The notes beneath the pieces were generated by a model that had not been told where the DNA came from, ran no database searches, and saw only the letters and a program-made list of their open reading frames with translations. Below are positions 1 through 26,130 of a stretch of DNA of 26,130 nucleotides, piece by piece. Source of the stretch: Chlamydiota bacterium. GTDB taxonomy: Bacteria; Auribacterota; JACPWU01. The translations under genes were made by a program, and so were the position numbers. Numbering within the stretch: the stretch's first letter is position 1; each line of letters begins with the position of its first letter. The stretch covers positions 1 through 26,130 of the forward strand of contig JACPWU010000062.1 of assembly GCA_016196885.1 (NCBI GenBank), read 5' to 3'.

Positions 1-1
1 A

Positions 2-265
2 ATAAAAATTGATGCAGGGAAACTGGAGCTTCGTTTGAGCCAGGTGAATGTGAGGGATTTCTTCAGGGAGATTGAGGATTCTATGTCTTCTCTAGCCGAG
101 CAAAAGAATCTGAAGCTTTCTTTCGAGTGTGAGGAATCACTCCAAGGCGAATTCGACCGAGACCAGATTGAGAAGGTGGTCATGAACCTGATTTACAATG
201 CGGTGAAGTTTACGTCCCCAGAGGGGTTTATCCGTGTCACTGCTAGAGTGGTCAAGACGGGCTAG
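2..265 (+). pseudogene. sensor histidine kinase fragment (5' end outside window; ATPase domain ends prematurely)
   Basis: Frame 2 reads IKIDAGKLELRLSQVNVRDFF...DRDQIEKVVMNLIYNAVKFTSPEGFIRVTARVVKTG*. The N-box (NLxxNAxKFT) is present. The stop at 263-265 comes before the expected G1 (DxGxG) and G2 (GxGxG) boxes of HATPase_c. I saw no continuation in other frames. A repeat element follows at 372. Confidence 0.5.
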
Positions 266-371
266 ACCAAAATCTAGAGAATTTAAAGTGTGGAAGCAGC
301 AGTTATTTACTAGTAAAATCATATGAACGATAGAATCACATTTGAATACGAGGAAAAGGGCATTTTCCTAA

Positions 372-548
372 GAAACATTCATGCCGACTGAGGTCGGCAC
401 AAAGGGGGATGAAAATCACCCTTGTAGTCGCCCCCTTTATGGGGCGGTCTATGACATTGTGGCATTGGGCATTGCCCGATAAATCGGGCGACTACAAGTC
501 ATCATGAGTCATTGTATAAGAAAGAGTAAAGACTATTTTCAGATGAAA
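372..548 (+). repeat. type-A composite repeat, copy 1 (REPIN-like core 424-495 with 28-nt spacer)
   Basis: Shares its left shell, core and right shell with 20707-20851 and 26017-26130. Core is GTAGTC + GCCCCCTTTATGGGGC + 28 nt + GCCCGATAAATCGGGC + GACTAC. Confidence 0.85.
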
Positions 549-600
549 GATTGGAACGCACGACATTCTGAAAACCCCCTGAAATGATGAGATAAACCAG

Positions 601-3824
<3,224 letters not shown>

Positions 3825-3906
3825 AGGCCGTACTTCGTGCTTCGTGCTGCGTACTTCGTTGTTGACAAACAACGAAGCACGAAGTACGCAGCACGAAGCA
3901 CGGCCT
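3825..3906. terminator. 82-nt imperfect palindrome built from ACGAAGY heptads, filling the gap between convergent ahcY and lptG; probable bidirectional terminator/stabiliser
   Basis: Left arm AGGCCGT ACTTCGT GCTTCGT GCTGCGT ACTTCGT TGTT, loop GACA (3864-3867), right arm AACA ACGAAGC ACGAAGT ACGCAGC ACGAAGC ACGGCCT. It spans from 1 nt after the ahcY stop into the lptG stop codon. There is no U-tract. Confidence 0.55.
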
Positions 3907-4988
3907 TACTTCAACCTCATCATCAGAATCATCCCCAGCCCTCCAAAAATTCCATTCGCAAGCCAGCTTGCCAGAAGAGGCGGGAGATACCCTTGTTTTC
4001 CCAGGGCGCTCAAGGTAAATTGCAGTCCATAGTAGGTCAGGGTGAGGAGAATGGTTTTGCCCAGGACGGGAAGCGCTCCTCCTCGCGTGATGGTAAGTCC
4101 GATGGGGACCACGACGAGCACCAAGATAAAACAGATCCAGGGTGTGGCCAATTTTTCATAAAGTTCGACGCGTTGCGAGGCGGGAATTCTTCCCCCGTAT
4201 TTCTTTGAAAGGGAATTTTTCAATTCTGAATAATTCATTTGTTCGGATGCCTTTTCTTCTCGAATCAGGTCAAGCGGTGATTCATAAATTCGGGTCTTCC
4301 TTTTGTAAAAAACTTCGGGATCATGTGTGATGTCTCCCGTTTCACTGTACCTGACAATGGTTCCATTGAAGAACCACCATTCGTTGTCCAGCCAGCGCCC
4401 TGTCTGGGCGCGGATGAGTTTGTTCATCGTGCCGTCTGGGTTCAAATAATGAACCTGAACATCCTGTGCTATGTTGGTTTTGGGATCCAGTTTATGAATA
4501 AAAAGGGCGTAGTTCTCCAGCGCATTTCCATAGGTTAAATCTTCATACCTTTGAGAATTTTCGTCTGTTTCCTTCTCGGAAAAAATTTTCTTGAAAATTT
4601 CGCTTTGCAATCGCGTTTGAGGAATGACCTCTTCATTCAAATAAAAGAAAAGGGCACTGAGGACCCATCCCAATAAAAGGAATGGGACGGCAATTCTCTT
4701 AGAAGAAATCCCAGCGGCCCTCATGCCGATGATTTCATGATGTCTCGTAAAATTTCCCAAAAGATAAATCAACGCAAGCACGAGAGAAAAAGGACAGATT
4801 TCAATGTAAATGTTAGGAAGCATGAAAAGGTAATAGCGTAAAATGTCCAACCAGGGTACATGTGATTTTAAGAATTCATCCATGTGCTCAAAGAGGTCTG
4901 CGATCAGATAAAGAAGGAAAAGGGTTAGAATACAATAGAAGAAGGGCAGAATAAATTCTCTTAAAATGTAACGATCAATGATTTTCAT
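3906..4988 (-). CDS. lptG: LptF/LptG-family LPS export ABC permease (second gene of pair)
   Basis: 360 aa. The N-terminus MKIIDRYILREFILPFFYCILTLFLL is typical of the YjgP/YjgQ family. It has multiple TM helices with a large periplasmic loop in the middle. The F versus G assignment rests on gene order only. Confidence 0.75.
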   Translation of the reverse strand: MKIIDRYILREFILPFFYCILTLFLLYLIADLFEHMDEFLKSHVPWLDILRYYLFMLPNIYIEICPFSLVLALIYLLGNFTRHHEIIGMRAAGISSKRIAVPFLLLGWVLSALFFYLNEEVIPQTRLQSEIFKKIFSEKETDENSQRYEDLTYGNALENYALFIHKLDPKTNIAQDVQVHYLNPDGTMNKLIRAQTGRWLDNEWWFFNGTIVRYSETGDITHDPEVFYKRKTRIYESPLDLIREEKASEQMNYSELKNSLSKKYGGRIPASQRVELYEKLATPWICFILVLVVVPIGLTITRGGALPVLGKTILLTLTYYGLQFTLSALGKQGYLPPLLASWLANGIFGGLGMILMMRLK

Positions 4989-5053
4989 GACGTGTAGAAT
5001 TTCGGTTTTCGCATTTTGATACTTAATACAAATGTATTACATTTGTGTTAGTT

Positions 5054-6148
5054 TTACCTTGCCACTTTTCTGAAAAATCCAATCCCAATAATGCCCAGAA
5101 GAATGTTGGGGAGCCACATTAAGAGCTCTGGATGAAATTGGGGTTTCTCGTCAAGTGCCTTTCCAAAGATGATAAAAAGATAATAGAAAAAAACGAGAAG
5201 GAGGCTTAAGGCGACCCCGATGGTTTTTTCACTGCGATGGGCGCGAATGCCTAGAGGGATGCCAATCAATGTAAAGACGAAACAGGAAAAAGAAACTGAA
5301 ATTTTCTTCTGGATTTCTGTCATCAGGGGTGTGACATTGACTCCTTTGCTTTTGTACTCTTTCATTTTTTCTTTGATTTCCGAGAGGGTCATGTCTTTGT
5401 GTTTTTTATCCAGATTTGAAGGGTCTTTTAAAATCTTCCCAGTGTCTAATTTTAAAACGTAACTTCCAAATTGAAGATTGAAAAAATCCTTGAACTCATT
5501 TCCGGTCGGTTCTTGAATGTTGCCATCTTTGAGTTCAAGCGAGATGTGGCCCGTTTTCTCATCGTAAGAAATTTTTCCTTCCCTGGCTGTGATGGTTTTC
5601 ACACGGCCTTCGGCCATGGTTTGATAAATGACGATTTTACGGAGGGTATCCTTTTCTCTCTCTCGAATGTAAATGATGTGATTGGGAAAAATTTCGACAA
5701 AGTTTCCCGGTTCTAAATAGGCCGCAGGGTTCTCGACTCCCATTTGGACAATCAATTTTCGGGCTGCATAATGAGAATAGGGGATGATCTCGTTATTGAG
5801 TTTAAAACAGATCCCTGTGAGCAAAAGCCCGATCAGCCACAAGGGATAGCACAGTTGGAAAAGGGAAACGCCAGAGGCCTTGATGGCCAAAAGCTCATTG
5901 TCTTGGGATAATTTTCCAAAGACGAGAAGAAGCGCGGTGAGAAGTGACAGGGGAATACATGCGGACAAAAAATAGGGGGTCAACAAAAGGAACAAAAGAC
6001 CCATGTCCTTGAGGGGTACTCCCTGGAGGAGAAGCCCGGCGATGTCCTTGATCATGGACCCCATGAAAAGGACAGCGACAAAGACGACAATCCCGATGAA
6101 AAAATTCAGTAGAAAATTTCTTAAAATATAGGCGTGTAGGATTTTCAT
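5054..6148 (-). CDS. lptF: LptF/LptG-family LPS export ABC permease (first gene of pair)
   Basis: 364 aa. MKILHAYILRNFLLNFFIGIVVFVAV... shows the same YjgP/YjgQ architecture. It lies upstream of and on the same strand as 3906-4988. Confidence 0.75.
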   Translation of the reverse strand: MKILHAYILRNFLLNFFIGIVVFVAVLFMGSMIKDIAGLLLQGVPLKDMGLLFLLLTPYFLSACIPLSLLTALLLVFGKLSQDNELLAIKASGVSLFQLCYPLWLIGLLLTGICFKLNNEIIPYSHYAARKLIVQMGVENPAAYLEPGNFVEIFPNHIIYIREREKDTLRKIVIYQTMAEGRVKTITAREGKISYDEKTGHISLELKDGNIQEPTGNEFKDFFNLQFGSYVLKLDTGKILKDPSNLDKKHKDMTLSEIKEKMKEYKSKGVNVTPLMTEIQKKISVSFSCFVFTLIGIPLGIRAHRSEKTIGVALSLLLVFFYYLFIIFGKALDEKPQFHPELLMWLPNILLGIIGIGFFRKVAR

Positions 6149-6221
6149 AAAGGCCTGTTTATTTTTGGATTATCATAGCAGCTGATAACGTTTTTTCATA
6201 GAATAAGTGGCCATGAAGATA

Positions 6222-6298
6222 AATGACAAATTTCCAATGACAAATCAATTTTCAATGATCCAATGCCCAATTCATTCTGGTCATTGGTTATTGAACAT
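6222..6298. repeat. period-7 repeat tract (AATGACA / TGGTCAT type) forming an imperfect hairpin
   Basis: AATGACA AATTTCC AATGACA AATCAAT ... TGGTCAT TGGTTAT TGAACAT. The left units are near-complements of the right units. AATTTCCAATGAC (6229-6241) is also perfectly inverted at 6450-6462. Confidence 0.6.
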
Positions 6299-6301
6299 TC
6301 A

Positions 6302-6439
6302 TTTGCTATGAAAGTGAAGCTCATTCTGTAGTCGCCCCATTTATGGGGCTGCCCGATGAATCGGGCGACTACAAAAAAAGCATGATGGGGAGAACTTTCA
6401 TCGCACACGATGATCTCGTAAAGATCATTGAAATTGATA
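6302..6439 (+). repeat. type-B composite repeat, copy 1 (45-nt REPIN-like core 6328-6372)
   Basis: Nearly identical over about 137 nt to 21270-21406. It lies in the divergent lptF/comF intergenic region. Confidence 0.85.
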
Positions 6440-6453
6440 TTTGAAATGGGTCA

Positions 6454-7227
6454 TTGGAAATTCTTGTTTGCTTGGACAAACTCTCATTTATGACGACAAC
6501 TGAAAAAATTGTTCGTGGGGTTTCTTGGCCCTTTCTTGATCTCCTCTTTCCTCGCCATTGTGAGGGTTGCGCCAAGGTCATGCCTCATGAGAGACGGTCT
6601 TATCTTTGTGAGGGCTGTTTCTCTAGGATCCCGTGGGTGGTGGGCCCCACCTGCCGAATCTGTGCCAAAATTTTTCAGGGCCTGAGTGGTGGAATTTGTT
6701 CGGCTTGTCGAAATTCTGTTTTCTCTTATGAATCCTGCTTTTCTGCGGCACGTTATGATGGCCTTCTTAAGGATTTGCTTCAGAAATTTAAATTTCAAAA
6801 GGCAGAATATTTGGCAGGAACGCTTCAGAAAATATTTTGGGAGGGTGTAAAGAAAAAAATCAATTTTTCAGATTTTGATTTTGCCTTGCCCGCTCCTCTT
6901 CATCCCCGAAAACTGAAAGAGCGGGGGTTTAATCAGGCCTTGATTTTGGCTAAAGAGGTTTCTCATCAAAGCGGTTTGCCTCTTTTTAAAAGAGGCCTCA
7001 TCCGCCAAAAATATTCCGGAGGTCAGACCTTGCAGGATCGTAAGGCACGCTTGGAGAACATCCAAGACAGTTTTAGGGTAGGGCGTTCTCATGAAATTTC
7101 AGGCAAAAAATTATTGCTCGTGGACGATGTTTTAACTACAGGCGCCACGGTTCGGGAGTGTACGCGTGTTCTCAAAGAGGCCGGGGCTAGCGCCATTACT
7201 GTTGCGGTGCTTGCGAGGAGCATGTAA
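6454..7227 (+). CDS. comF: ComF-family phosphoribosyltransferase (ComFC-like)
   Basis: N-terminal Cys pairs (CEGC...CEGC, CRIC...CSAC) and a C-terminal PRTase motif LLLVDDVLTTGATVRE. The ORF opens at TTG 6454. ATG 6490 (MTTTEKIV) is an equally plausible start. Confidence 0.8.
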   Translation: MEILVCLDKLSFMTTTEKIVRGVSWPFLDLLFPRHCEGCAKVMPHERRSYLCEGCFSRIPWVVGPTCRICAKIFQGLSGGICSACRNSVFSYESCFSAARYDGLLKDLLQKFKFQKAEYLAGTLQKIFWEGVKKKINFSDFDFALPAPLHPRKLKERGFNQALILAKEVSHQSGLPLFKRGLIRQKYSGGQTLQDRKARLENIQDSFRVGRSHEISGKKLLLVDDVLTTGATVRECTRVLKEAGASAITVAVLARSM

Positions 7228-7228
7228 G

Positions 7229-7338
7229 ATCAGTCGTGAGTCGTGAGGGGTGAGTCGTGAGTAAAAAAATAATACCTTTAAAACTCACGACTCACGACCG
7301 ACGACTCACAACTGCTTTCAAACTCACGACTCACGACC
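7229..7338. repeat. heptad (GTCGTGA / ACTCACG) inverted-repeat structure with a third, competing arm
   Basis: Left arm is 4 units GTCGTGA GTCGTGA GGGGTGA GTCGTGA (7233-7260). An A/T loop follows. Right arm is ACTCACG ACTCACG ACCGACG ACTCACA (7283-7310). A second right-arm copy, ACTCACG ACTCACG ACC, lies at 7322-7338. Confidence 0.75.
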
Positions 7339-7346
7339 AAAAAGCC

Positions 7347-7374
7347 TTGACACTCTGTCCTCATCGGGTAAAAT
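7347..7374 (+). promoter_or_regulatory. sigma-70-like promoter for gap-pgk-tpiA-secG
   Basis: TTGACA (7347-7352), 16-nt spacer, TAAAAT (7369-7374). The AAAGGAG Shine-Dalgarno at 7397-7403 precedes gap ATG 7412. Confidence 0.55.
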
Positions 7375-7396
7375 CTCCGCTGATTTACTGATTTAG

Positions 7397-9683
<2,287 letters not shown>

Positions 9684-9755
9684 ACGTTCAAAAGTTCAAA
9701 GGTGACGCGAAGCGTCATCCTGAGTATCACGAAGGATCTTATCAATAAAGTTTTT

Positions 9756-9893
9756 GGCATATGCACTTGATTCCCCTTAGATAGCAAGCGCCATGGCAAG
9801 AAGTTGTAGTCGCCCCATTCATGGGGCTGTGCCCCTTGCATAGGTTTGCCCGATGAATCGGGCGACTACAAAGGGGAATCAAGTGCATATGCC
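9756..9893 (+). mobile_element. 138-bp MITE with perfect 23-bp TIRs and an 11-bp target-site duplication, carrying a REPIN-like core (9806-9869)
   Basis: The TIRs GGCATATGCACTTGATTCCCCTT (9756-9778) and AAGGGGAATCAAGTGCATATGCC (9871-9893) are exact reverse complements. The direct repeat ATAAAGTTTTT lies at 9745-9755 and 9895-9905. Confidence 0.8.
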
Positions 9894-9910
9894 TATAAAG
9901 TTTTTTACAT

Positions 9911-10666
9911 ATGCGTATTCCCATCATTGCTGGCAATTGGAAAATGAATAAAACGACTGCAGAGGCAGTTACCTTCGTTCAATCCCTGAAAAAAGAATTG
10001 GGTCAGCTAAGCGACCGCCTTTGCGTGATCTGTCCGCCTTTTACCGCTCTTCTTTCTGTCGCTCAAGAGCTAAAGGGAAGCGGGATCGAGTGGGGTGCCC
10101 AGAATCTTTTCTGGGAGACCGAGGGGGCTTTTACGGGCGAGATTTCATCCAGGATGTTGAAGGAGATAGGTGCTTCTTATTGTATTTTGGGGCACTGCGA
10201 ACGCAGGAAAATTTTGAAAGAAACAGATGAAATGGTTCATCGCAAAGTGAAGAAGGCCCTTGCAGAAGGACTTTCACCGATTGTTTGCGTCGGCGAGAGA
10301 TTGGAGGAAAGAGAAAAAGGAATCACGTTTGATGTCATTAAGTCTCAAGTCACACAAGACTTAGAAGGATTGAAAAAAGAGGAGGTTTTGCGCTGTGTTC
10401 TTGCTTATGAACCTGTCTGGGCCATTGGAACAGGTCGAAATGCCACCCCGCTTCAAGCTCAAGAGGTACATGCTTTTATTCGCAAACTTTTGGGGGAGCA
10501 ATTTGGGGAAGAGGCGGCTTCCAAGGTTCGCATTCAATACGGCGGCAGTGTGAAGCCGGACAACATAGATGAATTGATGGCCGAAGACGATGTGGACGGG
10601 GCTTTGGTGGGGGGTGCGAGTCTGGACATAAAATCTTTTGCAAGAATTGTAAATTTTAAGGTATAA
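9911..10666 (+). CDS. tpiA: triosephosphate isomerase
   Basis: MRIPIIAGNWKMN N-terminus, ILGHCERR, AYEPVWAIGTG and YGGSVKP motifs. Confidence 0.95.
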   Translation: MRIPIIAGNWKMNKTTAEAVTFVQSLKKELGQLSDRLCVICPPFTALLSVAQELKGSGIEWGAQNLFWETEGAFTGEISSRMLKEIGASYCILGHCERRKILKETDEMVHRKVKKALAEGLSPIVCVGERLEEREKGITFDVIKSQVTQDLEGLKKEEVLRCVLAYEPVWAIGTGRNATPLQAQEVHAFIRKLLGEQFGEEAASKVRIQYGGSVKPDNIDELMAEDDVDGALVGGASLDIKSFARIVNFKV

Positions 10667-10675
10667 TGCCGCCCT

Positions 10676-11173
10676 ATGACTATTTTTTTGATTGTTCTTC
10701 ATGTGGTTTGTTGCTTGGGTCTCATTGCCATCGTGCTTCTTCAGGCGGGAAAGGGGGCGGGGCTCGCCTCCACCTTTGGAGCGGCAGCGGTGGAAACGGC
10801 CTTGGGCGCGGGGGCCAGTGATTTTCTGAAAACGGGTACCAGTTTGATGGCGATTGTTTTTATGATCACAAGCCTGGCCCTGGCTTTTATGACGGCCCGC
10901 CAAAGTTCTTCCGTGGTGAAAAATGTGAGACCCACGCCTGTGACAACAGAAATTCCGATGGATGTTTCTTCAACGGCTGAGCAAGGTTCAGATGCCTTAA
11001 AGGGTAAATCCAAGGCAGAGTTACAAAATATTTTGAAGCAAATGACGCAAGCCTTGCCTTTGGGAAATAAAACCAAAAGCGATACCTCTACGACGCCTTC
11101 TACGCAAGATGCGGCTGCTCCATCCCATTTGGAAGAAAAAAATCAAGCGGATACTGTTCCCACTCAATCCTAA
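10676..11173 (+). CDS. secG: preprotein translocase subunit SecG with a long low-complexity C-terminal tail
   Basis: Two TM helices with LLQAGKGAGL between them (the SecG signature), in the conserved position after tpiA. About 90 extra S/T/P/Q-rich residues follow. Confidence 0.8.
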   Translation: MTIFLIVLHVVCCLGLIAIVLLQAGKGAGLASTFGAAAVETALGAGASDFLKTGTSLMAIVFMITSLALAFMTARQSSSVVKNVRPTPVTTEIPMDVSSTAEQGSDALKGKSKAELQNILKQMTQALPLGNKTKSDTSTTPSTQDAAAPSHLEEKNQADTVPTQS

Positions 11174-12699
11174 TGCGCCCTTGCGAGGTGAACCCTCAAA
11201 TTAAACGCCTCAAAAAAGTGTTTGGCGTGGTGTATTTTGTCCAAGGGATGTCGAGCCTTCCCCAGCTTTCCTTTTTTTATTACATGATGAATGTTTTGAA
11301 ATTGGGGCCTGTCGCCGGCCAGCTCTTTCAGGGGCTCGATCATGTGGCCTGGTTTTTAAAGCCGCTCTGGGGATGGACTTCAGATCGCTTCCCGTTGAGA
11401 GGCTATCGCAGAAAATCCTATTTTTGCCTCATGGCTACCTTGGCCGTCTTTTCATGGTTCTCAATCGCCCTTTGTGCCTATTTTAAAATCACGGCGATGA
11501 TCCCTTATTTTCTTTTTTTGAATTTAGCCCAACTGGCCTATGCCTTTGTAGATGTGGTCGTGGATGCCCTGATGGTGGAGCGGGGGCAAGAACTTAATCA
11601 AGTCGGTCACTTCGTCAATTTTCAATGGATGATGCTGGGTCTTGCAGCTATGCTTGTGGCTCTTTTCAGTGGTTGGTTTCAAACGAAAATAGAAGGGGGG
11701 AAGTTTTCCTACGCACTCATTTTTGCTTTGACAGGACTGTTCCCTCTTTTAACGCTCATCATCGGTGTGAAAAATTTAGAAGAAGAAAAGGGAATTTATC
11801 CTCAGGTATCTCCCGTCTCATTTTGGAAAAAATTCAGGAATCCCTTCAAATCATTTCCTGAGGCGAAGATTCGATTTCGAAATTTTGAAAAAGAGTACCG
11901 GGCCGTTTTGCTTTTGGCCCTTTTCACTGTGGCCTGGAATTTCAGCCCCTCTGTCAGTTATGCGGCTCGTGCTTACTGGGTCAGTCATTTGGAATTTACC
12001 CCTCTAATTCTGGGCATTTTGGGTGCGGCAAGCAATGTGGTTTTGCTTTTGTCCATTCTTGTTTATCGCTGGGTGGTGCGTCGGTTTGCGCTTATTCAAT
12101 GGTATCATTATCTTTATGCGATGGTTGCATTGGGTGTGGTGTCTTTAGCCGCGGGCTATTATCTTTATTTGCCGCCTGGGCATCCCCTGTCTTTTTCCTT
12201 TTCCTTCCCATGGGAGAGAATTCTTTCTTTGGCCGCCGGATTGAAGGAGTCAGTCATGGGATCTTGGATTTATCGCCTTCTGGAAGGGGCTTCTCATTGG
12301 AATCGTTACCATTGGTGGGCTTTGTTCACGGAGACCACGCTGGGGTTTGCCTCTATCGCAGCCTTCATGATTCCGCTCACCCTGGCGGGGGAAGTGGCCC
12401 AGAGGCATCACGCGGGATTCACGTATGCCCTTTTGATGTCCGTTTCCAATTTTACGAATGCCATTGGGAATGTGGCCGGAGGTGTGCTTTATAAACTTTT
12501 TAGTTTATCAGCCATGACAGGGTTCATGAAAGGTTTCGAAACTTCCCTCTTTAATCTTTCTCACAGCCATGATTCAGAAGTTCTCATTCTGCAACTTTTT
12601 GTTTACATCAGCGCTTTTTTTACTCTTCTCGCCATTCCCTTTGTGGGCATGGTGAGAAGGGAGTTGGAAAGAAAGGGAATCAAGGTAAAATTGGGATAG
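11173..12699 (+). CDS. BT1 (folate/biopterin transporter) family MFS-type membrane protein
   Basis: 508 aa and polytopic. The motif LKPLWGWTSDRFPLRGYRRKSYF matches the BT1 family signature LKPxWGxxSD..P..GYRR. Its ATG overlaps the secG TAA (TAATG at 11171-11175). Confidence 0.7.
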   Translation: MRPCEVNPQIKRLKKVFGVVYFVQGMSSLPQLSFFYYMMNVLKLGPVAGQLFQGLDHVAWFLKPLWGWTSDRFPLRGYRRKSYFCLMATLAVFSWFSIALCAYFKITAMIPYFLFLNLAQLAYAFVDVVVDALMVERGQELNQVGHFVNFQWMMLGLAAMLVALFSGWFQTKIEGGKFSYALIFALTGLFPLLTLIIGVKNLEEEKGIYPQVSPVSFWKKFRNPFKSFPEAKIRFRNFEKEYRAVLLLALFTVAWNFSPSVSYAARAYWVSHLEFTPLILGILGAASNVVLLLSILVYRWVVRRFALIQWYHYLYAMVALGVVSLAAGYYLYLPPGHPLSFSFSFPWERILSLAAGLKESVMGSWIYRLLEGASHWNRYHWWALFTETTLGFASIAAFMIPLTLAGEVAQRHHAGFTYALLMSVSNFTNAIGNVAGGVLYKLFSLSAMTGFMKGFETSLFNLSHSHDSEVLILQLFVYISAFFTLLAIPFVGMVRRELERKGIKVKLG

Positions 12700-12700
12700 A

Positions 12701-12735
12701 ACAGAAGACAGAATTCAGGAGTCAGAATTCAGCAG
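12701..12735 (+). repeat. heptad array ACAGAAG ACAGAAT TCAGGAG TCAGAAT TCAGCAG
   Basis: Five tandem 7-mers that overlap the stop and last four codons of the HAD gene. A same-orientation sister array lies at 13381-13415. Confidence 0.7.
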
Positions 12736-13372
12736 CTTTAAGTAATTCCAGCGGCTTGTGTATCAATTTTTTTGCTCCACTTGCTATTAATTCCTCAGCA
12801 GTTCTAAATCCCCACAAGGCTCCCACAGGAAACATACCGGCTCGGGAAGCTGTCTCCATGTCAATTTTGGTGTCTCCGAGAAAAATAAAATTTTTTGCGT
12901 CCACTTTCATTTTTGAGGCGATTTGAAGAGCAGAAGAAGGATTGGGCTTTTTCGGCATTTCGTCATGGGCCCCTTGAATGACATCAAATTTCCATTTCCC
13001 TAAAAATTTTCGGACAATGAGTTTCGTGAAATCATCTGGCTTATTGGAGAGAATGGCCGTTTTGATTTTTTTTCTTTCCAATTCATCCAGCAATTCTGAA
13101 ATCCCTGGATAGGGATGCGTTTTCTCGGCCCATCGGTGATGGTATTCTTCCCTCATTTGTTTGACGGTTCTGGAAATCATATCAGATTTTCGGTGAATTT
13201 CGGGAAGGGCACTCCAGGCTAAATATTCCACACCTTCTCCCACAAAATCTTTGTAGCTTTCCGTTGGATGAAGGGGCAAGCCAAAAGATTTTAAAACCGT
13301 GTTCATCGAGTCTGCCAAATCGGCCAAGGTGTCGAGCAGTGTTCCGTCAAGATCGAAGAGAATGGCTTTCAT
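12722..13372 (-). CDS. HAD-superfamily hydrolase (phosphoglycolate phosphatase-like)
   Basis: MKAILFDLDGTLLDT (DxDxT motif I), ILSNK (motif II) and LGDTKIDMETA (motif IV-like). Confidence 0.85.
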   Translation of the reverse strand: MKAILFDLDGTLLDTLADLADSMNTVLKSFGLPLHPTESYKDFVGEGVEYLAWSALPEIHRKSDMISRTVKQMREEYHHRWAEKTHPYPGISELLDELERKKIKTAILSNKPDDFTKLIVRKFLGKWKFDVIQGAHDEMPKKPNPSSALQIASKMKVDAKNFIFLGDTKIDMETASRAGMFPVGALWGFRTAEELIASGAKKLIHKPLELLKAAEF

Positions 13373-13380
13373 ACTTAAAT

Positions 13381-13415
13381 ACAGAATACAGAAGACAGAA
13401 GTCAGAAGACAGAAA
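13381..13415 (+). repeat. heptad array ACAGAAT ACAGAAG ACAGAAG TCAGAAG ACAGAAA
   Basis: Five tandem 7-mers starting 9 nt upstream of the HAD start codon (minus strand), so they occupy the expected RBS region. Confidence 0.7.
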
Positions 13416-13483
13416 ATATGTAACCTTTTTCTCTTTTAGAACGTCTGTGTTTTTGGAAGGGCAAAAACCCCCTTCAGAAAAGG

Positions 13484-13993
13484 ATGGATCAGATGAAAAA
13501 GGGAATGATTTATGCTGGAGTTGCGGTCGCAATTTTGGCGGGAGGGCTGGGACTCTCTCATTTAAAGGCTCAAGGGCCGCCTTTGAAAGAAATCAGGGCC
13601 GCCTTTCAGGAGGAGGGGCCGGTAGGTCTTAAATTATTAATGGATATTTCAGATCTCAATATGACGGCAGATCAAAAGGTGGCGATTCGATCCATTTTGA
13701 AGAATCATTGGGCTGAGGCGAAACCCTTGCTTCAAAAAATGAATGAGTCTCGCCTTGAATTGAGAGAGGTGATTAGGAATACGCCCCATGACGAGAAGGC
13801 CATTCGGGATGGAGTTTATCGTCGGGCCCAGACAGCTGCAGATCTCGCGGTGCTGAGGGGCAAGGTGTCAGTGGAGGTCCGGTCTATTCTGACACCGGAG
13901 CAAGAGAAAAAAATCGAAGCGATTTTTCATCGCCTGGACCATCGCTTGGAAAATCTGCCGGATCAGGTTGAGGAATTCCTTAAGTCAGAGTAA
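13484..13993 (+). CDS. periplasmic Spy/CpxP-family (LTXXQ motif) protein
   Basis: Signal/anchor segment GMIYAGVAVAILAGGLGLS, LTXXQ-type motifs (MTADQ, LTPEQEKKI), and a helical, charged composition. ATG 13493 has better SD spacing (AAGGA 13479-13483) than ATG 13484. Confidence 0.7.
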   Translation: MDQMKKGMIYAGVAVAILAGGLGLSHLKAQGPPLKEIRAAFQEEGPVGLKLLMDISDLNMTADQKVAIRSILKNHWAEAKPLLQKMNESRLELREVIRNTPHDEKAIRDGVYRRAQTAADLAVLRGKVSVEVRSILTPEQEKKIEAIFHRLDHRLENLPDQVEEFLKSE

Positions 13994-14014
13994 GATGGTG
14001 GGAAAACAAAAGGA

Positions 14015-14638
14015 ATGGATGGCGTGCCCAGCTCTCTCAGTGATGAAGAATTAATTCGTGAGACTCTTGACGGAAACGATGAGGCATTTGAGGAGCTGGT
14101 GCGCCGTCATAAAACGTATGTGATGCGCGTGGTGTATCGTTATGCGCGGGACGAGCATGAAGTAGACGATTTGGCACAGCAGGCTTTTTTGAAGGCTTAT
14201 TTTTCTCTCAAGAGTTATCGAGCCAAGGCTCCTTTTCAACACTGGCTAAGCCGGATTGCAACGCATGTGGCCCTGGATCATCTGCGCTGGCGTCATCGAA
14301 AAAAAGAAGATTTTTTCAGTGAGATGACAGATGAGAATACGGAATTGTTAGAAACGATACTCACGGATGCCTCCGAAGAAAAGTTAGAGGATGATCAAAC
14401 AAAACGAGAGGCTCGAGAACTTTTAGAAAAGGTGTTGGCTAAGTTAACTTCGCAGGACGAGTGGTTGATGAGGGCTGTGGAGTTGGACAATAAAACGATC
14501 AAAGAGATTTCTGAAATGACAGGCTGGAGCATTTCAGCGGTGAAGGTGAGGCTTTTTCGGGCTCGCAAGAAGATGAGGAAGGTTTTGGAGAAGCTACTTA
14601 CTAATGTAGCGGGTCCTGTCCCTCCTCACCCCCACTGA
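14015..14638 (+). CDS. ECF-type RNA polymerase sigma-70 factor
   Basis: Region 2 (AFEELVRRHKTYVMRVVYRY...DDLAQQAFLKAY...WLSRIATHVALDHLR) and region 4 (KEISEMTGWSISAVKVRLFRARKKMRK). The last ~10 codons are encoded by a palindromic element. Confidence 0.9.
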   Translation: MDGVPSSLSDEELIRETLDGNDEAFEELVRRHKTYVMRVVYRYARDEHEVDDLAQQAFLKAYFSLKSYRAKAPFQHWLSRIATHVALDHLRWRHRKKEDFFSEMTDENTELLETILTDASEEKLEDDQTKREARELLEKVLAKLTSQDEWLMRAVELDNKTIKEISEMTGWSISAVKVRLFRARKKMRKVLEKLLTNVAGPVPPHPH

Positions 14639-14705
14639 CGGCATCGTCCCGATGGAATCGGGACTGCTGGCGCTCAGTGGGGGACCCCCAGTCGGGTCAC
14701 CCGCT
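14606..14705. repeat. ~100-nt palindromic element with a central REP-like hairpin, overlapping the sigma-factor 3' end
   Basis: Outer pairs are AGCGGGT (14608-14614)/ACCCGCT (14699-14705) and CCCCCACTGA (14629-14638)/TCAGTGGGGG (14674-14683). The central hairpin GTCCCGAT-GGA-ATCGGGAC (14646-14664) resembles core hairpin B (GCCCGATGAATCGGGC). TTTAT follows. Confidence 0.6.
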
Positions 14706-14735
14706 TTTATGTTGTAGTTGATAGGAGAAGTTAAT

Positions 14736-15047
14736 ATGAAAACAAACAAACTCGATCAATTAGAAAAAATTCTATGGAACTCAGCTCGGGATCAAAAAAT
14801 TTCCCTTCCTGAAGAAGGTTTTGAAAGAAGGGTGATGAGGCGCATTGAACAGGCGAGAAAAGAAAAGGCCCCGAGTTTTTTAGAATTGCTGGGGACCTTG
14901 TGTTGGCGCTGGATGCCGGTCGCAGCCGGTTTTCTCATCGTGTTGGGCGCATGGAACATGAACAGTGCCTCAGATGGATCCGAGTGGTGGATGCTTTTGG
15001 CAGGGAAAGATGCGTCATGGGGATGGTTAACACAGGGAGGATTCTGA
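14736..15047 (+). CDS. putative single-pass membrane anti-sigma factor
   Basis: Sits immediately after the ECF sigma gene. AGGAG at 14723-14727 precedes ATG 14736. Has a cytoplasmic charged N-terminus and one TM helix (WMPVAAGFLIVLGAW). I recognised no family motif. Confidence 0.4.
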   Translation: MKTNKLDQLEKILWNSARDQKISLPEEGFERRVMRRIEQARKEKAPSFLELLGTLCWRWMPVAAGFLIVLGAWNMNSASDGSEWWMLLAGKDASWGWLTQGGF

Positions 15048-15430
15048 TGAGTCGGGTCAAGGCTGTTTTGGGGGTTGTGCTGATTTTTTTAATGGGAGTT
15101 TTTGCAGGGGTCCTCGGGCTCTCTCTTTTTGAAAAGAAAATCATTCAAGAGGCTTTGAGAGGTTCCCCTCGGGCCACCACTCTTTTGGTTGATCGGATGT
15201 CTCGCAGGTTAGATTTAGACCCTCAAGAGAGAGAGCTCTTACGTCAAACCGTTCAAGAATCTCGTCAGAAATTGAGAGAAATTCGTCAAGAGACCCTTTC
15301 TCGTGTGGAAAAGGTCTTTCAAGAGGCAGAGGAAAAAATTCTTGCTTTCTTAAACGAAGGACAAAAGGGAAAATTTAAAAAATTAACAGAAAAGAGGAAA
15401 GCCTTTTTGAGAAAGCTTTCCCAGGAATGA
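15047..15430 (+). CDS. membrane-anchored Spy/CpxP-like periplasmic protein
   Basis: ATG 15047 overlaps the upstream TGA (TGATGA). Signal-anchor VLGVVLIFLMGVFAGVLGLSLF is followed by helical LDPQERELLRQ / LNEGQKGKFKKL repeats. The longer ORF from 14900 overlaps the previous gene and was not used. Confidence 0.55.
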   Translation: MSRVKAVLGVVLIFLMGVFAGVLGLSLFEKKIIQEALRGSPRATTLLVDRMSRRLDLDPQERELLRQTVQESRQKLREIRQETLSRVEKVFQEAEEKILAFLNEGQKGKFKKLTEKRKAFLRKLSQE

Positions 15431-15437
15431 AGTTTCT

Positions 15438-15812
15438 CTATCTCGCCATTTGTGAAATAAATTTTTCCACCACCCCTTGAATTTCAGGAATGCTGAAAGG
15501 CTTGTTGATAAAATCCTTAGCCCCCATTTTCAGGGCCTGGGCATAAATTCCCCAGTCGCCAAAGGCCGTGATGGGAACGAGCGCTGCTTGGGGGCATTTT
15601 TCTTGGGCGCATTTCATCACTTGAAGCCCGTTTACTTCGGGCATGCTGATATCTGTAAAGATGAGGTTGAAGGGGTTTTTAGAAATAAGATCGAGTGCCT
15701 CTCGACCTCGGGTACAAATCGTGATGGCTCTACCCGCGCTCGTTAAAATGGTGCGGAGAATTTCGGCCTGTTCCGGATCATCATCCACCACCAAAATCTT
15801 AAAGGGGTTCAT
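15438..15812 (-). CDS. stand-alone CheY-like response-regulator receiver protein
   Basis: 124 aa. KILVVDDD, phospho-acceptor context LIFTDISMPEVNG, and a conserved K in FINKPF. Confidence 0.9.
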   Translation of the reverse strand: MNPFKILVVDDDPEQAEILRTILTSAGRAITICTRGREALDLISKNPFNLIFTDISMPEVNGLQVMKCAQEKCPQAALVPITAFGDWGIYAQALKMGAKDFINKPFSIPEIQGVVEKFISQMAR

Positions 15813-16006
15813 GGCAACCTCCCGGGTGCTATTCTAGCATGATTTTGTTTCTTCCCAGTAAAAATTACTATGACTTAAATCATAAAGTTATTTGATAGGT
15901 AATAAATGACCTGGAAAAATGTCTTCAAAAGAGTAGAATGAGCAGACAATAAAAGCAAGTGCTTAAGTGTCTAAGTAAATGGGGAAGAACTTGTTTTCAT
16001 GGATCT

Positions 16007-17392
16007 ATGATGTCAAATACCTATCAGTTGATTGTCATCGGGGCTGGGCCTGCGGGAACTTACGGGGCCATTCGTGCTTCTCAATTGGGCATGCGGGTGG
16101 TTTTGGTTGAGAAGGCCCAAGTGGGCGGTGTTTGCTTGAATCAGGGGTGCATTCCTTCCAAGGCGCTTTTGAAATCTGCCAGACTCTTTGAAATTTTTAA
16201 TGAAGCCAAAAGTTTTGGGATTCGCTGTGAAAAAATTTCGCATGATTATTCCTTGATGTGGGAGCGTAGCCGAAAGGTGGTGGAGCGCCTTTCCAAGGGG
16301 ATGGAATTTCTCCTTAAAAAGCACAAGATTGATTTCATCAAAGGGCCTGCTCGTTTAACGGGGCCTCATCAAGTTTCAGTGGAGCCTTCCATTTCCTTTA
16401 AAGCCGACCGGATTTTGATCGCGACGGGGACGGCAGTGAAGGAAATTCCTGGTTTTAAAATAGATGGGAGAAAAATTATCTCGAGCGATCATGCCTTGGC
16501 TCAAACCGTTCTTCCCAAATCCATTTTTATTTTAGGGGGAGGCGCTGTGGGGGCTGAATTTGCTTATTTTTATCGAGCCTTGGGAGTGGATGTCACGATT
16601 TTAGAGGCGCAGGGAAGACTTTTGCCGGGTCTTGAAGTGGAATTGGGCCAAGAGTTGGAAAGGTCCTTTCGAAAAAAAGGAATGAGGGTGCTTTGCGGGA
16701 GCCGAGCGTCTCGGGCGCAAGTGGAGGGGGATGTAGTCAAGGTTTCCTATGAGGATAAAGACCGGGTAGAAAAGGAACTTTATGCTGCTCAGGTGCTCGT
16801 GGCGGTGGGCCGCCAACCTTTCATTGAAGGCTTAGGGCTCGAGGCGCTCGGGGTTCATTTTGAGAATGGATATATTAAAGTCGCAGAAAATTTTCAAACT
16901 TCCGTGCCCTCCCTTTTTGCAGTGGGGGATATCATAGGCCCCCCTCTTTTGGCCCATGCGGCATCTGAGGAGGCCAAGGTAGCGGTGGAGATGATGGCAG
17001 GGAAGAGAAGCGAGGGTCTGGATCGTACTTCTATCCCAAGCTGTGTCTACACACATCCTGAGGTTGCAAGCGTTGGCCTTTCAGAAGAGGATGCGAAAGG
17101 ACAGAATTTTTCTTTCAAAATAGGTAAATTTCCTTTTCGGGCTTTGGGTCGAGCCTTGGCAGAAGGGAGCGACGAGGGATTTGTGAAAACGGTGGTGGAT
17201 GAAAATGGACGACTTTTAGGAGCGCATGTGATCGGAGAGAATGCAACGGAGGTGATTGCGGAACTGACGCTGATTCGCACCTTGGGTTTAACCGTGGAGC
17301 AAATTTCAAAGGTGGTTCATGCCCATCCCACTTTTTCAGAAGGTGTTTTAGAGGGGCTCTTGGCGGCAGAGGGGAGGGCTTTAAATGCTTAA
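16007..17392 (+). CDS. lpdA: dihydrolipoyl dehydrogenase (E3)
   Basis: VIGAGPAGTYGA FAD motif, redox-active disulfide GGVCLNQGCIPSKALL, and C-terminal HAHPTFSE. Start moved to ATG 16007 (MMSNTYQLIVIGAG); the ORF opens at GTG 15959. Confidence 0.9.
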   Translation: MMSNTYQLIVIGAGPAGTYGAIRASQLGMRVVLVEKAQVGGVCLNQGCIPSKALLKSARLFEIFNEAKSFGIRCEKISHDYSLMWERSRKVVERLSKGMEFLLKKHKIDFIKGPARLTGPHQVSVEPSISFKADRILIATGTAVKEIPGFKIDGRKIISSDHALAQTVLPKSIFILGGGAVGAEFAYFYRALGVDVTILEAQGRLLPGLEVELGQELERSFRKKGMRVLCGSRASRAQVEGDVVKVSYEDKDRVEKELYAAQVLVAVGRQPFIEGLGLEALGVHFENGYIKVAENFQTSVPSLFAVGDIIGPPLLAHAASEEAKVAVEMMAGKRSEGLDRTSIPSCVYTHPEVASVGLSEEDAKGQNFSFKIGKFPFRALGRALAEGSDEGFVKTVVDENGRLLGAHVIGENATEVIAELTLIRTLGLTVEQISKVVHAHPTFSEGVLEGLLAAEGRALNA

Positions 17393-17473
17393 ATTGATAA
17401 TGAATAATGGACAATTGGTAATTGACAATGGATAATTGAAAATTATAAATAAATCTTTCCTTCATTATCAATT
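17392..17473. repeat. nine AATNNNN heptads closed by a 13-bp stem
   Basis: AATTGAT AATGAAT AATGGAC AATTGGT AATTGAC AATGGAT AATTGAA AATTATA AATAAAT (17392-17454). AATTGATAATGAA (17392-17404) pairs perfectly with TTCATTATCAATT (17461-17473). Fills the lpdA-lipA gap. Confidence 0.7.
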
Positions 17474-17485
17474 GTTTTAGGACCT

Positions 17486-18373
17486 ATGCTCACATCATCA
17501 CGTCTTCCACAATGGATTCGGGTTCAAGCACCGGGTGGGCAAGAGTATCTGGAGACGAGAAAGATTCTTCAGAGGCTTGCCCTTCGCACGGTTTGTCAAG
17601 AGGCTCGCTGTCCCAACATCGGAGAGTGTTTCGATCATGGGACGGCGACATTCATGATTTTGGGAGATGTATGTACACGTGCTTGCGGGTTTTGCCATGT
17701 CACCAAGGGCAAGCCCATGGCCGTGGATCTGGACGAGCCCGAGCGCTTGGCCGAGGCGACGCTTCAGCTTGGGATGAAACATGTCGTCATCACCTCGGTG
17801 GATCGAGATGATTTGTCTGACGGCGGAGCCGGTCATTTTTCAAAAGTCATTCATGCCATTAAGGCCCGCAGTCCTCAAACGGTGGTAGAGGTACTCACCC
17901 CTGATTTTAGAGGCAATCGGGAGGCACTTCAAACGGTGGTGAAGGCGCCCCTACAGGTGTTTAATCATAATTTGGAAACGGTGCCGCGGCTTTACCAGAG
18001 GGCTAGACGCGGCTCGAAATATGAACGCTCTTTGCAAGTTTTAGCTTGGGCGAAAGAAATCAATCCAAATCTTGTGACGAAATCGGGTTTGATGTTGGGC
18101 TTGGGAGAAGAAGACGAAGAACTTTTTTCTGTATTTCAAGATCTGCGAGCAGTGAATTGTGATGTCTTAACCTTGGGACAATATTTAAGGCCGAGCCTCG
18201 ATCAATTGCCTGTCGAGAGATTTGTCGGCCCTGATGAGTTTAAGGTGCTTGCCGAAAAGGCAAGGCGCTTAGGTTTTAGACATGTAGAGGCCGGGCCCCT
18301 GGTGCGCAGTTCTTACCATGCGTGGAAACATTCAGAAACTGTACTTCGTACTTCGGACATCGTAGATCGTTAA
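17486..18373 (+). CDS. lipA: lipoyl synthase
   Basis: CEEARCPNIGECF auxiliary cluster motif and the radical-SAM motif CTRACGFCHV. The last ~10 codons lie in a heptad array. Confidence 0.95.
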   Translation: MLTSSRLPQWIRVQAPGGQEYLETRKILQRLALRTVCQEARCPNIGECFDHGTATFMILGDVCTRACGFCHVTKGKPMAVDLDEPERLAEATLQLGMKHVVITSVDRDDLSDGGAGHFSKVIHAIKARSPQTVVEVLTPDFRGNREALQTVVKAPLQVFNHNLETVPRLYQRARRGSKYERSLQVLAWAKEINPNLVTKSGLMLGLGEEDEELFSVFQDLRAVNCDVLTLGQYLRPSLDQLPVERFVGPDEFKVLAEKARRLGFRHVEAGPLVRSSYHAWKHSETVLRTSDIVDR

Positions 18374-18437
18374 GAAAACCGGTTCGATCTTCTGTTTTTT
18401 CCTAGTTGATGTTCGAAGTTCGATGTACGATGTTCGT
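18341..18437. repeat. ACGAAGT-family heptad inverted repeat downstream of lipA
   Basis: Left arm GTACTTC GTACTTC GGACATC GTAGATC GT (18341-18370, containing the lipA stop). Right arm GATGTTC GAAGTTC GATGTAC GATGTTC GT (18408-18437). The arms are imperfectly complementary. Confidence 0.6.
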
Positions 18438-18460
18438 TAAGCTAAGAGAGGAACTGAGAA

Positions 18461-19861
18461 ATGTTGTACCGCATAGAAAAAGATGCCTTGGGAGAAAAGA
18501 AAGTTCCAGCCGACGCGTATTACGGGGTTCAGACCGAGAGGGCCATTGAAAATTTTCCCATCAGTGGGATCAAGGCTCATCCTGAATTTATCCGGGCAAC
18601 CGTTCATGTTAAAAGGGCTGCAGCCCGTGTCCATCAGGATTTGAAACTTTTAGAAAGCCGTTTGGCCAAGGCGATCATTTCTGCCTCTGATGAAATTCTT
18701 TCGGGCCAATTCATGGATCAATTTGTTGTGGACATTTATCAGGCCGGTGCAGGCACTTCACATAACATGAATACCAATGAGGTGATTGCCAACCGGGCCA
18801 ACGAAATTTTGGGCGAGAAAAAGGGGTCGTATCAGCCCCTTCATCCGAACGATCACGTAAACATGGCCCAATCTACCAATGATGTGATTCCGACGGCCAT
18901 TCGCATTGCAGCCCTGGGGCTTGTTCAGGAGTTAATCCCCACTTTGGGAACGTTGGCCCAATCGTTTCAAAAGAAGGCAAAGGAGTTCGACCACATTATC
19001 AAGTCCGGGCGGACGCATTTACAAGATGCAGTGCCTATTCGCTTGGGCCAGGAATTTGGCGCTTATGCAGTGAATATCTTGACGCATCAAAATTTAATCC
19101 GAGAGGCCTCAGAACTTTTGAAGAATTTGGGACTGGGGGGAAGCGCGGTGGGAACGGGGCTTAACACCCATCCAGAGTATCGGGTCAGGGTCGCAAAGGC
19201 GCTTTCGGAACAAACAAAACTTCCCTTCAAACCGGCCAAAAATTATTTTGAGACCATGCAAAGTTTGGCTCCCTTCACAAATCTCTCGAGCGCCTTGAGA
19301 AATTTTGCGCTCGACATGATTCGCATTGCGAATGATTTGAGGCTCATGACCTCAGGCCCTCGGGTCGGCTTCGGTGAAATTGTTTTACCCCCTGTTCAAC
19401 CCGGTTCTTCCATCATGCCTGGCAAGGTGAATCCCGTCATGGCTGAAATGTTAAACATGCTCATGTTTCAGGTGATTGGAAATGACACCGCCATCATGAT
19501 GGCCAGTCAGGCGGGACAACTAGAACTCAATGTGATGATGCCCCTCGTCGCTTATCTTCTGCCCCAAACGCTTGAGATTTTGAAAAATTCTCTCCAAGTG
19601 TTCTCTGAAAAATGTGTGCTCGGACTGGAGGCTGACAAAGAAAGATGTCGGCATTACGCTGAATTAACCCCTTCTATTATTACGGCTCTTAGTCCTTTTA
19701 TCGGCTATTCGAAATCGGCCGAGCTCTTTAAAGAATCTTTGAAGAGAAAAGTGGGCGTTCGAGAGCTGGTCATTGAAAAAGGACTGATGACGCGGGAGAA
19801 ATTAGAGAAGGTCTTGGACTTGAAAAAGCTAACAGAGCCTGGAATTCCAGGAAAGGCCTAA
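18461..19861 (+). CDS. aspA: aspartate ammonia-lyase / class II fumarase family lyase (more AspA-like)
   Basis: DAYYGVQTERAIENFPISG, GAGTSHNMNTNEVIANRA and the signature GSSIMPGKVNP. The N-terminal third resembles AspA more than FumC. Assignment within the family is tentative. Confidence 0.75.
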   Translation: MLYRIEKDALGEKKVPADAYYGVQTERAIENFPISGIKAHPEFIRATVHVKRAAARVHQDLKLLESRLAKAIISASDEILSGQFMDQFVVDIYQAGAGTSHNMNTNEVIANRANEILGEKKGSYQPLHPNDHVNMAQSTNDVIPTAIRIAALGLVQELIPTLGTLAQSFQKKAKEFDHIIKSGRTHLQDAVPIRLGQEFGAYAVNILTHQNLIREASELLKNLGLGGSAVGTGLNTHPEYRVRVAKALSEQTKLPFKPAKNYFETMQSLAPFTNLSSALRNFALDMIRIANDLRLMTSGPRVGFGEIVLPPVQPGSSIMPGKVNPVMAEMLNMLMFQVIGNDTAIMMASQAGQLELNVMMPLVAYLLPQTLEILKNSLQVFSEKCVLGLEADKERCRHYAELTPSIITALSPFIGYSKSAELFKESLKRKVGVRELVIEKGLMTREKLEKVLDLKKLTEPGIPGKA

Positions 19862-20060
19862 ATGTTCAAAAAAGAACAATTATGAAAATTTGAACAAGTT
19901 CGTTTAGGGTTTTTCCAAGTTCTTTAACCATCCTTTTATTTTTTAAGATTTTTTAATTCTATAACTCATTCTTAAACAAGTTCTTATCATTTTATTCTCC
20001 TCTATCTGGCTCTTGGCATGTTTGATGCTCTCTTAGTGTTGTCGCAAAGAGGATAAAATT

Positions 20061-20279
20061 ATGAAAACGATGAAGATTTTAATGTTCATGGCAATGGTTC
20101 TTTCAGGGACAGCATTTGCTCAGGAGTCCACTTCTGATTTTGCCCAGGCATTGAAAAACAATCTTCCGGCCTTTGGGCGGCAAATTTACCGTCACGAAAT
20201 TGCTTCGGAATCTCTTCTGAAACCTAGTTTTCAGACTTCGGGTCAGGACATCGTTGTTAAGGCGAAAAAAGATCATTAA
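20061..20279 (+). CDS. small secreted hypothetical protein
   Basis: 72 aa. AGAGGA lies upstream of the ATG. Has a clear signal peptide MKTMKILMFMAMVLSGTAFA-QE and is followed by a terminator-like hairpin. Confidence 0.5.
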   Translation: MKTMKILMFMAMVLSGTAFAQESTSDFAQALKNNLPAFGRQIYRHEIASESLLKPSFQTSGQDIVVKAKKDH

Positions 20280-20313
20280 AAAAAGGGGTAGGGTGTTTTC
20301 TTCACTAGTAGAA

Positions 20314-20344
20314 AGGTCCTCAGGTGGGGGCCTTTTTGCTTTTT
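20314..20344 (+). terminator. intrinsic terminator candidate
   Basis: AGGTCCTC (20314-20321), loop AGGT, GGGGGCCT (20326-20333): 8 bp including two G-U pairs. Followed by TTTTTGCTTTTT. Confidence 0.55.
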
Positions 20345-20554
20345 AGTAGGCTGCTGAAAAAGGCCCATCTGACAATGCCTCCCACTTCGCTCCCTTGTGC
20401 GGCGTACCCTAGCCTGGATTTCTCATCACGAGCTCAAAATGCATACAGCTTGTCATCCCCGAGTGTTTTAATCGGGGATCCAAAAACACCTAAAACTCTG
20501 GATTCCCGCTTACCCCACAGGGGCTATTTCGTTGAAACCTGCGGGAATGTCTAT

Positions 20555-20683
20555 GGAAAAGGTGGTCTCCCCAAGTATTTAAACTTGATGAGCTCTGAAC
20601 ACGAAGTGTTCGGCTATTATGAAGGGGAGAAGAATGGTTGACCCAAACGTCATCCAACATAAGAAAAGGAGACCACCTTTTCC
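20555..20683. repeat. 129-nt element closed by a perfect 16-bp inverted repeat (MITE-like or structured RNA)
   Basis: GGAAAAGGTGGTCTCC (20555-20570) and GGAGACCACCTTTTCC (20668-20683). Internal hairpins are CAAGT/ACTTG (20572-20587) and CTGAACAC-GAA-GTGTTCGG (20595-20613). Confidence 0.6.
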
Positions 20684-20706
20684 AATTTACCGACAGGTGA
20701 TGATGA

Positions 20707-20851
20707 GAAACGGCCATGACTTTCAGTCACAAGGGGGGATGAAAATCACCCTTGTAGTCGCCCCATTTATGGGGCTGCCCGATGAATCGGGCGACTACAA
20801 TTCATCATAACTTATTGTATAAGAATGAGTAAAGACTATTTTCAGATGAAA
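20707..20851 (+). repeat. type-A composite repeat, copy 2 (45-nt core 20754-20798)
   Basis: Same shells as 372-548. The left-shell hairpin is replaced by a different hairpin, TGACT-TTC-AGTCA (20717-20729). Confidence 0.85.
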
Positions 20852-21013
20852 TGCGGGCTAGAACGTACGCCTCCGCGGTCGCTCGTGGGCGCGCTTCCCT
20901 CTGGGACCTTTTTGAGCAGCCTGTCAAGATCAAATGTTTCAGCGACTTGATATTTTTTTCTTGATATACTCTCAGAACTATGAAAAAAGCTTGGGAACTG
21001 GAACCTTAAGAAA

Positions 21014-21232
21014 ATGAAAATTTTTGTGAAGGTGAAGCTTCGTGCCAAAGAATGCCGGGTAAAAAAAATAGATGAAAATCATTTTGAGATAGCTGTGAAA
21101 GAGCCTCCGATTGAAGGTAGGGCGAACGTGGCCGTTACAAAGGCGTTGGCGGAATTTTTTGGGAGAGCTCCCTCCAGAGTGAAAATTCTCTCAGGCTTTT
21201 CATCCAGGCAAAAAATTTTTGAAATAGGGTAA
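21014..21232 (+). CDS. DUF167 (YggU-like) family protein
   Basis: 72 aa. KVKLRAKECRV...IAVKEPPIEGRANVAVTKALAEFFG...VKILSGFSSRQKIFEI matches the DUF167 pattern (ApPveGkAN ... G.tSR.K). Confidence 0.8.
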   Translation: MKIFVKVKLRAKECRVKKIDENHFEIAVKEPPIEGRANVAVTKALAEFFGRAPSRVKILSGFSSRQKIFEIG

Positions 21233-21242
21233 CACGGTTTTT

Positions 21243-21263
21243 ACGAAGTACGATGTACGAAGG
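21243..21263 (+). repeat. three ACGAAGT-family heptads (ACGAAGT ACGATGT ACGAAGG)
   Basis: Same unit family as 3825-3906 and 18341-18437. Sits directly upstream of type-B copy 2. Confidence 0.5.
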
Positions 21264-21269
21264 ACGGTT

Positions 21270-21406
21270 TTTGCTATGAAAGTGAAGCTCACTCTGTAGT
21301 CGCCCCATTTATGGGGCTGCCCGATGAATCGGGCGACTACAAAAAAAGCATGATGGGGAGAACTTTCATCGCACACGATGATCTCGAAAGATCATTGAAA
21401 TTAATA
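21270..21406 (+). repeat. type-B composite repeat, copy 2 (45-nt core 21296-21340)
   Basis: Differs from 6302-6439 at three positions that I can see. Its right end overlaps the moeB-like stop codon (21401-21403). Confidence 0.85.
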
Positions 21407-22549
21407 CGTCGCCATGTTGGGATCAATATCAGTGGCCCAGGCATGAATCCCGCCTTTGAGACTTTTCACCTTCTTAAAGCCCATTTCCTTGAGGAATTTC
21501 GCCGCGTTCAGGCTTCTCACCCCGTGATGGCAATGGGTGACGATCTCATCGGCCGTGTCTAGTTCATTCACGCGCTGAGGTAAATCAGCCAAGGGAATCA
21601 AAACGGATTCTTCCAGATGGCAGATGTCATATTCGTGAGGCTCACGGACATCTACGACAACCACCTTTTTCTTGCTGTCGAGCGTTTTCTTGAGTTCCCG
21701 AGCTGTGATTTCTAGGTCAGAGGCCTCTTTCTGGGTTTCTTCTTGGCCGCGGCCGATTCCACAAAATTCCTCGTAATCAATGAGGCTTGTGAGGGTTGGA
21801 TGATCTGAGCAGATGGGGCAATTCGGGTCTTTCCGGAGCTTCAGCTCCCGAATCTTCATTTCAAGGGCGCTGATAATCAGAAGACGGCCGATCAAGGGTT
21901 CCCCTTGGCCCAAAATAAGTTTAATTGTCTCCGTCGCTTGAATGCAGCCGACAAGGCCTGGAAGAATGCCAAGGACTCCGCCTTCGGCGCAACTGGGCAC
22001 CATCCCGGGAGGAGGAGGCTCTGGATAAAGGCAACGGTAGCAGGGGCCCCGTTCGGCGGCAAAGACAGAGGACTGGCCTTCAAAGCGGAAAATGCTGCCA
22101 TAGACATTGGGCTTTTTCAAGAGGACGCAGGCATCGTTGACCAAATAGCGCGTGGCAAAATTGTCTGTGCCGTCCACCACAATGTCGTAGGGTTCGATCC
22201 ATTGGATGGCGTTGTCAGAAGAAAGTCGCTCTTTATAAATTTCTACATCAATGCTGGAGTTGAGCGAGAGAAGTCTCTCTTTGGCCGATTCAGCCTTAGA
22301 CTCTCCGATCTTGGCTTCACTGTGAATGATTTGGCGCTGGAGATTTGAAAAATCCACCACGTCAAAATCCACAATACCCAAATGGCCCACGCCGGCGGCC
22401 GCCAGATAAAGGGCCAGCGGAGAGCCAAGGCCTCCAGCTCCGATGCAAAGGACCCTTGCGTTACAAAGCTTCTCTTGACCCTCAATGCCCACTTCGGGCA
22501 TGATCAAATGACGGCTGTATCTTGCGATCTGATCTTTGCTTAATGGCAT
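21401..22549 (-). CDS. moeB: MoeB/ThiF-family adenylyltransferase with C-terminal rhodanese domain (MoeZ/MoeBR type)
   Basis: YSRHLIMPEVGIEGQEKL, the nucleotide loop CIGAGGLGSPLALYLAAAGVG, zinc-binding CYRC...CPIC pairs, and a rhodanese active-site loop HCHHGVRS. Confidence 0.9.
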   Translation of the reverse strand: MPLSKDQIARYSRHLIMPEVGIEGQEKLCNARVLCIGAGGLGSPLALYLAAAGVGHLGIVDFDVVDFSNLQRQIIHSEAKIGESKAESAKERLLSLNSSIDVEIYKERLSSDNAIQWIEPYDIVVDGTDNFATRYLVNDACVLLKKPNVYGSIFRFEGQSSVFAAERGPCYRCLYPEPPPPGMVPSCAEGGVLGILPGLVGCIQATETIKLILGQGEPLIGRLLIISALEMKIRELKLRKDPNCPICSDHPTLTSLIDYEEFCGIGRGQEETQKEASDLEITARELKKTLDSKKKVVVVDVREPHEYDICHLEESVLIPLADLPQRVNELDTADEIVTHCHHGVRSLNAAKFLKEMGFKKVKSLKGGIHAWATDIDPNMATY

Positions 22550-22671
22550 AAATCACTCCTAAAATTTTGACTGTAGCAAAAGCGGTTTTCCACGTCACAT
22601 CGTCATTTAGGGTGATTTTATAGCGTTCTTGAGTAAAATTAGCAAGGATTTTGAGATGGATGTAGGGAAAA

Positions 22672-23631
22672 ATGATTCCACACAGAATTTTAGGTAAAAC
22701 AGCACTTAGCATCTCCGAACTGGGTTTCGGAAGTTGGCCCATCGGGGGAGGGAGTTATGGGCCTGTGGAGGATGTTCAGTCTCTTGAAGCCTTGCGAGAA
22801 GCGATGGCTCACGGTGTCAATTTTATAGACACGGCCGATATTTATGGAAAGGGTCATAGCGAGTCTTTGATTGGAGAAGTTGTTGAGGGAAGGGATGATG
22901 TTTTTCTGGCGACAAAGGCAGGATGGGATTTCAGCCATGGGCTCGTTCGAGCCAATTTTGATGTGAGTTATCTAGCGTTTGCTTTGGAGGAGAGTCTTCA
23001 GCGTTTGAAGAGAAATTCAGTCTCCCTTTTTCAATTGCATAATCCGCCGGTTGAATTGACCCAGAATAAGTTCTTATTAGAGTCACTTAGGAAGTGGAAA
23101 GAGAAAGGCAAGATTGATTTTTACGGCGTTTCTGTTCACGGACCCGAAGAGGGAAAAATATGGATTGAAAATACCGATGTTCAAGTGATTCAAATTGTTT
23201 TTAATCTTTTGGATCAAAGACCGCTCAGAGATTTCTTTGGCTTGGTGCGGGAGAGGGGAGTGGGGATCATTGCTCGGGAGCCTTTGGCTTGTGGGATGCT
23301 GACGGAGAAATATTCTAAGGATGTGGTATTTCCCAAAAATGATCATCGCCGTCGCTGGCCTAAAGAAAAGATGGAGCTGGATTTAGAGAAAATACGGCGC
23401 ATTCGGTCTTGGGTGGGTCTTGAAGACATTCCTCTTTCTCAATTGGCATTAGAATTTGTGCTTTCCTTCCGGGAGGTTTCTATCGTGATTCCAGGGATGA
23501 AGACGCCTCATCAGGTCCGGTCCAATTTAAAGGCGTGTGAAGAAAAACATTTGAATCCAGAATTGATTCAGAAGATTTGCAAGCTTTATCGAGAGGATGA
23601 GATTTTTTCCAGAGGGCTTTATCGGAATTGA
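22672..23631 (+). CDS. aldo/keto reductase family oxidoreductase
   Basis: LGFGSW..GG, NFIDTADIYGKGHSE, the HNPP motif region, and IPGMKTPHQV near the C-terminus. Confidence 0.9.
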   Translation: MIPHRILGKTALSISELGFGSWPIGGGSYGPVEDVQSLEALREAMAHGVNFIDTADIYGKGHSESLIGEVVEGRDDVFLATKAGWDFSHGLVRANFDVSYLAFALEESLQRLKRNSVSLFQLHNPPVELTQNKFLLESLRKWKEKGKIDFYGVSVHGPEEGKIWIENTDVQVIQIVFNLLDQRPLRDFFGLVRERGVGIIAREPLACGMLTEKYSKDVVFPKNDHRRRWPKEKMELDLEKIRRIRSWVGLEDIPLSQLALEFVLSFREVSIVIPGMKTPHQVRSNLKACEEKHLNPELIQKICKLYREDEIFSRGLYRN

Positions 23632-23687
23632 GGCTTTGCTGGCGGGGGTTTTTGATTTATAATCTTGGCTTAATAAAGGGAGGGGAT

Positions 23688-24218
23688 ATGAAAAAATTTC
23701 AGGTGATGATTGGAGTCATGGGAATATTTTTTGGGGTTTTAGGGATGTCTTATTCACGAGAGGTGAAAAAAGCGATGGCCGTTTTAAATCCAACCCAGGG
23801 AAATCAAGTTCAAGGGACGATCTCCTTTATGGCTGTGGAGGAGGGGGTTCAGGTGATCGCGGACGTAGATCGCCTAACGCCTGGGAGGCATGGGTTTCAT
23901 ATTCATGAAAAAGGGGATTGCAGTGCGCCCGATGGTTCTTCGGCCGGGGGACATTTTAATCCTCACGCCATGTCTCATGGAGGGCCTATGGACGCGATGC
24001 GCCATGATGGGGACATGGGAAATATTGTTGCGGATGAAAAGGGGCATGCCCATTTGGATTATGTGGATTCGAAAATGACTTTGAGCGGGGAAAATTCTAT
24101 TGTTGGGCGGGGGGTGATTCTCCATGCCCAGGAAGACGATTTCAAAACTCAACCGACAGGAAATGCAGGGGCCCGTGTGGCGTGTGGAGAGATTGAGGCA
24201 GTTGAAGAGAGTAGATGA
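23688..24218 (+). CDS. sodC: periplasmic Cu/Zn superoxide dismutase
   Basis: AAGGGAGGGG precedes ATG 23688. Signal peptide is present, followed by HGFHIHEKGDCS, GGHFNP, HDGDMGN and GNAGARVACGEI motifs. Confidence 0.9.
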   Translation: MKKFQVMIGVMGIFFGVLGMSYSREVKKAMAVLNPTQGNQVQGTISFMAVEEGVQVIADVDRLTPGRHGFHIHEKGDCSAPDGSSAGGHFNPHAMSHGGPMDAMRHDGDMGNIVADEKGHAHLDYVDSKMTLSGENSIVGRGVILHAQEDDFKTQPTGNAGARVACGEIEAVEESR

Positions 24219-24901
24219 AAAAAGGTTTTTTCGTTACAGGGACAGACACAGGCGTGGGCAAGACCCTTGTGAGTTGTGTCTTGGCAAGGATTTTAGGCCG
24301 TTGGGGTTCTGTGGGCGTGATGAAGCCCTTTGCCTCGGGGAACCGCCAGGATGCCTTGCGACTCCAGGGGGCTGCCCGAAGAGATGATTTAACCTTGGAT
24401 GAGGTTAATCCGATTTATTTTAAGGAACCTCTGGCCCCTTACAGCGCCAGGGGTTTTGGGAAAAAGGCGATTGATTTAAAAAAGGTTCTGAAGTCCTATC
24501 AGAGGATTTCGGCCTCTTCTGATTTTATGATTGTGGAAGGGATCGGCGGACTTCATGTGCCTTTAAGCGGGGTTTTAGATGTTGCGGATCTGGTGTTGAA
24601 ATTAAATTTGCCTCTTTTGATTGTGACGCACTTACGGCTGGGAACACTCAATCATACCTTGCTCACAGTGGATTATGCTCGTCAAAAAGGTCTTCAAATC
24701 AAGGGCCTCATTTTTTGCGAGTCGAGAGTGGCAAAGGATTGGGCTTCGAAAACAAATCCGCAAGCGCTGCAGCGGTTAACGCAGCTTCCCCTTTTAGGAC
24801 ATATTCCCTGTTTAAAAGGTCGTTTTGGAGAGAAGGTTGAGAAGGCTGTGAGAGAGAATTTTATTTCTTTGAAATGGCTTAGAAAGTGGGATGTAGAATG
24901 A
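24215..24901 (+). CDS. bioD: ATP-dependent dethiobiotin synthetase
   Basis: FFVTGTDTGVGKT P-loop, VEGIGG, and the LNHTLLT region. Its ATG overlaps the sodC TGA (ATGA). Confidence 0.9.
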   Translation: MKKGFFVTGTDTGVGKTLVSCVLARILGRWGSVGVMKPFASGNRQDALRLQGAARRDDLTLDEVNPIYFKEPLAPYSARGFGKKAIDLKKVLKSYQRISASSDFMIVEGIGGLHVPLSGVLDVADLVLKLNLPLLIVTHLRLGTLNHTLLTVDYARQKGLQIKGLIFCESRVAKDWASKTNPQALQRLTQLPLLGHIPCLKGRFGEKVEKAVRENFISLKWLRKWDVE

Positions 24902-25905
24902 AATCTATTTTAGGATCTTATTTGATTTCCATTTTGGGTTTACTTTTTTTATGGGGCCTGGTGTTGGATTTTATTTTTCTTGCCAAAAGAAAGTATGCGG
25001 CCGAAAAGGTAGGTGTGGGGGATGCCTTCTGGGGCTGGAGAGACGCGGCCGCAGTCGTTCTCTTTTTTGTTCTCTTTGAGTTTGTCTTGGAAGGGATGAG
25101 TCATTTTATTTTTAAGACTTTTGTGATTTCACCTCAAGAGAGAGGACGGATCGCTTTTTTTGCAAATTCTGGGCTGGAGGTTGCGACGGTCCTTTTCTTG
25201 TGCTTCCTTCTGGGCCGACGCTATGGTTTAAAGTGGAAAACATTGGGGTTGGCCCTCATTTCTCATCACATTTCTGCTACGAGCGCCGATTCCGCCTCGT
25301 CTCTCCGTGCAGACTCGGTCGGCCACGCTCAACATGCTGTAAAGTATGCCTCACATGGCCTCGGTCGTCTTCCTCGCATCCAAAGGCGGACTCAGGCGTT
25401 CCTCGCGACGAAATCTGATGAGAAATGCGGGCTAGAGAAACCCTTTTCTTTTTCAACGGCAAAGGAAGGAGTGCTGGCTTATTGCGGCGCTCTTCCTCCT
25501 TTGGTGGGGGTAGGACTCGCGACCCAGTTTTTAGGCCGAATCTGGAAAATTCCTTTAAAGCCTCAGGTTCCGCTTCAGATTTTACAGGGGGAGACCTCGA
25601 TAGCAGCTTGGGCGGTGATGGGTTTTGTGATTGTTATTTTGGTTCCTTTCTTAGAAGAGATTTTTTTTCGTGGTTTTCTTTATGCCCTCTTGAGAAAGTC
25701 CTTTGGGATGGGGAAGGCGATGGTTTTAAATTCTCTTCTTTTTTCAAGTTTACATTTTAGTTTTTTGGCCTTTCTTCCCATTTTTTGCATTGGTTTATTC
25801 TTGGCTTATCTTTATGAAAAGACGGGATCTCTTTTTGCGCCAATGGTTTTTCATGCGTTGAATAATACCGTGGCCGTTTTGCTGGTGGTGTTTTTAATGA
25901 AATGA
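24898..25905 (+). CDS. CPBP-family (CAAX-type) intramembrane metalloprotease carrying an internal palindromic insertion
   Basis: Motif 1 EEIFFRGFLY, motif 2 FSSLHF and motif 3 FHALNN are all present in the C-terminal half. ATG 24898 overlaps the bioD TGA. The ORF opens at GTG 24886. Confidence 0.85.
   Translation: MKSILGSYLISILGLLFLWGLVLDFIFLAKRKYAAEKVGVGDAFWGWRDAAAVVLFFVLFEFVLEGMSHFIFKTFVISPQERGRIAFFANSGLEVATVLFLCFLLGRRYGLKWKTLGLALISHHISATSADSASSLRADSVGHAQHAVKYASHGLGRLPRIQRRTQAFLATKSDEKCGLEKPFSFSTAKEGVLAYCGALPPLVGVGLATQFLGRIWKIPLKPQVPLQILQGETSIAAWAVMGFVIVILVPFLEEIFFRGFLYALLRKSFGMGKAMVLNSLLFSSLHFSFLAFLPIFCIGLFLAYLYEKTGSLFAPMVFHALNNTVAVLLVVFLMK
25258..25426. repeat. 169-nt imperfect palindrome inside the CPBP ORF, read through in frame
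   Basis: Arms 25258-25323 and 25361-25426. The terminal 17 nt match 16/17 in inverted orientation (ATTTCTCATCACATTTC vs ATTTCTCATCAGATTTC). Matching blocks CGAG, CGCC, GA.TCCGCCT and GGCC follow. Confidence 0.65.
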
Positions 25906-26016
25906 AAAGAATAATGAAATAACTCCCCCAACCCCAGCAAGGGAGGCTGCACTGCTAGTCTCAGTACAAAGCCGACTGCGGTAGTAGATGTTTTTTTACG
26001 TCTGTCCTCTTGTTAT

Positions 26017-26130
26017 GAAACATTCATGCCGACTGAGGTCGGCACAAAGGGGGATGAAAATCACCCTTGTAGTCGCCCCATTTATGGGGCCGTTGCATGG
26101 ACTGCCCGATGAATCGGGCGACTACAAGTC
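26017..26130 (+). repeat. type-A composite repeat, copy 3 (core 26069-26125, 13-nt spacer), truncated by the window end
   Basis: The left shell is identical to copy 1 from GAAACATTCATGCCGACTGAGGTCGGCAC through GTAGTC. Confidence 0.85.

Follow-up and report, generated by a model that had tools for sequence, protein, structure and literature searches.

The DNA analyzed here (the window) spans an entire 26,130-bp contig of a Chlamydiae MAG, and it raises the question of what kind of element places the same core sequence, wrapped in a hairpin-bearing shell, at several sites of one genome. An earlier note, made from the sequence alone, had described three such composite copies (type A), and had proposed that their hairpins are under selection as folded RNA or single-stranded DNA (ssDNA) and that their right shells carry an outward-facing promoter. 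When the sequence was re-read, all coordinates and strings given for the type-A motifs were correct, and alignment confirmed that the three copies are real; what had been missed is that the core consists of GTAG-tagged repetitive extragenic palindromes (REPs), which makes the element a member of an already known DNA repeat family. The shared core and shell are explained by this known kind of small bacterial repeat, and the element as a whole is probably a composite REP element of the BIME or REPIN kind, in which a hairpin-rich accessory block and a REP pair were inserted as one unit. Membership in the REP family rests on anatomy, covariation and insertion polymorphism.

A repeat scan and a six-way alignment placed six plus-oriented copies of the ~45-nt core in the window (near 424, 6328, 9806, 20754, 21296 and 26069), of which three have type-A flanks, two have flanks of a second type (B) and one has flanks of a third type (C). 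Each REP unit comprises GTAG, two bases, a perfect 7-bp stem and a 2-nt centre. The Y unit reads GTAGTC-GCCCCAT-TT-ATGGGGC and the Z unit, on the opposite strand, reads GTAGTC-GCCCGAT-TC-ATCGGGC; the two differ by one compensatory change from a C-G to a G-C pair and by one loop base, and they are inverted within the core with the GTAG tags outermost. A seventh pair (c7) lies ~45 nt downstream of c3, ~90 nt past the end of the window (26222-26266 in the extended numbering; locus L086, 5264-5308), and carries the 45-nt core of c2, c4 and c6 in exact reverse complement, in a B-like shell. The 14 units of these seven pairs fit GTAGTC followed by two 7-nt arms of a stem around 2 nt, with the exception of the Y unit of c1, which has one loop-proximal change. 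The linker between Y and Z measures 1 nt in c2, c4, c6 and c7, 13 nt in c3, 20 nt in c5 and 28 nt in c1. All seven pairs in ~42 kb of the MAG are intergenic, with called or Pfam-supported genes on both sides, and they cluster within ~26 kb; no further REP unit or shell was found in the adjoining 15.7 kb, which were added from the 102-kb contig of GCA_016178005.1.

The core is an inverted REP pair with the head-head heterodimer layout of BIMEs and REPINs. It agrees with the published definition of REPs and BIMEs, a palindrome of 20-50 nt behind a conserved GTAG, and in particular with group-3 REPs, which are short and perfectly palindromic (Corneloup et al. 2021, PMC8266576). It also agrees with the GTAG repeats described as 'HH heterodimers' by Di Nocera et al. 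(2013, PMC3733652), who report REP dimers inside longer conserved sequence as well (section 7 of that paper) and already list GTAG repeats for the Planctomycetes-Verrucomicrobia-Chlamydiae superphylum.

The positions of the composite units, and of the parts of the first type-A copy, are collected in Table 1. The type-A shell totals ~105 nt, is lineage-specific and was found only with a REP pair in the searched loci and collections. Its left arm of 47-52 nt consists of GAAAC (starting at 372 in c1 and 20707 in c2) and two hairpins, H1 and H2, and its right arm of 53 nt is closed by TCATC...GATGA. Copy c1 is flanked by an ORF ending at 264 and by the NTase-MetK gene, whose start is at 601, and c2 lies in a 1.15-kb gap with the fumarase and DUF167 genes on either side. 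The full c3, which the end of the window cuts, is seen in an overlapping contig (loci L081 and L086) of MAG GCA_016178005.1 (JACOUD010000018.1), which is 100% identical to the last 5.46 kb of the window (20668-26130) and continues beyond it. The left shell is the same in c1 and c3 at 52/52 positions, the right shells of c2 and c3 match at 47/53, and the sole difference between the right shells of c1 and c3 is a change of CAGATGAAA to CAGGTGAAA in c3. With nhmmer profile E-values of 1e-10 to 1e-18 for the three copies, similarity among them far exceeds chance. Searches of ~42 kb of the MAG, of 43 kb from a relative, and of the genome, metagenome and viral collections yielded no additional type-A copy: exact-pattern scans gave 0 matches in genome_contigs (shell-core junction), metagenome_contigs (left shell) and viral_contigs (left and right shells), and shell BLAST searches and nhmmer profiles against all 86 loci returned only the known three.

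Table 1. Composite units in the window and the parts of type-A copy c1.
Feature	Position	Strand	Basis or detail
Type-A composite unit c1 (left shell, REP pair, right shell)	372..548	+	three-copy alignment
Left-shell hairpin H1 of c1, T-GCCGAC TGAG GTCGGC-A, 7 bp	382..399	+	DNA fold
Left-shell hairpin H2 of c1, AAGGGGGAT GAAA ATCACCCTT	402..423	+	DNA fold and alignment
REP unit Y of c1, GTAG TC GCCCCC TTTA TGGGGC	424..445	+	GTAG tag, then palindrome
Linker between REP units of c1, 28 nt, with period-7 duplication	446..473	+	alignment
REP unit Z of c1, inverted, GTAG TC GCCCGAT TT ATCGGGC	474..495	-	tag and palindrome
Right shell of c1, including proposed TTGTAT (512-517) and TATTTT (534-539)	496..548	+	48/53 vs c2, 52/53 vs c3
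Type-A copy c2	20707..20851	+	H1 variant 20717-20729, REP Y 20754-20775, REP Z 20777-20798, right shell 20799-20851
Type-A copy c3, cut by window end	26017..26130	+	H1 26028-26043, REP Y 26069-26090, REP Z 26104-26125
Type-B composite unit c4	6302..6435	+	core 6328-6372, identical to 45-nt c2 core
Type-B composite unit c6	21270..21402	+	core 21296-21340; between convergent DUF167 and MoeB genes
Type-C composite unit c5	9744..9905	+	35-nt inverted repeat around REP pair 9806-9869; z -9.7

Analysis of other genomes shows that the REP unit is widely distributed. The Z unit, as the 22-mer GCCCGATRAATCGGGCGACTAC, occurs in at least 51 stretches of a species-representative genome collection; among the matches listed, it is found mainly in Stahlbacteria and WOR-3 MAGs, also in MAGs labelled Zixibacteria, Poribacteria (complete chromosomes), Nitrospirae, Planctomycetota, Elusimicrobiota, Proteobacteria and Actinomycetota, and nearly always with an inverted partner, for example GTAGTT-GTCTGAT-TT-ATCAGAC. 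The Y unit is present in 24 metagenome contigs, in Y-linker-Z pairs with linkers of 3 to ~60 nt, while viral_contigs held no match to the REP unit. When the tag, the closing G-C pair and the AT/AT pairs were held fixed and four stem pairs were left free, 175 units, 44 of them distinct, matched this pattern in 568 kb. Among the 44 distinct units, 95.8% of cells fall in standard pairs (23-40% in slid controls) and double-sided changes number 53, as opposed to 15.6 +/- 3.1 in shuffles; none of 500 shuffles reached the observed covariation score. Therefore, the check for covariation on an alignment, which the earlier note had recommended, succeeds for the core REP stem, and covariation of this strength indicates that the hairpin is under real structural constraint. 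REPs have been reported to be mostly lineage-specific and vertically inherited, so the sharing of near-identical 22-nt units of this class across MAGs of at least 8 phyla is unusual for REPs and counts against the assignment. In Stahlbacteria and related genomes (loci L023, L006, L009, L026, L041, L038 and L022), an extra hairpin of 20-45 nt often sits within the left REP unit GATTTATC, splitting its loop, and the loop sequence is sometimes duplicated on either side of the extra hairpin, which suggests nested insertions into REP loops.

Comparison with a related MAG, GCA_016178055.1, which is syntenic over most of the window and has NTase-MetK and MoeB proteins that are 87% and 85% identical to those encoded here, reveals an insertion polymorphism. 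The gap between the PGK and TIM genes that holds c5 measures 227 nt in the window and 16 nt in the relative, the fumarase-DUF167 gap that holds c2 measures 1,152 nt and 49 nt, respectively, and the relative has no homologue of the type-B unit at the sites of c4 (LptG-ComF) and c6 (DUF167-MoeB). Thus the orthologous sites of c2, c4, c5 and c6 are empty, with neither core nor shell. The relative has a single pair of its own, placed in the opposite orientation between the GAPDH and PGK genes, which overlap in the window; behind this pair comes a flank with homology to the left shell of type C (CATATGCACTTGATTCC plus ~27 nt). The occupied sites differ between the two related genomes, and since shell and core are both missing at orthologous sites, they appear to have been gained together at new ones. 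One candidate explanation of the c1 site, a break in a histidine-kinase gene whose ortholog lies beside the HAD gene of the relative, was ruled out because the two proteins have no similarity.

The same repeats mark the ends of assembled sequences. Logan contigs of this organism end at 519, in the right shell of c1, and at ~21377, in the shell of c6; one NCBI contig starts 39 nt before c2 and another ends inside c3. In all, four independent assemblies break at or beside REP repeats, so these repeats fragment assemblies of the organism, as fits multi-copy sequences, and they account for its assembly breaks at these positions. Chimerism of the assembly across repeats was considered and is unlikely, because the join at c2 matches the fumarase-DUF167-MoeB synteny of the relative and the linkers of c1 and c3 are distinct.

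The relationship between core and shell bears on which part of the unit is mobilized. The type-B units c4 and c6 are 98.5% identical over 134 nt, and the left and right arms of types B (z -3.1) and C (z -9.7) pair with each other, whereas pairing of the type-A arms is at the level of shuffles (duplex z 0.1, -0.4 and 0.3). In addition, the two ends of type A, GAAAC... and ...TGAAA, are not inverted copies of each other, and no duplication is seen in its flanks, so the terminal inverted repeats and target-site duplication that define a MITE are both missing from type A. The lack of these features, and of left-right complementarity, counts against a ~105-nt block having been carried along with the REP pair. 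An identical 45-nt core sits in shell A at c2 and in shell B at c4 and c6, and it is flipped in c7, while c1 and c3, whose A shells are nearly identical, have cores that differ in linker length (28 nt in c1, 13 nt in c3) and at two bases. Core and shell therefore assort independently, a pattern that would fit independent insertion of the core, or gene conversion, equally as well as co-mobilization.

These observations also suit a different proposal, in which the shell is a pre-existing, independent repeat that serves as a preferred target of the 45-nt REP pair, so that three A copies were hit separately at the same position. Precedent exists for REP dimers in target palindromes, with free targets in T. 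roseum (PMC3733652). A free type-A target would read CACCCTT followed directly by AAGTCATC at the junction, but no core-less shell turned up in 42 kb of the MAG, 43 kb of the relative or any of the collections, and wherever an orthologous site of the relative could be compared, shell and core are both missing from it. We consider this proposal unlikely.

A bolder version of joint insertion is that the A, B and C units form a distinct class of composite, non-autonomous elements, in which a near-universal REP pair is a swappable and flippable mobilization cassette, the accessory hairpins are selected for mobilization or gene control, and the identity of units across phyla points to a horizontally travelling RAYT or a conserved host factor; we regard this version as quite unlikely. 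What is less ordinary about the system is that the unit is nearly identical across phyla and that the shells are modular and assort independently. Orientation is also biased, with 7/7 shells and 6/7 cores facing one way, in a window with a plus-strand GC skew of +0.13 throughout; this bias would fit a strand-specific ssDNA mechanism of the IS200/IS605 or TnpA-REP type (PMC8266576), or equally a bias in the direction of transcription. By eye, a short repeat, TTACCCCA(C)(A/G)GGGGCTATTTCGTTGA, was noted ~190 nt upstream of c2 (window 20511-20545) and ~150 nt downstream of c7 (extended ~26395-26425).

The difference in the left-shell hairpin that raised the question of a folded RNA is real: c1 (383-398) and c3 have GCCGAC-TGAG-GTCGGC in the slot where c2 has TGACT-TTC-AGTCA. 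In c1, and identically in c3, H1 has 7 bp (-8.5 kcal/mol as DNA, z -5.7), and in c2 the same slot holds 5 bp (-2.7 kcal/mol as DNA). Chance alone gives a perfect stem of at least 5 bp in 3% of random 18-nt slots, and such a stem is present in 5.7% of real 22-nt windows of the contig; the coincidence in c2 is suggestive, in a comparison of two variants. The two versions had been called unrelated; they do differ in sequence, but they can be aligned as TG-CCG-AC TGAG GT-CGG-CA (c1 and c3) and TG-AC TTTCA GT-CA (c2), and because H1 of c2 can then be read as one palindrome symmetrically shortened by 3 bp, their unrelatedness is not established. A common origin of both versions can likewise be read from this alignment, in which the shared AC...GT is too short to serve as proof. 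The mini-hairpin GAT-GAAA-ATC (408-417) is present, but as the tip of a longer 9-bp stem with one G/A mismatch (H2; -6.4 kcal/mol as DNA, z -3.7), which is alike in the three type-A copies apart from one extra G in c2. The alternative pairing, in which TGAAAAT (410-416) and ATTTTCA (535-541) would enclose the core, was built on correct strings, yet it is no better than shuffles (duplex z ~0).

Structure is kept while sequence changes in the REP stem, in the swap between Y and Z, and in a type-B right-shell hairpin, where CGATGATCT/AGATCATTG becomes CGATGACCC/GGGTCATTG in c7 through two changes from T-A to C-G pairs; for the H1 slot of c2, where the earlier note had placed this idea, it remains suggestive. 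As to selection on folded RNA or ssDNA, the complementarity that it would preserve is indeed kept, but RNA is not required, and an explanation at the level of DNA is at least as likely. Self-correction of quasi-palindromes by template switching also maintains the complementarity of hairpins. Since upkeep of hairpins is expected for an ssDNA substrate or through such correction, a functional RNA is not needed to account for it.

A structured RNA encoded by type A, be it a small RNA or a cis-acting leader, in which selection on the RNA fold would maintain the hairpins, would nevertheless be consistent with several features: whole units fold far more stably than shuffles (z -4.7 to -6.0), a hairpin occupies the same slot despite its changed sequence, the three copies are oriented like their flanking genes, and an A-to-G change in c3 retains a G-U pair in the closing TCATC/GATGA stem. 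However, most of this stability derives from the REP palindrome, and the fold is equally good as DNA. Only two sequence variants are available, the inner right-shell hairpin of c2 (CTTAT-TGT-ATAAG) is missing from c1 and c3, and the units are insertion-polymorphic repeats beside unrelated genes. A search of the window with Rfam 15 at gathering thresholds was null, region 300-620, searched at E up to 10, gave only chance-level scores (E 0.1 to 9), and no SAM or SAH riboswitch was found with Rfam upstream of the metK-ahcY genes. An RNA with this role is thus very unlikely.

The outward promoter that had been proposed in the right shell (TTGTAT, 16 nt, TATTTT) does not stand out from its surroundings. 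All three type-A copies preserve the pair, which aims at a plus-strand gene 52, 163 and ~270 nt away; its conservation is expected simply from the copying of type-A units, though, and in c3 it points into another REP pair ahead of any gene. It matches only 7/12 consensus positions, too few to be reported at the threshold of a consensus scan, and sites of equal quality occur 542 times in the window (267 on the plus and 275 on the minus strand), or ~10 per kb per strand, so that the pair falls short of a sigma-70-type promoter, whose near-consensus hexamers at 16-18 nt spacing would be rarer than chance. That these hexamers drive the downstream gene is highly improbable. Least credible of all, and barely worth entertaining, is a protein of 23-32 aa (MKITLVVAPFMG...LPDxSGDYxSS) that would start at an ATG in the H2 loop: its frame (409-507, 20739-20810 and 26054 to the end; 32, 23 and 27 codons) has start and stop positions common to the three copies and is preserved across linker differences of 12 and 27 nt, but the chance that both indels keep frame is ~1 in 9 and this conservation is probably coincidence, the ATG lies within a hairpin loop directly at a GGGGG run without Shine-Dalgarno spacing, the peptide is a mere translation of REP palindromes, and in type B the frame of the equivalent ATGAAA is closed by the TAG of GTAG after 7 codons. 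Because core and shells are explained as REP-type repeats, they should not be pursued as new RNA genes or promoters.

The composite REP element can be compared with several known systems. It shares with GTAG REPs and BIMEs a GTAG tag and a short perfect palindrome, the inverted arrangement with tags outside, a variable linker, partners that differ in stem and loop, and an intergenic distribution in multiple copies, here seven pairs in ~42 kb (PMC3733652, PMC8266576). In A. variabilis, GTAG dimers are likewise embedded in longer conserved sequence, namely TGAAA--TTTCA palindromes (PMC3733652). In contrast, the host is here an uncultured Chlamydiae MAG, the type-A shell is asymmetric rather than palindromic, with two small left hairpins and a ~53-nt right arm, the unit is almost unchanged across at least 8 phyla, and no cognate transposase was seen in the fetched loci. 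As in the REPIN-RAYT system (Bertels and Rainey 2011, PMC3116915), inverted REPs form a long hairpin in a small, non-autonomous repeat whose occupied sites vary between related genomes, but classic REPINs have a conserved ~70-nt spacer between REPs, whereas here the spacer is as short as 1 nt, with the additional conserved sequence located on the outer sides of the pair, and linkage to a RAYT is putative. MITEs and palindrome-associated elements derived from IS200/IS605 resemble these units in their size (145-177 nt here), intergenic position, presence/absence polymorphism and richness in hairpins, but differ from type A in the terminal inverted repeats and target-site duplication noted above.

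By analogy with studied REPs, a possible model of mobilization is as follows. The lineage would carry a few families of accessory blocks, type A being one, each of which occurs only with a REP pair, and block and pair would enter intergenic sites together. A RAYT (TnpA-REP), which is an HUH tyrosine transposase, would recognize GTAG and the stem, bind and cut the ssDNA hairpin, and thereby copy REP units into new intergenic sites. Hairpin complementarity would be kept through the need for an ssDNA substrate, or through template-switch self-correction of quasi-palindromes, and REP hairpins in transcripts might act at most as passive 3'-end or stability elements; any influence on neighboring genes is likewise one that we infer.

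No cognate RAYT was found in 42 kb of the MAG, nor did any of the fetched loci have one next to REPs of this class, and the ORFs that this class brackets encode an isochorismatase, a ParA-like ATPase and two proteins without a Pfam match, with no transposase among them. The sole Y1_Tnp in the fetched DNA (PF01797, E 4.8e-10) is an IS200-like/RAYT protein in a Stahlbacteria locus (L006, 1503-2048, minus strand), where it is flanked by inverted GTAG REPs of a second class, GGAGTAGGGCGTTTACGCCC, at 1438-1492 and 2061-2125; the genome of this locus also holds a Z unit of the GCCCGAT type. A phmmer search of all locus ORFs with this protein and an approximate E. coli RayT sequence returned only the L006 protein itself.

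The presence of GTAG REPs of one sequence family is hereby documented in an uncultured Chlamydiae lineage and in many candidate phyla. In addition, two related genomes with different occupied sites provide a natural system for defining the mobilized unit of a REP pair.

Two other features of this DNA were observed. One is a set of long intergenic hairpins built from tandem heptamers, which occur in the window at 3829-3902, 7232-7313, 12709-12732 with 13381-13414, 18341-18436 and 21242-21266, and in locus L078 at 13240-13345 and 15690-15830. For example, (CGTACTT)x4 faces (ACGAAGC)x4 between convergent AdoHcyase and LptF genes, and the orthologous gap of the relative has the same hairpin architecture with a different heptamer (CGGATTG / CAATCCG). 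We take these tandem heptamers to resemble the STRR heptamer repeats of cyanobacteria. REP pairs of Stahlbacteria are flanked by heptamers of the GTAGGGA/GTAAGGC type. The other feature is the gene at 601-2550, which encodes an NTP_transferase domain fused to a complete S-adenosylmethionine synthetase; among the best 120 matches in a collection of 5.8 billion proteins, this architecture is found only in the window protein and its 87%-identical counterpart in the relative.

Follow-up and report, generated by a model that had tools for sequence, protein, structure and literature searches.

The STRR1-3 units of cyanobacteria are CCCCAGT, TTGGTCA and CAACAGT, and Vioque is said to have reported in 1997 that a helix of RNase P RNA has both of its arms built from STRR units. 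Intergenic STRR hairpins are known in cyanobacteria, for example at hupS/hupL, and roles in transcript stability, translational coupling or termination have been proposed for them (PMC2670836). In Xanthomonas, GGGAATC heptamers occur as inverted pairs near stop codons (Rehm et al. 2015, PMC4692102), and TAACTGA direct repeats are found in Beggiatoaceae, Cyanobacteria and Bacteroidetes (PMC4679880). Among long SSRs, heptanucleotides form the most abundant class in most prokaryotic genomes, and their distribution over lineages is sporadic, according to the accounts of Mrazek 2007 given in PMC4679880 and PMC4692102. REPs of E. coli, as summarised in PMC12306157, stabilise the upstream mRNA and stall ribosomes when they lie within 15 nt of a stop codon, and the inverted doublets known as REPINs are mobilised together as one unit (PMC3337134).

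In this study, the heptamer repeats of a single stretch of DNA of 26,130 bp (hereafter the window, meaning that whole stretch; G+C = 46.5%) were analysed. The proteins of the window carry the NCBI label 'MAG: ... [Chlamydiae bacterium] / [Chlamydiota bacterium]', and a cyanobacterial origin was rejected. AhcY was matched at 72-73% identity at best in GTDB genomes and JGI metagenomes, with nothing above 73%; no cyanobacterial locus was present among the 160 best AhcY loci. Pfam analysis identified an NTP-transferase::MetK fusion, AhcY, LptG, LptF, a ComF-like protein, Gap-Pgk-Tpi-SecG-BT1, HAD, an LTXXQ protein, an ECF sigma factor, a response regulator, LpdA, LipA, FumC/AspA, a DUF167-like ORF (21014-21232), MoeB, an aldo-keto reductase, SodC, BioD and a CAAX protease. 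No database record was found for the ComF-like protein, and no tRNA genes were found in the window. Rfam gave nothing at the gathering score across the whole window, and the matches at 6150-6460 were at chance level only. Logan assemblies of SRR12113387 and SRR12113416 reproduced the window sequence exactly, and every array copy recovered from Logan contigs for copy-number comparison was identical to that of the window.

Period-7 arrays and hairpins in the window

A sliding autocorrelation scan of the window detected eight segments at lag 7, against 0.04 expected from Markov-1 shuffles; the other lags from 4 to 13 and lag 15 gave 0-1 segments each, and lag 14, the harmonic, gave four. TRF recovered the same period-7 arrays. 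The lag-7 self-match fraction of the individual loci ranged from 0.53 to 0.86, and no other window stretch of equal length attains these values. The eight loci at which the initial annotation had listed tandem 7-mers are all genuine period-7 arrays by these three analyses, and they are heptanucleotide long SSRs in the usual sense of a 5-11-nt unit repeated in tandem over a length beyond chance. Relaxed thresholds revealed no further heptamer locus in the window, the only addition being a period-8 array over the pgk stop that was absent from the initial list. The features, with this array included, are given below.

3824..3907, strand not assigned: main hairpin; left arm 3825-3863 of RCTTCGT units, right arm 3868-3906 of ACGAAGY units, 4-nt loop.
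6222..6305, plus strand: degenerate AATGACA / TGGTCAT-type period-7/14 stretch in the divergent lptF/comF gap; lag-7 fraction 0.53.
7229..7338, plus strand: GTCGTGA / TCACGAC hairpin; arms 7231-7262 and 7283-7314, third partial arm 7322-7337.
9666..9703, plus strand: period-8 array GTTYAAAN over the pgk stop, adding 3 residues to PGK.
12701..12735, plus strand: direct ACAGAAG/TCAGAAT array; no hairpin (z -1.1); lag-7 fraction 0.71.
13381..13415, plus strand: direct ACAGAAG array of five units; no hairpin (z -0.8); lag-7 fraction 0.86.
17392..17473, plus strand: AT-rich AATTGAY/AATGGAY array with a weak long hairpin; lag-7 fraction 0.68.
18341..18437, plus strand: ACTTCGT / CGAAGTT-type hairpin; left arm 18341-18371, right arm 18405-18437.
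21243..21263, plus strand: short direct ACGAAGT array of three units; no hairpin (z +1.4); lag-7 fraction 0.79.

At least five unit families, none of them G-rich, occur in the window; within these 26 kb, the ACGAAGY family is present at three loci and the ACAGAAG family at two. Most arrays had initially been described as inverted pairs that form hairpins directly after stop codons, a description that proved correct only in part. Folding with shuffle z scores supported clear hairpins at four loci (3825-3906, 7229-7338, 17392-17473 and 18341-18437), and six of the eight loci overlap a stop codon or begin 0-10 nt from one. Against it, the hairpin at 6241-6305 is marginal or weak, three arrays (12701-12735, 13381-13415 and 21243-21263) are direct and lack a hairpin, and two loci (13381-13415 and 6222-6298) lie in divergent 5' gaps.

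The main hairpin extends from the ahcY stop (3822-3824) to the lptG stop (3906-3908) and occupies the entire convergent gap, in agreement with the initial coordinates. The region 3820-3910 folds at -57.7 kcal/mol (z -11.6), and the opposite strand is equally strong (-60.5, z -10.9). Each arm mirrors the other with an offset of one unit, and complementarity in register is 88%; when slipped by one unit (7 nt), 24 of 24 bases are complementary, so that the hairpin is register-slippable as had been proposed. The GTCGTGA hairpin begins 1 nt 3' of the comF-like stop (region 7225-7345: -48.4 kcal/mol, z -8.7), and a promoter-like TTGACA-16-TAAAAT is located at 7347-7374, between this hairpin and the gap gene.

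The remaining arrays are weaker or unpaired. The array at 12701-12735 begins 1 nt after the BT1 stop, crosses the 22-nt convergent gap and enters the last HAD codons. That at 13381-13415 sits in a divergent gap 8 nt upstream of the HAD start codon and has the same unit and strand, and the HAD gene is thus flanked by direct arrays. The 17392-17473 array lies in the lpdA/lipA gap and overlaps the lpdA stop (region 17388-17475: -19.7 kcal/mol, z -3.7). For the 18341-18437 hairpin (region 18335-18445: -30.9 kcal/mol, z -2.9), the left arm is inside lipA and encodes a 12-aa C-terminal tail of LipA, ETVLRTSDIVDR, which is missing from homologues, and the right arm terminates 24 nt before fumC. The 21243-21263 array is 10 nt 3' of the stop of the DUF167-like ORF and is flanked by a 9-nt direct repeat, ACGGTTTTT. 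The region 6215-6305 of the degenerate stretch folds at -21.2 kcal/mol (z -2.5). Repeat-encoded C-terminal tails are found in LipA and PGK; AhcY, LptG, ComF, BT1 and LpdA retain their native C-termini, and the elements at these genes therefore begin exactly after native stops.

The hairpins of the window resemble intrinsic terminators in forming a stable structure directly 3' of a gene. None is followed by a canonical U-tract within a few nt 3' of the stem, and the initial statement to this effect needs qualification only for two partial cases, namely the TTTT after 17473 and a weak inner hairpin that lies between the arms at 18349-18395 and has TTCTGTTTTTT after it.

Orthologous gaps and dispersed palindromic elements

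Relatives with shared gene order were obtained from LptG and LipA protein searches, and comparison with them is, in our judgement, the decisive evidence. L165 (GCA_016178055.1; LptG 65% identical) contains ten lag-7 arrays in 21 kb. Its orthologous lptG/ahcY gap holds a heptamer hairpin of -46 kcal/mol that consists of CGGATTG units, not ACGAAGY. L165 has further arrays 3' of BT1, across the stop of pgk and in the divergent comF/lptF gap; the array over the pgk stop is the ortholog of the period-8 array of the window, and in the comF/lptF gap the window 6222 array and the L165 element share AATGACAAATCA. Four orthologous gaps contain arrays in both the window and L165, an overlap that does not reach significance (chance probability approximately 0.14 by a hand calculation from which too-small gaps were excluded). 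L172 (GCA_016196915.1; LipA 68% identical) has hairpins in the lpdA/lipA, lipA/fumC and DUF167/moeB gaps, and the window arrays in these gaps are composed of different units. The orthologous lpdA/lipA gaps of L172 and L171 contain a heptamer-armed element different from the 17392 array. In L173, a 7-aa LipA tail is derived from the orthologous heptamer array, and the right arm is missing. Array units and lengths differ among relatives.

Other relatives have no arrays at all. L167 (GCA_041906865.1) and L168-170 (JGI), with LptG 60-63% identical, contain zero arrays, and the lptG/ahcY gap of L167 and L168 folds at only -9 to -10 kcal/mol. Because L167 and L168 possess neither arrays nor a strong hairpin at this site, the heptamer elements are not a conserved requirement of the adjoining genes, and the idea of a conserved gene-end system is not borne out. 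These comparisons showed that array presence is a property of the genome, with many arrays in some relatives and none in close syntenic ones.

A second element, of the AAAATCA family, is a palindrome of ~125 nt present at five to six sites in L172, L165 and L171, with heptamer-periodic arms, GAAAATYCAAAAATCAAACATCAAAAATCAAAATGACAAATCAAAATTTAAAAT, and a conserved loop, GTCTCCCTTGCAATAGCATTA. Four copies are in L172, one is in L165 and a relic is in L171. Two copies start with the TGA of the upstream gene and one directly after a TAA. The L165 hairpin lies in a divergent gap and, like the two divergent loci of the window, shows that placement is not confined to 3' ends. The tsaD/alr gap measures 169 nt with the element in L172 (filled) and 6 nt in L171 (empty). 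The element resembles a MITE in that it is discrete, bears terminal inverted repeats and is present or absent at orthologous sites. No clear target-site duplication was seen at the compared junctions. No transposase or other mobilising enzyme was found in the window by Pfam, and neither the window nor the genes listed for L165 and L172 include a RAYT transposase. Beyond the shared AATGACAAATCA, the AT-rich arrays of the window (17392 and 6222) gave no convincing alignment to the AAAATCA element in orthologous gaps.

A comparable case involves the window itself. The arms and loop of the GTCGTGA hairpin (window 7229) align with L166 17901-17981, a non-orthologous site immediately 5' of an unrelated gene; LptG of that genome is 61% identical. 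Among the window families, such loop conservation was found for GTCGTGA only, and the main ACGAAGY hairpin has no such case within the 26 kb of this genome. Since loops are conserved together with arms at non-orthologous sites, the hairpins of these two families are dispersed palindromic elements and not only products of local slippage. Both cases show whole hairpins that appear to have been copied to new sites and afterwards to have decayed or turned over. Taken as a whole, the elements resemble palindromic repeats that are dispersed and change fast, and not a conserved terminator system.

A bolder proposal is that heptamer-armed palindromes constitute their own class of non-autonomous mobile element, in which an enzyme copies arms and loop together with a preference for stop codons; we regard this as a tentative idea that is rather unlikely to be correct. 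If it were true, the excess of 7-nt tandem repeats in bacteria would partly be the footprint of such elements and not of polymerase slippage alone.

Wider census and competing explanations

The generality of the arrays was assessed in 160 unrelated AhcY loci (about 2.2-2.3 Mb of bacterial DNA), treated as a random sample. Genes were called by a crude longest-ORF method, which is unreliable in GC-rich loci. Unit sharing was scored by exact canonical units; single-linkage at no more than one mismatch merged everything and was dropped. Lag 7 yielded 119 arrays, compared with 11, 37, 11 and 20 for lags 5, 8, 10 and 11, respectively; lags at multiples of 3 are raised by coding periodicity. Intergenic DNA makes up ~9.5% of the sample, and 74 of 116 lag-7 arrays were intergenic. 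The arrays were unevenly distributed: 119 of 168 loci had none (81 expected), and 13 had at least five (0.6 expected). The array-rich loci belonged to MAGs labelled Nitrospinota, Elusimicrobia, Chloroflexi, Acidobacteriota, Deltaproteobacteria, Kuenenbacteria and others. An identical canonical unit was shared by 4.4% of distant within-locus pairs and by 0.21% of between-locus pairs (~20x). The arrays are not special to the present genome, since many phyla have heptamer arrays, some of them as inverted pairs, and such arrays are described in the literature (PMC4692102, PMC4679880, PMC2670836).

Several of these observations are expected if the arrays are neutral by-products of replication slippage, in which a 7-nt bias reflects the polymerase footprint (Mrazek et al. 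2007), repeats accumulate in unconstrained sequence and hairpins are incidental. The dominance of period 7 among non-coding tandem periods across unrelated phyla (119 versus 11 to 37), the strong intergenic bias, and the turnover of units between relatives, with close relatives lacking arrays, are all consistent with this explanation, and polymerase slippage is proposed in the literature as cited in PMC4679880 and PMC4692102. However, identical units at dispersed sites, loops conserved at non-orthologous sites and mirror-image arms are not accounted for by slippage alone. Nor does slippage explain the stop-side placement in long gaps: in tandem gaps of at least 120 nt, the arrays were nearer to the stop than to the start at four of four paired sites and at 10 of 14 sites overall. 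Slippage as a complete account is accordingly doubtful.

Another reading, which develops the gene-end structures of the initial annotation, takes the hairpins for factor-independent terminators without a U-tract, selected to end transcripts and bidirectional in convergent gaps. The strong GC-rich hairpins right after the stops at 3825 and 7229 are compatible with termination, as are the promoter-like site that follows the 7229 hairpin before gap and the heptamer hairpin in the ahcY/lptG convergent gap of both the window and L165. With regard to placement, census arrays were strongly intergenic, and their densities were similar among gap types (0.41 per kb in tandem, 0.29 in convergent and 0.27 in divergent gaps, all arrays). 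Paired arrays were less common in divergent gaps (2 of 11) than in gaps containing a 3' end (28 of 57), but the difference was not significant (Fisher p = 0.096, relatives included). A rule that paired arrays never occupy divergent gaps was suggested by the first census (25/52 versus 0/9) and failed when the relatives were included. The deficit is therefore a non-significant trend and not a rule.

Other evidence counts more directly against terminators. The U-tract is absent, and L167 and L168 lack a strong hairpin in the same lptG/ahcY gap. Paired elements usually start 0-6 nt after the upstream stop, without T-tracts, and often leave 0-25 nt to the next start (in the window, 18437 to 18461), which provides no room for a promoter; with so short a distance in many cases, an intercistronic hairpin fits better than a terminator. 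U-tract terminator-like sites are present elsewhere in the window, e.g. at 15422-15395 on the minus strand, and the organism thus does not lack them. We infer that the hairpins are neither canonical intrinsic terminators nor a conserved, indispensable gene-end system, and selection as terminators is considered unlikely.

In 20 tandem-gap hairpins, 56 G-U pairs were counted on the sense strand versus 30 on the antisense strand, and the sense fold was the more stable in 13 of the 20 (Wilcoxon p = 0.046). This bias is marginal and could reflect strand composition; it weakly supports folding at the RNA level.

Alternatively, the arrays, especially unpaired ones near starts, could be bound by a protein that covers ~7 nt (such as a nucleoid protein, ribosomal protein S1 or one with a cold-shock domain), and such a protein could also melt or lock hairpins. 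The 13381-13415 array ends 8 nt before the HAD start with no obvious Shine-Dalgarno; TAACTGA repeats are similarly arranged, with S1, Csp and CsrA proposed as binders (PMC4679880), and the small set of units in each genome is compatible with a factor that recognises them. At least five unrelated units in 26 kb are hard to reconcile with one sequence-specific binder, and no candidate protein in the window was linked to the arrays by Pfam, which makes this explanation improbable. An assembly artefact, with repeats mis-joined or collapsed in a metagenome contig, is scarcely credible: Logan contigs do break at repeats (L002 ends in the 3825 hairpin loop, and L001 and L163 begin at REP copies), but over five of its eight arrays the window is matched at 100% identity by four Logan contigs, which come from two runs, equivalent elements exist in independent MAGs and in JGI or Logan contigs, and the identity of independent Logan assemblies of two runs excludes an artefact of one assembler.

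Preferred reading and comparison with described systems

On balance, we lean towards the view that the elements are STRR-like, heptamer-armed palindromic repeats that are tolerated at stop codons and act in a REP-like manner once transcribed, and we place moderate confidence in this whole package. Slipped-strand mispairing would lengthen and shorten the arrays, and inverted copying or hairpin-templated correction would keep the arms complementary. Copies may spread by some copy-and-paste or recombination route, and would be retained at sites that tolerate a long hairpin in the transcript, mainly directly 3' of stop codons. By analogy with REP elements of E. coli, a transcribed hairpin without a U-tract would most likely block 3'-to-5' exonucleases, and read-through into neighbouring genes would be only partly damped. 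Because the hairpins start within about 15 nt of the stop codon, they are also proposed to lie in the path of the terminating ribosome. Three arrays are unpaired and two lie in 5' gaps, and hence one function cannot cover all arrays of the window.

Heptamer-repeat elements were already known in cyanobacteria and Xanthomonas. What is new is the occurrence of heptamer unit families in a PVC-labelled uncultured lineage, in which two families act as discrete palindromic elements. The lineage offers a compact test case, as syntenic genomes with elements (the window, L165 and L172) can be set against those without (L167 and L168). Some elements abut, supply or extend stop codons. There are practical consequences as well: short-read assemblies break at the elements, and annotated proteins such as LipA and PGK gain repeat-encoded tails.

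The long SSRs of Mrazek, Guo and Shah 2007 are one comparable class. The heptamer abundance attributed to them was reproduced by the 2.3-Mb census; in the accounts of that work cited above they are treated as slippage products, with no mention of a position at stop codons or of hairpins that have mirror arms and a conserved loop. Intrinsic (Rho-independent) terminators share the stable hairpin directly downstream of a gene, but the present hairpins have no U-tract, their stems are far longer (30-40 bp) and many stand immediately before the next start codon. REPs and REPINs are likewise dispersed intergenic palindromes, often just 3' of stop codons. Unlike them, the heptamer hairpins carry no GTAG or CGTC tag, and their arms are much longer and internally repeated. 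A GTAG-tagged REP doublet family, GTAGTCGCCCC...GGGGC, coexists with the heptamer hairpins in the window (PMC3733652). TAACTGA repeats are direct heptamers situated a few nt before starts without an evident canonical ribosome-binding site, an arrangement similar to that of the window array at 13381-13415; they differ in their unit, and TAACTGA arrays are almost never inverted.

The Xanthomonas GGGAATC repeats often consist of two convergently oriented copies able to form stem-loops, are enriched between co-oriented or convergent ORFs, lie within 50 bp of a stop or overlap it, are rarer between divergent ORFs, and turn over in array length and sequence among related species. Close convergent inverted arrays within 50 bp of a stop, or overlapping it, were also found in the window. 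The Xanthomonas repeats are a single G-rich family with G-quadruplex potential, in contrast to the families described here, and no arrays of TAACTGA, GGGAATC or GGGGATT units were detected in the window.

The STRR elements of filamentous cyanobacteria share with the window tandem 7-bp units, several families, intergenic dispersal and hairpins between genes. As in that system, several families are each present at multiple intergenic loci, many are paired and most are flush with stops, and the STRR-like character noted at the outset is upheld. The identity of the units with the named STRR units was rejected: no STRR1-3 arrays, with the units given above, were found in the window, and the nearest match is an imperfect two-unit CTGGTCATTGGTTA at 6277 only. 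The initial annotation, which had noticed a resemblance to STRR, rightly refrained from a cyanobacterial assignment in view of the Chlamydiota labels and the lack of STRR1-3 arrays. The elements described here thus differ from STRR in unit sequence, in their host, a Chlamydiota-labelled MAG instead of a cyanobacterium, and in that two families keep their loops and form discrete palindromic elements. In architecture, they match both STRR and the inverted pairs of Xanthomonas.

Repeat-encoded protein ends and direct heptamer arrays

The lipA gene product ends in 12 residues, ETVLRTSDIVDR, which are encoded by one heptamer arm (window 18338-18373) and are not found in homologues. The LipA of L173, the closest relative, carries a different tail of 7 aa that is also repeat-encoded (L173 5306-5331), and these features together indicate that a heptamer array replaced the native stop codon. 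The stop codon of pgk is likewise spanned by a GTTYAAA(N) array, with a period of 8 in the window (9666-9703) and of 7/8 in the array-rich syntenic relative L165 (4535-4575); PGK is consequently ~3 residues longer in both than in the array-free relative L168. The same unit was found again at L165 18344-18384 and in L172, a second array-rich relative, at 12241-12271.

Direct arrays of identical unit and strand (12701-12735 and 13381-13415) flank the following gene:
12722-13372, minus strand, HAD-hydrolase gene

From this layout, its mRNA would be predicted to carry CUUCUGU-type repeats at both ends. No obvious Shine-Dalgarno motif was found upstream of the gene start, and the L172 orthologue is without flanking direct arrays. 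Elsewhere, a three-unit ACGAAGT array is bordered on each side by the 9-nt direct repeat ACGGTTTTT (21234-21242 and 21264-21272), and this repeat around a 21-nt insert resembles a target-site duplication.

Gene fusion and sparsely coding region

A single ORF of 649 aa (601-2550), which overlaps ahcY by 4 nt, fuses a nucleotidyl-transferase domain to S-adenosylmethionine synthetase. The fusion is common to the window and L165 (12483-14432); the two are separate neighbouring genes in the array-free relatives L167 (5739-7677) and L168 (8518-10466). Recognisable coding is scant over ~1.1 kb at 19862-21013, where the following features were recorded:
20062-20280, signal-peptide ORF, 72 aa
20324-20641, 105-aa ORF without Pfam match
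20554-20570 / 20668-20684, perfect 17-nt inverted repeat

GTAG-tagged REP doublets

Besides the heptamers, the window contains a second repeat family, the GTAG-tagged REPs, with the sequence GTAGTCGCCCC-ATTTAT-GGGGC and the near mirror GCCCGATGAATCGGGCGACTAC:
421-498, REP doublet
6319-6381, REP doublet
9804-9871, REP doublet
20752-20800, REP doublet
21295-21341, REP doublet
26066-26128, REP doublet
L165 5858-5879, REP copy

The 26 kb hold six copies, where 0 would be predicted from chance alone; outside the window, the family was represented by the one L165 copy and by none in 169 other loci. No matching family was found in Rfam, and no RAYT gene within the window.

The doublets are embedded in longer repeated units of two subtypes, with flanks shared within each subtype:
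~6299-6435, longer unit, ~130-bp subtype
~21275-21400, longer unit, ~130-bp subtype
380-540, 20715-20860 and 26030-26130, other longer units

A heptamer array lies directly upstream of both copies of the ~130-bp subtype (2/2), and the spacer of the doublet at 421-498 holds a short heptamer array, CATTGTGG CATTGGG CATTG (455-474). In the pgk/tpi gap, a 35-nt inverted repeat (9744-9778 / 9871-9905, 86% complementary) surrounds the doublet at 9804-9871, and the arrangement looks like one palindromic element nested within the loop of another.

Three Logan contigs, which were assembled independently from short reads and are identical to the window, stop exactly at repeats (519, 3873 and 9868), namely in the loop of the ahcY/lptG hairpin (3825-3906) and at REP doublet edges; therefore, hairpin and REP elements fragment assemblies of this lineage. 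The REPs are paired as inverted doublets with a variable spacer of 0-30 nt, and this layout is REPIN-like.

Follow-up and report, generated by a model that had tools for sequence, protein, structure and literature searches.

The gap-pgk-tpiA-secG cluster of an uncultured bacterium holds, in the spacer between pgk and tpiA, a long and nearly symmetrical palindrome, which raises the questions of what kind of DNA it is, how it came to lie there and whether it serves the genes on either side. The DNA analyzed (“the window”) is a complete contig of 26,130 bp from a MAG labelled “Chlamydiae bacterium” at NCBI. The initial annotation, made from the sequence of the window, had read the palindrome as a MITE moved by cut-and-paste transposition of the DDE type, with a REPIN-like core. 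We consider it very probable that positions 9754-9895 are a 142-bp non-autonomous MITE of IS1595-family insertion sequences (IS), carrying a REP doublet as its cargo.

Genomic Setting of the pgk-tpiA Spacer

The element lies in a gap-pgk-tpiA-secG cluster, all four genes of which were confirmed by Pfam: gap (7412-8500), pgk (8481-9683, + strand; PGK, 3.5e-162) upstream of the element, tpiA (9911-10666, + strand; TIM, 3.1e-98) downstream of it, and secG (10676-11173). The start of TpiA (MRIPIIAGNWK) aligns with those of its relatives. The nearest relative of the window TpiA, at 73% identity, is encoded in GCA_016178055.1, followed by Omnitrophota proteins at about 63%; the corresponding locus of GCA_016178055.1 (L002) is syntenic with the window from metK to the BT1 transporter, with nucleotide identities in genes of 72-78%.

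The pgk-tpiA spacer measures 16 nt in L002 (TTTAAAGGGTTAAGATG) and -1, 113 and 238 nt in three other relatives, the sequences being unrelated. With the nearest TpiA only 73% identical, an empty site exact to the base cannot be read from these relatives, and our empty-site comparison is one of spacer lengths. Two of these relatives have inserts unrelated to the window element (L004, 2639-2876, 238 nt; L007, 5748-5860, 113 nt), that in L007 being a palindrome with 35-nt arms; palindromic DNA seems to have landed repeatedly in the pgk-tpiA spacer of this clade.

Long hairpins of another kind occupy further intergenic spacers of the window (3824-3907, 7231-7338, 12701-12741 and 13374-13414). In each, a run of degenerate 7-nt tandem repeats precedes its own reverse complement, with heptads that include CGTGCTT/CGTACTT, GTCGTGA and ACAGAAG; in the two corresponding L002 spacers that were compared (ahcY/lptG and lptF/comF), hairpins at 3333-3445 and 5769-5951 use other heptads, GGATTGC and CAAAATN. 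Also kept in both genomes is a 649-aa protein in which a nucleotidyl-transferase domain is fused to a complete S-adenosylmethionine synthetase (window 601-2550, L002 103-2052).

Ends, Boundaries and Target-Site Duplication

The window has two exact copies of GGCATATGCACTTGATTCCCCTT, at 9756-9778 (+ strand) and 9871-9893 (- strand), which form the perfect 23-bp inverted repeat that had been described; this is the only such pair, with no further copy in the window at up to three mismatches and no match in 100 shuffles. The 11-mer ATAAAGTTTTT, which had been taken for the target-site duplication, has exact matches in the window only at 9745-9755 and 9895-9905, and five more variants with one mismatch. 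The flanks of the element are AT-rich and of low complexity, and the window holds no local tandem array of which the 11-mer could be a part.

Boundaries were set by a family comparison, for which 13 MITE copies and one annotated IS1595 from Legionella were used. The palindrome itself stood up to this comparison, but its limits had to be moved from 9756-9893 to 9754-9895, with the TA...TA ends of the family and a left tip that here reads TT. The terminal repeats are 25 bp long with one mismatch (left-end TT against the consensus TA), the left repeat TTGGCATATGCACTTGATTCCCCTT occupying 9754-9778 on the + strand, where the family consensus starts TA, and the right repeat, which the + strand reads as AAGGGGAATCAAGTGCATATGCCTA, occupying 9871-9895 on the - strand. 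A duplication of the target is likewise present, at 8 bp rather than 11: TAAAGTTT lies at 9746-9753 and, as an exact match, at 9896-9903 (both on the + strand), and the 11-mer is composed of this octamer, the element's terminal A and T, and one T of a T-run. The insertion had originally been taken to end 5 nt before the tpiA ATG; the element stops 15 nt before it, and the right duplication copy 7 nt before it.

With ends defined as TA-GGC...GCC-TA, the 8-bp model gives 8/8 flank matches in 11 of the 13 MITE family copies. Both exceptions, L009 and L052 in MAG JBDRMV01, have flanks that are swapped between two other loci (L059/L096 and L098), the left flank coming from one locus and the right flank from another, and a JGI contig shows the unrearranged order; this reflects either recombination between MITE copies or a chimeric assembly across the repeat. 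A duplication of 10 or 11 bp was also considered and rejected, since the mismatches of the “10-mers” are confined to the outer positions (L036, L087, L106), and since distant IS relatives have 8-bp duplications and a tip 6 nt before TATGCA. Under that longer reading, in these copies, T invariably adjoins the element on its left side and A on its right. The sole ORF across the element (64 aa, opposite strand, 9742-9936) lies within the palindrome and is for that reason judged to be spurious.

The Parent Family and Its MITEs

Scanned exactly against 185,579 representative genomes, the terminal-repeat 20-mer had no match. The 17-mer GGAATCAAGTGCATATG, found both in the window repeat and in a relic with a single end that lies in the gap-pgk spacer of L002, brought up MAG JBDRMV01, with eight loci, besides about 70 chance matches in the representative genomes, and a 19-mer scan of metagenomes added twelve more stretches. 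Some of these matches are the ends of longer elements. At 426-1435 of L089 there is a 1010-bp IS with the same termini and a 304-aa ORF, the product of which matches Pfam DDE_Tnp_IS1595 (PF12762; 4.7e-29) and Zn_ribbon_IS1595 (PF12760; 6.1e-12), as well as NCBIfam NF033547 (196 bits against a cut-off of 75); the end of this IS (TAGGCATATGCACTTGATTCCCCTA) is identical to the left repeat of the window element at 23 of 25 positions. Further full IS copies with the same ends were found at L099-L101, bringing the size range with L089 to 1010-1013 bp, and L093 also has these ends around or beside a transposase gene. Close homologues of the L089 ORF number more than 100, and contigs of about 1 kb hold most of them, the assembly signature expected of a repeated IS.

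The nearest named relatives of this partner transposase are ISRama1 and ISCsp2, at about 50% amino acid identity, and an annotated IS1595 of Legionella antarctica (L110) shows 57% identity to it. The ends of the latter (CAGGGCTATGCAGTTGAC) are homologous to those of the family. An 8-bp target duplication is the norm for the IS1595 family (PMC8101967); clean duplications of this length flank L110 and the more distant IS copies L103 and L106, in all three of which the tip lies the same 6 nt from TATGCA. The full IS copies L089 and L099-L101 are without clean duplications. Judged by sequence, the ends of the pgk-tpiA element are IS1595-family ends, and the parent family can be named. The 26-kb window encodes no transposase of any kind, and blastn of the element against plasmids matched nothing.

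MAG JBDRMV01 and metagenomes from JGI and ENA contain, at unrelated loci, MITEs with the same termini that are noncoding and 119-256 bp long; the family element starts with TAGGCATATGCAC(T/A)TGA(T/A)TC and ends with the complement of this sequence. The element of the window is a single copy in its own 26-kb contig, and the family occupies several unrelated sites across other genomes and metagenomes. The initial annotation had proposed searching the genome with the terminal repeat for a parent IS and for further MITEs, and had named as the adverse outcome a repeat that is unique in the genome and has no related IS; both kinds of partner exist, as the repeat bounds transposase-bearing IS1595 copies in other metagenomes and many MITEs elsewhere. 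The element thus combines terminal repeats, a duplication of fixed length that abuts them, small size, no coding capacity and ends in common with autonomous IS, and the assignment to cut-and-paste, DDE-type MITEs is upheld by these shared ends and by the clean duplications at many of the MITE copies.

The same ends hold other cargo in MAG JBDRMV01 and in JGI sample Ga0180009, namely GGGTCACCTCTATTTT-type hairpins, which are single or nested two to three times and are also found in diverged copies and in another inverted-repeat element. Within the JBDRMV01 MITEs L036, L010 and L059, one GGGTCAC...GTGACCC hairpin lies inside another, and the L059 MITE contains a second element with an inverted repeat (CCTGCATTATTCATA). 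The MITE copy at 3560-3770 of L029, which is without its left end, stands between two copies of a direct repeat (AAAAAAATATTTACCACTCAGGATG...) whose length is 57 bp or more. With REP doublets in the window and these hairpins elsewhere, small palindromic modules recur in IS1595-type MITEs in more than one lineage.

The REP Doublet

Between the left repeat and the core of the element lies a 27-nt internal segment (9779-9805, + strand) without a counterpart on the right side. The core, GTAGTCGCCCC...GGGCGACTAC, spans 9806-9869 on the + strand and is made up of two REP arms separated by a 20-nt spacer (9828-9847): arm 1 (9806-9827) has a GTAG tag and the hairpin GCCCC-ATTCAT-GGGGC, and arm 2 (9848-9869) is inverted, with the hairpin GCCCG-ATGAAT-CGGGC followed by GACTAC. 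Written in general terms, the doublet is GTAGTCGCCCCATT(Y)ATGGGGC with the inverted partner GCCCGATGAATCGGGCGACTAC, the GTAG tags being outermost, and it shows the REP form GTAG-TC-GCCCC-ATTYAT-GGGGC plus partner arm.

There are six doublets in the 26-kb window, all intergenic and all in one orientation, with inter-arm spacers of 1, 13, 20 or 28 nt. Five of them are without the IS1595 terminal repeats; these lie on the + strand at 424-495 (28-nt spacer), 26069-26125 (13-nt spacer) and, in a compact form, 6328-6372, 20754-20798 and 21296-21340. Arm-specific differences recur in most doublets, with small variants in the 424-495 copy, which indicates that the doublet repeats as a unit. The five doublets outside the MITE are not bare: two of them sit within a 120-nt repeat unit (6302-6421, 21270-21389) with an outer inverted repeat of its own (GCTATGAAAGT / ACTTTCATCGC), and three within a unit of about 180 nt (369-548, 20699-20851, 26014-26130) that includes a CATGCCGACTGAGGTCGGCA hairpin, so that the same doublet is found in three different larger repeat contexts. 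Two short-read contigs of the same study, L001 and L003, break at the doublet.

The REPIN-like core that had been proposed is, then, a discrete and repeated doublet, and its Y1/RAYT character is a matter of sequence form. The doublet also multiplies alone in this genome, presumably by means of a RAYT-type Y1 enzyme. Neither the window nor the syntenic 20-kb locus L002 has a Y1_Tnp/RAYT gene. GTAG REPs and REPINs have been reported in the PVC superphylum (PMC3733652; PMC3116915). Scans of viral contigs for the terminal repeat and the REP gave chance coding matches and one single REP only; a single REP unit (GTAGTTGCCCCATTCATGGGGC) stands at 1991-2012 of L111, an IMG/VR contig classed as viral, just upstream of a gene start.

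Terminal Repeats and Doublet as One Lineage

Two mechanistically different mobility signatures had been described as nested in the element, and both are indeed present; they are not, however, a one-off nesting at this site. In another metagenome, L087 holds a complete element: its ends are the same, its internal segment (...ATGGCAAGAA...) is homologous, it contains a variant of the REP doublet (GTAGTTGCC), and an 8-bp duplication (TTAGTAAA) flanks it; the same element also lies at L088 and L097 of that metagenome, giving three composite loci. The one-ended relic in the gap-pgk spacer of L002 is 81% identical over 115 nt to the window element, and the internal segment 9779-9805 aligns with the corresponding segment both in L087 and in this relic. 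Two related genomes have thus received the same MITE family in different spacers of one operon, gap-pgk in L002 and pgk-tpiA in the window. Since the composite is found at L087, L088 and L097 and in the L002 relic, the doublet is no private nested insertion; by these comparisons it belonged to the MITE lineage before that lineage spread, and travelled with it.

A wider proposition, which we regard as possible but doubtful, is that REP doublets riding inside a DDE-mobilized IS1595 MITE gain a mobility independent of RAYT and a route between genomes, and that small palindromic repeats, more generally, have IS1595-type MITEs as their preferred carriers or landing pads. What lies behind this idea is that the same ends enclose REP doublets in two lineages and, in a third, another family of hairpins, which nest within one another, and that the doublet at 26067-26127 of the window is 95% identical to that at 8619-8679 of L002, whereas the syntenic genes are only 72-78% identical. 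REPINs are usually viewed as strictly vertically inherited partners of RAYT; were it true that REP doublets hitch-hike on DDE-mobilized MITEs, the view that they are solely vertical would have to be qualified.

Folding, Transcription and Alternative Explanations

The element had been predicted to be a strongly folding stretch of about 140 nt, and it is far more stable than shuffled controls: the RNA fold of 9684-9925 reaches -101 kcal/mol (z = -8.5), and the DNA fold of the element, 9754-9895, reaches -48.9 kcal/mol (z = -9.6). Upstream of gap there is a likely operon promoter (TTGACA, 16 nt, TAAAAT; 7347-7374, + strand), which is conserved in L002 and was read from the sequence, this region being outside the promoter scan. 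Between pgk and tpiA the scan showed no promoter-like site, and no + strand terminator-like site (a stem and then a U-tract) was found in 9400-10100, which makes it probable that the gap-pgk-tpiA-secG mRNA includes the element.

Such a transcript could suggest that the element was recruited as a functional RNA structure and selected for setting the pgk:tpiA ratio, whether by blocking 3' exonucleases, through processing or by masking the tpiA start. The very stable fold and the probable transcription would suit this explanation, and REP and MITE hairpins can change the stability of adjoining mRNA (PMC3733652; PMC3184786). We nevertheless find it unlikely: the stability follows automatically from the palindromy of the terminal repeats and the REP units, the spacer is not conserved in relatives, the tpiA start region is mostly unpaired in the minimum-energy fold, no terminator-like site is associated with the element, and the pgk-tpiA spacer matched no Rfam family (a single match of 19 bits against a gathering score of 90). 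The absence of a Shine-Dalgarno from tpiA, to which the initial annotation had drawn attention, is genuine but unremarkable, as about half of the window genes are without one (12 of the 23 gene starts inspected); the pre-insertion tpiA site was without one as well.

A likeness between the terminal repeat (CATATGCACTTGATTCCC, 9758-9778) and the tpiA start (CATATGCGTATTCCC, 9908-9925), both with CATATGC...ATTCCC, means that the right repeat could in principle enter into an alternative pairing at that start, which would fit recruitment as RNA. An origin by duplication of the start region, or a riboregulator, was set aside, and we judge the likeness to be coincidental: unrelated genomes conserve the repeat as an IS end, and ATGCGTATTCC is coding and conserved in L002. 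Nothing that we saw points to a dedicated regulatory role; the element may influence mRNA stability passively.

It is very unlikely that the whole 138-142-bp palindrome is an extended REPIN moved as single-stranded DNA by a RAYT-type Y1 enzyme, its outer inverted repeat being just the outermost portion of the REPIN arms and its flanking direct repeat having arisen by chance. The GTAG-plus-hairpin form of the core, present six times in the window, would agree with this, as would the co-repeating outer flanks of the doublet in two other repeat families of the window. Yet the outer repeat of the pgk-tpiA element is common to transposase-bearing IS1595 elements, it also bounds MITEs with unrelated cargo, and the five other doublets of the window are without it. 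Transposition by Y1 enzymes of the IS200/IS605 type leaves no target duplication, whereas fixed 8-bp duplications are seen at 11 of the 13 copies. A local rearrangement or chance palindrome, with an 11-mer drawn from a tandem repeat at the site and without any mobile element, could appeal to the AT-rich, low-complexity flanks and to the five one-mismatch variants of the 11-mer, but is refuted by homologous full-length elements at other loci and in other organisms, with zero terminal-repeat matches expected from shuffles and no tandem array nearby.

An IS1595-Family MITE with a REP Doublet

Speaking against the IS1595-family MITE are the single copy in the 26-kb contig and the lack of a transposase or RAYT gene in the window, which leave mobilization in this genome putative, as well as the absence of the exact 20-mer from the representative genomes, the full IS copies without clean duplications and the left tip TT. 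In the history that we favor, the 25-bp terminal repeats would have served as binding and cleavage sites for an IS1595-type DDE transposase acting in trans, and insertion into an AT-rich site just upstream of tpiA duplicated the 8 bp TAAAGTTT; the allele before insertion is expected to have read ...ATCAATAAAGTTTTTTACATATG. The interior contains no transposase gene but a GTAG-tagged, REPIN-like REP doublet, which the MITE lineage had before it spread. A cognate transposase and a RAYT would both be encoded somewhere in this genome. When transcribed, the element would form a very stable hairpin in the operon mRNA, which may act at most as a passive 3' stabilizer of pgk or as a processing point, and not as a dedicated regulator.

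As an IS1595-family MITE whose cargo is a REP doublet, the element belongs to an ordinary class of mobile DNA. Its value lies in the naming of a parent family for a MITE from a poorly studied, uncultured PVC/Omnitrophota-like lineage, and in exact boundaries (TAGGCATATGCACTTGATTCC ends plus an 8-bp duplication) that annotation pipelines can reuse. One small element joins the signatures of two transposition chemistries, and the combination has spread as a unit. For the host, the insertion would place a hairpin of about 140 nt in a glycolytic operon transcript, where it may affect pgk and tpiA mRNA levels.

Comparison with Known Systems

A 165-bp MITE of Haloquadratum walsbyi, linked to the IS1595-family ISHwa6 (IR 25 bp, DR 8 bp; PMC3852290 Table 4), is alike in being small and noncoding, with repeats of about 25 bp that it shares with an IS1595-family IS and an 8-bp duplication; the window element differs in that it resides in a PVC/Omnitrophota-like MAG, has an unrelated terminal-repeat sequence and encloses a REP doublet. 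Among IS1595-family IS, the partner IS (L089 and others) conform in their length of about 1 kb, in the architecture of a Zn-ribbon with DDE_Tnp_IS1595 and in ends with a TATGCA-TTGA motif 6 nt from the tip, whereas the window element is without a transposase gene and the partner IS were found only in other metagenomes.

GTAG REPs and REPINs have been described previously (Bertels and Rainey, 2011, PMC3116915; Di Nocera et al., 2013, PMC3733652), and the doublets resemble them in the GTAG tag at the 5' end, the short hairpin rich in GC, the inverted doublet arrangement, the high density and the extragenic location; here, in contrast, one doublet lies inside a DDE-type MITE and the rest lie inside other larger repeat units. 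In Anabaena variabilis, GTAG-15 dimers are embedded in long palindromes with the consensus TATAGGAnTnnnATTTGATT..., for which the authors gave no IS-family link and no target duplications (PMC3733652). These palindromes resemble the pgk-tpiA element in having a GTAG REP dimer within a long outer inverted repeat, and the printed consensus, compared by eye, starts with TAGG and has TTGATT at nearly the same spacing as TAGGCATATGCACTTGATT here.

Follow-up and report, generated by a model that had tools for sequence, protein, structure and literature searches.

A 734-base gene-free island in a Chlamydiota genome consists of small non-coding mobile elements that are nested within one another. Its two inverted arms are the two halves of one palindromic MITE, here called B, which are held apart by a unit carrying the terminal inverted repeats of a second MITE, C; the right repeat of C is itself interrupted by a third element, A. 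The layers belong to recognizable families, their break points are exact, removal of the inner sequence in silico restores the outer elements, and the corresponding site is empty in relatives. Because B, C, A and a fourth element, D, each recur on their own elsewhere, and because taking out the inner layers restores the outer ones, the layers are read as separate elements. Very probably, non-autonomous mobile elements inserted one after another into an intergenic spacer that at first measured ~50 nt and so built up the island. It is a case of ordinary, though tidy, selfish-DNA nesting. Islands of this type, nested MITEs and REPs, are already known; the B family, which apparently is undescribed and very widespread, is a useful by-product of the analysis.

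Content and surroundings of the island

The window (the whole 26,130-nt stretch of DNA that was analysed) carries the island between co-oriented genes (Table 1). The four ORFs of 60 aa or more within the island have no Pfam match, and a search of 5.8 billion proteins returned no homologue of the longest open frame of its centre; a gene or a pseudogene was rejected on these two grounds. The Rfam 15 covariance models gave nothing at the gathering threshold and only noise at E<10, and a scan for tRNA and tmRNA found nothing. The absence of a credible CDS, noticed in the sequence-only reading, is thus borne out, and neither a conserved gene nor a known ncRNA matched the island in the Pfam, protein and Rfam searches. 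The island folds far more stably than shuffled sequences on both strands (z = -10.3 on the + strand and -9.0 on the - strand). A terminator-like hairpin that had been noticed at its upstream end is real, with a stem followed by a T-run, and lies outside the mobile elements. The 72-aa ORF that adjoins the island upstream has no homologue among 1.84 billion representatives and is, like the island, lineage-specific. No repeat copy of the upstream sequence 19862-20346 was found elsewhere.

Table 1. Coordinates of the island, its layers and neighbours, and of the B elements that carry transposase sequence. Positions are those of the window unless a locus is named.
Feature	Position	Strand	Evidence and remarks
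aspA (aspartate ammonia-lyase)	18461-19861		Upstream of island
72-aa orphan ORF	20061-20279		Adjoins island upstream
Gene-free island	20280-21013		734 bases; nested small non-coding mobile elements
Terminator-like hairpin + T-run	20307-20344	+	15-pair stem 20307-20340, then TTTTT; 3' of orphan ORF 20061-20279
TTAG, putative target tetranucleotide (YTAR), B left edge	20343-20346		Family flank logo CTAG/YTAR; profile alignment begins at 20344
B left half, (T)AGGCTGCTGAAAAAGGCCCATCTG to apex stem TGCGGCGTACC	20347-20408	+	B profile 2-66, E = 1e-7
CTAG, left copy of putative C target duplication, formerly B apical loop	20409-20412		Direct repeat with 20858-20861; other C copies CTAG/CTAA-flanked
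C left terminal inverted repeat, CCTGGATTTCTCATCAC	20413-20429	+	18/20 (CTAG included) to inverse of 25416-25435; same terminus in 5 other MAG copies
22 nt without element match	20430-20451		No copy elsewhere
Element D, double hairpin, GTCATCCCCGA..TCGGGGAT, spacer, ATTCCCGC..GCGGGAATGTC	20452-20551	+	85% over 62 nt to L195 5428-5489
Segment E	20552-20695		17-bp perfect inverted repeat TGGAAAAGGTGGTCTCC (20554-20570 / 20668-20684), 17/17, 97-nt loop
C right terminal inverted repeat, first part, TGATGAGAAA	20701-20710	+	Severed from remainder by element A
Element A, 141 nt, GTAG-tagged REP doublet (REPIN-like core 20753-20799)	20711-20851	+	Within C right end, GAAA on both sides
C right terminal inverted repeat, remainder, TGCGGG	20852-20857	+	
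CTAG, right copy of putative C target duplication	20858-20861		
AAC, remainder of B original apical loop	20862-20864		126-nt reconstruction
B right half, GTACGCCTC ... GGGACCTTTTTGAGCAGCCTG	20865-20923	+	B profile 69-158 on 20863-20951, E = 8e-9
Spacer and degenerate third (outer right) B terminus, TTTCAGCGACTTGAT	20924-20951	+	Consensus TTTTTCAGCATCCTG; within profile alignment; weak copy
DUF167 gene	21014-21232		Adjoins island downstream
C copy of canonical length, in frame in CPBP/Rce1-like gene	25249-25436	+	E = 1e-65 to C profile
B-ended element, Sphingomonas MAG	L083 881-2397		1517 nt; IS5-family transposase, split into two ORFs
B-ended element, Thermomicrobiales	L116 4032-6119		2088 nt; CTAG on both sides; IS5-family transposase, truncated

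The split copy of MITE B

The arm terminus AGGCTGCTSAAAAAGGNCC is found at 20348 on the + strand and at 20922 on the - strand. With up to three mismatches allowed, 0.09 matches are expected in the window, and none of 100 shuffles contained two, so the arm similarity proposed earlier survives a significance test. A profile was built from 55 canonical B copies with their flanks and used in an nhmmer search of the window. Profile positions 2-66 align to 20344-20408 and positions 69-158 to 20863-20951, which places the break at the hairpin apex. The + orientation scored 27-30 bits versus 11-15 bits for the - orientation, and the left half agrees with the A-arm consensus of the family in each of its first 24 nt.

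The inverted, matching arms of the sequence-only reading are therefore homologous by both the shuffle test and the profile. The limits drawn for them have to be revised: i) the equal length of 67 nt is a boundary artefact, the homologous arms being 62 nt (20347-20408) and 59 nt (20865-20923); ii) the inner 6-9 nt included in the former limits (CTAGCC / GGCTAGAAC) are the target duplication plus the end of the next element; and iii) element B does not end at 20922 and extends to ~20951 through a degenerate third terminus. The island copy is flanked by TTAG on the left and, after the degenerate outer terminus, by ATAT on the right.

Removal of 20413-20861 in silico yields a full-length B element, a palindrome of 126 nt (164 nt with flanks) that is close to the 122-125-nt mode of the family. 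Over its whole length the reconstructed element aligns to profile positions 2-157 (67.8 bits), and it forms a single hairpin with an MFE of -58.7 kcal/mol. One B copy is present in ~95 kb of the Chlamydiae MAG.

MITE C and its ends

MITE C is ~185 nt long, and ~95 kb of the same Chlamydiae MAG contain six further copies. One, of canonical length, is the palindrome inside the CPBP/Rce1-like gene. The translation of this palindrome was searched against a protein database and matched three "hypothetical proteins" of the Chlamydiae MAG GCA_016178005.1, whose contigs carry five more C copies of ~180-190 nt with 86-97% identity. These five share the termini CCCGCATTTCTCATCA / TGATGAGAAATGCGGG and are flanked by CTAG or CTAA; a copy with CTGG...CCAG flanks was also seen. 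Since seven sets of C ends occur in ~95 kb, C is a genuine and abundant family. A scan of viral contigs for the C end returned nothing.

Terminal motifs common to the island and the CPBP palindrome, which had been noticed from the sequence, hold up at 18/20 and 15/15 bases. On the right side of the island, TGATGAGAAA (20701-20710) and TGCGGGCTAG (20852-20861) are parted by 141 nt; joined, they give TGATGAGAAATGCGGGCTAG, which is identical in 20 of 20 bases to the right end of the CPBP copy. The C profile scores the short island ends at E = 0.23 and 0.65, individually non-significant, and the assignment is for this reason argued from position, orientation and the 20/20 reconstruction. As CTAG is palindromic, the tetranucleotide on either side could belong to the C inverted repeat instead of being a duplication. 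The island interior between the C ends (20430-20700, 271 nt) has no similarity to the canonical C interior of ~150 nt; thus the island unit shares the ends of C only.

The central ~70 nt of C are 77% identical to the apex region of the Rokubacteria-type B (BLAST, default scoring), a score reached in 0 of 200 shuffles; a BLAST comparison of C and B with harsh scoring gave no match. B and C thus have a common core with different terminal repeats.

The in-frame copy in the CPBP gene recalls the Rickettsia palindromic elements (RPE), palindromic repeats that enter protein-coding genes in frame in a lineage of obligate intracellular bacteria (see also PMC3733652). C differs from RPE in sequence, host phylum and ends, having IS-like inverted repeats and CTAG flanks.

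Element A, element D and segment E

The repeat previously called type A is confirmed at the island and has copies elsewhere in the window. There are two other copies of its long form (369-548 and 26014 to the end of the window) and five of its core, with core copies at 6327, 9804 and 21295. The core also occurs in L193, L194 and 69 metagenome contigs of other lineages; these 69 contigs share only the ~50-nt core, which indicates that the scan did not sample the source lineage. The core is made of two inverted hairpins of ~22 nt, each tagged with GTAG (GTAGTCGCCCCATTTATGGGGC / GCCCGATGAATCGGGCGACTAC). GAAA precedes and ends all three long copies, a pattern that, with three copies, fits a duplication and a specific site alike.

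GTAG-tagged REPs occur in the PVC superphylum and can nest in longer palindromes, as can REP dimers (PMC3733652). In the window, too, REP doublets sit at the apex of other palindromes, e.g. at 9744-9905. Like the REPs and REPINs mobilised by RAYT tyrosine transposases, the A core is a multi-copy, GTAG-tagged inverted doublet (features per PMC3733652); it differs in that the doublet is embedded in a longer repeat of 141-180 nt.

Element D has two other copies, one at L195 5428-5500 and one in the relative L198, and its island copy contains an extra mini-hairpin of ~24 nt in the second loop. The matches of a relaxed D motif search were mostly chance; only L195 and L198 are real. Segment E, also described as a 131-nt palindrome, is a single copy; no second one is present in ~95 kb of the MAG or in any of the fetched loci.

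The empty site and independent assembly support

The gene order is conserved in relatives with 74-78% identity in AspA. Their aspA-DUF167 spacer, the synteny of which had been proposed as a means to size the insertion, measures 49 nt in two of them (L196, L197) and 40 nt in L199, versus 1152 nt in the window. In the fourth relative, L198, aspA is followed by a different repeat.

Window positions 10061-20651 and 20668-25549 are matched at 100% identity by two contigs of GCA_016178005.1, which thus break within the loop of E. Two Logan contigs stop at 20479, within D. All three are typical repeat-induced breaks. Only 16 nt (20652-20667) rest on the assembly of the window itself; the remainder of the island is independently supported.

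MITE B across bacteria and its link to IS5

A scan of 185,579 GTDB species genomes for the termini pattern of B returned at least 120 matching stretches. Among the matches listed, nearly all come from MAGs of NC10/Methylomirabilota, Rokubacteria, Nitrospirae, Sulfotelmatobacter/Acidobacteria, Deltaproteobacteria and Planctomycetota. The element is common among bacteria of soil and groundwater. The distance between facing termini is 122-125 nt in 37 of the 54 pairs with exact ends, and the canonical element is therefore a palindrome of ~123 nt, or ~160 nt with an extra right end. The termini are AGGCTGCTGAAAAAGGCCC ... GGNCCTTTTTGAGCAGCCT, with polar differences between the arms: one arm always has ...CTGAAAAAGGCCCATCTGCGGCGTTGG and the other ...CTCAAAAAGGTCCAGATGCAAGGCGG. 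The apex is conserved as GCGGCGTACC-loop-GTACGCCTC, and the variable mid-stem changes in a compensatory manner, with 12 predicted pairs altered on both sides. Larger variants of 141-243 nt carry internal inserts, among them the 184-nt variants of L043 and L104 with inserts at the apex; the extra pieces in other copies are found at many arm positions, without a preference for the apex.

In the flanks of 90 copies, CTAG is conserved immediately to the left of B. About half of the copies (46 of 91) have a third, terminus-like motif on the right that is followed by CTAG, in the order ...AGCAGCCT-G-GGCGAAAAC-GGGTTTTTCAGCATCCTG-CTAG; among these 46, the left flank is YTAR in 32. Where the left tetranucleotide is non-palindromic, the right side matches it directly in six copies and inversely in one, which argues that the flanks are a target-site duplication. 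The family flanks agree with 5'-YTAR-3', reported as the target duplication of IS5 (PMC5009759).

Two longer elements, the only ones seen and both from other phyla, combine B ends with IS5-family DDE transposase sequence (Table 1). The NF033581 model scores 1.6e-30, 6.8e-25 and 2.2e-22 over L083 and L116; the first two values belong to L083, where DUF772 and DDE_Tnp_1 are present as well. In L116 the B ends enclose passenger DNA. By these shared ends, B may be classed as a MITE with the ends of an IS5-family insertion sequence. The genes called in ~95 kb of the Chlamydiae MAG include no transposase that matches B or C.

No Rfam family covers a canonical B copy, and literature searches by literal sequence and by keyword found no published description of the family. 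B resembles IS5-family-derived MITEs in several respects: i) it is short and non-coding and has many dispersed copies; ii) its inverted repeats are identical to the ends of transposase-bearing IS5-family elements; and iii) it is flanked by 4-bp YTAR/CTAG repeats (PMC5009759). It differs from them in being a near-complete palindrome with a polar, conserved mismatch pattern, in the third terminus-like motif at the right end of about half of its copies, and in a range that spans several phyla.

A second comparison is with the ERIC/IRU sequences of Enterobacteriaceae, imperfect palindromes of ~127 bp that are intergenic and transcribed and have longer variants with internal insertions at fixed sites. 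The overall architecture is that of B and its longer variants; the two have no sequence relationship, and the ends of B match an IS5-family element whereas ERIC is not known to have a matching IS.

Alternative explanations

The layered arrangement invites other readings. One is that the hairpin or cruciform formed by B is recognised by incoming elements, so that nesting at the apex is mechanistic. The insertion lies exactly in the apical loop of B, the REP doublets at the apex of other palindromes in the window and the apex inserts of the 184-nt B variants look alike in this respect, and REP dimers inside long palindromes have been reported (PMC3733652). These likenesses are offset by the scatter of inserts over the arms of other B copies and by the ordinary CTAG at the apex, which is enough to explain the site, so we think a structure-directed choice of site unlikely, though by no means negligible. 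A mobile element inside the loop of a palindromic repeat is also seen with IS1397 and ISKpn1, autonomous IS3-family elements that target REP loops and for which structure or sequence specificity has been demonstrated; in the island, by contrast, a non-autonomous element has entered an ordinary CTAG. As C sits at CTAG, the usual target of IS5-type elements, no special hairpin targeting is needed. Of the sequence-only suggestion of a landing pad in which non-autonomous elements had inserted into each other, the nesting has stood, as the layers recur separately and excision restores the outer ones. That the whole block of ~600 nt transposes as one composite unit by the B ends is quite improbable: the block and its junctions have no further copy in ~95 kb of the MAG or in the loci that were fetched, every layer occurs independently elsewhere, and A disrupts the right end of C, and these points outweigh the largely intact outer ends of B, the existence of B variants with internal inserts and the passenger DNA that L116 carries between the same ends.

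Very strong folding (z about -10) and a position between co-oriented genes, downstream of a terminator-like hairpin, are what one might expect if the centre of ~270 nt, or the whole island, were a functional structured non-coding RNA with the repeats incidental. Yet folding is equally good on both strands, the stems show no G-U asymmetry and are perfect palindromes at the DNA level (17/17), Rfam has no match, the segment is absent from relatives, and the centre is a mosaic of D, which recurs by itself at other loci, and E, which has no second copy in the fetched loci; we give such an RNA very little credence. Least believable is that the repeats were mis-joined during metagenome assembly. Assemblers do struggle at the island, other assemblies breaking at 20479, 20651 and 20668, but independent contigs reproduce its left and right parts at 100% and meet within 16 nt, and a mis-join would not yield ordered and oriented halves of B and C with matching CTAG repeats.

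Proposed history and significance

Serial insertion into the short spacer, the favoured reading, can be put as a sequence of three steps, whose order and enzymes are proposed. A palindromic B element of ~125 nt would have inserted at TTAG, moved by a DDE transposase that was supplied in trans and that generates 4-bp YTAR duplications. An element with C inverted repeats would then have inserted at CTAG in the apical loop of B, duplicating CTAG and separating the B halves by 456 nt; its movement would have depended on an IS5-type DDE transposase. Finally, the 141-nt element A may have inserted in the right inverted repeat of C, thereby disabling C, with the REP doublet presumably mobilised by a RAYT-type enzyme. 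Under this model of mobilisation, IS5-family transposase genes would be flanked by CCCGCATTTCTCATCA or CAGGCTGCTGAAAAAGG, and a RAYT gene would be flanked by GTAGTCGCCC hairpins. Apart from possible incidental effects of its hairpins on transcripts, the stack itself is probably without function. The island reveals no new mechanism of biology.

The core common to B and C is polar, has compensatory changes in its stem, is conserved over at least five phyla and has terminal repeats that are exchanged between families. As a long shot, it might be more than passive selfish DNA, namely a hairpin module with a function, captured time and again by different transposases. If that were so, the core might act in transcripts as a terminator or stabiliser, or in DNA as a cruciform that draws insertions to a harmless site.

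The island illustrates, step by step, how MITEs and REPs that nest serially build intergenic "structured islands" in uncultured bacteria, with layers that peel cleanly. It also flags a palindromic MITE family that breaks metagenome assemblies and spawns spurious "hypothetical proteins", and shows in-frame insertion in real genes, e.g. the CPBP gene. Once these elements are recognised, genomes of NC10, Rokubacteria, Nitrospirae, Acidobacteria and environmental Chlamydiae should be easier to annotate and bin correctly.

Nested palindromes and REP cores

Palindrome nesting is recurrent across this genome, because REP doublets, the GTAG-tagged REPIN-like cores of element A, lie within other palindromes and within a 120-nt repeat. 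For example, one palindrome carries a doublet at its apex between 35-nt arms, and the two copies of the 120-nt repeat, 98% identical, have a doublet inside. In metagenome contigs from other lineages, the REP core GCCCGATGAATCGGGCGACTAC is arranged in tandem arrays.

Heptamer-repeat palindromes, with units such as ACGAAGC/ACGAAGT, CGTGAGT and CAGAAGA, are found at gene ends in the window, and one pair flanks a gene on both sides. They are reminiscent of the short tandemly repeated repetitive (STRR) sequences of cyanobacteria.

Coordinates of repeats and associated genes
Feature	Locus	Position (nt)	Details
Palindrome with REP doublet	window	9744-9905	arms 9744-9778 / 9871-9905
120-nt repeat	window	6302-6421, 21270-21389	two copies
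REP core array	L133	297-486	period 84 nt, 3 copies
REP core array	L178	1975-2266	period 90 nt, 4 copies
Heptamer-repeat palindromes	window	3824-3907, 7231-7338, 12701-12741, 13374-13414, 21243-21267	
Gene between paired palindromes	window	12722-13372	
CPBP/Rce1-like protease gene	window	24886-25905	
C-type MITE	window	25249-25436	full, in frame
72-aa ORF	window	20061-20279	
B copies with mini-hairpin	L003, L007, L018, L019, L026, L067, L112		141-243 nt
IS5-family transposase	L083	1215-2332	1517-nt element
Sequence downstream of aspA	L198	6800-6963	

MITE families B and C

The C-type MITE inside the CPBP/Rce1-like gene adds ~62 residues and leaves the reading frame open, a pattern resembling that of Rickettsia palindromic elements, which also insert in frame. 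In the annotation of the MAG, further C copies appear as hypothetical proteins (P0001-P0003).

Several B elements (palindromic IS5-type MITEs) of NC10 and Rokubacteria genomes carry a ~20-nt mini-hairpin, GGGTACCCATCC-N4-GGATGGGT, inserted at varying positions in their arms; the mini-hairpin is a second, very small family of nested repeats. In L083, the 1517-nt element bounded by B-type ends has its transposase divided between two overlapping ORFs, which cover profile positions 36-156 and 156-285, reflecting either a regulatory frameshift or a decayed copy.

The aspA-DUF167 spacer

The 72-aa ORF upstream of the gene-free island is an orphan with a signal-peptide-like N-terminus. Among 1.84 billion representative proteins searched, it matched only itself, and relatives have no counterpart in their aspA-DUF167 spacer. 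Either a small secreted protein specific to this lineage or a spurious ORF may explain it.

In the relative L198 (AspA identity 78%), the sequence downstream of aspA is different. The contig terminates in ...CAGGCTGTCTAAAAAGTGGTCATTGCGAGG, apparently the border of another repeat, and a copy of D, the island's double-hairpin repeat, lies at its opposite end. The same spacer seems to have been invaded by repeats independently.

Follow-up and report, generated by a model that had tools for sequence, protein, structure and literature searches.

Inverted pairs of GTAG-type palindromes on a groundwater contig labelled Chlamydiota are very probably REPINs served by a RAYT-type enzyme encoded elsewhere in the genome

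Introduction

In the REP/BIME system of Escherichia coli, repetitive extragenic palindromes (REPs) carry a 5′ GTAG foot beside an imperfect palindrome and are arranged as inverted pairs. The gene of the corresponding enzyme, TnpA_REP (RayT/YafM; PDB 4ER8), a Y1/HUH protein with a Y-x3-N-P motif, lies within a cluster of its own REPs, an arrangement known as a REPtron. [quoted passage not shown] In Pseudomonas fluorescens SBW25 and its relatives, the replicating unit of the REPIN-RAYT system consists of two inverted REPs with a short spacer; these REPINs are non-autonomous, and the RAYT gene is flanked by the same repeats (PMC3116915).

Two broader groupings are relevant as well. TnpA_REP subclass 2.4 of Quentin et al. 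(RAYT group 4), which is scattered over phyla, has the motifs NH[IFV]H, WQ and YIxNNP, double-foot REPs (5′ GTAG, 3′ CTAC) and in-frame REPs inside tnpA_REP (PMC6006769). In the GTAG REP superfamily (Di Nocera et al. 2013, PMC3733652), for example Opitutus terrae GTAG-17 and Anabaena variabilis GTAG-15, head-to-head (HH) dimers predominate, heterodimers with different stems, 1–2 bp spacers and families of conserved spacers are found, and dimers nested in long palindromes occur, these palindromes never having been found empty. IS200/IS605 elements and their miniatures share the HUH/Y1 fold family, ssDNA hairpin recognition and a guide tetranucleotide 5′ of the hairpin.

Here we describe six repeats from a metagenomic contig. 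In our assessment they are very probably REPINs, that is non-autonomous, and served by a RAYT/TnpA_REP-type enzyme encoded elsewhere in the genome.

Results

Six doublets on one contig

The window, meaning the whole stretch of 26,130 bp that was analysed, is a complete contig of a groundwater metagenome-assembled genome (MAG) labelled Chlamydiae/Chlamydiota by NCBI (proteins MBI1884369.1 and MBI3267321.1), and its sequence is also found in shorter assemblies from runs SRR12113387 and SRR12113416. Since the nearest named relatives of the window's PGK, past about 75% identity, are PVC-group candidate lineages, we take the phylum name as the depositor's label.

The exact 45-mer GTAGTCGCCCCATTTATGGGGCTGCCCGATGAATCGGGCGACTAC is present in three copies without a mismatch, all on the + strand (6328–6372, 20754–20798 and 21296–21340), with an expectation of 0 copies by chance in 100 dinucleotide-preserving shuffles. 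A gapped pattern added three + strand doublets with longer spacers, at 424–495, 9806–9869 and 26069–26125, so that both searches bore out the copies, coordinates and strand given in an earlier note on this DNA. When up to 2–3 mismatches were allowed, exactly 12 half-units were found in the window, all of them paired and none single. Each half-unit is 22 nt long, and all 12 open with GTAGTC. The layout of the doublet is constant, with a C-type unit (GCCCC..GGGGC) on the + strand and a G-type unit (GCCCGAT..ATCGGGC) on the − strand. The doublet is therefore a heterodimer in which two GTAG-type REPs meet head to head, with GTAG on the outside, and the proposal of that note that the units are GTAG-tagged REPs in inverted pairs stands for 12 of 12 units. 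Compared with the E. coli REP, the unit is shorter, with a near-perfect 16-nt hairpin, a loop of 2–4 nt and no bulge.

The spacers of the six copies measure 1, 1, 1, 13, 20 and 28 nt. In the doublet at 6328–6372, the C-type unit (6328–6349, +) and the G-type unit (6351–6372, −) are separated by 1 nt, as are the units of the doublets at 20754–20798 and 21296–21340; the last of these lies between a convergent pair of genes, DUF167 (21014–21232, +) and a moeB/thiF-like gene (21401–22549, −). The doublet at 26069–26125 has a 13-nt spacer, and only 5 nt are left to the contig end. The doublet at 9806–9869, with the 20-nt spacer TGTGCCCCTTGCATAGGTTT, lies in the 227-nt gap between pgk and tpiA, and its spacer is resembled by that of a copy at 1599–1662 of L063, a contig of a sister MAG. 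The doublet at 424–495 has the longest spacer, 28 nt; its left unit (424–445, GTAGTCGCCCCCTTTATGGGGC) contains one stem mismatch, and its right unit (474–495, −) reads GTAGTCGCCCGATTTATCGGGC. Three finer points noticed earlier, namely the TTGCAT common to two of the long spacers, the single stem mismatch (GCCCCC..) in the copy at 424 and the drift of the loops among copies, were all found again.

With six doublets per 26 kb, each lies between Pfam-identified genes, which agrees with the earlier description of all copies as intergenic. The genes around the copies include a metK fusion, ahcY, lptG/lptF, a comF-like gene, gap, pgk, tpiA, secG, lpdA, lipA, an aspartase/fumarase-type lyase, DUF167, a moeB-like gene and others. 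The settings vary from a divergent promoter region to the interior of an operon and a convergent gene pair, while the orientation in the DNA is fixed.

Whichever strand of the 45-mer is taken as ssDNA, the predicted structure is an 8-bp closing stem carrying two 6-bp hairpins, at about −18 kcal/mol and with z between about −6 and −7.5; for the copy at 20754–20798 the values are −17.9 kcal/mol and z = −7.5. The long-spacer copies favour a single long imperfect hairpin. A compensated stem pair distinguishes the two partners (C:G versus G:C), so that each can fold alone, or both together. The ends of the core are palindromic (TTGTAGTC..GACTACAA) and are not accompanied by a target duplication.

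The unit is conserved across phyla as a directional hairpin

The pattern GTAGTCGCCCSATNNATSGGGC was scanned over 185,579 species genomes and was present at no fewer than 51 loci. The labels among the matches listed are Stahlbacteria, WOR-3, Zixibacteria, Poribacteria (closed chromosomes), Planctomycetota, Nitrospinota, Nitrospirae, Elusimicrobiota, Doudnabacteria and others, and altogether the unit is present in MAGs carrying labels of more than 10 phyla. In most of the matches listed, a second hairpin and then (A/C)AACTAC come 1–15 nt after the unit, which makes the same head-to-head doublet, and the partner stems again differ by compensatory changes (for example GTCTGATAAATCAGAC and GTCCAATGAATTGGAC). 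At loci L003–L053, all 24 HH pairs were heterodimers (24/24), and their spacers were mostly 1–3 nt long. GTAG was invariant in 186 units from about 65 loci, the position before it (−1) was T in 86%, and the centre of the loop, read from the GTAG side, was TT or TC in 175 of 180 units.

Covariation was measured on units collected by a pattern that left the five outer stem positions free. Among 53 distinct units, Watson–Crick pairs were formed at 226 of the 265 free stem positions, compared with 150 ± 6 and a maximum of 172 in arm shuffles, and at least 15 stem variants differed by compensatory changes. From this stem covariation, the invariant GTAG and the direction of the loop centre, it follows that conservation acts on a site that has a direction and forms a hairpin. 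These results demonstrate that the unit consists of (Y)T-GTAGTY and, after it, a hairpin of 16 nt, G-Y-Y-Y-N-A-T / T-Y / A-T-N-R-R-R-C.

Viral contigs scanned for the unit gave 0 matches, and the unit GTAGTYGCCCNATTYATNGGGC was not found in the literature searched, where the only match was irrelevant. Two other classes of repeat were considered and rejected. CRISPR arrays with variable spacers were not seen, the sole tandem array (L037) having identical 12-nt spacers, and the integron attC consensus does not match.

A small RAYT-type protein accompanies the unit

Unbiased ORF clustering of the 51 loci among the matches listed revealed no recurrent protein family beside the repeats; RAYT genes are rare relative to REP copies. 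The only RAYT gene in those loci (L007:1503–2048) was rejected as cognate because the REP flanking it is a different one (GGAGTAGGGCGTTTACGCCC). Metagenome contigs were then scanned for the unit followed, at 141–201 nt, by the reverse-complemented coding motif Y[IV]xxNP. Three loci were found, all encoding one homologous small protein with REP units on both sides; at one of them (L056), about ten units lie upstream of the gene and six downstream. Seven more members (P0007, P0113, P0132, P0128, P0131, P0133 and P0129) were recovered through protein identity alone, and all seven have units beside or within the gene. Thus, units accompany the RAYT gene at 10 of 10 independent loci, seven of which were reached via the protein and not via the repeat. 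A related 21-kb locus that has no RAYT gene (L067) contains no units.

The family passes the Pfam model PF01797 with 31–51 bits (cut-off 23), and the same model is annotated in precomputed form on nearly all homologues listed. For five members, including P0129 and P0132, the top NCBIfam model was REP_Tyr_transpos (68–75 bits), compared with 22–40 bits for IS200. Since these scores stay just below the curated cut-off of 80 bits of NF047646, the equivalog of E. coli RayT, we regard the proteins as RAYTs in the broad class-2 sense and not as the E. coli equivalog. The top PDB match of P0132 is E. coli TnpA_REP itself (4ER8, E = 1.2e-6). In an alignment of 14 sequences including E. coli RayT, H64, H66, W98, Y119, N123 and P124 are invariant; the HUH motif is present in 198 and Y..NP in 189 of 201 members, and the catalytic motif of the family is Y-I-x-N-N-P. 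Homologues form 739 clusters at E ≤ 1e-10. The best 120 of these 739 clusters are 60–100% identical to the WOR-3 query, carry the labels WOR-3, Chloroflexota and Dehalococcoidia, and frequently bear the JGI name RayT, while a search with the member from L057 adds the labels Zixibacteria, several CPR groups, Proteobacteria and Chlamydiae. Across phyla, the RAYTs are 46–80% identical. The enzyme is shorter than E. coli RayT (median 138 aa versus 165), lacks its C-terminal tail and shares only about 23% identity with it.

About a third of the members contain a REP unit in frame inside the gene, where it is translated as VVAQFIG. This internal unit and a second REP, at the ORF's 3′ end, form an inverted pair that brackets the catalytic core, and the two units are identical within one gene and different between genes. 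Judged by its motifs (xH[IVL]H, WQ and YIxNNP), its double-foot-like ends and its in-frame REPs, the family seems to stand nearest to TnpA_REP subclass 2.4 (PMC6006769). This comparison concerns motifs only: WQ and YIxNNP fit, and the residue preceding HUH is S, T, N or D. The proteins have 138 aa, compared with a median of 194 in subclass 2.4 (PMC6006769), and the internal REP lies upstream of HUH without lengthening the protein, whereas in subclass 2.4 it forms an insertion between HUH and Y.

The enzyme is probably linked to the organism of the window

Neither a Y1 nor any other transposase was detected within the window by Pfam scans or by phmmer with two RAYTs against all ORFs of at least 70 aa, as the earlier note had also reported. 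That note had suggested looking for a RAYT-type Y1/HUH gene flanked by the units in the genome, and two such genes were found on other contigs. The first, P0129, is encoded at 2065–2565 of a 4,259-bp contig (L071, JACPXZ010000027.1). On one flank it has GTAGTCGCCCCATTTATGGGGC, 12 nt and GCCCGATGAATCGGGCGACTAC, which are the window's exact units, and downstream the same doublet inverted. NCBI places this contig in a Peregrinibacteria MAG. A second assembly of it comes from run SRR12113416, in which the window's sequence is likewise present. The G+C content of L071 is 48.3%, compared with 46.5% for the window. After removal of the RAYT gene and the REPs, its tetranucleotide signature matched the window best among about 65 loci (r = 0.87) and a CPR locus worst. 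Taken together, the shared sample, the units, the G+C content and the tetranucleotide signature suggest that L071 belongs to the window's chromosome; the contig was probably mis-binned and derives from the window's organism or from a close relative. P0128, P0131 and P0133 come from other runs and were rejected as members from the window's sample.

The second gene, P0132, is an annotated transposase in the Chlamydiae MAG GCA_016178055.1, the sister MAG (contig L063). Each of its two flanks carries GTAGTCGCCCCATTTATGGGGC and GCCCGATAAATCGGGCGGCTAC with 26 nt between them, which include the window's C-type unit. P0129 and P0132 are 78% identical. Their positions in the two sister genomes are not syntenic, P0132 lying between trpB and trpA and P0129 between two histidine-kinase genes.

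Another contig of GCA_016178055.1, L069, shares a syntenic stretch of ten orthologues with the window, at 57–89% amino-acid identity. At three orthologous sites of L069 (upstream of the metK fusion, lptF-comF and pgk-tpiA), the doublet is absent. The pgk-tpiA gap, which measures 227 nt and contains a doublet in the window, is reduced to 16 nt in the sister, and in a third relative the two genes overlap. Conversely, L069 has a doublet at gap-pgk, where the window's gap and pgk genes overlap. As the sites differ between syntenic genomes, doublets have been gained or lost since the species diverged.

Strand orientation was examined as well, since all six copies had been reported to point the same way. 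The + strand of the window has a GC skew of +0.13 and carries 76% of the long-ORF residues, and is by these two measures plausibly the leading strand. The C-type unit comes first on the + strand in 6 of 6 window doublets, which is as claimed, but the bias weakens beyond the window. Four doublets of L063 have the same orientation, one of L069 has the opposite one, and L071 has one each way, so that the pooled Chlamydiota-type set stands at 11 of 13 (two-sided binomial about 0.02), several of these copies being tandem neighbours of a RAYT gene and hence non-independent. Across other phyla, orientation relative to local GC skew was 22:23, without bias. The strand bias is therefore suggestive only.

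Composite shells and alternative readings

Around the cores, three repeat families reach 25–100 nt past the doublet, so that the earlier observation of one core embedded in three different conserved shells is real. Shell A is found on the + strand at 369–548, where an upstream hairpin GCCGACTGAGGTCGGC and a REP-like hairpin GGGGGATGAAAATCACCC precede the doublet and a conserved right arm ends in ...GAGTAAAGACTATTTTCAGATGAAA; at 20699–20851 (+), with a right arm 92% identical to the first copy and the first left-arm hairpin swapped for another; and at 26014–26130 (+), a copy cut by the contig end, whose left arm and first unit are 96% identical to those of the first copy. The two copies of shell B, at 6302–6439 and 21270–21406 (both +), are 98% identical over 120 nt. 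The right arm of the first is also 93% identical over 54 nt to positions 1538–1590 of L063, where it adjoins the C-type and not the G-type unit, so that the doublet lies the other way round within the shell. Shell C, at 9745–9914 (+), surrounds its doublet with perfect 23-bp inverted repeats (9756–9778 and 9871–9893, GGCATATGCACTTGATTCCCCTT) and with outer direct repeats of 11–20 nt (ATAAAGTTTTT..CATATGC, 9745–9764 and 9895–9914), and folds as ssDNA at −48 kcal/mol. BLAST searches for shells A and C in the sister MAG and other loci found neither, the right arm of shell B being the only part recovered.

What has been duplicated in the window is therefore a composite of 140–180 nt, shell plus doublet, which is larger than the core. 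The identity of the three cores and the 92–98% identity of the shell copies point to a recent spread within this genome. A plain model in which a RAYT moves REPINs leaves the duplication of the composite unexplained by itself, and we therefore considered whether the composites could be MITE-like mobile entities moved by another transposase, such as a DDE enzyme that acts on terminal inverted repeats, with the doublet as a passenger or as an insertion into their palindromic centres. The high identity well past the core would fit such an entity, as would the perfect terminal inverted repeats of shell C, its direct repeat resembling a target duplication, the shell B arm kept in the sister MAG around a flipped doublet, and a shell-C-like carrier holding a doublet in another MAG (L006). 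However, neither the window nor the other loci retrieved showed a shell lacking a doublet, terminal inverted repeats or flanking duplications were not found for shells A and B, and no DDE transposase is present in the window or beside any copy. In other genomes and around the RAYT genes, moreover, the doublet spreads without such shells. The shells had been described earlier as not the usual picture of a simple REP; they are unusual, yet they have a published precedent in RAYT-associated GTAG REPs that are nested in the same manner (PMC3733652). We consequently give the MITE-like explanation little credence.

Still less probable is that the doublets are host regulatory or structural elements under selection, such as transcript-end or mRNA-stabilising hairpins, protein sites or a small RNA, and are not mobile at all. 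Their strong folds and the intergenic location of every copy would be expected of such elements, and E. coli REPs are known to affect mRNA stability and termination and to bind IHF and gyrase (PMC3479197). Against this, a match to a known ncRNA model had been named in advance as evidence that would overturn the REP assignment, and Rfam 15 gave no covariance-model match overlapping any copy at E ≤ 1, nor did a tRNA scan return anything at the copies. The hairpins are not followed by a T-tract 3′, nor were the doublets picked up when the surroundings of 20754 and 21296 were scanned for terminators and promoters. The gene settings are divergent, operonic or convergent while one orientation is kept, the occupied sites differ between syntenic sister genomes, and units are gathered both within a transposase gene and on its flanks, all of which speaks against a host element.

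Miniatures derived from IS200/IS605 (PATE-like) and moved by a classical TnpA_IS200 are a highly improbable reading: although the associated protein matches PF01797 (Transposase IS200 like) and, weakly, the IS200 NCBIfam model, its Y-I-x-N-N-P motif is that of class 2 (RAYT) as opposed to the Y-x3-Q of IS200 (PMC6006769), the REP_Tyr_transpos score is about double that of the IS200 model, tnpB is absent from the neighbourhoods of all members, the GTAG-footed hairpins are inverted and not in the same-orientation subterminal position of IS ends, and no multi-copy full-length element was seen, so that by these sequence criteria the system is not an IS200/IS605 derivative.

Discussion

Our results describe six doublets whose anatomy, stem covariation, association with a RAYT family and polymorphism of insertion sites are directly visible in the genomes compared. 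We consider it very probable that they are non-autonomous REPINs dependent on a RAYT-type enzyme encoded outside the window. The kind of element is already well known, and the window's family adds another member. It shares with the SBW25 system the replicating pair of inverted REPs and the RAYT gene flanked by the same repeats. It differs in that the pairs are heterodimers throughout, their stems differing in a compensated manner, that the spacers are often 1–3 nt long, and that the unit and a 46–80% identical RAYT occur in MAGs of many phyla, whereas the SBW25 system belongs to one genus. With the GTAG superfamily it has the predominance of HH dimers, the heterodimers, the short or conserved spacers and the nesting in common; its hosts (Chlamydiota-, WOR-3-, Stahlbacteria-, Zixibacteria- and CPR-labelled MAGs) lie outside the coverage of that survey (PMC3733652).

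A mechanism can be proposed along the following lines. The enzyme would be a small class-2 Y1/HUH protein of about 138–166 aa, encoded within a cluster of the same units (a REPtron). When the two partners fold together in ssDNA, they would form a Y-shaped structure or a long hairpin. By analogy with E. coli TnpA_REP, the enzyme may recognise the 5′ GTAG and the hairpin on ssDNA, and may cut and rejoin at a nearby dinucleotide, whereby units would be copied or moved; the YT directly before GTAG is a candidate cleavage context. The duplication of the composite would fit either cleavage distant from the hairpin or a nesting of REP dimers within larger palindromes that carry them, and cleavage at a distance would explain why 140–180 nt were duplicated rather than the bare doublet. 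We know of no direct demonstration, for any system, of a RAYT mobilising REPINs in vivo. Side effects on the host, for instance on RNA stability or protein binding, are possible in addition.

A further reading concerns the family as a whole. The occurrence of units and RAYTs across phyla, the non-syntenic positions of the gene and the in-frame REP pair bracketing the catalytic core may be taken to mean that this RAYT/REP family is a horizontally spreading, still autonomous REPtron, and not a vertically inherited, domesticated single-copy system. We think this rather unlikely. If it were true, part of the transposase gene would be a REPIN-like substrate of its own product, which would allow self-regulation or self-mobilisation.

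In summary, six unexplained GC-rich repeats in an AT-leaning MAG labelled Chlamydiota gain a concrete proposed mechanism and a probable enzyme. There is a practical side to this, as such repeats break short-read assemblies and seemingly sent the transposase contig to the wrong bin. More generally, the REP/RAYT system is extended to uncultured lineages, represented by MAGs labelled Chlamydiota, WOR-3, Stahlbacteria, Zixibacteria, Poribacteria and CPR, with one DNA-recognition specificity conserved across them. These lineages thereby offer a natural test set for vertical versus horizontal inheritance of RAYTs, and for how the recognition of GTAG plus a hairpin is encoded.

REP units inside the RAYT genes

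In many RAYT genes of the family, a perfect REP unit was found in frame about 40 codons into the gene, where it is translated as VVAQFIG, VVARFIG or VVAQFIE without making the protein any longer; the motif VVA[QR]FI is present in 62 of the 201 family members. The 3' end of the ORF holds another unit in inverted orientation, and the internal and terminal units are identical within one gene and different from gene to gene. REP units of RAYT genes lie at L064:658-679 and 960-981, L065:1284-1305 and 1582-1603, L066:867-888 and 1165-1186, and, in the sister MAG, L063:10115-10136 and 10414-10435; three further RAYT loci have units at L056:3391-3412, L058:4118-4139 and L057:1525-1546. Translated REP units also account for C-terminal tails, LPDKSGDY, PMNRATT and PNKLGNY among them, and at two loci (L056:3699-3702; L058:4426-4429) the GTAG foot of the downstream unit supplies the TAG stop codon of the RAYT gene.

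One RAYT contig, L071 (JACPXZ010000027.1, 4.3 kb), is binned in the Peregrinibacteria MAG GCA_016196225.1. In G+C content, tetranucleotide signature and REP units it agrees with the Chlamydiota-labelled window, so it was probably mis-binned.

Other features of the window

At positions 601-2550, a single 649-aa ORF encodes a complete S-adenosylmethionine synthetase with a nucleotidyl-transferase domain (PF00483) fused at its N-terminus; this fusion is conserved in the sister genome (L069:1322-3271, 88% identity). The convergent genes ahcY and lptG have a strong hairpin between them (3836-3902), a probable bidirectional terminator, at which a short-read contig (L002) terminates; the hairpin's microRNA match in Rfam was sub-threshold and spurious. 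The direct repeat CTTTMAAACTCACGACTCACGACC occurs twice at 7276-7338, upstream of gap, with 39 nt between the copies, and short tandem 14-nt repeats (ACAGAAGACAGAAT/GTCAGAA-like) at 12701-12741 and 13374-13414 lie at both ends of a HAD-hydrolase gene (12722-13372, - strand). On the upstream side of the REP doublet at 20754, a stretch of about 470 nt (20280-20750) has a sole ORF (20324-20641), which had no Pfam match, and otherwise only several GC-rich hairpins, CCCCGAGTGTTTTAATCGGGG and CCCGC..GCGGG among them; the stretch may hold other repeat elements.

Related repeats in other MAGs

At L037:5800-6000, the REP unit forms a tandem array of period 34 with an identical 12-nt spacer (GTAGTCGCCCAATTCATCGGGCAGGTTTCTCTCT), which is arranged head to tail and is not CRISPR-like. 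A second, distinct REP/RAYT system was observed at L007:1470-2110, in a Stahlbacteria MAG; its RAYT has 182 aa (NCBIfam REP_Tyr_transpos, 94 bits) and is flanked by GGAGTAGGGCGTTTACGCCC units. In Stahlbacteria-type doublets, found in this same MAG (L007, - strand, near 3769-3790) and at L026:1072-1150 and 4714-4790, L011 and L033, the second REP hairpin carries a further, distinct hairpin (about 26 nt; CCCCGCTCCTTTATAAGGGGCGTGGG and variants) inserted precisely in its loop, and the 4 nt of that loop (TAAA or TGAA) are present in duplicate. The inserted hairpin looks like a second miniature element, one that targets hairpin loops.

Follow-up and report, generated by a model that had tools for sequence, protein, structure and literature searches.

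The segment that interrupts a CPBP-family intramembrane protease gene in the window (the whole stretch of Chlamydiota DNA analysed, 26,130 nucleotides) is very probably one copy of a non-autonomous hairpin MITE, lying in frame within the gene and belonging to a family whose genic copies pass through a reading-frame filter. The element is a new MITE family that behaves like the Rickettsia palindromic elements (RPEs), and at least ten protein families that are unrelated to one another carry, in frame, the peptide module that it encodes. A preliminary description had read the segment as an in-frame palindromic insertion of this kind, an interpretation now supported by orthologues that lack the segment, by further copies of the repeat and by the occurrence of the module in unrelated proteins.

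The palindromic element and its fold

The palindrome itself is real, though the 169 nt first assigned to it (25258-25426) fall 6 nt short at each end. Core boundaries were placed where similarity ends in an alignment of eight to nine copies (Table 1), and the window element scores 204 in nhmmer (E = 1e-61). The two 23-nt arms are 91% complementary in the window copy. Each arm accounts for one of the two occurrences of the 23-nt end sequence in the window, where 100 shuffles give an expectation of 0.00. RNA folding predicts a single long hairpin for the element region: a 196-nt stretch folds at -81.3 kcal/mol, compared with -60.0 +/- 4.4 kcal/mol for shuffled sequence (z = -4.89), and none of 200 shuffles folds as well.

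Table 1. Positions in the window of the element, its parts, its host gene and the related fragments
Feature	Coordinates	Strand	Description
CPBP / Rce1-like intramembrane protease gene	24898..25905	+	335 aa plus stop codon; contains the insert
Translated module, element plus flanks	25249..25434	+	62 codons, LALISHHIS...KSDEKCGL; common to unrelated proteins
Left flanking dinucleotide	25250..25251	+	TG in the window copy; putative target-site duplication
Palindromic element core	25252..25432	+	181 nt, GCCCTCATTTC...GAAATGCGGGC; defined by inverted repeat, fold and copy alignment
Left terminal inverted repeat	25252..25274	+	Degenerate copy: GCCCTC, against GCCCGC in the family consensus
Right terminal inverted repeat	25410..25432	+	GAAATCTGATGAGAAATGCGGGC
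Right flanking TA	25433..25434	+	Putative target-site duplication
Left-end-like fragment	20409..20429	+	CTAGCCTGGATTTCTCATCAC; 18/20 matches, 12/12 exact; within repeat nest
Right-end-like fragment	20848..20862	+	AAATGCGGGCTAGAA; 15/15 matches; same repeat nest

A hammerhead ribozyme or other known RNA and an intrinsic terminator were considered for the hairpin and rejected. The right arm contains CUGAUGAG and GAAA, as might a hammerhead ribozyme, but Rfam returns no hammerhead match; no T tract, as in an intrinsic terminator, lies 3' of the stem, and a scan gave nothing over background. The best Rfam match overlapping the element is to a CD-box snoRNA (16.6 bits against a gathering threshold of 38; E = 0.71), and the top score of the scan, to a miRNA (18.6 bits against 80), lies just outside it.

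Insertion into the CPBP protease

The window protein is a 100% match to an entry annotated as 'CPBP family intramembrane metalloprotease [Chlamydiae bacterium]' (P0001) in the protein search, and Pfam PF02517 covers residues 238-325. The segment had been described as a lineage-specific insertion that starts on a codon boundary and lies between GLKWKTLGL and the following helix, and this account holds in each respect. When the ORF is read from the ATG at 24898, both 25258 and the true start, 25252, open a codon. When the window protein is aligned with its six closest orthologues (270-275 aa, 36-45% identity), the two flanks match around a single clean gap of 61 columns in the orthologues, giving an insertion of 61 aa. 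From K112 to Y195 the window protein has 84 residues, compared with 22-25 in 64 homologues (23 in nearly all). The net gain to the gene is thus 183 nt, or 61 codons, equal to the 181-nt core plus a 2-nt TA.

Peptides encoded by the insert include ADSVGHAQHAVK and YASHGLGR. The segment is hydrophilic, as noted at the outset (mean Kyte-Doolittle value -0.27, against +0.94 for the remaining protein), and contains eight K/R versus four D/E residues. In the AF2 model of the protein, which used the alignment of 65 sequences, the helical core is confident (mean pLDDT 84.7, mostly above 90), whereas the blocks covering residues 111-180 have pLDDT values of 48-68; these blocks are flanked by helices 79-109 and 185-215. 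The native parts of the insert loop and the loop at residues 30-46 are the K/R-rich loops of the protein and lie on one side of the membrane, so that the insert loop probably faces the cytoplasm according to the positive-inside rule. The catalytic motifs EEIFFR, FSSLH and HALNN are intact, as first reported, and residues E253, E254, R258, H286, H319 and N323 do not vary across the 65 aligned homologues (alignment A5). The insert-bearing protease may still work. A second Rce1-like gene is located 10 kb downstream of the CPBP gene (locus L006, from 15104, minus strand).

Copies of the repeat family

The search for other copies, proposed along with the original observation, recovered them both inside and outside ORFs, with eight full copies in one MAG and more in a second species. 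The eight full copies share 88-97% DNA identity and occur within approximately 100 kb of fetched contigs of MAG GCA_016178005.1: one is the window copy (locus L006), two are on L001, three on L002 and one each on L007 and L008. Contig JACOUD010000018.1 of this MAG begins with the sequence of window positions 20668-26130, at 100% identity. Locus L006 additionally carries an internally deleted copy. A truncated copy in reverse orientation (L006 14989-15096) forms the last ~15 residues and the stop codon of a GDPD gene. In the second species, a copy lies inside the miaA gene (L009/L010), and further copies are present on metagenome contigs L004 and L005. The copies exhibit no consistent pattern of gene position or orientation. 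The loci were obtained via module-bearing proteins and three small ORFs from a profile search; because most were fetched via proteins that carry the module, both the density of copies and the fraction within genes are biased.

The termini of the element had also been noted to recur in an island at 20.4-20.9 kb of the window, and left- and right-end-like fragments are indeed found there in the proper relative orientation (Table 1). The island interior contains a GTAG-tagged REP doublet, a 17-nt perfect inverted repeat and a 60-nt repeat, and an outer inverted repeat encloses the whole (20348-20366 / 20904-20922). The possibility that the island is a second complete copy or an extended relative was rejected, given that the end fragments alone match and the interior is a mosaic of other repeats; a copy that has decayed or been invaded is the best reading.

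Ends, target sites and mobility

Similarity among the copies extends from GCCCGCATTTCTCATCAC to GATGAGAAATGCGGGC (GCCCGC...GCGGGC), beyond which the flanks are unrelated apart from a TA. This dinucleotide is found at the left end of seven of nine copies and at the right end of ten of eleven (alignments A4 and A6). Immediately outside the left TA the base is C in seven of the eight copies in the window's MAG (A4), while that outside the right TA is G or A. The core spans 178-181 nt across copies, with terminal inverted repeats of 23-26 nt, and the element ends are invariant for 18-22 nt over eight copies. Two copies depart from the usual flanks: L002_2896 is bordered by symmetrical CTGG...CCAG rather than a direct repeat, and the L005 copy has TAAAC at each side in place of TA. 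The flanking TA is a putative target-site duplication, though it may instead be part of the inverted repeat.

The family has several of the properties by which MITEs are recognized. It is small and lacks a transposase, its sole open frame being the 60-aa module, which has no Pfam match; its inverted repeats stand at its exact termini; and many copies are dispersed in one genome. Relatives with the same ends extend to other phyla. The right-end 26 nt are identical on elements in a Terriglobia MAG (CAVXFF01, locus L003) and on metagenome contigs L004 and L005; the Terriglobia element is ~205 nt long and combines this 26-nt end with a different interior. A full-length GC-rich homologue was detected in a metagenome contig (nhmmer E = 4e-20), and scans with the 23-nt end gave one match in the genome contig collection, in the Terriglobia MAG, and two among metagenome contigs.

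Retention of the ends across phyla is as expected for a transposase binding site. Targets of TA or CTAG are typical of IS630/Tc1-mariner and of the IS427 group of IS5 (ISfinder). The element may be moved in trans by a DDE transposase of the IS630/Tc1-mariner or IS5 (IS427-group) type. In the DNA examined, neither an autonomous element nor a transposase with these ends came to light; a search for a parent IS with a 34-nt end gave only chance-level matches among plasmids, and a scan of viral contigs gave none.

The module in unrelated proteins

The first protein search matched Fic, CBM9, periplasmic binding and hypothetical proteins of Chlamydiae MAGs, all of which share with the window protein only the module, with the pattern L[AT]RISHHIS...SDSVGHAQHTVKYASHGLGRLPRIQ...LATKSDEKCGL. 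A profile search with five module peptides yielded three small ORFs only, a low return caused by the limits of the word index, and an exhaustive phmmer search was therefore needed. Using the window's 62-aa module against 1.84 billion representative proteins, this search identified 14 proteins that carry the module: the CPBP protease, CBM9 and Peripla_BP_2 proteins, a 694-aa GT4-like protein, two proteins of ~6000 aa, LplA (lipoate-protein ligase), MiaA, a HesB-type Fe-S assembly protein and small ORFs. The Fic protein stems from the separate protein search and is outside these 14. All named phmmer matches belong to four Chlamydiae MAGs (HYS07, HYS08, HYZ66 and HYZ67), with four further matches lacking an organism name (SRA/ENA assemblies). 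Because proteins are shared among them, the four MAGs likely represent two species, each assembled from two samples. Their assemblies are GCA_016178005.1, GCA_016178055.1, GCA_016196915.1 and that of HYZ67. The reverse-orientation peptide, LARISHQISSRERQ..., had no candidate in a set of 5.8 billion proteins. An ancestral insertion common to the two ~6000-aa proteins (P0125 and P0126) was considered and rejected; they align over the module only, and their other weak matches are not collinear.

Where a host could be compared with a solved structure, the module appears as added length. The binding protein has ~61 extra aa relative to 4m7o, situated between segments that align to the structure, and MiaA has 58 more than 2qgn. 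In each of the three hosts examined the insertion site is compatible with the fold, as in RPE-bearing proteins: the site is a loop in CPBP, and in the binding protein and MiaA it falls between segments aligned to the structures. The modules in miaA, lplA and the HesB-type gene have diverged to 48-67% peptide identity and are still in frame, which suggests that in-frame copies may persist for a long time.

Reading frame and selection

When all copies are translated in six frames, only frame +0 (CTA GCC CGC = L A R) proves open in every copy of 3n length; in the 178-nt copy L002_2896, three other frames are also open. For the three genic copies and two called small ORFs, the core plus 2 nt comes to 180 or 183 nt and frame +0 is free of stops. 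Three other copies have lengths of 181 or 182 nt on the same count and contain stops; two are intergenic and one (L008) lies under the third called small ORF. That one frame in six should remain open over 60 codons of such composition is unsurprising (rough estimate ~0.4). Variable alignment columns are distributed 21/18/18 over the three codon positions, and because this spread is even, the module peptide is a passenger that is free of purifying selection. The stem of the hairpin, for its part, is kept better than shuffles predict: the paired share of cells is 95.6%, and four double-change pairs are observed versus 1.7 expected, a number reached by 3 of 500 shuffles, in a small sample that consists largely of two subfamilies.

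Origin of the insert and alternative explanations

In the preferred scenario, the element would have landed in a loop of the CPBP protease that joins transmembrane helices 3 and 4 and is predicted to face the cytoplasm, probably at a TA within a CTAR context and with duplication of that TA, which fits because the net gain of 183 nt equals 181 + 2. One of the six frames of the element is without a stop codon, and the insertion would by chance have fallen in that frame; with 183 nt making 61 codons, the gene would thereby stay open and its product gain a 61-aa hydrophilic loop, net positive and modelled with low confidence by AF2. Under the proposed filter, copies would land anywhere, and those surviving in genes would need the right orientation, frame and length together with a permissive loop, after which they would be translated.

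An insertion that has already crippled the protease, leaving a pseudogene in waiting whose frame is open only through too little time to decay, is the most credible of the alternatives, though an unlikely one. With its 97% identity to the copy in L008, the window element is a recent insertion, so that the intact ORF is weak evidence for a working protease; moreover, the second Rce1-like gene could buffer a loss, and expression could be lowered by a hairpin of -81 kcal/mol in the mRNA. In Correia elements, stems of this sort are cut by RNase III. Opposed to these points are the intact catalytic residues and helices, with a core of pLDDT >90 on both sides of the insert, and the diverged copies that stay in frame in the housekeeping genes miaA, lplA and HesB-type. 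Furthermore, the three changes at the left end of the window copy, CTAGCCCGC to TTGGCCCTC, keep the reading frame open.

It is very unlikely that the hairpin spreads as a functional RNA or DNA signal, whether an RNase III site, an attenuator or a protein-binding site. Such a role would account for the compensatory changes in the hairpin stem, but these mostly separate the two subfamilies and hence represent few events. It would also account for the 26-nt ends that are identical in the Terriglobia MAG and the GC-rich metagenome contig despite different interiors, but conserved ends are equally expected from a transposase binding site. Rfam 15 provides no useful match to the element and no match at the gathering threshold in the whole window, no T tract follows the stem, and the copies lack a consistent position or orientation relative to genes.

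A true protein domain or linker spread by recombination, with the palindrome incidental, is largely refuted and highly improbable. While proteins always read the module in one and the same frame, and its abundance of His, Ser, Arg and Lys could hint at binding, some intergenic copies carry frameshifts and stops, variation is even across codon positions, and the DNA has terminal inverted repeats and TA flanks. In addition, a truncated copy in reverse orientation makes the GDPD C-terminus, and the module corresponds to no Pfam domain and is modelled at low pLDDT. Lastly, an assembly artefact, either a repeat-induced chimera or a collapsed repeat inside the gene, was considered from the start and is extremely improbable: repeats do break these assemblies, and the HYS08 contig starts within the repeat nest at window 20668, but the identical insert-bearing protein has two NCBI accessions (attributable by number range to MAGs HYS08 and HYZ67), both parts of the gene align in order with orthologues, and the extra length comes to exactly 61 codons. 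The miaA gene repeats the pattern on contigs of two other assemblies.

Significance and relation to known elements

Until now, in-frame selfish palindromes have been regarded as peculiar to Rickettsia, apart from a lesser parallel in Wolbachia, where protein-coding palindromic repeats are reported (Ogata et al. 2005). The in-frame MITE family described here clearly adds a second case, independent of the first and from a different phylum; a polytopic membrane protease is among its hosts, as are core enzymes, for example MiaA and lipoate ligase. As a natural experiment it bears on the tolerance of protein folds to 60-residue loops and on the origin of new peptide segments, as well as on whether the small effective population size of intracellular bacteria favours in-frame survival. 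There are also practical consequences. The element yields spurious small ORFs (P0121-P0123), breaks MAG assemblies and distorts homology searches, such that a CPBP query matches Fic, CBM9 and binding proteins. Full-text literature searches turned up no earlier description of an element of this kind in Chlamydiae, and a 2024 review of MITEs only speculates on in-frame survival elsewhere (PMC10969869).

A broader reading is that coding palindromes arose convergently in Rickettsiales and Chlamydiota. A MITE lineage that crosses phyla would have become translatable and repeatedly added loops of ~60 aa to membrane proteins and housekeeping enzymes, some of which would have gained a role, for example as the His-rich, positive, cytoplasmic loop of the CPBP protease; alternatively, the mRNA hairpin would regulate expression. 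This full scenario is considered improbable.

The Correia elements of Neisseria and the MITEs derived from IS630/Tc1-mariner or IS5 (IS427-group) elements serve as general comparison systems. They resemble the element in their length of 100-200 nt, terminal inverted repeats of ~25 nt, TA flanks in a CTAG-like context and the long hairpin formed when transcribed. Correia elements, in contrast, lie for the most part between genes and affect transcription and RNA processing.

GTAG-tagged REP sequences and REPINs, which are mobilized by RAYT transposases (PMC3733652), are likewise palindromic. A GTAG-tagged REP-doublet family is abundant in the same window, but it is a different repeat. The element reads GCCCGCATTTC at its ends, without a GTAG or CGTC tag, measures 181 nt compared with 20-40 nt for a REP, and has its inverted repeats at the exact termini. 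Closer similarities are found with MITEs known to give in-frame fusions, namely ERIC, BOX, Coxiella QMITE1/2 and the Anabaena MITEs (PMC10969869, PMC5896051, PMC2229807). These are also small and multicopy, have terminal inverted repeats and occasionally contribute internal or C-terminal residues to host proteins; QMITE2 supplies the C-terminus of enhC in Coxiella, much as the truncated L006 copy does in the GDPD gene. However, such fusions are sporadic in those families, whereas internal in-frame insertions constitute a large share of the known copies here. With at least ten host families and many internal in-frame copies, the element is closer to RPEs than to other MITEs.

RPE-1 to RPE-10 (Ogata et al. 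2000 Science; Ogata et al. 2002 Genome Res), as treated in the part of PMC10969869 that summarises them, provide the nearest parallel. Like the present family, they are palindromic repeats of 100-200 nt that occur in intergenic regions and in frame in many unrelated genes, including housekeeping genes, and that encode a conserved peptide of unknown function. In the element, too, a palindromic repeat lies in frame in unrelated genes with its peptide conserved. Insertions into loops or between domains, as in the hosts checked here, are a further shared feature, as is a host phylum whose known members are obligate intracellular bacteria. The analogy with RPEs drawn in the preliminary description therefore stands for behaviour and fails for family membership. 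Compared as protein, the module matched no protein named as Rickettsia or Wolbachia among the 14 phmmer matches from 1.84 billion representatives, and with no sequence relationship to Rickettsia proteins it is not a member of the RPE family. The two further differ in that the element resides in Chlamydiota rather than Alphaproteobacteria, possesses clear terminal inverted repeats of 23-26 nt with TA flanks, and has relatives with the same ends in other phyla.

Copies of the CPBP element in other reading frames

The CPBP element, the palindromic MITE lying in frame within the CPBP protease gene, has copies that contribute to other reading frames (see table). On the contig that holds the window's CPBP gene (L006, from the window's own MAG), ~9.7 kb further downstream, an internally deleted copy provides a GDPD-family gene (L006 14257-15036) with its stop codon and its final ~15 residues (LARFSHQISSRERQV). 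This copy adjoins a second Rce1-like gene, which is encoded on the minus strand. The window start (1-300) falls within a histidine-kinase-like ORF that ends at ~265, with a terminus (...ACGGGCTAGACC) similar to the GGGCTAG end of the CPBP element; next to this ORF comes the composite repeat of the table. The 3' end of this gene may have been remodelled by repeats. Three small ORFs located between real genes and annotated as 'hypothetical proteins' (P0121, P0122 and P0123) take nearly all of their residues from the element's open frame, and are probably spurious gene calls that it has caused.

Repeat features of the window and related contigs
Feature	Sequence	Positions	Description
Deleted CPBP-element copy	L006	14989-15096	~108 nt, arms only; reverse orientation
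Small annotated ORFs (74-102 aa)	L007; L008; L002	10001-10225 (P0121); 10001-10249 (P0123); 2864-3172 (P0122)	
Elements with the 26-nt right end	L003; L005	2328-2533; 1131-1311	CGAAATCTGATGAGAAATGCGGGCTA
Repeat nest	window	20348-20922	outer 19-nt inverted repeat, 20348-20366 / 20904-20922
Inverted repeat within nest	window	20554-20570 / 20668-20684	17 nt, perfect
Composite repeat	window	369-548, 20699-20851, 26014-26130	~180 nt, three copies
Long intergenic hairpins	window	3824-3907, 7231-7314, 9744-9905	near-perfect
REP doublets	window	421-498, 6326-6375, 9804-9872, 20752-20800, 21294-21343, 26066-26128	

Related elements in other phyla

The right end of the CPBP element recurs on a contig of a Terriglobia MAG (L003, CAVXFF010000001.1) and on a metagenome contig (L005, Ga0182025_1324173), in both cases within GC-rich, apparently non-chlamydial DNA. 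That in L005 is a homologue of full length, with TAAAC on either side. These elements point to a lineage of transposase and MITE extending across phyla.

Other repeats in the window

CPBP-element end fragments, a REP doublet and a 17-nt inverted repeat lie within the repeat nest. A contig of the HYS08 assembly (GCA_016178005.1) begins within it, at window position 20668, and the nest thus breaks assemblies. The composite repeat runs from a hairpin (GCCGACTGAGGTCGGC) through GGGGGATGAAAATCACCC and a REP doublet to a conserved tail (...TATTTTCAGATGAAA); all three occurrences are intergenic, the third being cut by the window end. Two of the three long hairpins consist of reiterated short motifs (CGTGCTTCGTGC... 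and GTCGTGAGTCGTGAG...), the other of a REP doublet enclosed by 35-nt arms. These hairpins may represent terminators or additional families of repeats.

Besides the CPBP element, the window carries a second, abundant family, GTAG-tagged REP sequences arranged as inverted doublets (TGTAGTCGCCCCATTTATGGGGC / GCCCGATGAATCGGGCGACTACA), with exact 48-nt copies also present in L002, L006 and L007, contigs of the same MAG. This arrangement makes the family REPIN-like, and its presence would imply that the chlamydial genome has a RAYT transposase.
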